DNA of 64,000 nucleotides from Macrostomum lignano (Eukaryota). The stretch's first letter is position 1. The number at the start of each line of letters is the position of its first letter. The notes beneath the pieces were generated by a model. That model was given only the letters and a program-made list of their open reading frames with translations, was not told the origin of the DNA and ran no database searches. Position numbers and translations under genes: made by a program. Positions 1-64,000 of this stretch are shown piece by piece. Where the stretch lies: contig NIVC01000157.1 in NCBI GenBank assembly GCA_002269645.1, positions 310,001-374,000 of the forward strand, given 5' to 3'.

Positions 1-2329
1 CCCAAGAGGGCAGAGGAGGTGCAGCTTTCTGGGCTTTGTATTTTGGCAAAAATTCACTTGGTCCCCCTTTGGCCTTTTCCATAGGCCTAGTTTACAATTA
101 CAACATCCTGAATGTATGCCAGACTAAAATCTCCCACAATTTTTTTTGTATGCCAGTATATGGCAATTTTTTTCCAACCCAAAATTAAAATCCCAGATTT
201 AAAGAAAAAATAAGCCTCATTACGAGCCTTATTTCTTATATTGCGCCATTGTGGCGCATTGAATGACATATTTTGCTCTTTTATTTCACTTTTTTGCTTA
301 TTCACGGATACTCCTTATTGGCAGGATGTCAATACATGCCAAGATTTCTTTCATTCTTTCAAAATAAGTACTTTCTATAATTCCATTTAAATTTATTTTT
401 ATTTTACTATTTGATTTTGCAATTGCAGGAACATATATCATGATGTATGCCACTTTTTCACCATCCATTTTTTATACCAAATAGGTTGCCAAATTTAAAA
501 AAATAAAAAAAATTATATGTCAAAAGTTGTGAGTATAGGCCTATGCTAGAATTATCTGGTATACTACCCCTCTTCCAGACTAAGGCTAGGGCCGCCTCAA
601 CAATGCTTTGATTTTCAACAACTGCCCCCTGCCCCTATCCCACCCCCCCCCCCCCCCTAGTTAGGCCATTGGATCTAGGTCCTAGGTAGGTGGCAAGCCT
701 ATTATGATTTGGGATTATTATATTATAGGTCTAACGTCTAATTATATAATAGGCCTAGTACTTAATTATTCAATAAGAATAAATAGACCAATGAAAAAAA
801 ATAATTTTCAACCATCTTCTAAACACTAGGCCTAGGCCTTATAGTAAATTTTAATTAAAAACTAATTAGTGATATACTTTACTTTTTAGTTTAACCTTAA
901 CTAATTTTAGTCTTTAGTTAAACAATATATTTTGTTTTATTTGTCCATTATTTAATAAATAGATGATTGAAAAATTGGTTATTAAAATATGAATGAAAAA
1001 CTACTATTTAAAGAGTATAGCAGATTTTGATTTTTATATGTAGAGATGTATGTCACTTCTATCCTTTAAAACAATCTTATCAATTAGTCTGTTAGTCACT
1101 AGCTATAACAGGCTTCTTGTTTTTCTATATTATAAACTCTATTGATGGTCTGATGCTACCAGCTGTGATAGGTGTATCTTCCTCTGTCTTTTAAATATTC
1201 TATAGGCTGCCATCAAAGTTGTCCTATTTATATCTCTAATTATTTCTTAGAATCAGTTAATGATTTCTCTTTAGTATACTTCTAGATAGCCTCTTATATA
1301 TTAGTCTGGTACTTGTAGCATCTAATGTATTATTCTAGTAGCATCTAATGTATGGCATGAGCAGTCTAGTACTAATACATGAGTTAGTCTAATTGGGAAT
1401 TACCAAGACTAAAAGGTCATGGCAAAACTCTAATATATCTCTGCAAATTAGTCTCCAATGAGTAGCTCATTTTTGCTCAGGGCTATCTGACTTCATTTGG
1501 CAACAAGGCAATGATGATGCCTGCAGTGATGTCCTTAGCCATTTGTTGCTTATGCCGGGTACTTTCAATTGCATTGGGCAATGAAGTGATGCCTTTTTTG
1601 TCAATGTTGGGCATTAGTGGTGGCTCCATATCTTCTGATGGATTGCCAATTAGATCTTGTAGGAAGTCAATAGAGTTGTCCATTTAATTCTCTTAAAATA
1701 AAGAGGAATAGAAGTGGTAAGCTATGGGGTCTGTGGGGCCTGCAAGGGGTTCGTATTTATAGGCTGCAGGCCAAAAAACTGGACCTTTTTGAAGCACTCC
1801 CCTCGTACCTGGGGCAGGGTATGCCAGATTTGACAGATTTGACTAAACTAATAGTTGCAAAAGTTAATTACTATAAAGATTGTTGGTAGTTTTAAATCTA
1901 CTTTGTTATTGAAGTGGCTTTTATTGAAGTGAATTATATTCACAAAAAGACTATATACCATAGTTTTTCTAACAAAACTATTTTGACTTTGTAAGCTTGT
2001 TCATTAATAAATTTATTTTTTAATGAATATCTAGTGTACTTGTATATTGGTAGATATTGGCCAAATCTATAAAAAGATTTTTTTATGAAAAGAAAGGAAA
2101 TATGCAATAAAAAGTTCTATCAAATTATACATTGACCTTTCTTGTTATACATGTATACAATTTGTCTATAGCCACTATAAATGTACAATAATTAAAATTT
2201 TATAGAAAGTCAATCAATAATATTTAGCTATTTTGTAAGTTCTAGATAACTATAATATCAATGTTTTTATATTTGCCATTTTGGAGATGAAAAAATTATT
2301 GCCATAGATTGTTGAGGTTGTATAACACT

Positions 2330-2510
2330 ACCCCTGACCTTTGCGCAAGTTTCTTGCTGTAGCTCTTGAATAAAAAAAGATATCAACATGATTTTAACTT
2401 TGTATTATTTGTGACAAAATTTCCTTTCATTTGACACCATGGGCATGAAATTTCATGGCTCTGTAGAAGAGTTACGTTAGACATTCCGGGAACTTTTGGG
2501 ACACCCCTCG
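2330..2510. mobile_element. Probable Tc1/mariner terminal fragment
   Basis: Ends in cttttgggacacccctcg|TA. The reverse complement TA-CGAGGGGTGTCCCAAAAG resembles mariner-type TIRs. No partner end or ORF found; left boundary approximate. Confidence 0.4.
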
Positions 2511-3710
2511 TATATACATTTGTCTGTTATGCATGCACTAGGACTAGGTCCAACTTAAAATTTTATTTCTATTGTATATATACATATGCACCACTCAGCT
2601 AAGCTGGCCACTCTGGCTGGCTGGCTGGCAAATAGCAAGGTTCTTAGCCAAGGTAAGTTGCAAAAATGCTTACTTAAAATATCTAAAAATATAAATGTAA
2701 TATAAATTAGATAATGAAACGATTAACTTTAATAAGACAACCATAGTTACTCCTATCATTTATCCATAACTATATTAATTTTTCTTACATCTCTTTTCTA
2801 CCTAGGTAAGTTGCATTGGTAAAAAGATAAGCTGCATGGCTAGTTTAAATCATTTTTGTTATGTATATATATAATTGTATAATAATATCTCCCTCAGTGC
2901 TATAAACATTGGCTCATTATGAATCATTGAACATATTAATCATATTCATTTAGATGATATATATTGGCTCATTTACTATCATGATACCAATAGCAACTCA
3001 TTGGCTATATTGCATACATGGGACTATCAACTTATATAATTATATAAGCATCATACATAAGATAATCATCTAGGACCATTAACTCAAAAGTAAAGACAAA
3101 CATTTTTAGCAGAAAAAACTGCTTTTGGCAAATTGAATTGTGATAAATTTGACTTGTTCCTTGCCAAATCCTAACCCGAAGTAATAATATATAAGGCAAT
3201 ATTAATAAAAAGAAATTTAATGACCCAATAAAAATGTAATGATGCATTGAAATAAAGTCTAGGAGTGTGTCAGCTTAAGAGCAACATTATATTGGATGTA
3301 TTAAGTATCTAGGATAAATACTAGGTTCTAGATATTAGTTATTTAGTTAATTAGTTATTTAATACTATTTGATTTGTTATTTAAATAGCCCTATTAGTAT
3401 TCTGTGAACCTATCCGGTATTTAGTGGCCCCAAATCAGTAATCAGTGCCCTAAATATTTATCCAATGGCCCCAGTGAGTGATCCATATTACTTATTCTTC
3501 TACTTTTCTCATCAGCATTCTAAATCTAAATTGAATTTTATATAATGTATTGCATGAAAATACAAGAAAAGACTACCAATTGTATTTTTCAACAATAAAT
3601 TTGAAAATTATTTTTACTTGCTTGTCTCTTACTTGAATAAGTAAATTTATTCATAACCCTATGCTAATAGATTGGAATTTTTGTCCGCAAGCAATAATCT
3701 GAACGCAGCC

Positions 3711-5958
3711 ATGGCCAAAGTTAACATTTCAAATGTGGAAGTCCTGGACACAGAGGCCACCTTTCTCAGCCCATTTCGCTTCAAAATCACATTCGAGTGC
3801 TACGAACCGCTGGAGGAGGACTTGGAGTGGCGATTGATCTACGTTTCTAGCGCTTATAATATGTCGCTAGACCAGACTCTGGACTCCATCTTGGTCGGCC
3901 CAGTGCCAGTTGGCAAGCATCAGTTCGTGTTCGAGGCTGGCCCGCCAAATACTGACGTTATTCCAGTTGAAGATGCTGTTGGAGTCACCGTTGTGATTGT
4001 GGCCTGTCTGTATCGCGATCAGGTTTGTCGCTTTCAACTGAAAATTTTATTTCTATTAGTGAGATTGTGTACCAGGAAGTACGAAGCTCGGTTAATTCTG
4101 GTTAATTACGATTTCTTGAAGTCTGCCATCCCAAGGCGTCAGCGCCCCGAAAGATGCCCCCAGAGACAGATCCCCTCCAGAGACAGATCCCCTGAGACAT
4201 TCCCTTGAGGCTGATCCCCCAGAAAAATTCCCCCTGAGACATTCCCCCTGAGACATTCCCCCTGAGGCAGAACCCCTAGAGATATCCCCCTGAGACATCC
4301 CTTGCAGACAGATCCCCCAAAAACAGATCCCCCCAAAACAGATCCCCCAAAAACAGATCCCCCAAAAAACAGATCCTCCAAAAACAGATCCTCCAAAAAC
4401 AGATCCCCCAAAAACAGATCCCCCAAAAACAGATCCTCCAAAAACAGATCCCCAAAAACAGATCCCCCAAAAACAGATCCCCCAAAAAACAGATCCTCCA
4501 AAAACAGATCCTCCAAAAACAGATCCCCCAAAAACAGATCCCCCAAAAACAGATCCTCCAAAAACAGATCCTCCAAAAACAGATCCCCCAAAAACAGATC
4601 CCCCAAAAACAGATCCCCCAAAAACAGATCCTCCAAAAACAGATCCCCCAAAAACAGATCCCCCAAAAACAGATCCCCCAAAAACAGATCCCCCAAAATC
4701 AGATCCCCCAAAGACAACCTTAAAGACAGACCCCAGAAGACAGGCTAGCAGAGAAAACTCCATAAATAACCAGAGACAGCCTCTACTAGACTAGACAGAT
4801 TCAAGTACATCTACTCAAGCCCACCGCCGCGCACCTGCCGACAGGAGTTCATCCGCGTCGGCTACTACGTGAACAACGAGTACTCAGACGAGCAGCTGCG
4901 TGAGACTCCGCCAGACCGGCCGCAGTACGACAAGCTGGCCAGGCAGATCCTGGCCGGCAATCCGCGGATCACCAGACGCGGCATCGACTGGGGCGAGAGT
5001 GTTGCGGGCGCCACTGCGGATTCTGCCTTCGAAGCAGCCGTGGCTGGTTGCCAGGCTGTCGCTGGCGCTGCTGAGGCTGCCGACTCCGGGTCCGGTTCTG
5101 TGCAGAAGCAGCAGTCCACTGATGCAGAGCCACAGCAGCAGCAGGTATTGTGATTGATAATTTCGTTTTCATTTTATGACTGATGTTTTTTTTAAAGTAA
5201 AATTTCCTTCATAGTCCCAAGTTGAAATCATAACCTTTTAACCTTAATTAAAAATCAATACTTTATGACCCCAAATTATAAGTCAATACTTTATGACCCC
5301 TTATTAAAAATCAATACTTTATGACCCCAAATTATAAGTCAATACTTTATGACCCCTTATTAAAAATCAATTCTTTATGACCCCCAATTAAAAATCAATA
5401 CTTTATGACCCCTGAAGAAAAATTAATACTGTATGACCCCCGAAGAAAAATCAATACTTTTTGACCTCCGAAGAAAAATCAATACTTTTTGACCTCCGAA
5501 GAAAAAGCAATACTTTAAGATCCCTAAATAAAATCAATACTTTATGAACCCAAAAAATTAATACTTTTTGACCCCTGAAGAAAAATCAATACTTTATGAC
5601 CCCCAACTAAAAATCAATACTTAGTAGTCCTCAATTAAAAATCAGTTTAAGTACCAAGTAGTATATGTTGCTTTTCAAGTAGACTATGAACTCCGAAGTG
5701 TAAAGTTTAAAATTATCATTTTGGCTGCTTACTTTTGACTCTTGAAAATTGCATTGTTTTCCATTTAAGCCACTTAGCCAGTCAGCTGAGTCGCAGCAGC
5801 GGCACCAGCAGGTGTCGGAGAGTAGCAATAAAAACTCCGACACAATGGACGGTGCCAATCCGACCAGCGCCGCTAATCCTGCAGCTGCTGCGGTGGCGCC
5901 AGCTTCCTTGGTTGCTAAGGAGAATTATGACCCTGGCGTGGCTGCCAGCGCTTACTAG
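3711..5958 (+). CDS. ASF1: Histone chaperone ASF1, 3 exons: 3711-4022, 4845-5144, 5770-5958
   Basis: MAKVNISNVEVL..FECYEPLEEDLEWRLIYVSSA..LDSILVGPVPVGKHQFVFEA..DAVGVTVV..Q | EFIRVGYYVNNEY..RQILAGNPRITR is the ASF1 core. Phase-0 GT/AG junctions at 4023/4844 and 5145/5769. The third exon (low-complexity tail) is less certain. Confidence 0.95.
4140..4740. repeat. 15-bp minisatellite (AAAAACAGATCCCCC)n in ASF1 intron 1
   Basis: Period 15 seen directly; the left part is degenerate (GAGACAT/GATCCCC variants). Confidence 0.95.
5230..5630. repeat. ~29-30-bp degenerate minisatellite (AAAAATCAATACTTTATGACCCC..) in ASF1 intron 2
   Basis: About 13 recurring aatcaatacttt(a/t)tgaccc units. Confidence 0.9.
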
Positions 5959-6389
5959 GCTCCCAAAGTCCTGGCATCCTCGGCCAAGCTGTCTGCTAAC
6001 TATAATAATTATGAATTGACAGCAGGTGAAATTTTGTCTAAAATAGTTTGCTTAATTCAAAATAATTATGTCAATAAAAACTGTTAGGCATTTATAATTC
6101 TGTCTAGTGCTATTCAGTGTCATGCATATTTATAAACTGCCAGGTAAAACTATGGCTTTGACTTATACAGTAATTTATAATAATGTTAATTGCATACTTG
6201 AAAATAGTCGGTTTAAAAAATATATGAAATAAGAATAAAATTATATTATTAATGTTACTCGTAGAAATATGTGTTGCAAATTTTCTTTAACTGTATTGAC
6301 AAATTATTAAAAACTGTTTATAATATGCTTAGAAATAGGATAAGCTAGAAAAATGTTAGATTTCTAGTGGTTAAACACACTACTTGAGT

Positions 6390-8252
6390 TTATATTTCAG
6401 TAGTACTGTAGGGCCAGGCCGCTTGCGACTTTAATTGTTCTGTTTTTTCTCCTCCTCCTTCGTCTGAAGTGAAGCCTTTGTTATTAGCGGCGGCCTCGTT
6501 TGATGTGCTGACTGTACCGTAATATGGCTGCTGGTAGTTGTCGTGTGATAAGTATTGCTGCTGTGGTGCTGCCACTGGGTTCATCTGTTGTTCTCGCACG
6601 CCGAATACGTTCGATACGGCGTAGGGGCTGGCATCGTCAGGATTGGCGCTGCTGTACGGTCTCGGGTACTGGTCTGTGTGTTGGATTTGGAGTTTTCGGC
6701 AAGCTGGATCTGGGACTGTGGCAAGCGAATGGGATCTGGGACTGTGGCAAGCGAATGGGATCTGGGACTGTGGCAAGCAAATGAGATCTGGGACTGTGGC
6801 AAGCGAATGGGATCTGGGACTGTGGCAAGCGAATGGGATCTGGGACTGTGGCAAGCGAATGGGATCTGGGACTGTGGGAAGCAAATGGGATCTGGGACTG
6901 TGGCAAGCGAATGGGATCTGGGACTGTGGGAAGCAAATGGGATCTGGGACTGTGGGAAGCAAATGAGATCTGGGACTGTGGGAAGCAAATGGGATCTGGG
7001 ACTGTGGGAAGCAAATGAGATCTGGGACTGTGGGAAGCAAATGGGATCTGGGACTGTGGGAAGCAAATGGGATCTGGGACTGTGGGAAGCAAATGGGATC
7101 TGGGACTGTGGGAAGCAAATGGGATCTGGAAGGGTCGCCCATTAACTTGGATCTGTGAGGCGAACCCAGCAACTGAGGAGCTGGGAGGCTGGCCCAGCAA
7201 CTGAGGATCTGGGAGGCTGGCCCAGCACCTGAGGATCTGGCAGGCTGGCCCAGCAACTGAGGATCTGGGAAGATGGCACTGATGATCTATTGCAATAGTA
7301 AGATGACCAAGCAGCTGATGATCTATAAGTCTGGCCCAGCAACAAATATCTGAGGGTGGCAGTGTCCCAGTCTAATAAAATTAATGATTAGTGAATCATC
7401 TAAATTACGAAGAGTTGTTAGTAATAGCAGAATTTATCAAAACAAGTGTTAAAAGTCCAAAGAAGGTGGCCACAGGTCAACCAATGCTGCATTCTCACCC
7501 GAATCGGGCCGCTCCTGTTTTTCTGACTGCTTTCGTCGCCCCAGCGACGCCAATCTTGTGAAGAAGGATTTGCGCATCGTTGAACCGGCAAAGCCGCCCT
7601 GATCGCTTGCCGTTACTCTGCTGTCCACGGTTGAAACAGGCGTCTTGGTAGAGAGATGACTATTAGTTGTCTTTGACGGCTTTTTGAACAGCTTTCTTGA
7701 CGCTGCAAGTAGCAGGAGTTGGGCCAGGCTGATTACTGAAGCTGTGTACATCAGTGTCGCCGCTGGTCGCCATCCGGCTTCAGCTGAACTGAACGATGAA
7801 CTGATAATGATAGCTGGCGCCAGTTCAGCTGCTAGGCAGCCGCCTCCAATGAGCACAGCGGCAGTGGTCTGAGTGGCCGAGACTGGCCCTTGCACAGCCA
7901 CCGCACTGTAGGCTAGCATGCCCAGGTGTCCCACAATGGCTACGCTGAGAGACCAGACTGGGAACCGGCAGATCTCCTGGTTCCCGCTGCCCCTCTTGCA
8001 TACGTCGCCGGTTCGGCCTCCGCCTGCGTCACCGAAAGCTGCCACAGCCGAGGCAATCAAAGCTCCGATGTCCAGACAGGCTGACAGGCACTGACAGGCC
8101 GCGTAGATTAGCGTTAGCTGACGCGGCGTATTCAGCATTTCTGTCTGTTTTGTGTGGCTTTTACGCTGAGAACAGTTGGCTTTGCAATTTTCTGTGTGAG
8201 TCAGGGAGCCAGCGGCTTTTGTAGCGGCAGTAGCACGCAAAGAATTGGCCAT
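6390..8252 (-). CDS. Uncharacterised ~4-TM membrane protein with P/Y/Q-rich tail, 2 exons: 8252-7499, 6673-6390
   Basis: ORF with four hydrophobic segments. GTGAG donor at 7498 (phase 1) matches the CAG acceptor at 6674 (phase 1), giving G+AC=Asp and a continuous frame to TAA at 6390. The start codon could be 8252 or the later MLNTPRQ. Family not recognised. Confidence 0.65.
6690..7270. repeat. 26-bp minisatellite (GGGATCTGGGACTGTGGCAAGCGAAT)n plus a short 28-bp array, intronic
   Basis: Period 26 over 6690-7130; ggcccagcaactgaggatctgggaggct-type units over 7150-7270. Confidence 0.9.
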
Positions 8253-8734
8253 TATTCTCTGCTCTCTCCGCACTTCTTTATCCCTAGAGTCCCGCGTACA
8301 CTGGGGGGAGTTTTCAGGGAGTGTCGCAAAAGTTGGTTTGGCCTCTCTGCCCTTCTCACTCTGCCTTGGTCCCTCTCAGGGCGTTGGCATGTTGGAGTGG
8401 GTGGGATAGAAAAAAGAGGGGATCTATTATGGATACGCGATTGGGATTTCAAGGGCGGGGTTCAATCAGGCTGTATAGTTACAGTCATTGGCGCTTAATT
8501 CCCGGTCTTTCTAGTGAAGAGTCGCTAGCGGAGCCGGAGTGGAGAAGGGACACATAAGATTTTTTATTGAGTGTCGGTTCTGGTCCGGAATGGCCGGTGT
8601 GACGATCGATGTGCACTTCCTAGGGTTTCAGGGTTATGAGCCTGTTTTGCAGCAGAAACTCGGCACTGTTTCTGGGCCTTCTTATCCCTCAGGCTTGACT
8701 ATTACACTAAACATCGATCCATCGATTCTTCACC

Positions 8735-9275
8735 ACTCCAGTCTATCCAATACCAGCCCAGTTTATCCAACACCAGCCCAGTCTGTCCAACACCATCACA
8801 GTCTATCCAACACCAGCCCAGTCTGTCCAGCACCATCCCAGTTTATCCAACACCAGCCCAGTCTGTCCAACACAATCCCAGTTTATCCAACACAATCCCA
8901 GTTTATCCAACACCATCCCAGTTTATCCAAAACCATCCCAGTTTATCCAACACCAGCCCAGTTTATCCAACACCATCCCAGTTTATCCAACACAATCCCA
9001 GTTTATCCAACACCATCCCAGTTTATCCAAAACCATCCCAGTTTATCCAACACCATCCCAGTTTATCCAACACCATCCCAGTTTATCCAACACCATCCCA
9101 GTTTATCCAACACCAGCCCAGTTTATCCAAAACCATCCCAGTTTATCCAACACCAGCCCAGTTTATCCAACACCATCCCAGTCTATCCAACACCATCCCA
9201 GTCTATCCAAAACCAGCCCAGTCTATCCAACACCAGCCCAGTCTATCCAACACCAGCCCAGTCTGTCCAACACAG
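8735..9275. repeat. 20-bp minisatellite (CACCATCCCAGTTTATCCAA)n
   Basis: Period 20 seen directly; lies between the divergent 4-TM and ALKBH7 genes. Confidence 0.95.
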
Positions 9276-9363
9276 TCCTTAGCTGTCATCTATATATTAT
9301 TGCAACATCCAATCGCCGTATTCCAACCTTCATACCCGCTGAACTTTTCCTGCAATCCCCAAC

Positions 9364-10116
9364 ATGCTCAGCACCTCTCCTTCGCGTCTTCTTGTCCATC
9401 TTCTTCGGGCACATCGATGCCTCCTAGTTCGATGCTGCGCCGCCACCACAGCATCGCCGACATCCGGTCACCCTCCTCCAGTCGTTCGTGTTGAAGCATC
9501 TGACGCCGCTACTGAACAGGACATCCGCAGTCATCTCAGCCTGTTCCCCCAGTTCATCTCAGAGTCGGAGGAGGCCGCCCTGATGTCGGAGCTGCAGCCG
9601 ATTCTCCGTAAATTGCGCTACGAGTCTGCACACTGGGACGACGCCATCCAAAACTACCGGGAGACGGAGCGCACCGTCTGGTCGGATGCGAATCGCGCGC
9701 TGCTTCAGCGAGTGGCCGAGACAGCCGGACTGACCGGAAAGTCCCAGCTGGAGCATGTCCATGTGCTAGACTTGGCCGAAGACGGTCACATCCGGCCGCA
9801 CGTGGATGCGGTGAGATTCTGCGGCTCCATCATAGCGGGCCTGAGCTTGCTGTCCGACTGCGTGATGCGATTCACCCTAGCAACCGCCGAGCAATCCGCT
9901 TGGGCCAAAGTGCTGCTGCCGCGTCGGTCTCTTTACGTTATGAAAGACCGGCTGCGGTACGACTACGCGCACGCTGTGCTGGGCAATGACGATGCCAATA
10001 ATTGCATTGGAAAGCAGGTTGTGAGGAAGGGCAGGCGGGTTTCCGTCATCTGTCGGTGTCAGCCTGATCCGGAGAGAGTTAAAGCTGCCGATGGTGGCCA
10101 GGATGGATCTTCGTGA
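9364..10116 (+). CDS. ALKBH7: Fe(II)/2-oxoglutarate dioxygenase ALKBH7 (mitochondrial-type N-terminus), single coding exon
   Basis: YESAHWDDAIQNYRETER, HVHVLDLAEDGHIRPHVDAVRFCGSIIAGLSLLSDCVMRF (HxD), LLPRRSLYVM, RYDYAH, RRVSVICR are ALKBH7 signatures. Confidence 0.95.
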   Translation: MLSTSPSRLLVHLLRAHRCLLVRCCAATTASPTSGHPPPVVRVEASDAATEQDIRSHLSLFPQFISESEEAALMSELQPILRKLRYESAHWDDAIQNYRETERTVWSDANRALLQRVAETAGLTGKSQLEHVHVLDLAEDGHIRPHVDAVRFCGSIIAGLSLLSDCVMRFTLATAEQSAWAKVLLPRRSLYVMKDRLRYDYAHAVLGNDDANNCIGKQVVRKGRRVSVICRCQPDPERVKAADGGQDGSS

Positions 10117-10129
10117 TGACTGTGATGGT

Positions 10130-11250
10130 GTATGTCTGTCCTTCAATGTACATTCAATGTACAATCGTACATCGGATTCTCTGCCCCCTAATGGTTACAT
10201 TCAGCCATCATCGGATTCTCTGCCCCCCCCCCAGTGTACACCCAGCCATCATCGAATTCTCTGCCCCCCCCAATGTACATCCAGCCATCATCTGACTCCC
10301 TGTTCCCCTACTGTACATCCGACCATCGTTGGATTCTCTTGGCTCTAATGTCATCTGCCTTGAATGTACTCGTACGTCTAAATTTTGAGATATCAATTTC
10401 TGCTTTTTATTTGTGTCGCATTTTTAGCGCCTTTCTGCAGTTTCTATAAAAATACATGCTAAATTAGAGTTGTCCCATTAGAGTTTTTTTGCTTTGATTT
10501 AATGACAAGCATCCCGATTTTTCAGTGACAATTACTCCGTCGAATTCACTTTTTGGTTCAATTGTTTCAAGTGTTCCGATGCCTACCACCTACGTTAACT
10601 TTATTAATGCTAGACCATGCTCCTAATGTACTCGAATACATTCAACCCCACCCGGATTCCCTTCTCTGCTCCTAATGTACATTCAACCCACCCGGATTTC
10701 CTGCCCCTAATGTACATTCAACCCCACCCAGATTTCCTGCCCCTAGTGTACCTTCAGCCCCACCCGGATTTACTGCCCTAAGTGTACATTCAGCCCCATC
10801 CGGATTTCCTGCCCCTAATGTACATTCAACCCCACCCGGATTTCCTGCCCCTAATGTACATTCAACCCCACCCAGATTTACTGCCCTAAGTGTACATTCA
10901 GCCCCATCCGGATTTCCTGCCCCTAATGTACATTCAACCCCACCCGGATTTCCTGCCCCTAATGTACATTCAACCCCACCCGGATTTCCTGCCCCTAATG
11001 TACATTCAACCCCACCCGGATTTCCTGCCCCTAATGTACATTCAACCCCACCCAGATTTACTGCCCTAAGTGTACATTCAGCCCCACCCGAATTTCCTGT
11101 CCCAAGTGTACATTTAACCCCACCCAGATTTACTGCCCTAAGTGTACATTCAGCCCCACCCGGATTTCCTGCCCCAAGTGTACATTTAACCCCACCCGGA
11201 TTTTCTGTACATCTAACCCCTACCCGGATTACGTGCCCCTAGTGTACACT
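10130..11250. repeat. 36-bp minisatellite (CCCACCCGGATTTCCTGCCCCTAATGTACATTCAAC)n
   Basis: Period 36 is clear over 10660-11220; degenerate copies over 10130-10330. Confidence 0.9.
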
Positions 11251-11282
11251 CTGTCACTTAGCCTCTCCATAAGATAACAAAA

Positions 11283-13437
11283 ATGTACATTCCTATTCAT
11301 GCAAATTTCTCACGTACCGAAATGCACGAAGAGGCAACAGCTGCTCCACCCAGCAGCCCTCAGTGGCTTCTATTCTTACCTGAATCGATGCTGGCAACCT
11401 CTTTGAAGTTGCCGCTTAATAAAACTAGTTCAACTACGCTAACAGGCCGCCGCAACGAAGCTCAACGAGTGGCCACTGTGCTGGAATTTGCCGATGACAT
11501 TGATAATGTTGAACCTCTGGATGCCCTGCTAATAAGTGAATCCACACTCATTGTGTTCTACGATCCCCGGTCTGTCAGAGACAGCCTGTTCATGACTCAC
11601 CCATCGGACTCGCTGGGAGCTCTGCCACCAACTGGGCCTCGGTTGGATGCCTTCAGACAGCAGCTGGGCTGTCCCAGCAGTCTGGCTAGACCAGCTGGTC
11701 CTGCAGCCGGGGTTGCTAACCAGAAGCCTGCGTCGCTATTAGCAACCGCACTATCCTGGTGCGCAACCATCAGTCGGATTCGTTCCGCTTGGCAAAATTT
11801 CAAATTATCTCTGCCGCCGAATTCGAATCCGCACGCTGCGGCACAGCTGGCGTTGCAGCTGCTTCTAGGAGCCTGCTTGGTTCTGGCTGCGAATTGCTTC
11901 TGCGATGCAGTCAGCGGCTTGAATCCGGTTTGCTGCCGGGGTGGCGATAGCGGCGGATGCGCGTTTGCGCTGCGTCACTGGACTGCGCAGTTGGAGTTGG
12001 CGCTGCGCTCGGCTCTCGAATGGCTGAGGCGCTACCCGGCAGGACTGAAGCTGCATAGCGGGGCTGCGAGGGTGCTGGCTCAGGTGTGTGCGCGGTGTGG
12101 TGGTGTTGTGTGACACATTTGCTGCGCTTGAATGCTAATTTGCAATTGATTTTTACATTGGCGCAGTTTAGGGATTTCCTATGCGTGTTTGTTAGGGATT
12201 CCCCCAGTCTTTTTCGTTTTTTTATTTCCCTTTCTGTTTGGGATTCCCCCAGTTTTTTAGTTTAGAGATTTCCCTTGCGTGTTTTTTAGGGATTCCCCAA
12301 GTTTTTTAGTTTAGGGATTTCCCTTGTTTGTTTGTTAGGGATTCCCCAAGTTTTTTTAGTTTTGGGATTTTCCTTGCGTGGTTTTTAGGATTTCCTTTGT
12401 GTGTTTGTAAGGGATTCCCCCAGTTTTTCAGTTTAGGGATTTCCTTTGTGTGTTTGTTGGGATTCCCCCAGTTTTTTAGTTTAGAGATTTCCCTTGCGTG
12501 TTTTTAGGGATTCCCCCAGTTTTTTTTTAGTTTAGTTTAACAGCCTTGTTGGCCAAACCCCCAAGGCACAGTGAAGTGTACATGCCTAACGATATATAAA
12601 GTTAGGGCCGCTGTACACTCCTGTGTGAGTGTGTGCCTGTGCGTATGTCTGCGTACGTATCCGCGCGCTTGTGTGCCAATAAGACAGTAAGCAAGGATTG
12701 AACACACTACTTGCAGTCAGTCTTGTGAGTAGTAAGATTCGCAAATTATTCTCTACCTAAATAATTTCTCCCAGGGTTTGGCCTACCAGCTGAGCATCTG
12801 GCACCAGTGGACCGACTCTCTCCTGCTGCCCATTGTCACGGCCAACCTGTGGCGGGCCAGCCTCCTTCTAGCGGCTGTGGGCGGCGCTCCCTGCCAGCTC
12901 GCCCTGCTGTCCGACTTCTGCCGCCTCGTAGCGCTGCACCTGCGCCTGCTGGACTCTCTGTGCTGCCGGCTCTGCTGTCTGCAGCTCCGACTGCTCGGCG
13001 CCGCCGCCCGGCTGCTGCGCGGCCGCAAGTGGAATCCGCTGCGTCTGAGAGCCGACAGTGCGCCCTACCAGCTGGACCAGCTGCTGCTCTGCACCCTGGC
13101 ATTCGCTGTGCTGCTGTTCATGCTGCCCACCTTTGCCGCCTTTGCCGGTGTGCTGCTGGCCTTCCACCTGGTGTGGCGGGCCTGCGACTGGGGCCTGCTG
13201 GCTCTGGCCGCTGCGCCCTGCCGTCTGCCCGCTCTGCTCACTGCCGTCTGGCTGGCCAACCATCGGCTGGTGTACGCCGTGCCGAGATTCGAACTGGCGA
13301 CCTCGCACACAGCATCCTACTATTTATCAGCTGTCGGCGATGGAGAAGTGAGAAAGAAGCCTGCGCTGCGATTGAAGCTGGATAAGATTGGCCTGGGACA
13401 GGCGCTGCGGCTCGGGCCGGCCTTCTATCGGGTGTGA
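11283..13437 (+). CDS. PIGQ: GPI-GlcNAc transferase subunit PIG-Q/GPI1, 2 exons: 11283 (or 11322)-12083, 12775-13437
   Basis: WLRRYPAGLKLH..Q | GLAYQLSIW and LRGRKWNPLRLRADSAPYQLDQLLLCTLAFAVLLFMLPT match the Gpi1 domain. Phase-0 donor at 12084, acceptor at 12774. Confidence 0.92.
12170..12530. repeat. Degenerate ~40-bp TTAGGGATTCCCC-core repeat in PIGQ intron
   Basis: Recurring ttagggatt(c/t)cc..agtttttt units. Confidence 0.75.
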
Positions 13438-13541
13438 CCGGCTGTGTTGCTATTGACAACGCGGGGCGGGGTAGTTTAATCCTGCTTGCTGCTGCTAAGT
13501 AGTTCACTGGAGTTGGGCCCGTTGAAAAGGTTACCGTGACA

Positions 13542-13810
13542 AGATGTGCAACCGACAGCTCAGCCGCAGCGATTGCGCGGCGCATTTGAAAGCTGCGTAC
13601 GGCTGTTCAGTCCAAGGACGGGGGGGGGGTCGCCACACACCCTCAATTACCCCAGCTAATGCTGGCACCCATTTTACAGCTGGGTGAACTGAAGCAATGC
13701 AGAGTTGGGTGTATTTTTCAAGGACACAAATTGTTCCAGTGGGATCGGGACTCGAACCCCCGACCTTCAAGTCGTGGGTCCGCCGCTCTAACTACTAAGC
13801 TACAACCCCA
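13542..13810 (-). mobile_element. tRNA-derived SINE with MIR/CORE-like domain (copy 1)
   Basis: The minus strand has an A-box (TAGCTTAGTAGTTAGAGCG), a B-box (GGTTCGAGTCCC), then CCTTGAAAAATACACCCAACTCTGCATTGCTTCAGTTCACCCAGCTGTAAAATGGG, which resembles the CORE domain. A second copy is at 48841. Confidence 0.8.
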
Positions 13811-13959
13811 TAACGAATAAAATAACTGTAATGCAACGGAGAGGCGACTGTTAAGTCAGCAGCGCATCACGTGAGTTGTAGAATCCAAAGAGTCGTCATG
13901 TTCAGGGGGGTCGCCAACAGGGGGGACAGGGCGACAAAACATAGTGCCGCTATTTAGAC

Positions 13960-14580
13960 GCTAAAATGAGTGCCTGCGGTGCTAAAATGAGTGCCTGCGG
14001 TGCTAAAATGAGTGCCTGCGGCGCTAAAATGAGTGCCTGCGATGCTAAAATGAGTGCCTGAGGCGCTAAAATGAGTGCCTGCGGCGCTAAAATGAGTGCC
14101 TGAGGCGCTAAAATGAGTGCCAGAGGCGCTAAAATGAGTGCCCCAGGCGCTAAAATGAGTGCCTGCAGCGCTAAAATGAGTGCCTGCGGCGCTAAAATGA
14201 GTGCCCGAGGCGCTAAAATGAGTGCCTGAGGCGCTAAAATGAGTGCCTGAGGCGCTAAAATGAGTGCCTGTAGCGCTAAAATGAGTGCCAGAGGCGCTAA
14301 AATGAGTGCCCCAGGCGCTAAAATGAGTGCTTGTGACGCTAAAATGAGTGCCTGTGGCGCTAAAATAAGTATGAGTGCCTGCAGCGCTAAAATGAGTGCC
14401 TGAGGCGCTAAAATGAGTGCCCCAGGCGCTAAAATGAGTGCCAGAGGCGCTAAAATGAGTGCCCCAGGCGCTAAAATGAGTGCCCGAGGCGCTAAAATGA
14501 GTGCCTGCAGCGCTAAAATGAGTGCCTGCAGCGCTAAAATGAGTGCCTGCAGCGCTAAAATGAGTGCCTGAGGCGCTAAA
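13960..14580. repeat. 21-bp minisatellite (GCGCTAAAATGAGTGCCTGAG)n
   Basis: About 29 units, period 21. Confidence 0.95.
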
Positions 14581-15831
14581 ATAAAAACTCAGTGATTCTA
14601 GCACGCCTCAGATACGACTGTACGGACCAGAGTCGCAGACAATAAAACGCTTCAAACTGACTCTTCTTTGCCCTAGGTACCGCTTTCTTCAAGGTAGACC
14701 CGCAGAAGGGTGTGCATTCAATTAACAAGACAATGAATTCCGCTTTTTATTTCTCTTCTCTTATCTGATGCATTTACCTGTCTCCATGTATCGAACAAAA
14801 TAATACACTTTTCATTAATAGTTGAATTTGAAAAAGCAGAATTTTTGTAAAATGTTTTGTTTTTGTCCTTTTTTATTTTGCTGAATAAATGTGTATTAGT
14901 TAATTGAATAAAGCATTTATACTGTTATAACAAGGAAAGGTAATTTAATTATAATATGAACAGTAGCATTAGAGGTTTAATAATGATGAATAGCATATGT
15001 ATTTATTATATTTAGATACAGACAGGATATTCATGGCGACTATTGCTTTAAAGCATCGGTCGGCAAAGCCCGGCTCGCCCCCTAAACCTCTCTATCCGGG
15101 CTGCTTAAAGTCTGCGTCTTTTCTCAGCATTGTTCCCTCCCCTCCACTCCCCTCTCTTGCCGAGCCCAGGTTTAAAGATCGCTATTTGAAAGGAAATAAT
15201 GATCATAAATAATGCACAAGGCTAATAACTGAAAACGCATCACACTGACTATATAAAAACGCATCATACGAGAGCAGAATAGCGGCAATACATAATAGCA
15301 ATGCCCTACTTTAATATTAAAACAAAAAATAGAACTAATAACCAAGAAAGCTTATAATTTTTGTTTAACACCAAATGGTGAGATTGTAAAATGACATAAG
15401 CTTTCATACTCGAAGTTTCTCTGAAAAACTAATTAGCTTTAAAAAATGTTTGACAACAACGATAATTGGGAGGCAGACGTATTAAATGACAGCGCGGATC
15501 CAATCTCAAAACAAGGAAACGATTATGCGGTTAAAACACACTCACACCATTAAAAAAGTTAAAAAACAGCGGCATTTTGAATTTCTGTAACGGACGCGCT
15601 GGCACTAATAAGTTATTTCTCTGGTAACTTGAATTTGTTGTCGGCTCGGTTTAAACAGTAACAAAAACGCGATTATACATTGAAAATGTAACAGGATAGG
15701 AGTGTTTCAAACAGAAGATTTACTTTAAGTAGTCAAAATAGAGTTTTTCGCTATTCTACTCTACAATAAATTAAGAAGCAATCGGCCCTCTTTTCTTAGT
15801 CTGTAAACATTGATTAGCGAGACGAGTGCGG

Positions 15832-18387
15832 TTAGAAGCTGGCTCCATTGCGGTCCTTGGAGTAGCCGAGGCCGCTCTGGTTGAACACTGTGGAGGCCAG
15901 GCCGTGCATCAGGCTGATCGGCAGGGCCTCGGCCACTATTGGGACGCCCGGGCTGCGTTGCCGAATAACGTTGGCCAGTTCAATAAAGAACGCGTCAACA
16001 TCGTAGATGGCGTCGCCACGGTCTTGGTCGCAGTAGTGCAGCGGGTGGTGGGCCAGGGTCAGGTAGGGGATGTTGTCAGAGCTGAACGGGTTCCAGCGAG
16101 TGCTGAGAGCCACCTGGCCGGGGTCGCCCCAGAAGATGCGGGCGGCGCCGTGCCGACGCGGATCGGCCATCGTCCGGCCGGGGAACACGACTTCGCCCAT
16201 GGCCAGCTGGATGCGCGGGTAGTGGATGGATTCGATTAGTAAACGATATGTATCGAAACATTAAATCACGCCGATATGTATCGAAACACTAAAAGACATC
16301 GATGTTAATCGAATAAATTTTATCATTCTATGAGTAACAATATGTGACAATATGAGTAACAGATGATAAAATAGATTCATAAAACCAGTGAGTCGAGCTG
16401 TGCCATGCATTTTTATGGTTCTTAGGTACAGGAAATGTACGTAGACTAAAAAATTGGCATAAAGTCCTATCATAGTTTCCGAACTAAAAACTTTATAAAC
16501 ATCAATACTTCCTATCTCAGTAGTGTGTTTTCCGGCGAAAACTAGCCTCGCAAACATTTTCTAAGAAACGTAGTTTTCCGTTTTCTACTCGAGTAGTCCT
16601 TGGCTATAGGATACCGATATGTATCGAAGACATTAAGACATTGTATTACAACAATGCATACATGCGATACATGCGTGGCTCATACTCGGGTACATGTATT
16701 GCTCAGAGCCTGTGCAAACATTAAAATTGAACTATGCATAGACTCTCTTACCTATCTTGGCTGGCTCGCACATACATGTATGCAATTATACAGCGGAAAG
16801 GAGAGAGATCACTGACTGACTGACTGACTGACAGAAAATGGCTAGCACAGCACAAGCAGCACGTATGGTTGAGACCTCAGCTAACTCATTAGTCAGCATT
16901 AACCAGACGTATGTAGAACTTCATTTTTTAGAATTAAAAAAGCTGATTCTGTATGCTGAATATCTGAATATTTTTTCTTTTTAAAACCAGCCGGCTTTGA
17001 ATTTGAATTTGTTGTACACCTTATATCCAAAGTGTATCTTCTACCTCCACTAAATCATTGTATGCGGTTCCTAAATACTCAATACAGCTAACATGATATA
17101 ATATAACATATCTAACACCTATTCACCTTTTTTATCCCATCCGCCTCAAATCCCCACCCCATCCGCCTCGAATCCCCACCCTATCCAATCTGAATTGAAA
17201 CCCCACCCCATCCGCCTCGAATCCCCACCCCATCCGCCTCGAATCCCCACCCCATCCGCCTCGAATCCCCACCCCATCCGCCTCGAATCCCCACCCCATC
17301 CGCCTCGAATCCCCACCCCATCCGCCTCGAATCCCCACCCCATCCGCCTCGAATCCCCACCCCATCCGCCTCGAATCCCCACCCCATCCGCCTCGAATCC
17401 CCACCCCATCCGCCTCGAATCCACCCTATCCAATCTGACTCGAATCACCATCCTATCCAATCTGACTCGAATCCCCACCCTATCCAATCTGACTCGAATC
17501 CCCACCCATCCGCCTCGAATCCCCACCCTATCCAATCTGACTCGAATCACCATCCTATCCAATCTGACTCGAATCCCCACCCTATCCAATCTGACTCGAA
17601 TCCCCACCCTATCCAATCTGACTCGAATCCCCACCCTATCCAATCTGACTCGAATCCCCACCCCATCCGCCTCGAATCCCCACCCTATCCAATCTGACTC
17701 GAATCCCCACCACATCCGCCTCGAATCCCCACCACATCCGCCTCGAATCCCCACCCCATCCGCCTCGAATACCCACCCCATCCGCCTCGAATCCCCACCC
17801 AATCCGCCTCGAATACCCACCCCACTTGCCTCAAATCCCCACCCCACTTGCCTCAAATCCCCACCCCACTTGCCTCAAATCCCCACCCCATCCGCCATAA
17901 ATCCCCATTCATCAAGTCAAGCAGTTCAAACTACATAACAGAGAAGAGCAAAGCTCACTTTAACAACAGAGGACAGCAGAATCCTCTTGGCGTGCTTAAA
18001 CTTCCTGGTAACAAAATCGAATTTAATAGCCAGCACGGAGTTCTCGCACAGCAGCACAACCTTCTCGTAGTTGTTATTCCAGTGGTCGATTTCTGTGAGC
18101 ACAAACTGCTGTTTCACCGCCCCGTCAGATTCGGCATTCACAGCGGCGGTCACGCAGGCGTCCGTGATCTCCTGAGGTGTCAGCTTGGTGACGAAAAACC
18201 TCTCCCTGGTCGGGGGACAGGCCAGCAAGGTGGGGTCGAGCAGAGAGGTGCCTTCCGGCGGAAGCGGCTGCTGCTGCTGCTGGCCCTGTGGATAAGAGTC
18301 GGCGCCGCCGTAGGCCGGATCGCCAATCTCCAGCTTGGAGCTTTGGAAGTTCACCTGCGGCACGCTGGCTTCGGTTGGTGAAGACAT
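15832..18387 (-). CDS. TPRG1L: TPRG1-like (hSac2 domain) protein, 2 exons: 18387-17959, 16206-15832
   Basis: LTEIDHWNNNYEKVVLLCENSVLAIKFDF..K | LAMGEVVFP..RWNPFSSDNIPYLTLAHHP..GLASTVFNQSGLGYSKDRNGASF parallels TPRG1L. Phase-0 donor at 17958, acceptor at 16207. Confidence 0.9.
17130..17900. repeat. 22-bp minisatellite (ATCCCCACCCCATCCGCCTCGA)n in TPRG1L intron
   Basis: Period 22, with a second variant (CCTATCCAATCTGACTCGAATCCCCAC). Confidence 0.95.
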
Positions 18388-18561
18388 ACTACTGACTTGG
18401 CTTGGCTTGTTAGTAGTGTTATTGTATTTATTGAATAATTAACTTGTGTCCGTTTTCGAATCAAAGTTAAGAGTTGAGAAACAGATTAACTGCGCTGGAA
18501 TGTATTAAGTTTAGGTTAAGCGTCAAGGATGTTTAGGCAGTATACTAGAACCTGGTTTTTT

Positions 18562-21520
18562 ATCTGCCTCTCCGCTCCCTCAGTCCCTGAGAATCTGCCT
18601 CTCCCCCGTTGGATTTTGAGTTTTTAAAGTAGGCACGAAAGGTGAAGAGTTTTACACCTTCTGCCTCACTTTCGCCTCTCTTATGCCTATTTTGTGCCAC
18701 TTGTGCACCGCGTGTTCACCTGAGTGCCTCTGCAGGGTCAAAAGGTGAATTTAAGGCACGAAATAGGCGGTAGGGGCACAGGTGCCATAGGGGAGTTAGG
18801 TGAATTAAAGGTGCACAGTGTGCGTTGAGGCACAAAAGGTGAACAAAGTAGGAATTGGGGGCATTGGTGGAGTGAAAGGTGAAAAAAAGTGCGCTGCGGT
18901 GTAGGTGCATAAAAAGTGTACAGTGTGCACTGGAGGCACGAAAGGTGAATAAAGGGTGCACAGTGGGCACTTTAGGCGTAGAGGCAATGCAAGGGGCGTT
19001 TCAACTTGCGAAAGTTCTTTGCTACTTTTCCTTACTATTCTTTGAACAGATTCAAAACTTTTCCTCACTGATGCAAAACTTTTCACCACTTTTCGGAACT
19101 TTTCCTGAGTATTTGAAAGTCATTAAAACTTATCAGTATAGGAAATGTTTGCTTTCGTGGTTTGTCAGGATCAGGAAGGGGATAGCAGCGATTAGTATAG
19201 GTGTAAATAAAGCTTTTCTATGTTCAATCTGTGCATGCAATGTACGAGTATGTAACTCTCAGTTAATTTTTTGTTGCTGATTACGCTCGTATTAATGCGT
19301 TAATTCGTGCATAGGCATGGAAGGTGAGCGAGGTGCACAGAAGAGGCACTTTTGGGGTCTATTTCGAGCGTGTTTTGGAAATGCACCTGTATACATATTT
19401 ACGCTGCAACATGTACAACTTATGCACCTCTAATTCACCTTTCGTGCACTTTCTGCGCCCCTTCAGCACCTTTCCTGCACCTGCTGTGCCTCGCTTGTGA
19501 GCCTGCTGTTCACCTTTTGCGCACCTCCAGTGCCCCTTATGCACCTTTCCTGCCCCTACCGCCGCAACCAATCAAAATTGAGAATTCACCTACTGCCTGA
19601 CCACTTCACCGATTGTACACCTTTCATGCCTCTTTTCGAAAATATTGGTGACATTTAGGCATAAAAGGTGCACTCAGGTGCATTTCCAAAGCACACACGA
19701 AATAGGCCACCAAAGTGCCTCTTTTGTGCACCTCGCTCACCTTTTATGCCTCTGCAGGTGCATAACTTTTCCAACGGGTCCGCTCCTTCAGTCCCTGAGA
19801 ATCTGCCTCTCCGCTCCCTCAGTCCCTGAGAATCTGCCTCTCCGCTCCCTCAGTCCTTGAGAATCTGCCTCTCCGCTCCCTCAGTCCCTGAGAATCTGCC
19901 TCTCCGCTCCCTCAGTCCTTGAGAATCTGCCTCTCCGCTCCCTCAGTCCTTGAGAATCTGCCTCTCCGCTCCCTCAGTCCTTGAGAATCTGCCTCTCCGC
20001 TCCCTCAGTCCTTGAGAATCTGCCTCTCCGCTCCCTCAGTCCTTGAGAATCTGCCTCTCCGCTCCCTCAGTCCTTGAGAATCTGCCTCTCCGCTCCCTCA
20101 GTCCCTGAGAATCTGCCTCTCCGCTCCCTCAGTCCTTGAGAATCTGCTTCTCCGCTCCCTCAGTCCTTGAGAATCTGCCTCTCCGCTCCCTCAGTCCCTG
20201 AGAATCTGCCTCTCCGCTCCCTCAGTCCCTGAGAATCTGCCTCTCCGCTCCCTCAGTCCCTGAGAATCTGCCTCTCCGCTCCCTCAGTCCCTGAGAATCT
20301 GCCTCTCCGCTCCCTCAGTCCTTGAGAATCTGCCTCTCCGCTCCCTCAGTCCCTGAGAATCTGCCTCTCCGCTCCTTCAGTCCCTGAGAATATGCCTCTC
20401 CGCTCCCTCAGTCCCTGAGAATCTGTCTCTCCGCTCCATCAGTCCCTGAGAATATGCCTCTCCGCTCCCTCAGTCCCTGAGAATCTGCCTCTCCGCTCCC
20501 TCAGTCCTTGAGAATCTGCCTCTCCGCTCCCTCAGTCCCTGAGAATCTGCCTCTCCGCTCCCTCAGTCCCTGAGAATATGCCTCTCCGCTCCATCAGTCC
20601 CTGAGAATATGCCTCTCCGCTCCCTCAGTCCCTGAGAATCTGCTTCTCCGCTCCCTCAGTCCTTGAGAATCTGCCTCTCCGCTCCCTCAGTCCTTGAGAA
20701 TCTACCTCTCCGCTCCCTCAGTCCCTGAGAATCTGCCTCTCCGCTCCCTCAGTCCCTGAGAATCTGCCTCTCCGCTCCCTCAGTCCCTGAGAATCTGCCT
20801 CTCCGCTCCCTCAGTCCCTGAGAATCTGCCTCTCCGCTCCCTCAGTCCTTGAGAATCTGCCTCTCCGCTCCCTCAGTCCTTGAGAATCTGCCTCTCCGCT
20901 CCCTCAGTCCTTGAGAATCTGCCTCTCCGCTCCCTCAGTCCCTGAGAATCTGCCTCTCCGCTCCCTCAGTCCCTGAGAATCTGCCTCTCCGCTCCCTCAG
21001 TCCCTGAGAATCTGCCTCTCCGCTCCCTCAGTCCCTGAGAATCTGCCTCTCCGCTCCCTCAGTCCCTGAGAATCTGCCTCTCCGCTCCCTCAGTCCTTGA
21101 GAATCTGCCTCTCCGCTCCCTCAGTCCCTGAGAATCTGCCTCTCCGCTCCCTCAGTCCTTGAGAATCTGCCTCTCCGCTCCCTCAGTCCCTGAGAATCTG
21201 CCTCTCCGCTCCCTCAGTCCCTGAGAATCTGCCTCTCCGCTCGTTCAGTCCCTGAGAATATGCCTCTCCGCTCCCTCAGTCCCTGAGAATCTGTCTCTCC
21301 GCTCCATCAGTCCCTGAGAATATGCCTCTCCGCTCCCTCAGTCCCTGAGAATCTGCCTCTCCGCTCCCTCAGTCCCTGAGAATCTGCCTCTCCGCTCCCT
21401 CAGTCCCTGAGAATCTGCCTCTCCGCTCCCTCAGTCCCTGAGAATGCCTCTCCGCTCCCTCAGTCCTTGAGAATCTGCCTCTCCGCTCCCTCAGTCCCTG
21501 AGAATCTGCCTCTCCGCGCC
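18562..21520. repeat. 31-bp minisatellite (ATCTGCCTCTCCGCTCCCTCAGTCCCTGAGA)n, split by the transposon at 18605-19778
   Basis: About 1.5 units at 18562-18604 and about 56 units at 19779-21520. Confidence 0.95.
18605..19778. mobile_element. Non-autonomous DNA transposon (1174 bp), TIR CCCGTTGGA, 3-bp TSD TCC; possibly CMC/EnSpm-related
   Basis: cccgttgga at 18605-18613 and tccaacggg at 19770-19778; TCC at 18602-18604 and 19779-19781. It interrupts a 31-bp repeat unit. Internal 77-bp inverted repeat at 19313-19389 / 19675-19751. Confidence 0.85.
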
Positions 21521-21798
21521 ATCAGTTCCTAATTCAAACAGAATTATATATAATAAATGAACAATAATGAATAACAGTCAATGAAATGCAGTCAAATTCC
21601 GTTTTATTAAAGCAGTTCTTTACAAATCAACATTCATTTCTTCATAATTAAGACTTAGTTGAGTTTGAACTTTCCGAGCTAGAGAGAAAATGTAAACATA
21701 CACACGGCGGTTAAAGCAATACCGCTCTTGGATATCCTATTAGCTCAACGTATTTAGCCTAAGGCGAACTCAAATATCAGAGTGCAGCATGTAATCAT

Positions 21799-22221
21799 TC
21801 AATTCTGCTTTCTTTCACCGCCCATGCAAGGAGGCGAACCAGATACCTCAGCCTCTTTCAGCCACTCGTCGGGTGTTCTGGCATCAATGCTCAGCGCGTG
21901 AATTCCACCTCGGCCGGAACTTGACGAGCCGCCGAGATAACTAGCCAGCACTTTGTTCACCAACCTGTGCCGGTTAACTACTGATACACCATCGAACTGG
22001 TTTGAAACAATCAGCACTTTAAAATGAGTCTCAGCCCTGTGTCTATCGGCAACTGCGTGGCCAGCTGATTCGTTGATAATTTTTAAATGAGTTGGGCGCA
22101 GCTCTGATGAGGATTGGAGGCTGGACTGAATGCGACAGGCAATGGGACCCTGGTAGCCTGCGAATGCATCACTGCAGAGACCACGCCTGGCTGCAGAAAT
22201 GAATAAACTTATTCTAGAAGC
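21799..22221 (-). CDS. BOLA1: BolA-like protein (BOLA1 type), last exon; start exon not located
   Basis: LRPTHLKIINESAGH..ETHFKVLIVSNQFDGVSVVNRHRLVNKVL..GIHALSIDARTPDEW..SPPCMGG is the BolA signature. TTCTTTCAG acceptor at 22222 and no in-frame Met nearby, so an upstream exon is needed. Confidence 0.9.
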   Translation of the reverse strand, partial: ASRISLFISAARRGLCSDAFAGYQGPIACRIQSSLQSSSELRPTHLKIINESAGHAVADRHRAETHFKVLIVSNQFDGVSVVNRHRLVNKVLASYLGGSSSSGRGGIHALSIDARTPDEWLKEAEVSGSPPCMGGERKQN

Positions 22222-25200
22222 CTGAAAGAAGAACATTGTGTACTGCTATTTTCAGTTGAACTTCTTTGATATCAAAATATAAAACAATAATAATAAGCTT
22301 GTCTAGTTTTCTATCACTAATATTGGGACATGCTAGAAGACAAAATTGAAATCTCAAGTTTACATTAATAATTTAGCTTCTCAACTTTTCATTTTTTAAA
22401 CAAAGTTTTTAATTATCAGGTATGCACAAAGCTTAGAGTTAGAAAAGCTAGTGTCTTTAAAAAGTGTTTTTTAAGTTTTTTAACATTTAAAAAGTGTTTT
22501 CAATGCTTTCAATGTTTGAATTTTCAATTGAAAAAACCAACCATAGAGGTGATTGGGGGGCATGTTTGCTTATTATATAAAATTTCAATTTATGAAAAAT
22601 TAGATTTAGATGTGGTTATTAAGATATCTGCAAGGTGTCTGCAACCTAGAATAACCTAAAAAAATCCCTTAAAAACTGAAAAATGATAATAACCTAGAAT
22701 TCAATGAAAAACCTGGATCAGTGAAAAATGTAAGCTTATTGTTTAAGTTCCATAAGCAAAAGTCACTGGTGTCTATGCACCTTGTGTCCTTGTTCAATAT
22801 GCAATTAGAGCTGCTAGTATTCTAATGAATATTGCTCTATCCAAGCCACTAATTTTTGAGCATCCAAATGGCCAAATAGCATTACTGCAATGCCCTAGAC
22901 AACAAGAAGAATGAAGAGCAAAATGATAGAAAGTGTCTAAAAAAGAAGAACATCTAAAGAGATTGTATACAAGGAACAAGAAATAGAAGCTAAAAGACAA
23001 GCACTTTTAGTAGAGAGAACTGAGGCTTAACCTTGTGTCTTAAAGCTGCACAAAATGCTCACTCAGAAGAAATGAATAGAGCAAGCTAAACTCTCATGCT
23101 AACAATTTCTACAAACTTACTTCTAAAAACTTGCTTAGTTACTAATTTGATTTTTATGCACTAAATATTTTTAAAAGCTTGAAACAATCAATTTTTCTTA
23201 TATGATATTCTGAACTGGCATTTAAAATTCAATATTTGTTTGCTTTTTATAAAAAACTAAAAATTAACTAAAACCTATAAAATCTTACCTAGAAATAACT
23301 AGAGATAACTTGGAAAAGTTTTGGAAAAACCTAGAAATCAAAAATGAAAATTATAGAGACACCCTATATTAAAAAACAATTTTTATAATGCTTTAATTTT
23401 TTGAATTTTATAGGCCTATTTAAATACCTGCCATAGAGACTTAGTGTGCTAGTATGAACTAAAGATAGAAAGCATCCTAATGCCAATTAGCTACCAATCA
23501 TTTGAGCAATATAAACTTTTGGTAATCAATACTTCAATGAAAATTTAAGAATAATTAAACATTTTGGCAAGAGCAATTGCCATATTGAAAACAGAAAGGG
23601 ATATTTTTTTGCAAATAGCCAACAATATTAATAAGATTATTCTATTTGCTAAAGCAATTCTAATTCAATTCAATGAATGATTAATTCATTCATAAAATAT
23701 ATATATATTTTTAAAAGATATGATCAACTAGATATTTGTCAAATTTATTATAACAATAATTTTATAGGCCTAGGCCAAGGCTAAGGATAGCAAACTAAAT
23801 GTAACCCATCCTTTATATATTGAAATTTTTGTGAATCCAAATTTTTTATGATTTTGGCTCTTTGCCTTGAATAGAAATGTATATAAATCAATGTATATCA
23901 AACTCTCTAACATACTATAATATAGGCCTAACTAAAAGAGAGGAACACATATATGCCTGGGCCTACTTTAATAATAAATAGGCCTATTAAATAAGATTTT
24001 TCCCTTTAAAAAATAAAAAAGTTAAAGCAATCAAGTAATAGCTGCATATTTTTTTTGCTAAATGATTTTAAATCCATATACTAGTAATTTGATTTGACAA
24101 AATGATAGCTGCCAATATTTCAAAGTATTACTAATAAAGAGATTCTTTACAGATATTGATTTTATTAATGCAAACTCAAATACATATTATATTATTGATG
24201 AATAATTATATATACATACAACTAAATAAATCATTTAACACAAGGTATTATTATAGAAGACCATACATGTGCGATACCCCTGATTTACACTAGCTATGCA
24301 ACTTATTTTTTTACCAAAAATGTAACTTACTTAGGCTTATGAAAAACCCTATAGACCAAAAGCAAAAATTAACACAGTTTTAAATAAATAGCAGAAGTAA
24401 TTATAATTGTCTTATTAAGGCCAAATGTTTTGTAATCTATATAATATAATCTGTATTTTCTATTCTAGGTGGGAATTTTTTGCAACTTACCCTAGGCCCA
24501 TCTTCACCACAATTTACAATGGCCAGATTGCCTAGATCCACTAGCAGTTGCATCTAGGACTAGTCTAGGACTAGGATTATGTCGTATAGTGACTAGACTA
24601 GGATTGAATACTAGCAGGCTTACTTTCTTCATTTTATATGTAAGACAGTACAAGTTAACTTTATATTTTTGTATTTAAAAATGTTCATTTATAAATGCAA
24701 TATATAGTTCCCATGCATTTTGGTGCCCATGCTTTTCAGTGCCAGCATTTTACTAGATGATTTTAGTGCCCTAGGCCTAGCCTAAGTGTAAAGTGTCCAG
24801 TGAAAATTTCTAAAAATTGGTAAATTGAAAGTATTTTTTCAACATAAACTTATAAAGAAGTCCAATAATTTAAAAATATCAGAAAATGATAGTAAAACTA
24901 AGCTTTTAATTTTTTATAATAAGATCAAGTGACCTTAGTGCCTGATCGATCGATTTAACTGATCATGTTTAAATTCATATCACGTTTACAAAATACTATC
25001 CATGGTTGTTAAACGAAGCAAACAGTAAATTTTAGTATTAAGCTGAGCTTTACTACGCATAAATGAAACGCCGGCTTAAAAGTAATAGATTTGAATGTTA
25101 TCGCACGCTCAAACACATCTTTTTTTCAACTGCGCGCTCTCGAAAGTAACTTCTTTTGAATAAGTTTTGATTCATGCCTACTAGGCCTAGTACTAGGCTA

Positions 25201-25599
25201 CTTCTAAGGCTATTTAAACAGTTACTGTTTTAGTCAATGGTTTGTCATTTTGCCATTTATGTCGATTAGATCTATTTATTTTATATCTTGATATAAAATT
25301 TATTGTTATCTTTGATTTATTTTTATCAAATTATTATTTCCTTTTTCTAATAAAAAGAATAGCTGGGAATTTTTATGAAAATATTATTTTTGTTGCACTC
25401 TCCTCCATTTTAATTTTTATTAGCAATTTACTAGCAATCTTTGCCCCCCAATGGGGGACATCTGGATAGTATCCTTGTTTTTTACAAATAACAAATAGAC
25501 AGCGAAATAAAGCTTTCAAAAAACAACAACAGACATCTCTACATATAAAAATCAAAACTTTCCCTCTAAAAACAAAACATCCCAAGACAGCAAGCATCC

Positions 25600-25830
25600 T
25601 CAGACAGCATTCAAGCATCCATCCCCAAATAGCAAGCATCCCCCAGACTGCAAGCATCCCCCAGGTAGCAAGCATCCCCCGATAGCAAGCAACCCCAAAT
25701 AGCAAGTATCCCCAGATAGCAAGCATTCCCCCAGACCCCAGATAGTAAGCATCCCCCAGATAGACAGCAAGTATCCCGCAGATAGCAAGCATCCCCCCGA
25801 TAGCAAGCAACCCCAGATAGCAAGCACTCT
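25600..25830. repeat. ~18-bp degenerate repeat (AGCAAGCATCCCCCAGAT)n at the truncated end of the LINE
   Basis: Recurring tagcaagca(t/a)cccc units. Confidence 0.8.
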
Positions 25831-28100
25831 TCAGCCTCCTGGTTGGTGTCGTAGGCGCGTATGGCAGACTTAGCAGAGCAGTTGATGGCGCAGTCAGCTT
25901 TGTTGAAGTGGAGACGGTTGACCACCTTGTAGTGCTTGATGAAGATCTCAGCCTTACTTGCATTGTTGCAGTAGGTTTTGTCTCTGATGGACAGGGCCTC
26001 ATTAGTGGCGTTATCGCCCGGGGTACCACCAAGGCTGCGGACAAGGTGCCAGGCCTTGGTGGCATCTTGGAATAGGTCGGTGTCGCACAGGAATTCCCGC
26101 CAGCTCTATTCCTTGCTCTTGCAGGAGAGTGTAGTGGCGTCTGCACAGGCTTGGAGCCATTTGGCACGGCGGTTACCGACGTCTTTGCTGAGGCAATTGC
26201 GCTTGCGGATGGCCTCGCAAGCCTCCTGGGAGAGCCAGGGCCGGGCTGGACGTTTGGAGGACTTTTTCCCCACATGGCAGTATGCCGATGCTATGATGGC
26301 CTCCGTGAGGTGGCTGGCTCGTTGTTTGAATGAGACGCCGGTGCTTTTGAAGGTGGCGACTTGGGAGTCGACGTCCTGGGCAAATGCTGTCCAGTCTACC
26401 CCGGTGCTTCTCTAGAAAGTCCTGGTCTGACAATGGAGATTCTTGGTGGTGCAGCGGAGGTAGATGGCGATTGGGAGGTGGTCGGAGCTGAGGTCGTCGA
26501 GGGTACTCCAAGAGGTGCAGTGATGCCAAGCGTTGCGGCAAAGCGATACATCTGGCATGCTCTCGCCACCTGTACCGCGGTTAATTCTGGTTGGTGAGCC
26601 GTTATTCATGACCATCAAGCCATGTTCAGTGGCCCAGTCCAGCAGGGTGTTGCCACAACCATTGGCCAGTTGGGTCTGGTCCCAGATGGCCGAGTGGGCA
26701 TTGAAGTTGCCGGCGAGCAGGTTGGCATTTGTTGGGAGGGTTGACCAGAATACCTCGCTGTGTTCTTTGCCGCCATAGACAGGCAGGACGTATACATTAT
26801 CCACGTCCAGGGATTTCTTAGAGCTTAGGAAGATACGTACGCGGCAGGTTTCGATTGGCTCGCAGGTCGTCACCAGCTTGCGTTCGAATGCGAGACAGTC
26901 CCGGATGAATGTGAGCAGCCCACCTCCACCGTCCAGCTGCTTGCGGTCTACCCGAACTGCGGCGTAACCATGGAGGCAAGGGGTGGGGTCCTGCAGGAGC
27001 AGTTTGGACTCCTGGATCAGAATCAGGTCTGGTTTGAGAGAGTTGATGCAGTTTGCCAGCTCGGTGACCCAGGTTGAGATGCTGTCCGCATTCCACTGAA
27101 GAATCAGCAGGGGTTCCTGGAAGGTTGTGGTGCAGAGGCAGGCGCACTGGGTGGAAGTCTGGGCCTGAGTTGTGGTCTGGTTAGTGACTGCCGTCTCGTG
27201 TGCCACTTTTGTTGAGGTGCAGGCCAGGCAGGTCCAGTGACCCTGGGTGGCAGCCAGGTTGGCCGCAAGCCTAGTAAGACGGGTACATTTCTTGTGGAAC
27301 TTAGCATTACACTGACGGCAGGCGATGGGGTGGTGGTTAGAGCGGAAGAGAAAGTAGCACCCGCTGCAGCAGCCGGAGTCTTGAATCGGCGGGTGGGGGT
27401 GACTGGCAGCCGCGGGGCGCCTATCCACGATCGGGCGGCCAGCCAGGGATCTCACCGCAGGTGGGGTGTAGATGGGGCAGCGCCAGCGAGGGCAGCCCTT
27501 GAAGCGCGGGATGCTGCTGCATTTGGTTGTATGGTGGCAGGTTGACGTGCAGCCGGCGGTTTCACACCGTAGCGGAGTGGTGCCAGAGTGGATTGGGCCC
27601 AAGCAGGCACTGCAGTTGCCAGGGGTAGCTGCCTCCGCGGTTGGCGAGTTGCAGGGGGTGCGCTCTGATCTGCTGTAATGTTGGCAGTGCAAGCGTTGGT
27701 TCTGTTGGTATCAGCAGATGCCGCTGCAAGATGGTTGCTTGTGGCAGCGGGTGGGGCACTAACTGGACTGGCAGGAGAGGAAGTTCAAGCCTCTTCTGAT
27801 GGGGCAACCGCAGCAGTTGCAGTCGGGCCCAGGGTTTAGTTCAATGTCGCCTGCAAGCTGGGCGAGCAAACTGAGCCAGAAAAAGAGGCTGATGACAATG
27901 ATGACATGTCTAGACACTGGGAAGTGATCATCGCCTTGCGCCGCAGTTGTGATGTAGTCGTGTACCGGAGGAGGCGGTTGTCTAGGGTTGGGCATCTTGG
28001 CACAGTCGTAGCTGTCCAACCATCCGGGTCGCCAGGTAGAGGCGATGCCCATGACCGCGGCCATGGTGCTATTGTGCTGCTGCTGCTGGTGCTGGTGCTG
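25830..28100 (-). mobile_element. Decayed non-LTR retrotransposon (I-group/Ingi-like by inference): hydrophobic leader, 2A motif, 3 PHD-like fingers, APE endonuclease; truncated before RT
   Basis: GDIELNPGP at 27851-27825. C/H-rich fingers follow. APE motifs: LQWNADSI, DLILIQESKL, GGGLLTFIRD, GNFNAHSAIW, NNGSPTR, SDHLPI. In-frame stops (27759-27761 and one more) and later frameshifts; no RT motifs before the element breaks at ~25830. Confidence 0.88.
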
Positions 28101-28109
28101 GCTAAGCAT

Positions 28110-29652
28110 AGTTTGATGTCTGGACCATAGATGTGTCAACAGGCCCTTTGTTGAGCCACATGCAATTGAAATAGTTGCTTCACACATTTTACACAAGGCA
28201 TGAACCTTGTTGACTTTTTGTGTGCTTTGTGTGCCATTGTTAAATTGACACTGAAATTGAAATATTATTTCATTTTAAAGCACTTGTTATATATATCTAA
28301 ATGTAACATTAACAATTAAAATAAAATATATGCAAGCATAAATTATACCTACAAGGTAAATTTTCTTAAGTTGACCTAGATAAATTTGTAATGAAAATTT
28401 TAGAAACACACACATATATATATATATATATAGTAGTACTCATGATAATTACAATTTTGTGAAATTAAAAGCTTTGAAATTTTTTACTGATACATATGAT
28501 GACAACCCAAGTTAGTATAACTCATTATAATATATAATTATATAGTACTTAAAACTTACTTTAAATTTAATTATGTTAGTATAATAATTTTTGTTAGCTT
28601 AGCACTTCACTTTAAACTTTACTTTAAGTTAAAGTTAAAATTAAAATAGGAGTATAGAACATTATTACAGAATTTGATGCCATGATACACTGAAATATCT
28701 GCATTTAAGCATAAATAAGAGGGATATTAAATCAAAGAGTGCTAGCTGGTCTAGGATTCTAATTAATAAGATAAGCAATTTTAAAGTGTCTTGGCCCTCT
28801 TGGGACTAAGTTTTTTTAAAAACGAAATAATGAACCTAGAGTACTAGGTAGACCTTAGATGATTACAAGTTACAATTACAACCATAGTCATACCTTTATA
28901 AATACTACATTACTTACTGCTAGTATAGTAAGCAAGCTTGGCCTACTATATCTAGAAGTATATTAGTAGATATAGAGAGTAATAATAATAAATAATTTTG
29001 TGACAATTTTTAATAATAATATTACTAATTATAATGATATTTATAATGATAGCTAATGGTCCAAACTGGTATATTTATGCAATAAACTTCTCTTTGCTTA
29101 GTTATTGTACAAGTAGAAATATAAGATTGTTTGATAATAATAAATAATATTTATCAATAAAAGATATTTGATAATAATTGATTACAACAATAATAACTTG
29201 TTTTAATATAGGTTATATAGCTAGCTATGTAATATCAATGTAAATTATCAAAGTGAATGTCATGTTAAATGCCACGTTATAGTTTTAGACATCACGCAAC
29301 TCACAAACATGTGAAATTAAATTACACCTTACAACTGCTCTAACAAATTTTGCTGCTTTTTATGTGTGATTTCGATACAGACATGCAGGCTGCAGTTATA
29401 TTATTTCATATTTTTTAAAGTTGAATCTTTTTTTAAATTTTACATGATTATTTTAGTTAAAACAAGAGAATTAAAATCAGTTTGAATCCCAAAACAATCC
29501 CAGGATTTAAGCCTTAAAATCCTAGGATCCCAATCCCGCACTGTTCTAATCCCAAGGATCATAAATCCCAAAATTTCAAGTCTCAAAAAATCCTGGGATT
29601 GAAATCCCGTGTTTTGAGGCTAAATCCCTGGATCCCAGTATTGAAATGCCTA
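28110..29652 (-). mobile_element. hAT-like transposon 5' portion with BED zinc finger
   Basis: CKMCEATISIACGSTKGLLTHLWSRH (28196-28116) fits the BED finger pattern. The end at 29652 reads TAGGCATTTCAA.. on the minus strand, with many GGGATT/AATCCC subterminal repeats (29480-29640). Confidence 0.65.
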
Positions 29653-32370
29653 ATTGGCTGAGACCTTGTCAGGTGCCTCAGATGTTGAACTAATGCGTAC
29701 ACAGTACAAACTAAATGTATATTTCAGGTCCTACTGTAGATATACTGTGGTGTGAGTGTCAATGTTCAATGCGCACTATACAACACCAACTGTTTGATCA
29801 CATGATTGGTTTGGTGATGAATTTTGGTCCGTTGACTGACCTCAGTGCTATAGAATTTTTGAGGTGTGTCACCAATGACTGCGGGGCATGATTCAGGGTT
29901 GTCACAGGCCTGGTACTGAGCACAGGAACTATATTAGTCAATGTATCAGAGTATTGCAACTGAATTGCGCTTTGCCTAAGAACATGCAGAAGTCAACTGG
30001 TGGTAGCAAGATTAGAATTAAGTTTCCATCAGGAGCAGAGGTGTATGGAGTTAATGCAAATAAGCTATAGTGTCATAGGACCTGACATTCAAAAGTTTTA
30101 AGCCCCTACAAGATGCTGGAAGGATTACATCACCATCATTTGTTTAGTTTAAAGTTTCGCATAGTACAGAGCATAGATGTGACAGAGTAGACAAGTCTAT
30201 TTAACAATGCTACCAGTCAGGTGCATGTAACTGTGAGGGAGCTTGACAATCGAAGTGTGAAAGTAATCGACTTGAGTCAGCAATATGATTAATCTGAATG
30301 CAGTTGTTCTACTATTAACGGAGTTGATCCATTAGCAGTAACAACTGAATGGTGCACTGTGGATCCAGAATCCATTAAGTATTGCCTTGTGCACAGTCTC
30401 AACTGAGGGCCTAGCTGTCATACCTTGGGTTCAATCGGCTTCATGTAAACAACCAGGATGAGCTCTTGCTCTGAAATCAGATGCTCCTTACATCTTGAAG
30501 TTGTTTTCAGTACATTTCTATGATACTCAGAAAACACAAACAAATTAATTTTTTTGCAGAAAGCAATACTTTCTTCCAATATATGCTCCTAGCATAACGG
30601 TAGCTTTACTTGATTCACTAACTCATCACTAATATATTCACCAATTGGCACACTGGATTGGTTGAATAGAACCCTGGGAGAGTTTTTCCTAATTAATTTA
30701 TAACCACAGCAGTATTTGTTATTTGTTTGCAAGCAATTGAATGCACTGATCATTAAACGGCCAGGGAATATTTGTCTTAAATAATTTAAAAGCTGGTAGA
30801 TGAAACACTAAAGTTTATAAAAAAATATGCTACACAAAAACTGCATTATTATCGACACACATGACTAATTTTACGTTCACTGTCCCTTCAGTTATTTCAG
30901 GTTGCACATGGAGCCCCAATCAAACAAATGGTTTGTAGTTCGCTTTGCTCATAATGCAATACAAGCTGTAAATGAGCACGACCTGTACGTCATTTCTGCA
31001 GTGAGCAAAGAAGAGGCTCCTCTACCTCTATGCTACGGGAGGAAAGTGCATGTAGCTGCAGCTGGACGCTCCTCAAGCAGTTTAAAACCCGGAACTCTGA
31101 TGGGTCCTGCTTTGCCTACCCTTGAGCTCGCCCAGTCGATGTGTACAAGCTTCAGTTTATTTCAAAAATCGATGAGTCCTGCCAAATCTAAAAGCGTTGC
31201 GATGCCCAACCGCTGCAACCGTTGCAAAATTTTGCAGCAAGAGCTCGCCGCTGCGAAAAGTAAAATTGACAGACTGCATAAAACACTCTCTGATCAGGAA
31301 CCGCCTCCCAATCATGGGAATAGAGACGGTGAGAATTATATGCTGGACAGCGCCTGGCACTTATTTGTCAAAGTAGACAGCTAGTAAATTAAAAGATAAA
31401 TTAAACAATGCAGTTTAGCTGTACAGCAGTTGCATTACGTTACGTTTCGTTTCATGAATTCTCCTTACCTTTTTAGGGGCATCGACAATCGGCAATGTGC
31501 GTCTGGAGCAGATGAGCAAAAAGCTCGATAAGTTGATCGAATTGTGCAGCGCCCAGAGTGACGGTGGTAGGACCGTTGGACAGGTTACAGAAGAAGGCAC
31601 GCCTCAGGCTGAACCACAGGACAGGTTGATGGAGGAGCGAAATGGCATCGCAACTGGACAGGACGGCGATGAAGGGGGAGGTACATGTCATCTGGTTGAA
31701 GAGCTCCCGGCCGTAACAATAAATAAACAGCGACTCATCGCCATTCAGGCTAATGCGGCTGAGCTCGATGTTACGACAGCCACCAAGTTTGTTACTAAGG
31801 AGTTGCTAATCGAACTAATAGGTATGAAGGCTTATCACTTTCTACGAATTGTCCCGAAATTTTTTTAAATTTGCTTTTTTCGAAATGTCTATCACTTCAC
31901 GATATTTCAGGCCGTGATGCTCTCACATGCGACTCCGGCTCCTATGTTGCTCCTTCGTCTGGAGGCAGAGTTTCATATGTGAGCCTAAAGCCGGAAACCC
32001 TATTAGCGGACAACCGTCACGACAATAGGATTAAAGCTATTGTTCTCTTCGTTCACCGAAAGTGGTCAATAGACTGTTCAGTTGCGCTAATTCGCGTCCG
32101 TGAGACCATCCGGAGTTGGAGGAAAGTGCTAATAGCCAGCCGAAAGAGGTCTGCAGCAACAGCAACGGCCTCATCAGCCAGCTTCAGACAATCCTCCGCC
32201 AGTCCTGAGGCCCATGATTTAAATGGCGAAGACGCTGTCCACGTCTACTTACTCGACAAGCTGCTCGCTCCCTAGAAGTGTGTGAGCTAACTACCATTAA
32301 TTTACAAAAATATTGTCTTTTTTGTACATAAAAATGTGGATAAATTCAATTCCTAAATTGTAACCACGGG
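29653..32370 (+). mobile_element. Decayed EnSpm/CMC-like DNA transposon, 3' part (transposase C-terminus, accessory gene, right end ACCACGGG)
   Basis: TIQHQLFDHMIGLVMNFGPLTDLSAIEF* (29775-29861) resembles the H-x-L-x-H..FGPL..SAF.FE motif of EnSpm-type transposases; stops and a frameshift follow. CCC-type terminus at 32370. Confidence 0.65.
30908..32275 (+). CDS. BEN-domain-like protein (376 aa), 3 exons: 30908-31328, 31477-31821, 31911-32275
   Basis: Both introns are phase 1 with GTGAG/GTATG donors and TTTTAG/TTTCAG acceptors, and the joined frame is uninterrupted. Central coiled coil; C-terminal FVTKELLIELIGRDAL..SG..LKP..RIKAIVLFVHRKW..IRVRETIRSWRK resembles a BEN domain. Confidence 0.7.
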
Positions 32371-34989
32371 CTAGGTACAAGAAGAAGAATGTCGTTCTTT
32401 TTATCTCGGGCGATCGGCGCAACACTCCTCTGTGCCTGCAACTGCCCGTGTAGTCTCATGCCTTTTTTATACAATACCCATTTTCATTCCACTGTGGTGG
32501 TGTCCTACTCAAGGTAGAACTCAAGGTATTAGTTGGGATAACTCGGGGTCTTTTCCGTAACTCGGTACTCGGGATAACTAGGTGTCTTATTAAATTAAAT
32601 TACATTACGAATATATAAGGGTGCGCGAGTACTCGATATCGATACTCGGAAGTGACAATCAGTACTACTCCGATCAGTACTATCAGAGGCCCTGAAGCCT
32701 CCCACTCCCCTGTTTTTTCATGCTATATAAGACTGTTGCTTTTCTTAATCCCTATTTCCCCCTGTTAGTAGCATAGTTAATACATTTACTTGTTTTTTCT
32801 AACTTTGTTTCTCAATAATTTCCATTATTTGCAAATTGTTCATTATTTACTTATAGACATAGTGTAAATACACGCACGTGCATGTTTTTGTCATTAAACA
32901 GACTCGTACCAGTATCCTTGATAATAGTTGCGTACTTTTGCCAAATTCAATAGTATGAAAACGTTGCTACGGCAAGCCAGGGCTTCTAAACATCGAATTC
33001 CTCATTTGGATCACTACTACTGCCAAAAACTTTGCGCACTACTAAGTGCAGTAGATAAATTCGGACATAACTCCTAAATTTGTGAGGCGCTTATTTAATT
33101 TTACAATTCTTCCGTCTTCCAACTTACCTGATCGGCTGGCTAACATGGAAGAAAGTGATTTTAACTAGGAACAGACGTCGCATTTTTCAAGTGGGAATTG
33201 ATTGCTTATTCGCATACGTGTACAAACATTCTTTTTGTTCGCGTTGAAAAAAACTTTGGCCCTATTCTTTACCCTGGAATTCGCGTAGACTATGGTCAAC
33301 GACTTACTTTAACATGGCCTCAACTTGAGTCTGGTTAAAATATATATTTGGCCAAATTATACATGTACGCCCTCTCGTGTGCAACAGCAAAAACATAGTA
33401 AGAATCAATAAAACGCTGCTGCTAGTACGACAAAACTCCAAAAGTACATGTACATGTATAGTCCTTATTAATCACTCGTACAGTAGTCACTCCCACGTAA
33501 TCGGTCACGATGTAAGTGTCAGTGCCGTTGGCTATGAACTTGCTCTTAGAAGAGACCCGTTGAAAACGATAACGAGACAAGAGTTGCTTAAAAGTCGTTA
33601 CAAACAAATCTCTCTAGTGCGTCTGGGGAGTCTCAGGACTTTTTAACAACTCAAATGCGACGGAGAGGCGATCCTAGTGCATCACAAGCGCGTCACGTGA
33701 GTTTTAAAGTCGTAAAAAAGTAGCGAAAAATTAGTAGTCTAAGAATCGTTGTGCTGGCGCTCAACTTTATACTAACTCAGTAGGCTGGTTAATAGAGTGC
33801 AATTAGAGTTCAATAGCTGCAGCTCTCGACAGCACTGCTGCGGTGACCCAATGATTCATGCAATCAGTCACTGCGTTTGACGCCAGCTTGGTTTAGGGTG
33901 GTAGCACACGTCTTCCGAAGCGACTGGTTTAGTGAACCTTCCAGAAGCCTTTGTGTTCAGCCGCCAGAGTCAATTAATCACGAGCACTAGAATTTAGTCT
34001 ATGGTATTGAAAGCTCCCTCCCTTTCCTGTCCTTCCATTCGCCTCGATCGCGCCCGCCCTAATCGGTTTCAACCGTCGAAATTTGGTCTATGGTCGAAAG
34101 TCCTTTTTCGGACTTAACCTTTTCCTCCCGGTATTAAGAGAATATGGAATTTCGCTTGCGGCGCCAATCAAATATTCGTCGAAGGGATCACTTGTGTAAA
34201 AACAATGGCACCATAATTCATTTTTAGAATCTCAGCTCAGCTCCGCCTGCCCTGCCGCCCCCTTTAACCATATATAAAATCGGGTGCATAGTCAGCATCC
34301 TGGATGCAGGATAAGTCCAAAAATCTAGACGGATTAAAAACTCGTAATCTCTGCAGCAGTGTGTGTGGCAACCCAGACAGCACTACAGAAGCCTTCGATC
34401 TGGAAAATGGCAGGCATTTCCTAGCTAGTCAATTAGAATAATTTTCTTAGATTTGTTTTAACGATTTTACTCTTTCGATATAGTATCCTACCACGGGTTG
34501 GCTTATAATTTTTAACAACTTAAGCCCTCTGAGGTCGTCAAGCGTTTGCTACCAAGGGATTAACGATCCTCGGGGCTTTGCGAAATACATAAATGTACAA
34601 ATTTAGCTTGGCTTCGAATCAGTTCCATTATGATTTCTACATGTGAATTTTTGACAATATCAAACTGAATATGTAATTTTCTCGGCAGTCATAAATTGAG
34701 TTGCTTGAATAATTTGCGTGAGGGGGTTAAAAACTACATGTTGCATTGGAAAAGATCTGCTCCCTCAAAAACTCGTAAATTTTAGTATTTTCTCTGTGAG
34801 AAATTCATATGTCCCATCGGCTCTGCCAGCTCAGCTAGAGGACACTAATCTGGCAGTATCATATGTCCCATCTATGCATGCATATCGCAGCTTCATGGAT
34901 TAATTGAAAAGGAAATCGCTGTTCAATGTCCTTCTCCCAGCGGCGTACGCAGGAGTTATTTTTCAAGTGGGCCACTGCCCTAAGGGGCG

Positions 34990-37900
34990 CCAATATTTGA
35001 TGTCTTGGTGGGCGCCCCTGTCTCTTTGGTAGGCGCCCCTGTCTCTTGTTTGGCGCCTCTGTCTCTTGGTGGGCGCCTCTGTCTCTTTGGTAGGCGCCCC
35101 TGTCTCTTGTTTGGCGCCTCTGTCTGTTGTTTGGCGCCCCTGTCTCTTGGTGGGCGCCCCTGTCTCTTGGTGGGCGCCCCCGTCTCTTGGTGGGTGCCCC
35201 TATCTAATTGTGGGCGCCCCTGTCTCTTGGTAGGCGCCCCTGTCTCTTGTTTGGCGCCCCTGTCTCTTGGTGGGCGCCCCTGTCTCTTGGTGGGCGCCCC
35301 TGTCTCTTGGTGGGCGCCCCTGTCTCTTAGCGGGCGCCACTGTCTCTTAGCGGGCGCCCCTGTCTCTTGGTGGCGCCCCTGTCTCTTGTGGCACCCCTGT
35401 CTCTTGGTGGGCGCCCCTGTCTCTTGGTGGCACCCCTGTCTCTTGGTGGGCGCCCCTGTCTCTTGGTGGGCGCCCCTGTCTCTTGGTGGGCGCCCCTGTC
35501 TCTTGGTGGGCGCCCCTGTCTCTTGGTGGGCGCCCCTGTCTCTTAGCGGGCGCCACTGTCTCTTAGCGGGCGCCCCTGTCTCTTGGTGGGCGCCCCTGTC
35601 TCTTGGTGGCACCCCTGTCTCTTGGTGGGCGCCCCTGTCTCTTGGTGGGCGCCCCTGTCTCTTGGTGGGCGCCCCTGTCTCTTGGTGGGCGCCCCTGTCT
35701 CTTGGTGGGCGCCCCTGTCTCTTGGTGGGCGCCCCTGTCTCTTAGCGGGCGCCACTGTCTCTTAGCGGGCGCCCCTGTCTCTTGTTTGGCGTCTCTGTCT
35801 CTTGTTTAGCGCCTCTGTCTCTTAGCGGGCGCCTCTGTCTCTTAGCGGGCGCCACTGTCTCTTAGCGGGCGCCCCTGTCTCTTGGTGGGCGCCCCTGTCT
35901 CTTGGTGGCACCCCTGTCTCTTAGCGGGCGCCACTGTCTCTTAGCGGGCGCCCCTGTCTCTTGTTTGGCGTCTCTGTCTCTTGTTTAGCGCCTCTGTCTC
36001 TTAGCGGGCGCCTCTGTCTCTTAGCGGGCGCCCCTGTCTCTTAGCGGGCGCCTCTGTCTCTTGTTTGGCGCCTCTGTCTGTTGTTTGGCGTCTCTGTCTC
36101 TTGTTTGGCGCCACTGTCTCTTGTTTGGCGCCTCTGTCTCTTTTTTGGCGCCTCTGTCTCTTGTTTGGCGCCACTGTCTCTTGTTTGGCGCCTCTGTCTC
36201 TTGTTTGGCGCCCCTGTCTCTTGGTGGGCGCCCCTGTCTCTTGGTGGGCGCCCCTGTCTCTTGGTGGGCGCCCCTGTCTCTTAGCGGGCGCCACTGTCTC
36301 TTAGCGGGCGCCCCTGTCTCTTGGTGGGCGCCCCTGTCTCTTGGTGGCACCCCTGTCTCTTGGTGGGCGCCCCTGTCTCTTGGTGGGCGCCCCTGTCTCT
36401 TGGTGGGCGCCCCTGTCTCTTTGGTAGGCGCCCCTGTCTCTTGTTTGGCGCCCCTGTCTCTTGGTGGGCGCCCCTGTCTCTTGGTGGGCGCCCCTGTCTC
36501 TTAGCGGGCGCCACTGTCTCTTAGCGGGCGCCCCTGTCTCTTGTTTGGCGTCTCTGTCTCTTGTTTAGCGCCTCTGTCTCTTAGCGGGCGCCTCTGTCTC
36601 TTAGCGGGCGCCACTGTCTCTTAGCGGGCGCCCCTGTCTCTTGGTGGGCGCCCCTGTCTCTTGGTGGCACCCCTGTCTCTTAGCGGGCGCCACTGTCTCT
36701 TAGCGGGCGCCCCTGTCTCTTGTTTGGCGTCTCTGTCTCTTGTTTAGCGCCTCTGTCTCTTAGCGGGCGCCTCTGTCTCTTAGCGGGCGCCCCTGTCTCT
36801 TAGCGGGCGCCTCTGTCTCTTGTTTGGCGCCTCTGTCTCTTGTTTGGCGCCACTGTCTCTTGTTTGGCGCCTCTGTCTCTTGTTTGGCGCCTCTGTCTCT
36901 TGTTTGGCACCTCTGTCTCTTAGCGGGCGCCCCTGTCTCTTGGTGGGCGCCCCTGTCTCTTAGCGGGCGCCACTGTCTCTTGTTTGGCGCCTCTGTCTCT
37001 TTTTTGGCGCCTCTGTCTCTTGTTTGGCGCCACTGTCTCTTGTTTGGCGCCTCTGTCTCTTGTTTGGCGCCTCTGTCTCTTGTTTGGCGCCCCTGTCTCT
37101 TGGTGGGCGCCCCTGTCTCTTGGTGGGCGCCCCTGTCTCTTGGTGGGCGCCCCTGTCTCTTAGCGGGCGCCACTGTCTCTTAGCGGGCGCCCCTGTCTCT
37201 TGGTGGGCGCCCCTGTCTCTTGGTGGCACCCCTGTCTCTTGGTGGGCGCCCCTGTCTCTTGGTGGGCGCCCCTGTCTCTTGGTGGGCGCCCCTGTCTCTT
37301 TGGTAGGCGCCCCTGTCTCTTGTTTGGCGCCCCTGTCTCTTGGTGGGCGCCCCTGTCTCTTGGTGGGCGCCCCTGTCTCTTGGTGGGCGCCCCTGTCTCT
37401 TGGTGGGCGCCCCTGTCTCTTGGTGGGCGCCCCTGTCTCTTGGTGGGCGCCCCTGTCTCTTGGTGGGCGCCCCTGTCTCTTAGCGGGCGCCACTGTCTCT
37501 TAGCGGGCGCCCCTGTCTCTTGGTGGGCGCCCCTGTCTCTTAGCGGGCGCCACTGTCTCTTGTTTAGCGCCTCTGTCTCTTTTTTGGCGCCTCTGTCTCT
37601 TGTTTGGCGCCACTGTCTCTTGTTTGGCGCCTCTGTCTCTTGTTTGGCGCCTCTGTCTCTTGTTTGGCGCCCCTGTCTCTTGGTGGGCGTCCCTGTCTCT
37701 TGGTGGGCGCCCCTGTCTCTTGGTGGGCGCCCCTGTCTCTTAGCGGGCGCCACTGTCTCTTAGCGGGCGCCCCTGTCTCTTGGTGGGCGCCCCTGTCTCT
37801 TGGTGGCACCCCTGTCTCTTGGTGGGCGCCCCTGTCTCTTGGTGGGCGCCCCTGTCTCTTGGTGGGCGCCCCTGTCTCTTGTTTGGCGCCTCTGTCTCTT

Positions 37901-39080
37901 TTTTGGCGCCTCTGTCTCTTGTTTGGCGCCACTGTCTCTTGTTTGGCGCCTCTGTCTCTTGTTTGGCGCCTCTGTCTCTTGGTGGGCGCCCCTGTCTCTT
38001 GGTGGGCGCCCCTGTCTCTTGGTGGGCGCCCCTGTCTCTTAGCGGGCGCCACTGTCTCTTAGCGGGCGCCCCTGTCTCTTGTTTGGCGTCTCTGTCTCTT
38101 GTTTAGCGCCTCTGTCTCTTAGCGGGCGCCTCAGTCTCTTAGCGGGCGCCCCTGTCTCTTAGCGGGCGCCTCTGTCTCTTAGCGGGCGCCCCTGTCTCTT
38201 AGCGGGCGCCTCTGTCTCTTGTTTGGCGCCTCTGTCTGTTGTTTGGCGTCTCTGTCTCTTGTTTGGCGCCTCTGTCTCTTGTTTGGCGCCTCTGTCTCTT
38301 GTTTGGCGCCTCTGTCTGTTGTTTGGCGCCTCTGTCTCTTGTTTGGCGTCTCTGTCTCTTGTTTGGCGCCTCTGTCTCTTAGCGGGCGCCCCTGTCTCTT
38401 AGCGGGCGCCTCTTTCTCTTAGCGAGCGCCCCTGTCTCTTAGCGGGCGCCTCTGTCTCTTGTTTGGCGCCCCTGTCTCTTAGCGGGCGCCCCTGTCTCTT
38501 GGTGGGCGCCCCTGTCTCTTATGGTGGGCGCCCCTATCTCTTGGTGGGCGCCCCTGTCTCTTGGTGGGCACCCCTGTCTCTTGGTGGGCGCCCCTGTCTC
38601 TTAGCGGGCGCCCCTGTCTCTTGTTTGGCGCCCCTGTCTCTTGGTGGCGCCCCTGTCTCTTGGTGGGCGCCCCTGTCTCTTGGTGGGCGCCCCTGTCTCT
38701 TAGCGGACGCCCCTGTCTTTTGTTTGGCGCCCCTGTCTCTTGGTGGCGCCCCTGTCTCTTAGCGGACGCCCCTGTCTCTTGTTTGGCGCCCCTGTCTCTT
38801 GGTGGGCGCCCCTGTCTCTTAGCGGACGCCCCTGTCTCTTGTTTGGCGCCCCTGTCTCTTGGTGGCGCCCCTGTCTCTTGGTGGGCGCCCCTGTCTCTTG
38901 GTGGGCGCCCCTGTCTCTTAGCGGACGCCCCTGTCTCTTGTTTGGCGCCCCTGTCTCTTGGTGGCGCCCCTGTCTCTTAGCGGACGCCCCTGTCTCTTGT
39001 TTGGCGCCCCTGTCTCTTGGTGGGCGCCCTGGCTCTTGGTGGCGCCCCTGTCTCTTGGTGGCGCCCTGTCTCTTGGTGCT
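34990..39080. repeat. 4.1-kb 20-bp GC-rich minisatellite (GGTGGGCGCCCCTGTCTCTT)n with variant units and higher-order blocks
   Basis: Period 20; variants ggtggg/agcggg/gtttgg; blocks repeated at a 759-bp offset (e.g. 35791 vs 36550). Confidence 0.97.
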
Positions 39081-39469
39081 CCCCTAGAGAAGTAGAGCTC
39101 CGTTATTTGCAAAGCTTGATTGCTTTTTCATTTAGTTTTTGGAGGAACGCATTGTATTTATGGGGCCGATTTAAGGGTGGTAAGACCCCTGTCTGCCGGG
39201 CGGCGACACCTCGTACTGACCCACTGTCATTCGGGAAGATGCATTGTCAGTGTAATCTGACGCCTAGTTCTTTCATATAAGCTCCACAGATGCACAAAAT
39301 TGAACACCGCGGGGATCGTGGCGCTGAGTCAGATTTTTTTACATCTGGATCAGAGAGCTGTGTTGCTTTGGGATCGATTTCACTTCACAATAATGGCTGC
39401 TATTTGAGTCTGCAATATCTAACCTGGCAGCCAAGGCAAAGCAAAAGCAAGCGCGATGAAGTTGTAAGC

Positions 39470-40140
<671 letters not shown>

Positions 40141-40864
40141 GAGACGACACACAAGTAAAGATGTACAGCTTCCTATAATTTTCCATAAGGGATTCTCAGA
40201 CTGTCTATGGATTTCTGTTGGGGGAATTAGGATTCTATAATTTCATGTATGCAAGTACATGTATACAAGTACATGTACAAGTACATGCAATTGTTTTATT
40301 TGTCAGCTTGTCGGTGTCGGGTGAGCGGCTTGATTTATGTGCTTTACATGTGTAGCTATTACATTCGCCGCAAAGACCAGCTCTACCGATCTACGCAACG
40401 GCCCGCTTACTATAGTGCTCTGCTGTAGACTCCCGTACGAAACAGAAGTTCGATCGCACGGTTCCTTTCTGCCTTGCTTAAACGTGTAATGTTAGTTTAT
40501 TATAACAAACTTGAAAAAACTTTTAGAAATTTTGCCACATGCTGCATTCAAAATATTTCAACTGTATATTTTAATACTGCTTATTTCAATGGAATAAAAC
40601 TATACTTAAGTACTACCCGATTCTTCGAAATGAAGCGCTTGCGTGGAAAATTCAACTTGCGCATTGTGTGGAAGTTAAATAATTAAAAAATAGACTAAAA
40701 AACTTATAAAATCCAAAATCCTAAGTAGGTACATCTGACTACCGGCATACTCGGTCGATTTACTATCAGAAACAATTTTCATTTCGAACCAGGCCCCCAT
40801 TATAGGCCTATGTTGTATTCGCAAAATATAGTAATTTAAACAGGTAGTTATCATTTTTCAAAAA

Positions 40865-43800
40865 ATGCATTATTTAGGTGAGAGCTCATTCAACCTGGAT
40901 GAGTTGTATTTACTTTGCGTCAGATTCATTAAAGGTGAGTCGTGAGTGTAGTTGATTTTGATTATATATTTTAGTCTATTTACAGTTTTTAATACAATAT
41001 TCTACTACCTAAAATAGATTTAAATGTTTTTTTTGCTTTACTTAGGCCCAACCTACTACTACATTACTACCACTTACTACTATATTGCATTACATTTCTA
41101 TTGCATTAAAACTAAGCCTAGCCTAGATTTTTCTTGCTATTACTTATGATGCAAATTGCATCTAATATTTAATTTGAAGATACAATTTTGAATTTGAAAG
41201 TTAGAATGCTAGGCCTATTTATTAATATATAAAATGGCTTTCCTATTGCAAAAAAATTACTTAGTAAATTACTGAAAATCCTTAGTCACTAAGTATAGTG
41301 TCTAAGTAGTAGGGTTCTATGATTTTATGCCTACTTATGAAAGTTTATAGTGTTAGGCCTACCAATTGATAAAGGTTACTTATTAGGCCCTATGCTATAC
41401 CTTTATAGGTCTTTAATATTTAAGTATTTCCCTCTACTTAATATTGTTATAGGTGCTACTAAATGTTCTCTTTTAATCTTAGACATAGTCATATTCAATT
41501 TAAAAATATTTACAAATTCAAATTCTGTTTTAGCCTAGTCTATTAAATAAGTAAGCATAAGTATTTTAAAAATGCTATTTTAGATCTAATCTTTCTTCTA
41601 GTATTACACATTAAATTATAAATCAAGCTTTCTTGTCCTATAATAAAACTTTATTTATATACAGTGTTGGGCACCAGTCCGTTAATAAGTGTTAATCTGT
41701 TAATAAGCATTAATAAGCATTAAGATTTTTAATTAATGTTAACGGACTGTCGTTAAGATTTTTTTTGAACTAACGGATTAACAAATTTGTGTTAAAAATT
41801 TTGTTAATTAATGATAAATTCATCATTAACGGTAGTGTCTATGTCAATAACCAAAGATGCAAAGAAGGAACAAAAAATAGAAGCCTTACAAGAAGTTTAA
41901 ACATTACGAACGTATTTGAGCTTACCTAAATGCCTAAATATAATCTCTTTATTTATGACGATGATCATACAGACGTACATGTAATTAACAACTTCTTACA
42001 AATAAACTTTAAAATAATGAATTAAAATAGTGTGAAACTTTATTTCTTGCGCGTGAGCATCAATTGCTTTGATTCACTTCTGTCCCAATCTTTCGCAACT
42101 TTTTGCTGCGCCTGCTAATGGTACTGAAATAACCTTCCTATGCATATTAAATTATGAATTTCTTGTTATTAGCTTTTAAGTTTCAAATAAAATAAGTTAC
42201 TTTTTTACCATATGCTTTACTTTTAGTAGTATTATGCATGCAAGTTTTTAAAATGATTATTTATTACCCTTTTAAGCTTTCAAATTGCTTAGATGACCTC
42301 TGTGTTTTGCTAAAAAGATGGAATAGCAAAGACGTGCAATACAAAGTCTGATTCGGAAAAAAATGTGCAAGATTTCTGTATTTCTGTGTTAACGTTAATG
42401 GATTAACGCTTATTAATGATTATCAGTTAACTTTCAGTTAACTTAACGAAATTAGGAGTTAAAAAGTTAAGATTTTTTGTTTTACGCTAACGCTTTTGCT
42501 ATTAATGGAAGTTAAGATTTTCATTAATGGTGCCCAACACTGTTTATATATATAAATGTACATGTATAAATCTATATATTAGAAATGTTCTACAAGTGAA
42601 TTTTCTAACAAAATCAAAATCAAAATTCATTTACTTTCCAAAATCAAAATCAAAATTTTCCAAAATTGAAATTCAAAAAAACAAAGTTTAGCATGACTAA
42701 CACTCAATTTTTACTTCTAATTCACTGCTCATGAGGAACAAAATACATGTATATATAGCAGAATTTTTTTATTTTTAGCCATTAAATAAGTCAAAAACTT
42801 CATTGCCACTTCAAATGCAAATACTTTTTTGATGCAAAAACTACTATATAAAATTTACATATAGGTACCCTTTGCTACTGAGTATATGTATACATATAAT
42901 GTAGTCTGGTACATTGCTCATATGCACTCCTTCCTCTCGGGCAATTTGTCTCATTGTCTTTGTTGGGTCTTCTGCCTGCTTGGCTTCGAGGTTGGCCATG
43001 AAGTCTGGTGTCCGGATTGTCCGTGGCCGTCCCAATTTCTCCTTTGGTTCCAGGCTGTCGCCAGAATCCAGCAGCTTCTCCCAATCACCGACAGTGCTCT
43101 TCCCTACTGAGTACTTCTCAGCACACATTCGCATGCTCATTCCAGAAGTCAAGTTGGTAGCAACATGCTTCTTGAGATCCAAGGAATAGCTTGCCATTTT
43201 GTGACAACTTGGGGTGACAAATCCATGGATTGAAAACAAAGCTTTCAAATAAAAGGATGAATAGCATGAGTCCATTTTGCATATCAGGGTTAAAATTCCA
43301 GGCAGAAGTTGGGCCATAGACATTATAAAAATGATGGCAATGCTTTAAATTTCTAGAGTATGTCAAACTCTCAGAAAGCAAAGCCAACAAGATTCTGTCT
43401 GGATACCTTTTGTGCACATGGTAGCTCATGTACGCATATGCATCTATAGGATGTGTGCAACTACACATGTGCACATCTATGTGCACTTGCACCTGCCAAA
43501 TTTTCTTAAGCATGTCAGACAAAGACTTGATGAAGATGCACAAATGAATACTTCTTCTAATAGGGGCTTTATTTTTATTAAATTAGACTTTATATGACTT
43601 CTTTATACTATGGCCTGGGCTGCATTTTTTTTGTGCAAAGGTATCCTATCCTTCAGTTGTATATGACCCATGGTTAAGCAAAGGTATAATTGGCTTTGGC
43701 TTAAGCATTTGCAAATAGTTTCAACCAATCTTCCTAGTTTTACTGCCTTTGTATTTTGTTGTTTACCCTTTTACTAATTGGTTGCAGCTAGCTTTGCCCT

Positions 43801-46800
43801 TTTAGCTTGCATCTAATAATAATATTTAATTTGAGATACAATTTTGAATTGAAAGTTAGAAAAATACTAGGATAGGGCTATTTATTAATATATAAAATAG
43901 CATTCCTATTGCAAAAAATACTAAGTAAATTACTGAAATTCCTTAGTCACTAAGTATAGTGTCTAAGTAATAGGATTCTATGATTTTATATCTCCTTATA
44001 AAAGTTTAGAGTGTTAGGCCTACCAATTGATAAAAGTTACATATTAGGCCCTATGTGTTGTAGGGAATCCTTCCTTCTTAATAAGATCCCACCGCTGAGA
44101 CAAAAGCTGTTGCAGGGCTCTGTCTCTCTATAAAAGATTCCCTCTGCTAAGTCACCAAAACTGTCGCAGGGGCAGTGCCCAGGATGGCGCGAATTTGTGC
44201 CAGGCGCGAATTTTGAGTAAAGTGGCGCAAAAATGCGCGAGTTTTTCTGCTGTGGCGCAAATTTTTTCTAAACTGAGTGGCGCAAATTTTTTGCAACTGA
44301 GTGTTCTTTTGACATTGGTTCTCTCGAAGTAGAGGGCTCAACTGCATCAACCGCCAAAATTGATCCACAGCCATGTCGATGGCAAATCTGACAAGTTTCC
44401 GAGCAAGTGGGGGACAAGTGCCCTTAACTTTCCTAATGGAAGTGCAGAAGTTGAGCGCGTCTTTAGTACTTTGAGTGACACGGTCACAAAGAAACGCTCA
44501 GTTTTAAAACCGGAAACAGTCAGGGCATTGGTTGGTGTTTGCCTGCTCAACCAACAGGTTAGAGCAGTTGCCATAGAAAGGCAAGACCATGGTCGGGCAA
44601 GTTTTTAACACATCCTTATCAGAAGCAAAACTCGGTTTGTTCATCATTTTATTAGAGATAAATCTATTGATTTCACTACAAATGATATTCTTGGGAAATT
44701 GATTCATTCTCAGAATTTTGGTGAGATTGTTAACTTCAATGTTGAAATTGGTCCAAGAGCTGCAAACCGTGTAGGCCCTGTGCAACAAACAACGAATCAG
44801 GCCAACTTTCCACTGTCTGGGACACACAGCTCCAAAATTAAGCATCAAGTTCATGAAAGTGGGCTTGCGGTAAACTTTAGTGGAAACCGAATTACTGTGG
44901 ATGTCAACGTCAACATCAAGGAAAGGGAGTTTCTTGTCACCAACTTCAACCGTGAACTGGATGTTTTTGTGAGTGGAGTTCAGAGCAGCAAGAAACTCTT
45001 CATGATCCGATCCCCCTTTGAAAATGGCAAAGGTGTCATCAATGTAACACTTGTAGAATCTAGGAGCACATTGCAGGGTCATCCACTCTTTCTCCAAATG
45101 AGTCATACAAATGTTGGCAAGAGTGGGCGCAAGGGGGCTACCCATCGCGCAGCCATCAGTTTGGCGGTAGTACTTATCATTAAAAAGGAACAGACCAGAG
45201 GTGGCAAAGTTCATAAGTTTTTTTAAAGTACTTTTTGGGAATTTTGGAGGGGCATGCTCATAGACATAGTCAGCGGCCAGATTAATAGCAAACTGCAGAG
45301 GAACATTTGTGAACAGAGAGGTCACATCAAAGCTACAAATGTAGTCATTGTTAGTTGGGGTAACCTCTTTCAGATGGTTCATAAAGTCAGTGGTCGAGTT
45401 GATGGAATGGTCACGTGGGATGGTGGGCTTGATCAGGTGATCAAGAAATTTGGCTAATTGGTACTCAGCAGTATTAATCATGGAAACAATAGGTTTAAGA
45501 GGTTTGTTCGGTTTGTGAATTTTACAGACACCATAAAGTTGACCAGGCTGACTGCTATTTGGCATGATGCGTTTGAAAGTTTCGTCTTCAATGTGTTGTT
45601 TCACATGGTTGCGCAAAAAACTCTGCAGGGATCTCTCAGCTTTCAGAACAGGATGCGCAGTGGAAACTTCAGTTATTGCTCCCAGACAGTGGAATTTGGA
45701 TTGGTCTTGAACAATCTCGTTCATTTTCATGTTGTAATCATTTTCCCGCAACGCTATTGCTAGCAAGAAAAATAGGCTTACTCACAAGACTATGAAAGGC
45801 CTTAGGGAGAACAAAGAGATAAAAATTGTTAGCTATGATAAAGGATATGGCATTGCCATCATGGACACCAATGATTACAACATGAAAATGAACGAGATTG
45901 TTCAAGACCAATCCAAATTCCACTGTCTGGGAGCAATAACTGAAGTAGTCTAATATAAATTAGACTTTATATGACTTCTTTATACTATGGCCTGGGTTGC
46001 ATTTGTTTTTGTGCAAAGGTATCCTATCCTTCAGTTGTATATGACCCATGGTTAAGCAAAGGTATAATTGGCTTTGGCTTAAGCATTTGCAAATAGTTTC
46101 AACCAATCTTCCTAGTTTTACTGGCTTTGTATTTTGTTGTTTACCCTTTTACTAATTGGTTGCAGCTAGCTTTGCCCTTTTAGCTATGTTGTCATGCCAA
46201 TGATTTGCTAGGCCAGGTTGCTGCTATTTTTAGGTCTTCAGAGGATGACTCTGTAATCTGTTTGGCTTACTAGCTATAGAGACAGTGTCTTACTGCAAAG
46301 TATGCATTTATTGCCATACAGGGCACTTGGGTAAAAAAATATCAAGAAGGTCCACTACTTTGCAATGGTCCTGAGTATAAACTATGATTGCCTATCATAC
46401 AACTATTTAAGTAGGAAATTTTGCCAGAAATATCCCATCTTGAGCCAAGATCCATGTGGGGGGGGGAAATGCTAACTAGCAGAGTTACCAATGACTAAAG
46501 GATAGGGTTTTCCTTACACTCCTAACATCTGAATTTTTTACCTGAATTTTTGTGTGAAATTTTTTTACATTTTATATGAATTTTATAACAAAATAAATCA
46601 ATTCCATTTCCCTAATGTTTGCTAAACCATCAATTGAAATTTTATCTAAAAAACAAGTTAAACAAACTTAAAATGTATAAAGATCTGATATTATTGTTGA
46701 TCAGGCTGAATGACACTGTCATTTAACTACATAATTAAGCTACATTCATGCACCAATCTCATTGAAATTCTCAGAGAAAGAAGGCAAAGCATTTCACCTG

Positions 46801-49800
46801 AGCTACCAGGACCGGCTTCAGTTAGCGGCTCACTGCAAGCAGGTGGCCCACGGCCCCTACAAGTCTGATGCTTCGCCTGGCGTCGGGTGGCTGGATGTGG
46901 TTGGCAGCGATAGAAAGTAAACTTGGCTAATTAATTAACTGTTGCTAATTAGACTATGCGAGTTAGGAAAATTATCCCAATAAACAAATTATTCACGCAT
47001 GTCTCTTAACCAGGGCTACCTGGCAGTCGCTCGGAGACCTGAGTCGAGAACGGGCTCAAGAGAAATTCGTGGAAATTCTTGACCGAGCCTGTCCTCTGCT
47101 GGCGCCCTACCTGGAGGCGCATCTCAATGAGAAACGGGATCGGGAGAATAAGATTAAGGAGGAGGCCGAGGCCAAAGAGTGAGCGATTGATGGGTTGTAG
47201 TATGAGATTGACATTGAGATATGGGATTTGCAGATTAGAGTATGCGAGATTTATAGATTGGAGTCTGAGATTGATAGACGAGTGTGAGATTGATAGATTG
47301 GAGTGTGAGATTGATAGATTGGAGTGTGAGATTGATAGATTGGGATGTGAGATTGATAGATTGGGATGTGAGATTGATAGATTTGAGTGCGAGATTGATA
47401 GATTGGAGTGCGAGATTGATAGATTGGGATGTGAGATTGATAGACGAGTGTGAGATTGATAGATTGGAGTGTGAGATTGATAGATTGCAGTGCGAGATTG
47501 ATAGATTGGAGTGCGAGATTGATAGATTGGAGTGCGAGATTGATAGATTGGAGTGTGAGATTGATAGATTGGAGTGCGAGATTGATAGATTGGGATGTGA
47601 GATTGATAGATTGGGATGTGAGATTGATAGATTTGAGTGCGAGATTGATAGATTGGAGTGCGAGATTGATAGATTGGGATGTGAGATTGATAGATTGGAG
47701 TGTGTGATTGATGGATTGGAGTGTGTGATTGATAGATTGGAGTGCGAGATTGTTAGATTGGAGTGTGTGATTGATAGATTGGAGTGTGAGATTGATAGGT
47801 TGGAGTGCGAGATTGTTAGATTGGAGTGTGTGATTGATAGATTGGAGTGTGAGATTGATAGGTTGGAGTGCGAGATTGTTAGATTGGAGTGTGTGATTGA
47901 TAGATTGGAGTGCGAGATTGATAGATTGGAGTGCGAGATTGATAGATTGGAGTGCGAGATTGATAGATTGGAGTGTGAGATTGATAGATTGGAGTGTGAG
48001 ATTAATAGATTGGGATGTGAGATTGATAGATTGGGATGTGAGATTGATAGATTTGAGTGCGAGATTGATAGATTGGAGTGTGAGATTGATAGATTGGAGT
48101 GTGAGATTGATAGATTGGGATGTGAGATTGATAGATTGGAGTGCGAGATTGATAGATTGGAGTGCGAGATTGATAGATTGGAGTGTGAGATTGATAGATT
48201 GGAGTGCGAGATTGATAGATTGGAGTGCGAGATTGATAGATTGGAGTGCGAGATTGATAGACTGTAGTGAGAGATCGATAGGTTGAAGCATGAGATTTAT
48301 CTTTAGAATCATAAAAATAAAAGAAACTGACATGCAACAATGCGCCCTATTTAAAAAATTCTCAGACGCGAAATTCAACGCCAGAAGCAGCAAGAGCAGG
48401 AGCAGATGCAGCAGCAGCAGCGTAAGCAAGCCGAAGCGGCAGCCAAGCAGAACTTGGCCAATCAGAAGACAAACTCAGTGTCTGGTCCTGTAACCAACAG
48501 AGATGACTCGCGGCGTCATCAGCAGGAGTGAGTGACAGCTCCATCTTTTTTTAGCAGCTGAACTAGCAATGCAATTCGCTTATTGAAAAATCTCGTCAAA
48601 GAGTCGCTTTAGAATCACTGAGTTGCGTGAGACTCTTTTACGATTCTGAAAATCGCGCCTCCGTCGCATTTGAGTCGTTATGTTTTCAACGGGTAATATA
48701 ATGTACTGCAGGAATGGTGTGGGCCACCCTGGCGGCAGTACTGCCCATTCTGCAGACTCCTGAGATGTTATTGGCACTGATTGGCCCTAATGGTTTAATA
48801 ATAATTAATAGTTAGTTGATTATACCTGCATTTAATGCTCAGATGTGCAACCGACAGCTCAGCCGCAGCTATTGCTGGGGGGTCGCCACAAACACCCTCA
48901 ATTACCCCAGCTAATGCTGGGACCCATCTTGCTCAAGGTCACAAATTGTTCCTAGTGGTAGTGGGATTCGAACCCCCAACCTTTCAATCATAACTCCGAC
49001 GCTCTAACCACTAGGCAACCTAGGCATGCCTTGCCATACTACTTAGGTGGCGAGGCATTTAGCCTTAAAAATATGGTTAGAGTTGCTCCTTCCGTTTACC
49101 CAAAATTACGTTTCTTTTGCTTAGCTTTCTTTCAAGAGGCATGTATAGTATGACTAGGCTACAGCCCCATGAAGTGCGGCTGGATTCAGCATAGCGCCTC
49201 AGGCACTCATCTCCCCCCCCCGTTCTCACCATCCATATCCGAGCAGAGCTCAGATTCGGGCGGCGCTGAACCAGCAGACGGCTGTCCAATTTCGCCAATA
49301 CGCGGCCGAGCAGCATCCAGACGACGCCTACAAGCAGGCAGAGCTGATCGCTCAGCTGCAGGAGCAGCACTTCCAGCAGTACATGACTCAGGTCTATCAG
49401 CAGCAGTTGAAAATTCAACAAGAAGAAGAGCAAGCAAAACTGTTGCAGCAGCAGCCAAAGCAAAGTCAACAGAATTCTACGAATGAGTCTGCAACTGTTG
49501 AGGCGGCTGCAGCTGAGGGTGAGACGGGATTTAATTTATGGGGATTTGTTGCTTTTGTTTTATTAGGGTTTCGGGACTCTGCAGTATTGGGGTCAGGGAT
49601 CTGGAGCATTGGGGTCAGGGACTCTGGAGTGTTGGGATCAGGGACTCTGGAGTATTGGGATCAGGGATCTGGAGTATTGGGATCAGGGATCTGGAGCATT
49701 GGGATCAGGGATCTGTAGTTTAGTGATCTGGGACTCTGGAGTGTTGGGATCAGGGATCTGGAGTATTGGGATCAGGGATCTGGAGCATTGGGATCAGGGA

Positions 49801-52800
49801 TCTGGAGCATTGGGATCAGGGATCTGTAGTTTAGTGATCTGGGACTCTGGAGTATTGGGATCAGGGATCTGTAGTTTAGTGATCTGGGACTCTGGAGTAT
49901 TGGAATCAGGGATCTGTAGTTTAGTGATCTGGGACTCTGGAGTATTGGGATCAGGGATCTGTAGTTTAGTAATCTGGGACTCTGGAGTATTGGGATCAGG
50001 GATCTGTAGTTTAGTAATCTGGGACTCTGGGGTATTGGGATCAGGGATCTGTAGTTTAGAGATCTGGGACTCTGGAGTGTTGGAATCAGGGATCTGTAGT
50101 TTAGTGATCTGGGACTCTGGAGTGTTGGAATCAGGGATCTGTAGTTTAGTGATCTGGGCACTCTCGAGTGTTGGGATCAGGGATCTGTAGTTTAGTGATT
50201 TGGGACTCTGGAGTATTGGGATCAGGGATCTGTAGTATAGTGATTTAGGACTCTGGAGTGTTGGGATCAGGGATCTGTAGTTTAGTGATCTGGGACTCTG
50301 GAGTGTTGGGATCAGGGATCTGTAGTTTAGTGATCTGGGACTCTGGAGTATTGGGATCAGGGATCTGTAGTTTAGTGATGTGGGACTCTGGAGTGTTGGG
50401 ATCAGGGATCTGTAGTTTAGTGATCTGGGACTCTGGAGTATTGGGATCAGGGATCTGTAGTTTAGTGATCTGGGACTCTGGAGTGTTGGGATCAGGGATC
50501 TGTAGTTTAGTGATCAGGGACTCTGGAGTGTTGGGATCAGGGATCTGTAGTTTAGTGATCTGGGACTTTTGAGTTTTGGGATTCAACATCTATAGTGTTT
50601 AAAAAAAGTTGCATATAAAATATTTTAATTCTGTTTTTTTTAAGTCAATTTTTACTGCTTTTTAAGCCAAGTATTTTGTTTAGCATCGCGACAACTTTTT
50701 ATTATTTTTTTGTAATTTTATTAAATTATTCAGTTTATACTACTGCTACTACTCTCGTACTATTGGTCAGCAGTATTTTGGTATTGCGCATCTGAAAAAT
50801 ATCCAATTTAATTAAGATTTCAATCAGCAGCTGCAGCAACAGCTGCAACAAGATGGAGATGATGAAGCAGAGGCTGGACCAGAAATTCTTCCGGCCAGCA
50901 TGTGGACGAGAAACAATGCGGCCGAATTTAAGAAAGAGATTCTGCGCGACAGCCGGCACTGCTGCATTAAGATTGGGTCGCTGGCTACGGCTACGGTAAT
51001 CCGACTGACTGCCTGCTCTTCTCTAGGCTTAGTCCCGAGTTTAGTCCCGAGTTTAGTCCCGAGTTTAGTCCCGAATTTAGTCCTTAAAATGTAGTATTTC
51101 AATGTTCTTCTTTTGCGAATACATGAGTCCCACTTCTACATTCCCCAGATGTCCGAATCGCAGATCCCTAAATAGTCCCGATTGCTAAGAAGTCCCGATT
51201 ATTGCAGATCCCTAAAAAGTCCCGATCATTGCAGATCCCTAAGGAGTCCCGATCATTGCAGATCCCTAAGAAGTCCCGATCATTGCAGATCCCTAAGAAG
51301 TCCCGATCATTGCAGATCCCTAAGAAGTCCCGATCATTGCAGATCCCTAAGGAGTCCCGATCATTGCAGATCCCTAAGGAGTCCCGATCATTGCAGATCC
51401 CTAAGAAGTCCCGATCATTGCAGATCCCTAAGGAGTCCCGATCATTGCAGATCCCTAAGAAGTCCCGATCATTGCAGATCCCTAAGGAGTCCCGATCATT
51501 GCAGATCCCTAAGGAGTCCCGATCATTGCAGATCCCTAAGAAGTCCCGAATCCCGATCATTGCAGATCCCTAAGAAGTCCCGATCATTGCAGATCCCTAA
51601 ATAGTCCCGATCATTGCAGATCCCTAAAAATCCCGATCGCAGATCCCTCATAAAGTCCCGATTGAAATCCCTTAAACTCGGACCCCAAATAAAGGTTATT
51701 ACTGCTTTTATAAATGATATATCCTGTAGTTTAGCGCCGAAAACAGAGATCGACAACAATGAACCACATTGTCAATTTTGTTATAATCATGCCACATTCC
51801 TGCAGTTGATTATTTATTAAGTAGTAGACTATGTAATATTGCCTAAGTAGGTATATTTTTTCTTAGAAGTGTACTACAGTCTAGTAGAAGTCTCTATTAT
51901 TTCTACTCAGTTAATATATTATTTTCACGTGTCGCTTTCCGAAACGCATGTGTGTTAAATGCGTTTGCTCATAGCGGTGCACATCATGCACTTCATTTTT
52001 GTTGTCAATAATCTTTGCACGCTCTAAACGGATTAGCAATGCTACTTTTTTCCTTTGTGAAAATTCTACGTAATTTTTTAAATTAAATTTGGTTTACTAA
52101 CAGTAGAGTAATTTGGGTGTTCAACTGTTTTTTAGGAAAATTTCTGAAAAATTTGCGCTTAACAAAAATGATAAATTTATTGCAGCTTTGCCTGACAAAC
52201 CGGCCCCGGTTTTGACCAACGGCAACGCGGCGACTTCAAAAGTGTCGCCCGAGCTGCAGCCGCAGTCGCCCAGCGGAGAAGCGGCAACAACAAACAGCCT
52301 GATGACCGCGCCAAGCATGTGGTGCGATAAGCAGCTGACAGCCGCCCAGTTCAAAGCTAAACTGGCCGCTGACAGCGATGCCAGGCTCAAGATTGGCCCT
52401 GGGGAGGTTGTCACTGTAAGGATGCTGGAGACAGTGGAGTAGATGTGTAGATAGGAGAGAGTAGATTGTGGGGTGAAGGAGAGTAGATTGTGGGGTAGAT
52501 TAGTAGATATGAGACTAGATTATAGGGTAGATGAGTAGATAGGAAAGTAGATTGTGGGGTAGAGGAGCAGATGGAAGAGTAGATTGCGGTTAGATAAGTA
52601 GATAGGAGAGTAGACTATAGGGTAGATTAGATAAGAGTAGGTAGGTACTAGAGGTTACATTAGTAGATAGGAAAGTAGATTATAGAGTAGATAAGAGAGT
52701 AGATTATAGAGTAGATAAGTAGCTAGGAGAGTAGATTGTGGAGTATAGGAGTAGATAGGAAAGTAGATTGTGGGTAGAGGAGTAGGTAGGAGAGTACACA

Positions 52801-55657
52801 ATAGGGTAGATTAGATAAGAGTAGGTAGGTACATTTTAGAGTTTAGATAAGTAGATAGGAGAGTAGATTATAGGGTAGATGAGTAGATAGTGGAGTTAGG
52901 ATGGATGAGTAGATGGGACAAGTAGACTAGAGGATAGATTTAGCGAGTTGAGTGGAGTTAAATAAAAGAGGGAGAGGAGATTAGAGCGAGAGAGAGTGTG
53001 TGTATCAATCAGGGAGAGATGAGTTGCTCTGATTTTAAGCAAGCGTTTTTATTATTTTATAACTTTCACAAGTTAATTTTTTAACTTTAAATAGTTTCTT
53101 TAATCTCTTACATTTGATTTAACAAATATTCGATATTTGGTCTTGCAATGATGGCAATTATTTAGCTGGATAATCTGAAAGCTCATTAATTAGACACAGC
53201 CGGTACTTGGTAATACCCTTTAATCCTTTAATTGTTAATATTTATAATTTGTTACACAGACATATTTAATCATGTTGAATTATTGCAAACTGCAGAGAAT
53301 GTGGCAACTCAGTTGACAATGTGTGTTGTGTGTCCCTGTGTTTTGTATCGGTTAAATTCTTAGTTAATACTACTACTCACCAGCTCTTGTAAGTAGTGCA
53401 AACCGGGCATGTCTATGGTTTATTTTTTTCAGGTTCGCGTGCCAACTCACGAGGAGGGCTCGTGCATAGTGTGGGAGTTCGCCACCGACCATTACGACAT
53501 CGGGTTCGGCGTGTACTTCGAGTGGACCGTCTCGCCCTCTGACCGCGTCACCGTGCACATCAGCGAGAGCTCAGATGAGGAGGAGGAAGAGGAGGCCAAC
53601 GAGGATGGCAATAATGAGGCTGGCGAGGCTGAGCATCAAAAGCTTGACGGAGGTGGGTCGGAGTTGGCATCTATGGGTATTTGTTAAAATTATTCGGGTG
53701 ACCTACTTTGCTTTTTGAATGATCCAAGCAAACCGATTTCAATTTGTCCTGTTCGAGTCATGCTTGACCCATCTAAGTCATGCTTGACCCATCTGAGTCC
53801 TGCTTGACCTATCTAAGTCATGCTTGACCCATCTGAGTCCTGCTTGACCCATCTGAGTCCTGCTTGACCCATCTGAGTCCTACTTGACCCATCTGAGTCC
53901 TACTTGACCCATCTGAGTCCTGCTTGACCCATCTGAGTCCTGCTTGACCCATCTGAGTCCTGCTTGACCCATATTTGTCCTGCTTGACCCATCTAAGTCA
54001 TGCTTGACCCATCTGAGTCATGCTTGACCCATCTGAATCCTGCTTGACCCATCTAAGTCATGCTTGACCCATCTGAGTTAGCTTGACCCATCTGAGTCCT
54101 GCTTGACCCATCTGAGTCCTGCTTGACCCATCTGAGTCCTGCTTGACCCATCTGAGTCCTGCTTGACCCATCTGAGTCCTGCTTGACCCATCTGAGTCCT
54201 GCTTGACCCATCTGAGTCCTGCTTGACCCATCTGAGTCCTGCTTGACCCATCTGAGTCCTGCTTGACCCATCTGAGTCCTGCTTGACCCATCTGAGTCCT
54301 GCTTGACCCATCTGAGTCCTGCTTGACCCATCTGAGTCCTGCTTGACCCATCTGAGTCCTGCTTGACCCATCTGAGTCCTGCTTGACCCATCTGAGTCCT
54401 GCTTGACCCATCTGAGTCCTGCTTGACCCATATTTGTCCTGCTTGACCCATCTAAGTCATGCTTGACCCATCTGAGTCATGCTTGACCCATCTGAATCCT
54501 GCTTGACCCATCTAAGTCATGCTTGACCCATCTGAGTTAGCTTGACCCATCTGAGTCCTGCTTGACCCATCTGAGTCCTGCTTGACCCATCTGAGTCCTG
54601 CTTGACCCATCTGAGTCCTGCTTGACCCATCTGAGTCCTGCTTGACCCATATGAGTCCTGCTTGACCCATCTGAGTCCTGCTTGACCCATATGAGTCCTG
54701 CTTGACCCATCTGAGTCCTGCTTGACCCATCTGAGTCCTGCTTGACCCATCTGAGTCCTGCTTGACCCATATGAGTCCTGCTTGACCCATCTGAGTCATG
54801 CTTGACCCATCTGAGTCCTGCTTGACCCATATTAGTCCTGCTTGACCCATCTAAGTCATGCTTGACCCATCTGAGTCATGCTTGACCCATCTGAATCCTT
54901 CTTGACCCATCTGAGTCATGCTTGACCCATCTGAATCCTGCTTGACCCATCTGAGTCATGCTTGACCCATCTGAATCCTGCTTGACCTATCTGAATCCTT
55001 CTTGACCCATCTGAGTTAGCTTGACCCATCTGAGTCCTGCTTGACCCATATTTAGTCCTGCTTGACCCATCTGAGTCATGCTTGACCCATCTGAATCCTG
55101 CTTGACCCATATGAGTCCTGCTTGACCCATATTAGTCCTGCTTGACCCATCTGAATCCTGCTTGACCCATCTGAATCCTGCTTGACCAATCTGAATCCTG
55201 CTTGACCCATATTAGTCCTGCTTGACCCATCTGAGTCCTGCTTGACCCATCTGAATCCTGCTTGACCCATCTGAATCCTGCTTGACCAATCTGAATCCTG
55301 CTTGACCCATATTAGTCCTGCTTGACCCATCTGAGTCCTGCTTGACCCATCTGAATCCTGCTTGACCCATCTGAGTCCTGCTTGACCCATCTGAGTCCTG
55401 CTTGACCCATCTGAGTCCTGCTTGACCCATCTCCAGATTCCAAACCCGCTGATGGAGCGGCATCAAAGCGGCGACGTCCTGACGATGACAAGGCGGTTGA
55501 CGAGATCATCCCGGTGTTCCGGCGCGACTGCCACGAGGAGGTGTACTGCGGCAGCCACCAGTACCCCGGCAGAGGTGTGTACCTGCTGAAATTTGACAAT
55601 TCCTACTCGCTTTGGCGATCCAAGTGGCTGTACTATCGAGTGTACTACACAAAGTAG
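40865..55657 (+). CDS. ACBD3: Golgi acyl-CoA-binding protein ACBD3 (ACB, coiled-coil/Q-rich, GOLD). Exons 40865-40934, 46775-46916, 47014-47178, 48366-48527, 49247-49518, [50817-50995 OR 52186-52415], 53433-53652, 55437-55657
   Basis: [13 protein letters not shown]|[30 protein letters not shown]; [20 protein letters not shown]; SMW..|[31 protein letters not shown]; [35 protein letters not shown]. All junction phases are consistent (1431 nt with exon A, 1482 nt with exon B). The start Met is inferred. Confidence 0.93.
41662..42542. mobile_element. hAT-type MITE (881 bp) in ACBD3 intron 1
   Basis: 15-bp TIR CAGTGTTGGGCACCA / TGGTGCCCAACACTG; perfect 8-bp TSD TTTATATA (41654-41661, 42543-42550). 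Confidence 0.93.
42895..43430 (-). mobile_element. Tc1/mariner (IS630-type) transposase N-terminal fragment
   Basis: [54 protein letters not shown] is a paired HTH with GRPR linker (ATG at 43197). No DDE domain. Possible degenerate TIR near 43405-43430. Confidence 0.75.
43579..43807. repeat. ~230-bp direct repeat, copy A (copy A' at 45956-46185)
   Basis: Near-identical, with about 3 differences by eye; the two copies flank the Penelope/hAT block. Confidence 0.9.
43810..44056. repeat. Diverged copy of 41160-41393
   Basis: Shared blocks such as ttagtcactaagtatagtgtctaagta and gtgttaggcctaccaattgataaa. Confidence 0.8.
44173..44550 (+). mobile_element. Internally deleted hAT fragment (subterminal repeats and C-terminal dimerisation motif)
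   Basis: Starts CAGTGCCCAGG with tggcgcaaa/ggcgcgaa repeats. [34 protein letters not shown] matches the hATC motif. Confidence 0.75.
44540..45946 (-). mobile_element. Penelope-like retroelement RT fragment with inverted 5' segment (45770-45946, + strand)
   Basis: [67 protein letters not shown] are PLE RT motifs. The plus-strand piece encodes [23 protein letters not shown] possible 3' remnant lies at 44070-44160. Confidence 0.9.
47200..48270. repeat. 21-bp minisatellite (GAGATTGATAGATTGGAGTGY)n, ACBD3 intron
   Basis: Period 21, about 50 units. Confidence 0.97.
48841..49020 (-). mobile_element. SINE copy 2 (internally deleted), ACBD3 intron
   Basis: Shares agatgtgcaaccgacagctcagccgcagc, accctcaattaccccagctaatgctgg and the tRNA-like head (GGTTCGAATCCC) with 13542-13810, but lacks most of the CORE segment. 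Confidence 0.8.
49570..50580. repeat. 45-bp minisatellite (ATCAGGGATCTGTAGTTTAGTGATCTGGGACTCTGGAGTRTTGGG)n, ACBD3 intron
   Basis: Period 45; shorter subunits at the 5' side. Confidence 0.95.
51030..51660. repeat. 12-bp (AGTTTAGTCCCG) and 27-bp (AGTCCCGATCATTGCAGATCCCTAAGR) arrays between the two alternative ACBD3 exons
   Basis: Periods 12 and 27 seen directly. Confidence 0.93.
52440..52950. repeat. Degenerate purine-rich AGTAGAT repeat, ACBD3 intron
   Basis: Recurring gagtagat(t/a) units. Confidence 0.75.
53755..55432. repeat. 20-bp minisatellite (TGCTTGACCCATCTGAGTCC)n filling the last ACBD3 intron
   Basis: Period 20, about 83 units; runs directly into the ctccag acceptor at 55436. Confidence 0.97.
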
Positions 55658-56889
55658 ATCTGTTATAGATTAGTAGAGAATTCTGTTGCTTTTTTCAATG
55701 TTTTGTTCAGTGATCAATTCTTTTTTTTTCAAAATTTAGAAATAAAAACTATAAAGCTATTCCCCATTTATTTCAATTGCGAATGTCAAAATAGCTCGTA
55801 GTTTTATTAAAATGAAATTATGGTACACTGAGAACTACATCTGACTTAAAAACCTATATAGAAAGTCACATTGATGTCCTTGAACCGTAGCTGTTTCTTG
55901 GAATTTTGATTATTTGGGTTCTTCTGACAGATTTTTCACTCTTGTCTTCCTAGTAATGAGTTAATTTTATATCTAAAGTCTGTTTGTCGCAGTTTAACAG
56001 ACAAAAAATTTCTGTCGCAAAATATGCGTTCAGTCTACTCTGTCTTTTTTCAGTAGCAAAATTAGCGTTTTTAGCCTTTTTTAAAATGAGAAAAAAAATT
56101 TAGTTCCCATGCACTCTTAGTTTAGGAAACTACTGAAAAAAAGTAGTCACAGCGGGTTTTTTCAAAATTTTCCTCAAATGACGCATCTAATTAATTATTG
56201 ATAGAACTTTTTTCGAATAATATCGGATTATAACGGCTAATTAAATTATGTATGTATACAATATTTAATACGCATATTTACATGCTAGTACTATGTACTG
56301 CAGTTCTGGCTCACCCAGAACCATCCATGGTGTTGTGTATTCCTTCAGTTAGTTCTATGCTACTTTGACAATTTTTATATATATAATTACGAGTACGTTC
56401 TGAGTTGTGCATAAAAATATGGATGATTAATTTCTATTAATGTAATACTTAAAGCATTACGTTTGGTTTGTTTTGTTTAAAATTGTTTACAAATCCAAAT
56501 TCACTTGACTGGCATGAATGTCGAGTTATTGTTAATCATCTCTCTGTATTTCTCTTAGAGTCATATATTTGCTGAAATGCGTGAGTTTCCCGATATGATT
56601 ATTATAACAATTGCTACATGTATCTAGATAAATTGGTTTTAATTCAGCAATATGCAGTTGTTGGTGTTACAATTGATAAGGTGAGAAGGATATATGAATA
56701 AATATATGCATGCTATTGACAGAACTTTATTTAAGATTTCTGTCGGTGTTTATTTAATCCGTGATTTTTCTCTCTATAATCAGCTACTGTGAGCCTTCAA
56801 TAGTTTTGTTTATTTCGTGTGTTTTGATTTGTGCTTAGCGGCAAAACGCGTCTGACTCTCGCGCCACGAACCCTGGTTCGATTCCACCA

Positions 56890-57690
56890 AGACCGGGGTG
56901 CCCAATAAGAGACAGGGGCGCCCACCAAAAGACAGGGGGCGCCCACCAAGAAACAGGGGCGCCCACCAAGAGACAGAGACGCCCACCAAGAGACAGGGGC
57001 CCCACCAAGAGACAGGGGCCCCACCAAGACGCCCACCAAGAGACAGGGGTGCCCACCAAGAGACAGGGATGCCCACCAAGAGACAGGGGTGCCCACCAAG
57101 AGACAGGGGTGCCCACCAAGAGACAGGGGTGCCCACCAAGAGACAGGGGTGCCCACCAAGAGACAGGGGTGCCCACCAAGAGACAGGGGCGCCCACCAAG
57201 AGACAGGGGTGCCCACCAAGAGACAGGGGTGCCCACCAAGAGACAGGGGTGCCCACCAAGAGACAGGGGTGCCCACCAAGAGACAGGGGAGCCCACCAAG
57301 AGACAGGGGCCCCACCAAGAGACAGGGGCCCCACCAAGACGCCCACCAAGAGACAGGGGTGCCCACCAAGAGACAGGGGCGCCCACCAAGAGACAGGGGT
57401 GCCCACCAAGAGACAGGGGTGCCCACCAAGAGACAGGGGTGCCCACCAAGAGACAGGGGTGCCCACCAAGAGACAGGGGCGCCCACCAAGAGACAGGGGT
57501 GCCCACCAAGAGACAGGGGTGCCCACCAAGAGACAGGGGTGCCCACCAAGAGACAGGGGTGCCCACCAAGAGACAGGGAGCCCCACCAGGACGCCCACCA
57601 AGAGACAGAGGCGGCCACCAGGACGCCTACCAAGAGACAGGGGCGGCCACCAGGACGCCTACCAAGAGACAGGGGCACCCACGAAAAGCA
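56890..57690. repeat. 20-bp minisatellite (CCACCAAGAGACAGGGGTGC)n, the reverse complement of the 35-39 kb array family
   Basis: The unit is the reverse complement of ggtgggc(g/a)cccctgtctctt. Confidence 0.95.
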
Positions 57691-58203
57691 CTGAGCGTGC
57701 AAGTGCATGGCGCATTGTGCAGTCCACGCCAGGCGTATATTTGCAATTTTGTCTACTCTAGCGGTATTTGATCCTTTGAGGTCTGCAATCGTAACGAAGG
57801 GTTTAAGCAACCAGACTCTTAAAACGCGTACTCGTAATTCCACTGCTAAGTACTATTGCTGCTGCGTGGCGAGGGTATAGATTAGCTGGTGTTACAGTGT
57901 AGGTTGTTTTTACTTTGGTTTAAGTTATAAGAGCAACGTGCGCATCGAAAGCTCCTCGGGGTTTGGTCGCCTGTCTTTGGTGCGCTCGCTCTGTCTGGAA
58001 GGACTGTGGCTGTTTTGTCACGCTTGGTTGCTTTCCACTGTTTATTATTCCATTTATTAGCTGTATCATTCTTCTTGCGCCCCTTTATAATGCTGCAATT
58101 AGTTAAAATCTGGCCCGGCTTGGCGCTCCCTGGCTTGTGTGGCAATAAAGTCTGCAGCCACTACATTGCTAGCTCGTACTATCGTGATACGAAAGGCCCA
58201 CGG

Positions 58204-61200
58204 ATGATCAACGATACACCGTCTACTGAGCATCCGGCTGCAGCTTGGGCAGGTGAAAACATTGAACAAATTCTTGACATAATTTACCTGGCTAAGAGCT
58301 CAGCAGACCAGCAAGAGATACCAGCTGATGAATTGCGCAAAATTCAAGAGCGCGAGCTTCGGCCCATGTGGCTCGACCAAACCGATAATCCATTGTCCAA
58401 CATGGCTAGAAATGCAGTTGCTGGGGACAATGCAGACTTGGACCGCACGCTGGCGTACCTGACCGACCAACAGACGAGTCTGTTGCTGCGCCATTGTATC
58501 TTGCTTGGTCACCTGGCTTTGGCGCTTACCCTGCTGACTCGCGTGTCCGATGTCGACTGGAAGATAAGCAGCGACGAAACAGCACTCATGCTGGCTGCCG
58601 GCGCGGGACACCACGAGCTCGTCACGGCACTTCTCCATCGTGGCGCCTCAGTGGAAGCTGAGGACAGCGAGGGTTGGACCGCCCTGTCCAGGGCGTGTCG
58701 TGCCGGCCAGCTCAGAGTCATCAGGCTGCTGCTGGATGGAGGATCCGACGCGGATCACTTGGACCGGCTGGGCCGCTCATGTCTGCAGCTGGCCGAGCAG
58801 TGCGGACACGAGCGACAGGTGCTGCGGCTGCTTTCGAAACGGAGTGCTGAGCAAGATGTTAGCACCGCGTCAGCCACTCCGGATGGCCAATCGATTGGCT
58901 CTCCGGTTGACAAGTAATGCCACATGTACATGTACATGTCCATGAGACGTTTTTCATGAACTCTGAGTGAATGTACGAGTAGGCGCCTTGCTGCTGTAAC
59001 GCACTGAAACGAATTCATTGTCAATTAACGCCATCAAATCTTACATTTCTAGCCAATCGCTTGATGAAGAGCAAAGTCTGGAGTTGCACCAGTGGCTCAA
59101 CAGTGCCGGGTTCACTTCTGAGCGAGCCCAATGTCTGCAGCGATTTGCAGACTTTATTCAACAAATGGCACGTGGAATGCTTCCAGAAAATTGGACAATG
59201 ACAGGCAGTTATGCAGATGGCTGGGCCAACAGTCTGATTCAGGTTAACGGCAGGACGGGGGCAGATTCCGACATTGACTGGACAATCATAATGCCCCAAG
59301 TGTTTCATCTGGCAGGCGGCTGCCACTGCGAGGAACTGCAAGGAAACAAGCGACTTCAAGTAGTTCAAGGTCACGCTCAAGTGGAGGTCGGAACAGGTGA
59401 TCAACCTCTCTCTGATCGTGATGTTGCCCTTTAAATCAGACAAAGGACGTATAAGTTATTTCCGTTTCTTCCCTTCTTTGGCCCGAATTCCTCGGCTGAG
59501 AGCTCGTTTCTTGGCCGAGGCGCAGCCGAGGCCTAGAAGCGAGCTCTCAGCCGGGGACTTTGGGCCATGGACAGAAAGAAACGGAAAGAATATATTTCTT
59601 CCAAACTTAAATGGACCGGGCCAAAGAAATGAAAACAGCATTGAACCATAGACAGGCACGGCCCAGCCAAGTGGGGAAGAAGCCAAGTGGACCGTATCTT
59701 CTTGGCCGTATGCATAAAGCACTGTCTATGGTAATCCAGACTTGAAAAACTATCTTAGTCTGGATTTGGATTTGGTATGCAGAAACACGAAGTTAGACCG
59801 ATCTATGACTATAGGCTTTATACATCCCGCCCAAAAACTGCCTTCCTGCCGTCGCAGTCAGCAGGGCTAGCCATAGACTATGGCCATAAGCAGTGGCGGA
59901 TCTAAAATTTCATTTTGGGGGGTCCAAGTTTGGGGTGCCAACGTGAGTTTGAATTGAAGGGCGCCAATTTTTAAGCATAGGGGGCGCAAAAATGCGTGTA
60001 GGGGGCGAAAAATCAAGTTTAAAGGGCGTAAACTTCTCAAGGTTTTAGGGGGGCGCAATATGTTTATGTTCTGTCAAACTATTTTTTTTGGGGGGGGGTG
60101 GGGGCGGCCGACCAAAATACACCCCTGGCCATAATCCTCTAGTCGGGGACAGCTCGACTGATCACGACCTTTGTACCTCATCAGTGTGCCATCCTATGTA
60201 CTAAAAATGAAAATCTAATATAATAAAAATCATGAACTATATAATTCAGTATCTCCCACTGTATTCAGGAAACCAGCCAGCTGTGGCGGCGGCGGCCTGC
60301 GGAATGAGGCCAGCCCAGGACACCTGCTATGCCTTTGATTGCTGCAGCGGCTACTGTAAACAGGCGCTGATGGATTTGCAGGAAATCACTCGAGAAGACA
60401 GGGACTGTGTCCACCTTGTTAAAGCGACAAGACCGAACGCATCTAACGAGCTCAGAGTGAGCTTCAGCTTTGAAGAAAAGAAAATTCTACGTAAGATGAA
60501 CTCCGTTCAGGGCCAGCTGTTTACTCTGTTAAAGTTCACGTTCAAGCGGTACCTGCCGGGGAATCTGGACACACCTGGACTCAAGACCTACAATGCGAAG
60601 ACAATCATGTTCTTCATGCTGAAGCGGCACCACAGAGAAGAGGAAGCTGAGTGGCAGCCGAAGAATCTCATCAAGCTGCTCAAAGAATCGCTCGACATGA
60701 TGCTGAGCTTCATCGAATCGAACAGCTCACCTGACGAGTGCATGCCTCACTTTTTCATGCCCGACGCGCCGCTCTACTTCAAGAATGCTGGACTTGGCGG
60801 CGACTTAGACAACACTAAGTCAATGGTTCGAGACCGATTGAGGCAGGTGAGAAGCAGCACCGAGGACTTGTTTCAAGCTCTCCAGAAACTCATGCAACCA
60901 CTGCAGTCGAAGAGCTTTTATTTCCATCCATTCACTCTGCTCCCGTTGACTCAACCTTCAATTAAAAGAAAGATACACATCAGTGGTGGCTATCCACACT
61001 ATGCGGATGTGTACGGTGTTATATGCTACTGTGTTAAGAAATTGCATTCGAAGAGTTGCGACAAGGAGGACCTCTTGAGCCAACTCAAACTGCTCGAGAG
61101 CCTGCCTTGGTGCAAGTCCGCTGTTATCTGCCTGACTGCCATGGCCCACCTGAAATTCAAGGATATTACTTGTGCTGTCCAACTGATGAAGGAGCTCATT

Positions 61201-61764
61201 AGTCACAAAGTAATGAACGGACTCAAAATCGAGCACTGTGGACGGAGAAGCAATTGCACAAAGTTTTTTCTTCGCTGCCAGTCTCACGGCTTGGACTGGG
61301 CGTGGAGGTTCTGCTTACCATGGACTGCAGTGCCCGAGTTCCCTTTCCTGCCTGAGTTCACGAGTTCCCTGCTCACCGCCAGGATAGAGCACCCTCGCTC
61401 GTCTCACCTGTACCTGAACTTCCGCTGCCTGAGCTGGAGTCTGCAAGCTGAGCTGCTGGACAGGGGGTTGACTGACACTGCCTCGTGGATGCCAGAGCTG
61501 CAGGACGACCCGGACTTGGAGGAGCTGCTCACTCTGGCTCACTACAGCGACAGTAGAGAGCAGGTGGAGTTCAGTCTACGCCAAATGGAAATGGTCCGAG
61601 ACGAAAGACGCGTTGCCATGGAGAAGCAGGACTATGAGAAGATTGAAACGGTCAAAAATAAGTTAAAAAGCTTGACTGGCGACGAGAAGAATTCACCTGC
61701 TTGGAGCGCGACAAGCCAGAACAGCTCACAAGCTAGACCTGTGCGCTGTTGCTTTTGCTGTTGA
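58204..61764 (+). CDS. Ankyrin-repeat + Mab-21/cGAS-like nucleotidyltransferase (cGLR-like), ~849 aa, exons 58204-58913, 59053-59396, 60269-61764
   Basis: ANK repeats: ETALMLAAGAGHHELVTALL, GWTALSRACRAGQLRVIRLLL. NTase motif TGSYADG..DSDIDW with candidate third Asp in QDTCYAFDC. Mab-21 C-lobe: LRVSFSFEEKKIL..LLKF..LKTYNAKTIMFF..W..MPHFFMPDAPLY. Phase-2 junction (58914/59052) and phase-1 junction (59397/60268) both join in frame. AATAAA at ~61767. Confidence 0.85.
59891..60127. mobile_element. hAT-type MITE in intron 2 of the ANK-Mab21 gene
   Basis: Ends CAGTGGCGGATCT / ATACACCCCTG; flanks GCCATAAG and GCCATAAT (7/8 TSD match). Confidence 0.75.
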
Positions 61765-61796
61765 TAAATAAAACTCCGGATTTTTACTGAAGGTGA

Positions 61797-62480
61797 AGAA
61801 TGAAGAGTAACTGCAATTAATTATCTGTTTGTATTGCGTTTGTAAAATCCAATTATTGCAGGGAAAGAATGAAGAGTAACTGCAATTAATTATCTGTTTG
61901 TATAGCGTTTGTAAAATCCAATTATTGCAGGGAAAGAATGAAGAGTAACTGCAATTAATTATCTGTTTGTATTGCGTTTGTAAAATCCAATTATTGCAGG
62001 GAAAGAATGAAGAGTAACTGCAATTAATTATCTGTTTGTATAGCGTTTGTAAAATCCAATTATTGCAGGGAAAGAATGAAGAGTAACAGCAATTAATTAT
62101 CTGTTTGTATTGCGTTTGTAAAATCCAATTATTGCAGGGAAAGAATGAAGAGTAACTGCAATTAATTATCTGTTTGTATTGCGTTTGTAAAATCCAATTA
62201 TTGCAGGGAAAGAATGAAGAGTAACTGCAATTAATTATCTGTTTGTATAGCGTTTGTAAAATCCAATTATTGCAGGGAAAGAATGAAGAGTAACTGCAAT
62301 TAATTATCTGTTTGTATTGCGTTTGTAAAATCCAATTATTGCAGGGAAAGAATGAAGAGTAACTGCAATTAATTATCTGTTTGTATAGCGTTTGTAAAAT
62401 CCAATTATTGCAGGGAAAGAATGAAGAGTAACTGCAATTAATTATCTGTTTGTATAGCGTTTGTAAAATCCAATTATTGC
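61797..62480. repeat. 69-bp tandem array, 10 near-identical copies
   Basis: Units start at 61801, 61870, ... 62422; one main variable site (tattgcg/tatagcg). Confidence 0.97.
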
Positions 62481-62736
62481 ATAATCAAACGTCACATTGT
62501 GTAGAGTAAGAGAGCCTCGTATAGCTATTTAAATTTTATGCCTAGCTATTGAAATTTATACTCGTATTTTTAAATAAAACATGATTATTTTGGAATAAAA
62601 TATTTTTTCAAACTAATAACTAATAACTAATAACCAACTAATTGGCTTGTGCTTTTTAAGTAGTTAAATTTTGAGTCCCAAAATCAATAGGAATAGCCTC
62701 GCTAGCCTCGCTAGTTTGGTAGCCGCATTTGGCGAA

Positions 62737-64000
62737 TCATTTGCCTTGACAACTGGCTAGAAAATGCTCAAGCGAGTCGTCTATCGCTTTCATAAAAGGC
62801 TGGCCCGGTGGCGGGGCCTGCTGCCCTGAGAACTTGCTGCCAAACTGCCGGTCCTTGTAGGTGGTGATGTCCTCGGCTCGGTGGTCCTCCCACTCGTAAA
62901 ATATCTTTGATACGTCCAGGTCGTAGCCGTAGTTGGACTGGTTCGCTAGGTCAACAACGAAGTCGGTTTGGAAGGCGATGTTCTCTTGGTCTGTCTTCGA
63001 CAGTGCCGCTCTGAAGTGTGCGAATGAGACTTATCAAGCCATGCACAAGTACGCACCAAAGTACGCACAAGTATGCACAAATAAGCAACATATATTCGCT
63101 CTCGTATAGGACCCGACATGCACTTTTCATGTGAAAAAGTTTTGAAGGCCACTTTAGATAAATATTTTGCTGGATGCTGCCGCTTTGGAATTAACATTTA
63201 TTTATATTTTTTACAGATTTTACACGGCTAATCCAACCCTTCCAAGAGTTACAAATGCAGTTTATGGCAGGTAAATTATTTTAGAAAGGAAGGCATACCT
63301 TGTTGAAAAAAATGGGTTGCCTTTAAGAAAAGTGAAATTAAAAAAATTAAGTTAAACAAAAGCCGCGAATGCTATTGATCTTATAGGGGAATAAATTTCA
63401 AAGATTCTAGCGAAAAAAATAGATTTCCACGTGCATCCATTCAAAAGTGACATTGTGTGGAAAATTGGCCTTCAAAACATTTTCCATCGATTTCGAGTTT
63501 TGCGTCCTTCTACTTTAGTAGTCCTTGATGCACAAGTTCGCAGGCACACACTCATACAGAGTGCACAGTGGCTCTTTTTAACTTTCTCAAAACCCAGGCT
63601 TGGAAGCGATCACGCATCCACTCACCGATTAACCCAGGCCTTCGCATCCGCTGCCATCTCGGCAGAACTTGGCAGCTGGATGGCGCCAGTCAGGTAACGA
63701 ACTGTCCACAGAGCCTGCGCATCGAACATTGTGTAGGTGTAGTACTGGTCCTGAGCACCCAAATACAGCAGACGGTTGTTGCCGCCGGCAAGCCACACGG
63801 TGCCTTTGTACAGCCCGGCAGGGTACAGAAGGTTCGGACCGCGAAGTCGCAGTTGCTCGGCCAGGTAGGGGTAGTGGTGCAGATAGCCCGTGGCCAGAAT
63901 GATGTAGTCGATCTGAGTTTTGGAAAATATTTTTGTCTATTAAAACTGAGATGCAGGTCACTTCATGCGGGGCGATAACAGGACTGTCTGCTAGCTCACT
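62737..64000 (-). CDS. Bacterial-type (Tmm/mFMO-like) flavin-containing monooxygenase, 3' part: exons 63912-63626 and 63010-62737; upstream exon begins at the window edge
   Basis: Not in the ORF track frame. IDYIILATGYLHHYPYL..LRLRGPNLLYPAGLYKGTVW..LLYLGAQDQYYTYTMFDAQALW..LPSSAEMAADAKAW | ..AFQTDFVVDL..FYEWEDHRAEDITTYKDRQF..KAIDDSLEHFL parallels the C-terminal half of marine bacterial trimethylamine monooxygenase. GTGAG donors at 63999 and 63625; phase-2 junction 63625/63011. Confidence 0.88.

What the first reader, a model, noticed from the sequence alone, without database searches (positions are those of the whole stretch)
50817..52415. Duplicated, frame-enforced mutually exclusive exons at the start of the ACBD3 GOLD domain
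Seen: two exons encode the same homologous segment. Exon A (50817-50995): ..[35 protein letters not shown]|. Exon B (52186-52415): ..[36 protein letters not shown]|. Both enter in phase 1 and exit in phase 0 before VRVPTHEEG (179 and 230 nt, both 2 mod 3). Including both, or skipping both, shifts the frame, so a full-length protein needs exactly one. Established: the ACBD3 GOLD domain and adjacent region mediate Golgi targeting and partner binding (giantin/golgins, picornavirus 3A proteins). Inference: two quite diverged, both-open exons imply maintained isoforms with different interaction surfaces. I know of no description of such splicing for ACBD3.
Basis: partly seen in the sequence, partly recalled or inferred. 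Interest (0 to 1): 0.7.

Follow-up and report, generated by a model that had tools for sequence, protein, structure and literature searches.

The report
Ancient either-or exon pair in ACBD3
The Golgi adaptor gene ACBD3 (GCP60) in this window, probably from a free-living flatworm, has two alternative versions of the exon that starts its GOLD domain; the same pair, in the same order, occurs in snails and other invertebrates, so it is an old, conserved splicing switch rather than an artefact.

Summary
Exon A (50817-50995, 179 nt) and exon B (52186-52415, 230 nt) both have AG/GT sites. Both enter in phase 1 and leave in phase 0. Both encode the first ~40 residues of the ACBD3 GOLD domain. Using both, or neither, gives an early stop.

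It is not a chimera. The same A, then B, then 'VRVPTHE' exon order occurs in seven other genomic loci, including the snails Candidula unifasciata and Pomacea canaliculata. Pomacea RefSeq lists isoforms X1/X3 (A-type) and X2 (B-type), identical elsewhere.

Lineages differ in what they kept:
- Termite, vertebrate and some unnamed short-intron loci have only B.
- The fluke Paragonimus and two unnamed loci have only A.
- Every annotated flatworm protein found, including Macrostomum lignano (72% identical to the window), is A-type.

On human ACBD3 the swapped segment ends at T404. It covers helix 1, the hairpin carrying membrane-binding R399, and the start of edge strand V402-P408.

No RNA evidence exists for this species, and its exon B is the most diverged B seen. 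I found no paper describing this splicing; only automatic RefSeq isoforms record it.

The parts
46768..46920 (+). ACBD3 exon encoding the core of the acyl-CoA-binding domain ([50 protein letters not shown]); boundaries approximate
   Evidence: tblastn with Pomacea GCP60 X1 (63% over 54 aa, E 8e-24) and other ACBD3 proteins
47012..47179 (+). ACBD3 exon, end of the ACB domain and start of the charged region; boundaries approximate
   Evidence: tblastn; open frame
49245..49518 (+). 3' part of the glutamine-rich (Q domain) exon. It ends at 49518 in phase 1, donor GTGAGA. This is the exon that must join to A or to B.
   Evidence: 69% identity to Pomacea GCP60 over 59 aa
49573..50582 (.). 45-nt minisatellite (22.5 copies) in the intron upstream of exon A
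   Evidence: Tandem Repeats Finder. As RNA it is complementary to the 27-nt array downstream of exon A.
50817..50995 (+). Exon A, 179 nt, the A-type alternative exon (..[35 protein letters not shown]|). The 5' end is the most upstream in-frame acceptor and is not verified by RNA.
   Evidence: A-type profile scores 62.9 bits against 36.5 for the B-type profile. 72% identical, within the whole GOLD region, to Macrostomum lignano A0A1I8IFM0.
51185..51662 (.). 27-nt minisatellite (17.6 copies) in the intron between exons A and B; an inverted, shortened relative of the 45-nt unit
52186..52415 (+). Exon B, 230 nt, the B-type (canonical) alternative exon (..[36 protein letters not shown]|)
   Evidence: B-type profile scores 36.2 bits against 12.7 for the A-type profile. 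GC 0.60 against 0.32 in flanking intron.
53433..53652 (+). Constitutive GOLD exon ([31 protein letters not shown]... and the acidic loop); starts in phase 0, ends in phase 1
55437..55657 (+). Last coding exon of the GOLD domain (..[50 protein letters not shown]), stop TAG at 55655-55657

Best explanation
Exons A and B are the two members of an ancient tandem exon duplication in ACBD3/GCP60 that is spliced in an either-or fashion.

Shown: each exon alone joins the Q-domain exon (phase 1) to the VRVPTHE exon (phase 0) and gives a complete GOLD domain. Both together, or neither, gives a frameshift and an early stop.

Inferred: such transcripts are non-productive, probably removed by nonsense-mediated decay. 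Nothing else in the window enforces exclusivity. The A-B intron is 1190 nt, so there is no steric block. All donors are ordinary GT types, so there is no U2/U12 incompatibility.

The choice swaps the first ~40 residues of the GOLD domain: a short strand, helix 1, strand 1, and the hairpin plus first half of the edge strand. In human numbering this runs up to T404. It includes the position of membrane-binding residue R399 and the start of strand V402-P408, which accepts partner beta-strands. B-type keeps the canonical G-x-G-E-(V/T)-V-T hairpin. A-type replaces it with G-S-L-A-T-A-T, preceded in flatworms by Cys-Cys.

Inferred: the two isoforms differ in how the GOLD domain sits on the membrane and/or which partners dock on its edge strand. 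In this lineage (flatworms) A is probably the major form and B a minor or conditional one.
For: - Anatomy and frames in the window.
- Both exons map to the start of the solved human GOLD domain.
- AlphaFold2 gives the same strand-helix-strand-strand order for both isoforms, with block-mean pLDDT of 71-93 (A) and 75-93 (B) over the first 40 residues.
- The same A, B, constitutive-exon order, with phase-0 GTRAGT donors right after the ..T codon and phase-1 acceptors, occurs in L005 and L044 (A 137 nt, B 125 nt), Candidula unifasciata L043 (A unannotated in the intron, B 116 nt annotated), L017/L024/L040 (B 122 nt) and Pomacea canaliculata L046 (A 131 nt, B 122 nt).
- Pomacea RefSeq isoforms X1 (XP_025105051) and X3 carry the A-type segment. 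X2 (XP_025105052) carries the B-type segment. X1 and X2 are otherwise identical.
- A-type is spliced to the normal upstream Q region and downstream GOLD exons in P0010, P0001 and P0002.
- Nei-Gojobori dN/dS among L017/L024/L040 is 0.04-0.09 for A (10-18 synonymous differences) and 0 for B (7-10 synonymous differences).
- A-types resemble each other across taxa more than they resemble the B exon: mean identity A-A 0.59, B-B 0.57, A-B 0.43. Profile scores classify the window's exons as A and B by 26 and 23 bits.
- Both window exons have exon-like GC and GC3 with sharp boundaries at the predicted splice sites.
- The structural role of R399 and strand V402-P408 comes from PMC6695192.
Against: - There is no transcript or protein from this species, so use of each exon here is inferred.
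- The window's exon B is the most diverged B seen (0.39 mean identity to other B exons, against about 0.6 among them).
- Every annotated flatworm ACBD3 I found is A-type: Macrostomum, Paragonimus, Rodentolepis, Hymenolepis, Schistocephalus, Cichlidogyrus, Protopolystoma.
- Paragonimus westermani has no recognisable B exon between A and the next exon.
- No B-like isoform from a close relative appeared in the search with the B isoform.
- Exon A's chosen acceptor is weak.
- The RefSeq isoforms of Pomacea are automatic models, and I could not inspect their RNA support.
- The functional difference between the isoforms is untested anywhere.
Confidence: 0.72

Rival explanations
1. Exon A is the only exon used in this lineage. 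Exon B is a relic of the ancestral pair that has recently stopped being spliced, or is used so rarely that it is drifting, and is on its way to the loss already seen in parasitic flatworms.
For: All annotated flatworm proteins are A-type. Paragonimus westermani lacks B. The window's B is the most diverged B. No B-like isoform from a close relative was found.
Against: B has an intact 76-codon frame (chance 0.026), while the other two frames hold 4 stops each. It has a good acceptor and donor, GC 0.60 and GC3 0.70 like the constitutive exons, and flanking intron at GC 0.32. It still scores as B-type by 23 bits, although the A/B split predates the flatworm-mollusc divergence. A neutral segment would not stay recognisable that long, so any loss of use must be recent.
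Confidence: 0.2
2. The two exons are an assembly artefact: two haplotypes or two paralogous genes collapsed into one locus.
For: None beyond the general possibility in a repeat-rich genome (25 tandem-array rows in the window).
Against: The same A-then-B arrangement is seen in seven independent genomic loci from other organisms. The two exons are only 41% identical over 29 aa, far too diverged for haplotypes. Only this one exon is doubled, not its neighbours.
Confidence: 0.02
3. The choice between A and B is steered by RNA pairing. The 45-nt array upstream of exon A and the 27-nt array downstream of it pair in the pre-mRNA, loop out exon A and favour exon B. This would add to, not replace, the frame rule.
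For: The two arrays are inverted relatives. RNAduplex gives -73 kcal/mol per 90-nt sample, against -40.5 +/- 8.2 for unit-shuffled controls (0 of 300 reach it) and -12 to -56 for other pairs of intronic arrays in this gene. In L005, long inverted repeats also flank exon A (141 nt at 89%) and exon B (215 nt at 79%).
Against: Minisatellites are everywhere in this window and evolve fast. No such pairing is seen in L024 or Candidula. The L005 repeats are probably transposon copies, among 107 inverted pairs in 15.5 kb. No conserved docking or selector sequences were found.
Confidence: 0.12

Closest known systems
Pomacea canaliculata 'Golgi resident protein GCP60-like' RefSeq isoforms X1/X3 versus X2 (XP_025105051, XP_025105053, XP_025105052)
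   Same: Same gene family and same position (start of the GOLD domain). Same exon order A then B, same intron phases, both exons 2 mod 3 (131 and 122 nt). A-type (..ENVISVPSLGTAT) and B-type (..[10 protein letters not shown]) alternatives are otherwise identical proteins.
   Different: A different phylum (mollusc against a probable flatworm). The models are automatic annotation and, as far as I could find, were never discussed in a paper. The window's exons are longer (179 and 230 nt) because they carry more of the linker, and its B exon is much more diverged.
Classical clusters of tandemly duplicated mutually exclusive exons (tropomyosin, FGFR2 IIIb/IIIc, insect Dscam1, 14-3-3 zeta, Mhc); recalled from general knowledge, not tested here
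   Same: Adjacent homologous exons of similar size and identical phases, of which exactly one is needed for an intact protein, swapping a defined structural element.
   Different: No steric block (the A-B intron is 1190 nt), no U2/U12 incompatibility and no conserved docking/selector pairing were found. Here only the reading frame visibly enforces exclusivity.
Human ACBD3 GOLD domain (PDB 5LZ1, 5LZ3, 5TDQ, 6HLN and others) and the vertebrate paralogue TMED8
   Same: Both window isoforms align along the whole crystallised GOLD domain (E about 1e-67 to 1e-70). B-type keeps the canonical G-x-G-E-V-V-T hairpin.
   Different: The vertebrate loci examined have only the B-type segment, fused to the next exon with no intron at T404|V405 and no A-type exon (L012, L018, L036). 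An A-type GOLD domain has no solved structure.

Membership tests
ACBD3 / GCP60 (ACB domain + Q region + GOLD domain) | C-terminal GOLD domain of the ACBD3 type (Pfam GOLD_2) | tested here: met
   Both isoforms match the human ACBD3 GOLD chains at E 4e-67 and 9e-71 over the whole domain. All homologues found carry PF13897.
ACBD3 / GCP60 (ACB domain + Q region + GOLD domain) | N-terminal acyl-CoA-binding domain and glutamine-rich region upstream in the same gene | tested here: met
   Exons at 46768-46920, 47012-47179 and 49245-49518 match the ACB and Q regions of Pomacea GCP60 and other ACBD3 proteins. The first exon with the start codon was not found.
Tandem mutually exclusive exon pair | Two adjacent exons that are homologous to each other | tested here: met
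   41% identity over 29 aa, E 0.002. Both align to the same residues of human ACBD3.
Tandem mutually exclusive exon pair | Same entry and exit phase; each alone keeps the frame, both or neither break it | tested here: met
   179 and 230 nt, both 2 mod 3, with stops on double inclusion or double skipping. The same phases hold in Pomacea, Candidula, L005 and L024.
Tandem mutually exclusive exon pair | Mature transcripts of one species contain exactly one of the two | not testable with these tools
   No RNA data exist for this species. Indirect evidence: Pomacea RefSeq isoforms X1/X3 (A) and X2 (B), and A-type spliced transcripts from other organisms.
Tandem mutually exclusive exon pair | Both exons conserved under purifying selection | tested here: met
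   dN/dS is 0.04-0.09 (A) and 0 (B) among L017/L024/L040. The pair is present in seven other loci. This was tested in other lineages, not in close relatives of the window.
Mutually exclusive splicing by competing RNA pairing (docking/selector type) | Conserved intronic sequences able to pair so that only one exon is exposed | tested here: inconclusive
   Complementary minisatellite arrays flank exon A in the window, but nothing comparable is conserved in L024 or Candidula.
Mutually exclusive splicing by steric hindrance or U2/U12 incompatibility | Intron between the two exons too short to splice, or one U12-type and one U2-type site | tested here: not met
   The A-B intron is 1190 nt. The donors GTGAGA, GTAATC and GTAAGG are all ordinary. 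In one other genome (P0233) the A-B intron is only about 67 nt.

The most novel reading that the evidence does not exclude
ACBD3 carries an ancient splicing switch, at least as old as the common ancestor of flatworms and molluscs and possibly older. The switch exchanges the membrane-facing hairpin and the partner-docking edge strand of the GOLD domain, giving two adaptors with different membrane or partner specificity from one gene. The major animal lineages then fixed one form or the other: B in vertebrates, termites and several unnamed short-intron genomes; A in parasitic flatworms. If so, 'ACBD3' in model organisms represents only half of the ancestral repertoire. In this genome, the inverted minisatellite arrays around exon A may in addition tune the choice.
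Probability: 0.4. Interest if true: 0.7.

Novelty: new member of a known kind. Interest (0 to 1): 0.55.

Why it matters
ACBD3 is a central Golgi scaffold. It recruits PI4KB, binds golgins and other partners through its GOLD domain, and is the host factor that picornavirus 3A proteins dock on. All structural and cell-biological work has used the vertebrate protein, which has only the B-type segment.

A conserved alternative version of exactly the hairpin and edge strand used for membrane contact and beta-strand docking would be a natural experiment on what that surface does. It would also explain why some animal groups, parasitic flatworms among them, have a GOLD domain with a different start.

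For genome annotation the point is practical. In Candidula the A exon sits unannotated in an intron. Gene models in many invertebrates are likely to miss one isoform.

Tried and rejected
1. Finding the species. Three searches of the 5.8-billion-protein set gave no near-identical protein. A 510-aa window ORF is not on record. Rfam found nothing in the window. The closest named relative is the Macrostomum lignano protein at 72% identity, and its own locus is not on record. I could therefore not test exon B in a close relative.

2. Same-species A and B transcripts among the environmental hits. None of the A-type transcripts (P0001, P0002, P0003, P0007, P0010) had a B-type partner with matching flanks among the listed hits.

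3. A degenerate DNA scan of JGI metagenomes for the [14 protein letters not shown] exon returned 35 mostly host-genome contigs. My first regular expression missed A-type exons in three of them; tblastn found them.

4. Names for ten more unnamed A-type exon ORFs. None carries a name, so the phyla of L005, L017, L024, L040, L006 and L001 remain unknown. From memory, the sample that gave P0010 may be a coral metatranscriptome. I could not check this and do not rely on it.

5. The first coding exon of the gene was not found by tblastn or by a motif scan. For that reason I did not attempt an exact full-length look-up of the two isoforms.

6. Conserved RNA pairing as the exclusivity mechanism. It is not supported outside the window.

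7. Literature. No paper combines ACBD3 with mutually exclusive exons. The 'GCP60 + mutually exclusive' hits concern binding partners, not splicing.
Full report
**What is in the window**

The + strand between about 46.7 and 55.7 kb carries an ACBD3/GCP60 gene. Its exons match the acyl-CoA-binding domain (46768-46920, 47012-47179), the glutamine-rich region (up to 49518) and the GOLD domain (53433-53652 and 55437-55657, stop at 55655-55657). I did not find the first coding exon. The introns are AT-rich and packed with minisatellites.

**Checking the observation**

- The Q-region exon ends at 49518 in phase 1 (donor GTGAGA).
- Exon A is 50817-50995, 179 nt, ending ...[12 protein letters not shown] before GTAATC.
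- Exon B is 52186-52415, 230 nt, with acceptor TTATTGCAG, ending ...KIGPGEVVT before GTAAGG.
- The next exon starts at 53433 in phase 0 with VRVPTHEEG.

Both alternative exons are 2 mod 3. With both included, B is read as LCLTNRPRF-stop. With both skipped, the next exon is read out of frame to a stop after 35 codons.

The two peptides align with each other: 41% over 29 aa, E 0.002. Each, joined to the downstream exons, aligns from its first residues to the crystallised human ACBD3 GOLD domain (E 4e-67 and 9e-71).

Both have exon-like composition. GC is 0.52 and 0.60 against 0.25-0.32 in neighbouring unique intron, and GC3 is 0.56 and 0.70 against 0.60-0.75 in constitutive exons.

The only soft point is the 5' end of exon A. 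The AG at 50815-50816 has a weak pyrimidine tract and other in-frame AGs exist further in. Any usable acceptor must still give 2 mod 3.

**Not an artefact: the pair is conserved**

Searching with the A isoform turned up spliced proteins from other organisms that end the segment with the same unusual motif (..[12 protein letters not shown]|VRVPT or ..[12 protein letters not shown]|VRVPT). These are P0001, P0002, P0003, P0007 and P0010. In contrast, 144 of the 173 proteins listed by those two searches have the canonical G-x-G-E-x-V-T form.

A profile of the A-type segment then found dozens of exon-sized ORFs on genomic contigs. They end ..GSLATAT followed by V-S, which is the translated GTnAGT donor. 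One is in Schistosoma curassoni.

Fetching the DNA around such exons showed the same layout as in the window: upstream exon, A-type exon, B-type exon, VRVPTHE exon. It occurs in seven loci.
- L005 and L044, two ENA assemblies: A 137 nt, B 125 nt.
- L043, the land snail Candidula unifasciata. Here the annotated protein uses B (116 nt) and the A-type exon lies unannotated in the intron.
- L017, L024 and L040, three related GenBank metagenome contigs: B 122 nt, with A 380-870 nt upstream.
- L046, chromosome CM009765.1 of the apple snail Pomacea canaliculata: A 38959-39089 (131 nt), B 40153-40274 (122 nt).

Every exon ends in phase 0 before GTRAGT. Every exon whose acceptor is clear is 2 mod 3.

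**Both forms are used**

Pomacea RefSeq lists three isoforms of 'Golgi resident protein GCP60-like'. X1 (482 aa) and X3 carry the A-type segment ASLPPMPKIVPASLWTRKDLKEFKNGLRKSKENVISVPSLGTAT. X2 (479 aa) carries the B-type segment [41 protein letters not shown]. X1 and X2 are identical everywhere else. These are automatic models, and I could not inspect their read support.

Independent of annotation, the three related genomes L017, L024 and L040 differ at 10-18 synonymous sites but only 4-6 non-synonymous sites in exon A (dN/dS 0.04-0.09). In exon B they differ at 7-10 synonymous and no non-synonymous sites. Both exons are therefore translated and constrained there.

**Age and fate of the pair**

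A-type segments from different organisms resemble each other more than they resemble B segments. Mean identity is 0.59 for A-A, 0.57 for B-B and 0.43 for A-B. Without the last seven signature residues it is still 0.51 against 0.43.

Profiles built from the two classes, without the window, score the window's exon A at 62.9 (A) against 36.5 (B) bits. They score its exon B at 36.2 (B) against 12.7 (A) bits. The duplication therefore predates the split of the lineages that carry it, which include a mollusc and a probable flatworm.

Lineages then kept different things.
- Termite contigs cover the whole intron between the Q exon and exon B and hold no A exon (L013).
- Vertebrate contigs have B fused to the next exon (L012, L018, L036).
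- Some small-intron genomes have B only (L009, L014, L019).
- L006 has A only, with a 660-nt intron and no B.
- L001 has A fused to the rest of the GOLD domain.
- The fluke Paragonimus westermani has A at 19236-19358 and the next exon at 21289, with no B between them.

**Whose genome is this?**

The 'Cys-Cys' variant of the A-type (..[EH][12 protein letters not shown]) is the flatworm form. It occurs in annotated proteins of Macrostomum lignano, Paragonimus species, Rodentolepis nana, Hymenolepis weldensis, Schistocephalus solidus, Cichlidogyrus casuarinus and Protopolystoma xenopodis.

The Macrostomum protein (UniRef A0A1I8IFM0) is 72% identical to the window's A isoform over 187 residues, and much higher in the folded parts. 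I infer that the window comes from a free-living flatworm related to Macrostomum but not from M. lignano itself. This is an inference, not a determination.

**What the switch changes**

Aligned to human ACBD3, the alternative segment ends at T404, with the exon boundary at T404|V405.

According to PMC6695192, R399 together with L514, W515 and R516 forms the membrane-binding site of the GOLD domain. The same paper reports that strand V402-P408 is the edge strand onto which picornavirus 3A proteins add a beta-strand.

The A/B choice therefore swaps a short first strand (around the invariant W375), helix 1 (with invariant F383 and K384), strand 1, the G398-R399-G400-E401 hairpin and the first three residues of the docking strand. 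B-type keeps G-x-G-E-(V/T)-V-T. A-type has G-S-L-A-T-A-T.

AlphaFold2 predicts the same order of elements for both window isoforms: strand, helix, strand, strand. Block-mean pLDDT over the first 40 residues is 71-93 for A and 75-93 for B. Whole-model means are 62 and 78, and the alignment used was mostly B-type.

That the two forms differ in membrane contact or partner choice follows from position only. Nobody has tested it.

**How exclusivity is kept**

In the window the A-B intron is 1190 nt and all splice sites are ordinary GT-AG. Steric hindrance and U2/U12 incompatibility are therefore out. The reading frame is the only visible rule. Removal of the wrong products by nonsense-mediated decay is inferred.

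One further feature may matter. The 45-nt array upstream of exon A (49573-50582) and the 27-nt array downstream of it (51185-51662) are inverted relatives. As RNA they are predicted to pair far better than controls: -73 kcal/mol per 90 nt, against -40.5 +/- 8.2 for shuffled units (0 of 300 reach it) and -12 to -56 for other array pairs of this gene. Pairing would loop out exon A. Nothing comparable is conserved in L024 or Candidula, so I treat this as a lead only.

**Limits**

There is no RNA evidence for this species. Its exon B is the most diverged B-type exon I saw (0.39 mean identity to the others). All annotated flatworm proteins use A, and at least one parasitic flatworm has lost B.

The main rival is therefore that B is a recently idled relic here; I give that about 0.2. 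Against it, B has an intact 76-codon frame, good splice sites and exon-like GC3. It also keeps a clear B-type signature despite a duplication older than the flatworm-mollusc split, which requires selection over nearly all of that time.

**Novelty**

Mutually exclusive exons are a well-known kind of splicing. This pair in ACBD3 is present in RefSeq models of one snail. I found no paper that mentions it, and ACBD3 structural and cell-biological work I know of uses the vertebrate protein, which has only the B-type segment. I rate it a new member of a known kind, of moderate interest. It is real, old and sits on the functional surface of a much-studied Golgi adaptor, but its functional meaning is untested.

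Noticed in passing
window 49573-50582 and 51185-51662: The minisatellite arrays on either side of exon A (45-nt and 27-nt units) are inverted relatives of each other. As RNA they are predicted to pair strongly (-73 kcal/mol per 90 nt; shuffled units -40.5 +/- 8.2). This could loop out exon A or favour back-splicing.
   Followed up: partly
window 35003-39078 and 56890-57578: A 20-nt minisatellite (TCTTGGTGGGCGCCCCTGTC, 204 copies) lies upstream of the ACBD3 gene. An array of essentially its reverse complement (35 copies) lies just downstream, so the gene sits between inverted arrays of one family.
   Followed up: no
window, whole: The window is unusually rich in minisatellites: Tandem Repeats Finder gives 25 rows (some overlapping) scoring 200 or more, with periods of 15-184 nt, plus a (GACA)n tract of 159 copies at 39470-40103. 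Most lie in introns or between genes.
   Followed up: no
window 3672-4208, 9364-10116, 12778-13437, 17926-18387(-), 21799-22236(-), 58006-58917, 60232-61764: Neighbouring genes by Pfam: ASF1 histone chaperone exon, a 2OG-Fe(II) oxygenase (AlkB-like) single-exon ORF, a Gpi1/PIG-Q exon, an hSac2-domain exon, a BolA-like ORF, an ankyrin-repeat ORF and a 510-aa ORF with a weak Mab-21 C-terminal domain match.
   Followed up: partly
window 26412-27692(-) and 44504-45766(-): Retroelement remains: an endonuclease/reverse-transcriptase-type ORF and a reverse-transcriptase ORF. The latter lies just upstream of the first recognisable ACBD3 exon, so it may sit in the first intron.
   Followed up: no
L043 (Candidula unifasciata CAJHNH020008580.1) about 12077-12207: An intact A-type exon (..[13 protein letters not shown], donor GTGAGG) lies unannotated in the intron of the annotated GOLD-domain gene model. 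The ACBD3 gene there is also split into two models.
   Followed up: yes
P0233 (ENA contig of 753 kb): A single ORF reads through an A-type exon, about 67 nt of intron and a B-type exon. In that genome the two exons are so close that steric hindrance could contribute to exclusivity.
   Followed up: no
They are probably transposon copies, among 107 inverted pairs in 15.5 kb.
   Followed up: no
P0011 (Phthorimaea operculella annotated protein): The annotated moth protein repeats the segment [37 protein letters not shown] three times in a row. This looks like an assembly or annotation artefact, or a local tandem duplication.
   Followed up: no

What the first reader, a model, noticed from the sequence alone, without database searches (positions are those of the whole stretch)
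58204..61764. Spliced ankyrin + cGAS-like (Mab-21) nucleotidyltransferase: candidate innate immune sensor
Seen: three separate ORFs in the track join by phase-matched introns into one ~849-aa protein (ANK repeats, NTase core GS..DSDID plus a candidate third Asp, Mab-21 helical lobe, ~250-aa helical C-terminal extension). Established: animal cGAS-like receptors (cGLRs) make cyclic di-nucleotide second messengers, and some invertebrate members carry accessory domains. Inference: the intact catalytic acidic residues suggest an active enzyme rather than a developmental MAB21L1/2 orthologue, with the ankyrins as a ligand or regulatory module. My unverified recollection is that cGLR/STING signalling is reported scarce or absent in flatworms; if this genome is a flatworm, this would be an uncharacterised nucleotide-signalling system.
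Basis: partly seen in the sequence, partly recalled or inferred. Interest (0 to 1): 0.75.

Follow-up and report, generated by a model that had tools for sequence, protein, structure and literature searches.

The report
Flatworm ankyrin-fused cGAS-like enzyme gene
This is a real three-exon gene of the flatworm Macrostomum lignano encoding ankyrin repeats fused to a cGAS-like enzyme; it belongs to a very large gene family that a 2023 survey had already listed as cGAS-like receptors, and its product, trigger and receptor are still unknown.

Summary
Exons 58204-58913, 59053-59396 and 60269-61764 (+) join through GT-AG introns into an 849-aa protein. Residues 204-849 are identical to GenBank PAA89289.1 (BOX15_Mlig012347g1, Macrostomum lignano), an RNA-seq-derived model. 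Near-identical copies carry the ankyrin exon on the same mRNA.

The protein has about four ankyrin repeats, a cGAS/Mab-21 nucleotidyltransferase core and a conserved helical tail of about 250 aa.
- G288-S289, D310, D312 and D369 align with the catalytic residues of Mab-21 proteins (hhalign 99.9%, E 5e-31). They are kept in 24-28 of 28 diverse paralogues.
- A pLDDT-89 model of the core matches cGAS and MAB21L1 (Foldseek E about 5e-9).
- Pfam alone is borderline.

The family is a Macrostomum expansion: 89 clusters at 50% identity score E<=1e-30.

It is not new as a kind. Li et al. 2023 listed M. lignano ankyrin-cGLRs and cloned five, two of them 56-58% identical to this gene. None is among their 15 characterised active enzymes.

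Enzyme activity, ligand, immune role and downstream receptor are inferred only. Whether M. lignano has STING could not be tested here.

Verdict: a new member of a known kind, of moderate interest.

The parts
58204..58913 (+). The intron after it is phase 2.
   Evidence: The GT donor is at 58914.
58090..58203 (+). Possible 38-codon N-terminal extension (MLQLVKIWPGL...) starting from an upstream in-frame ATG. The true start is unresolved.
   Evidence: The copy PAA81764.1 (889 aa) is annotated from the equivalent ATG. An in-frame stop lies further upstream.
58495..58869 (+). About four ankyrin repeats (residues 98-222).
   Evidence: Pfam Ank_2 E 1.6e-20 and Ank E 7.6e-15. PDB ankyrin and DARPin matches reach E 6e-52.
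58914..59052 (+). Intron 1 (139 nt, GT-AG).
   Evidence: The junction is reproduced in three GenBank proteins.
59053..59396 (+). Exon 2: the N-terminal spine helices and the first half of the nucleotidyltransferase core.
59204..59209 (+). Codons for G288-S289, the nucleotidyltransferase GS motif (sequence context MTGS).
   Evidence: G in 28 of 28 and S in 27 of 28 diverse family members. Aligned to the GS of Mab-21 proteins.
59270..59278 (+). Codons for D310-I311-D312, the first two catalytic acidic residues ([DE]h[DE]h).
   Evidence: D310 is D in 27 of 28 and E in one; D312 is D in 25 of 28. Aligned to the nearly invariant D.D of the Mab-21 protein set.
59397..60268 (+). Intron 2 (872 nt, GT-AG). 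It contains a hairpin with 71-nt arms at 59451-59595.
   Evidence: The junction is reproduced in the GenBank proteins.
60269..61764 (+). Exon 3: the rest of the core, the Mab-21 C-terminal helical lobe, the family-specific C-terminal extension, and the TGA stop.
60319..60321 (+). Codon for D369, the third catalytic Asp candidate.
   Evidence: D in 24 of 28 family members. Aligned to an invariant D of the Mab-21 protein set. It lies 54 residues after the DIDW motif.
60571..60774 (+). Mab-21 HhH/H2TH-like helical lobe (residues 453-520).
   Evidence: Pfam PF20266 E 5.9e-5, 23.6 bits against a cut-off of 24.1. The family profile hits cGAS, cGLR1 and MAB21L1 here at E 0.017-0.07.
60985..61761 (+). 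Family-specific C-terminal extension (residues about 591-849). It is mostly helical, has no known domain, and ends in CCFCC.
   Evidence: It is conserved in paralogues, with 53% mean identity over residues 591-800. There is no Pfam hit. Foldseek gives only weak helical-repeat matches.
61767..61772 (+). AATAAA polyadenylation signal three bases after the stop codon.

Best explanation
The window carries the Macrostomum lignano gene BOX15_Mlig012347g1. It has three exons and encodes an 849-aa protein, or 887 aa if the upstream ATG is used. The protein has about four ankyrin repeats, a cGAS-like receptor (cGLR, Mab-21 superfamily) nucleotidyltransferase domain with a complete active-site signature (MTGS, 20 residues, D310-I-D312-W, 54 residues, Q-D369-T), and a family-specific helical C-terminal extension of about 250 aa. 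It is one member of a very large expansion of ankyrin-cGLR genes in this species.

Shown here:
- the gene structure;
- transcript-based annotation support;
- family membership by sequence profile and by predicted fold;
- conservation of the catalytic residues;
- the size of the expansion.

Inferred:
- like characterised cGLRs, the enzyme is held inactive until a ligand or partner engages it, most plausibly through the ankyrin repeats or the C-terminal extension;
- it then uses two NTPs to make a cyclic or linear oligonucleotide second messenger that switches on a downstream effector;
- the size and divergence of the family point to a defence or recognition role.

The product, the ligand and the receptor are unknown.
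For: Gene model: GT-AG junctions in phase. Residues 204-849 are identical to PAA89289.1. The ankyrin exon is joined in the near-identical copies PAA81764.1 and PAA82405.1. The annotation is RNA-seq derived.

Constraint: both copies are intact, with dN/dS 0.37 from 9 synonymous and 12 non-synonymous differences.

Family:
- The profile of 15 paralogues hits 515 proteins at E<=1e-3.
- Ten of ten sampled distant hits carry Pfam Mab-21 plus Mab-21_C.
- hhalign of the family against those proteins gives 99.9%, E 5e-31 over 280 columns, and aligns GS, the two Asp and the third Asp.
- The distant set resembles the bivalve cGLRs in Table S3 of Li et al..

Fold: the AlphaFold2 core model has pLDDT 89 and pTM 0.91. 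Foldseek finds 167 PDB hits at E<=1e-3. The top 50 are all cGAS or MAB21L1, with probability 1.00 and TM 0.45-0.56. The weaker full-length model's only real hit was oyster Cv-cGLR1.

Active site: G288 in 28 of 28, S289 in 27, D310 in 27 (plus one E), D312 in 25 and D369 in 24 of 28.

Expansion: 89 clusters at 50% identity score E<=1e-30. All nine sampled are M. lignano.

Prior classification: Li et al. 2023 cloned PAA68676.1 and PAA93208.1, which are 58% and 56% identical to this protein, as cGLR representatives, and list M. lignano accessions with Ank_2 domains.
Against: Pfam alone does not pass. There is no PF03281 hit, and PF20266 scores 23.6 bits against a cut-off of 24.1.

Direct sequence similarity of the family profile to solved cGAS, cGLR1 and MAB21L1 is weak (E 0.017-0.07).

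TM-scores of about 0.5 show the shared fold but not a close superposition. I could not inspect coordinates to check the geometry of the three Asp residues.

Foldseek ranks MAB21L1, which has no known enzymatic activity, alongside cGAS.

The residues flanking D369 (Q and T) are not hydrophobic as the published motif asks.

None of the five M. lignano constructs screened by Li et al. is among the 15 active enzymes they characterised. The species is not mentioned in their main text.

No expression, infection or ligand data were available.

Whether M. lignano has STING is unknown.
Confidence: 0.6

Rival explanations
1. The protein is a catalytically silent Mab-21-type scaffold, a pseudo-enzyme. 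It would have the cGAS fold and ankyrin repeats and act by protein-protein interaction, for example as an adaptor or a developmental factor. It would make no nucleotide signal.
For: MAB21L1 is among the top Foldseek hits. According to Li et al., MAB21L1 also keeps a complete putative active site without known activity. The five M. lignano constructs screened are not among the reported active enzymes. A minority of paralogues have lost D312 or D369.
Against: GS, D310, D312 and D369 are kept in 24-28 of 28 members that are only 23-65% identical. That conservation is hard to explain without catalysis. The screened constructs #92 and #93 begin just before the nucleotidyltransferase domain and so lack the ankyrin repeats, and the screen used only pooled nucleic-acid ligands. 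A negative screen is therefore weak evidence. The protein is not close in sequence to MAB21L1 (E 0.07).
Confidence: 0.25
2. The protein is an active nucleotidyltransferase with a different chemistry. It might make linear 2'-5' or 3'-5' oligonucleotides like OAS, or add nucleotides to an RNA or protein substrate. It would not make a cyclic dinucleotide for a STING-type receptor.
For: STING is reported absent from the flatworms examined so far. Some cGLRs in the Li et al. screen make products that match no known standard. Nothing in the sequence fixes the product.
Against: The nearest structural and profile relatives are cGAS and cGLRs, not OAS or terminal transferases. No OAS appears in the top 50 Foldseek hits, and there is no OAS Pfam hit.
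Confidence: 0.12
3. The ankyrin exon belongs to a separate upstream gene, and the join is an artefact of gene prediction.
For: The annotated model for this exact locus is 5'-partial and starts inside exon 1. M. lignano transcription units can hold several trans-spliced genes.
Against: The partial model still starts within the ankyrin exon and crosses junction 1. Two near-identical copies have full models with the ankyrin repeats and the nucleotidyltransferase together. Most paralogues listed carry ankyrin Pfam domains in the same protein as the cGLR domain. Li et al. list ankyrin-cGLR as a recurrent architecture.
Confidence: 0.03

Closest known systems
Macrostomum lignano cGLR representatives PAA68676.1 (BOX15_Mlig016402g1) and PAA93208.1 (BOX15_Mlig001946g3), numbers 93 and 92 in Table S3 of Li et al. 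2023 (PMC9980059)
   Same: Same species and same subfamily. They are 58% and 56% identical over about 400 aa. They share the GSYAEGW...DSDIDW...RPAQD motifs and the C-terminal extension. PAA68676.1 also has N-terminal ankyrin repeats.
   Different: They are different paralogues. The window protein has fewer ankyrin repeats and a CCFCC end. The screened constructs start just before the nucleotidyltransferase domain. No activity is reported for them in the main text.
Bivalve cGLRs, for example Crassostrea virginica Cv-cGLR1 (PDB 8gjw) and entries 82 and 83 of Table S3 in Li et al.
   Same: They have a Mab-21 core and helical lobe with the same catalytic layout. They are the closest non-flatworm relatives by profile. 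Cv-cGLR1 was the top hit of the first structure model. They also belong to a large lineage-specific expansion.
   Different: Identity is only about 21-23% over the helical lobe. Most bivalve cGLRs have no ankyrin repeats. Bivalves have STING genes (Table S5), whereas the STING status of M. lignano is unknown.
Vertebrate cGAS
   Same: Same fold (Foldseek E about 5e-9, probability 1.00, TM 0.50-0.56). Same GS, [DE]h[DE]h and [DE] active-site pattern.
   Different: Identity is 12-17%. The flatworm protein shows no similarity to the disordered basic N-terminus of cGAS. It has an N-terminal ankyrin module and a C-terminal extension of about 250 aa. Its ligand and product are unknown.
Human MAB21L1 (PDB 5eog, 5eom)
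   Same: Same fold at similar Foldseek scores (E about 1e-8, TM about 0.46).
   Different: MAB21L1 is a conserved single-domain developmental protein of about 360 aa. The window gene is a fast-diverging, multi-domain member of a family of about 90 clusters. Profile similarity to MAB21L1 is E 0.07.
Ankyrin-fused cGLRs of the coral Stylophora pistillata (Li et al. 2023, Fig. 4C)
   Same: Same domain idea: a cGLR core fused to ankyrin repeats.
   Different: They come from a different phylum. I did not compare the sequences, and it is unknown whether the fusion arose independently. No function is assigned to the coral proteins either.

Membership tests
cGAS-like receptors (cGLR), criteria of Li et al. 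2023 | Active-site motif h[QT]GS, X8-20, [DE]h[DE]h, X50-90, h[DE]h | tested here: met
   The protein has M-T-G288-S289, then 20 residues, then D310-I-D312-W. The conserved third acid, D369, lies 54 residues further on, but in a Q-D-T context; its flanks are hydrophobic in many divergent paralogues. The strict pattern is also matched through F-D375-C, but D375 is not conserved. The motif is therefore met with a small deviation at the flanks of D369.
cGAS-like receptors (cGLR), criteria of Li et al. 2023 | [quoted passage not shown] | tested here: met
   hhalign of the family profile against 23 proteins that carry Pfam Mab-21 plus Mab-21_C gives 99.9%, E 5e-31. It covers 280 columns spanning model residues about 241-546.
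cGAS-like receptors (cGLR), criteria of Li et al. 2023 | Predicted structural homology to known cGLR or CD-NTase enzymes | tested here: met
   The AlphaFold2 core model has pLDDT 89 and pTM 0.91. Foldseek finds 167 PDB hits at E<=1e-3. The top hits are cGAS, at E 5e-9 and TM 0.50-0.56 over about 350-400 columns. Residue-level superposition of the three Asp was not possible because no coordinates are returned.
cGAS-like receptors (cGLR), criteria of Li et al. 2023 | Synthesis of a nucleotide second messenger, normally dependent on ligand | not testable with these tools
   This needs biochemistry. From the literature only: paralogues at 56-58% identity were in the Li et al. screen but are not among the 15 active enzymes characterised.
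Pfam Mab-21 (PF03281) and Mab-21_C (PF20266) | Score above Pfam's gathering threshold | tested here: not met
   There is no PF03281 hit at E<=1. PF20266 scores 23.6 bits against a cut-off of 24.1. Several paralogues do carry a precomputed PF20266 hit.
MAB21L1/MAB21L2 developmental orthologues | Single-domain protein of about 360 aa, highly conserved across bilaterians, low copy number | tested here: not met
   The protein is 849 aa with ankyrin repeats and a C-terminal extension. The family profile scores E 0.07 against MAB21L1. There are 89 clusters at E<=1e-30 in one species. No formal phylogeny was built.
cGAS-STING pathway | A STING (PF15009) receptor encoded in the same genome | tested here: inconclusive
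   Word-indexed searches with human and Ptychodera STING listed only deuterostome proteins among the 120 hits shown. This cannot exclude a divergent flatworm STING. The literature reports loss in Schistosoma and Schmidtea. Nothing was found for M. lignano.
2'-5'-oligoadenylate synthetases (OAS) | OAS-type core and OAS1_C domain | tested here: not met
   There is no OAS Pfam hit, and no OAS structure appears among the top 50 Foldseek hits.

The most novel reading that the evidence does not exclude
Macrostomum lignano belongs to a phylum otherwise reported to have lost cGAS, cGLRs and STING. It may have built its own large repertoire of about 90 or more divergent ankyrin-cGLR sensors. These sensors would need the ankyrin module or the family-specific C-terminal extension for activation, which would explain why constructs #92 and #93, which lack the ankyrin repeats, were not among the reported active enzymes. 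They would signal through a receptor other than canonical STING. That would be a nucleotide second-messenger immune pathway with both a new input and a new output.
Probability: 0.2. Interest if true: 0.7.

Novelty: new member of a known kind. Interest (0 to 1): 0.38.

Why it matters
cGLRs are now seen as a major family of animal pattern-recognition receptors. For most of them the ligand, the product and the receptor are unknown.

Flatworms are usually cited as a phylum that lost this pathway. This gene documents that the early-branching, laboratory-tractable flatworm M. lignano instead has a very large ankyrin-fused cGLR family with intact catalytic residues. Transgenesis and RNAi are available in this animal.

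If these enzymes are active, M. lignano would be a convenient system for two questions. One is what accessory domains do in cGLR sensing. The other is whether cGLR signalling can run without canonical STING.

For annotation, the result is practical. The gene and its paralogues, now labelled 'hypothetical protein', can be labelled as ankyrin repeat-containing cGAS-like receptor family proteins.

Tried and rejected
1. A Pfam scan of the full protein found the ankyrin repeats clearly. Mab-21_C fell just below threshold and there was no Mab-21 N-domain hit. Pfam alone therefore cannot decide.

2. A single-sequence search against PDB sequences was swamped by ankyrin hits. The family profile against PDB sequences gave only E 0.017-0.07 to cGAS, cGLR1 and MAB21L1.

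3. The first AlphaFold model covered 612 aa with 15 sequences and had pLDDT 69, with a poorly modelled core. Foldseek gave one real hit, Cv-cGLR1 at E 8.5e-3, plus weak helical-repeat noise for the C-terminal extension. It was replaced by a model of the core only, built on a more diverse alignment.

4. STING in M. lignano. Searches with human STING residues 139-343 and with a Ptychodera STING returned only deuterostome proteins in the listed top 120. Table S5 of Li et al. does not list M. lignano. Paper searches found nothing. The question stays open.

5. I checked whether this exact gene is in the Li et al. tables. The accessions PAA89289, PAA81764 and PAA82405 were not found, but Tables S1 and S2 are held only in truncated form.

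6. The idea that the ankyrin exon is a separate gene was rejected.

7. The idea that the gene is a pseudogene was rejected. The ORF is intact in two copies and dN/dS is 0.37, although this rests on only 21 differences.

8. A scan of neighbouring ORFs for functional partners found only retroelement ORFs, an AlkB-like oxygenase and an FMO-like gene. Nothing there is evidently linked to the cGLR gene.
Full report
**What is in the sequence.** Three + strand ORFs lie at 58006-58917, 59018-59434 and 60232-61764. Joining 58204-58913, 59053-59396 and 60269-61764 gives an uninterrupted reading frame of 2550 nt. Both introns have canonical GT-AG ends, and their phases are 2 and 1. The product is 849 aa. 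An AATAAA sits at 61767-61772, three bases after the TGA stop.

**Origin and check of the gene model.** A homology search with residues 237-849 returned only Macrostomum lignano proteins plus one metagenome fragment. The window is therefore from this free-living flatworm.

- GenBank PAA89289.1 (BOX15_Mlig012347g1, partial, 646 aa) is an exact substring of the model, residues 204-849. It starts inside the ankyrin exon, crosses both junctions and ends at the same stop.
- Two near-identical copies, PAA82405.1 (753 aa) and PAA81764.1 (889 aa), have the same junctions with the complete ankyrin exon.
- The GenBank annotation of this assembly was made from an RNA-seq, genome-guided transcriptome with mapped trans-splice and poly(A) sites (PMC5730564). 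These models therefore count as transcript evidence.
- The locus of the 889-aa copy is colinear with window 55-64 kb at 92-98% identity.
- The two coding sequences differ by 9 synonymous and 12 non-synonymous changes and one in-frame 6-nt indel, giving dN/dS 0.37. This is weak evidence, but it is consistent with both copies being functional.

The start codon is unresolved. PAA81764.1 begins at an in-frame ATG 38 codons upstream, which is 58090 in the window. PAA82405.1 begins at the equivalent of 58204.

**Domains.** Ankyrin repeats at residues 98-222 are unambiguous (Pfam Ank_2 E 1.6e-20; PDB ankyrins to E 6e-52). The rest of the protein is harder to place from sequence alone.

- Pfam gives only Mab-21_C at 23.6 bits, against a cut-off of 24.1, and no Mab-21 N-domain hit.
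- A profile of 15 paralogues reaches solved cGAS, Drosophila cGLR1 and MAB21L1 at only E 0.017-0.07, all over the helical lobe.

Deeper methods settle the question.

- The same profile was searched without a word index against 1.8 billion representative proteins. It found 515 proteins at E<=1e-3.
- Ten of ten sampled distant hits carry both Pfam Mab-21 and Mab-21_C above threshold.
- These distant hits resemble the bivalve cGLRs listed by Li et al. at 26-34% identity, with E down to 7e-50.
- hhalign of the family against 23 such proteins gives 99.9% probability, E 5e-31 over 280 columns. G288-S289 aligns with their GS, D310 and D312 with their nearly invariant D.D, and D369 with an invariant Asp.
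- An AlphaFold2 model of residues 238-588, built on 28 diverse family members, has pLDDT 89 and pTM 0.91.
- Foldseek against the PDB gives 167 hits at E<=1e-3. The top 50 are all cGAS or MAB21L1, with E from 5e-9, probability 1.00 and TM 0.45-0.56 over essentially the whole domain.
- In the model, GS follows the first strand, D310 and D312 open the next long strand, and D369 lies in a later strand. This is the expected layout for this fold, based on established knowledge of cGAS. I could not examine coordinates, so the geometry of the triad is not verified.

**Conservation of the active site.** I compared 28 members that are only 23-65% identical to the window protein.

| Residue | Conservation |
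|---|---|
| G288 | 28 of 28 |
| S289 | 27 S, 1 T |
| D310 | 27 D, 1 E |
| D312 | 25 D |
| D369 | 24 D |
| D375 | not conserved |

The published cGLR motif h[QT]GS, X8-20, [DE]h[DE]h, X50-90, h[DE]h is matched as MTGS, X20, DIDW, X54, Q-D-T. The only deviation is the polar flanks around D369 in this subfamily.

**The family.** 89 clusters at 50% identity score E<=1e-30 against the family profile, and 123 score E<=1e-10. All nine sampled members are from M. lignano. Most listed paralogues have ankyrin repeats N-terminal to the cGLR domain, and some have two cGLR domains.

Mean identity of paralogues to the window protein varies by region:

| Region | Mean identity |
|---|---|
| First 95 residues | 26% |
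| Ankyrin repeats | 50% |
| Nucleotidyltransferase core | 54% |
| Helical lobe | 64% |
| C-terminal extension | 53% |

The extension, about residues 591-849, has no Pfam match and no convincing structural match.

**What was already known.**
- Li et al. 2023 (PMC9980059) curated 3,020 animal cGLRs using the three criteria tested above. [quoted passage not shown] They also note ankyrin- and TPR-fused cGLRs as minor architectures.
- Their Table S3 lists five M. lignano proteins cloned for the biochemical screen. Two of them, PAA68676.1 and PAA93208.1, are 58% and 56% identical to the window protein over about 400 aa.
- Their Table S2 lists M. lignano accessions with Ank_2 domains.
- Constructs #92 and #93 begin just before the nucleotidyltransferase domain and therefore lack the ankyrin repeats.
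- None of the five is among the 15 active enzymes analysed, and the species does not appear in the main text.
- Other papers report loss of cGAS and STING in Schistosoma (PMC4117786) and failure to find either in the planarian Schmidtea (PMC13563047).
- M. lignano is reported to keep other antiviral genes: at least six Mx proteins (PMC11789081) and RIG-I-like receptors (PMC8476169).

**How it most likely works.** It is shown that this is an intact, transcript-supported gene for an ankyrin-cGLR fusion with a conserved catalytic signature, inside a large species-level expansion.

The mechanism is inferred by analogy with characterised cGLRs. A ligand or partner, probably read by the ankyrin repeats or the C-terminal extension, releases or organises the active site. 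Two NTPs are then joined into a nucleotide second messenger, which activates a downstream effector.

My confidence differs by step:
- about 0.9 that it is a cGLR-family gene with a fused ankyrin module;
- about 0.5 that it is catalytically active;
- about 0.4-0.45 that it acts in defence.

The main rival is a silent Mab-21-type scaffold. A second rival is an active enzyme with different chemistry. A separate ankyrin gene is essentially excluded.

**STING.** I could not test for a STING gene in M. lignano. Searches with human and hemichordate STING reached only deuterostomes among the hits listed, and no paper addresses the point. This is the main open question bearing on novelty.

**Verdict.** The gene is a new, unnamed member of a kind that is already catalogued, and it is not a new kind of system. 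Interest is moderate. It lies in the size of the flatworm expansion, in the untested role of the ankyrin and C-terminal modules, and in the possibility of cGLR signalling without canonical STING.

Noticed in passing
window 61796-62481: A 69-bp unit is repeated 9.9 times at 98% match, directly downstream of the gene's poly(A) signal. The near-identical copy of the locus (L001) lacks most of this array, so the two copies differ in repeat number.
   Followed up: partly
window 55001-55432 and 56890-57682: Two 20-bp minisatellites of about 22 and 35 copies lie just upstream of the gene. The second produces the long ORFs of 200-350 aa on both strands at 56.8-57.8 kb. These ORFs are repeat artefacts and not genes.
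   Followed up: partly
window 59451-59595 (inside intron 2): A near-perfect hairpin with 71-nt arms, 79% complementary, with 3 nt between the arms. It is possibly a small inverted-repeat transposon. Intron 2 aligns along almost its whole length with the near-identical copy of the locus.
   Followed up: no
window about 62405-63941, minus strand: This stretch is colinear at 96-97% with the region of L001 that carries the 3' end of a gene for a 463-aa FMO-like flavin monooxygenase. The next gene downstream therefore converges on the cGLR gene.
   Followed up: partly
window 26412-27692 (-), 44504-45766 (-), 9364-10116 (+): There are retroelement ORFs: an endonuclease/exonuclease/phosphatase domain at 26.4-27.7 kb and a reverse transcriptase at 44.5-45.8 kb. 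An ORF at 9.4-10.1 kb has a 2OG-Fe(II) oxygenase (AlkB-like) domain.
   Followed up: no
window 61747-61761 (last five codons, CCFCC); paralogues P0009, P0013: The protein ends in a cysteine cluster, CCFCC. One paralogue ends in a CaaX-like CCIA and another has a strongly hydrophobic C-terminal tail, while most have neither. Some family members may be tethered to membranes by lipid or by a tail anchor. This recalls the prenylated OAS1 isoform, which I cite from my own knowledge and did not test.
   Followed up: partly
proteins P0003, P0033, P0040 (M. lignano paralogues): Some annotated family members contain two cGLR domains in one protein. These are either true tandem-domain proteins, as in OAS2 and OAS3, or fused models of neighbouring genes.
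   Followed up: no
protein P0025 (JGI metagenome contig, 3.2 kb): The only hit of the first homology search not labelled M. lignano is a 467-aa protein, 47% identical, from an environmental metagenome. It presumably comes from a related flatworm.
   Followed up: no
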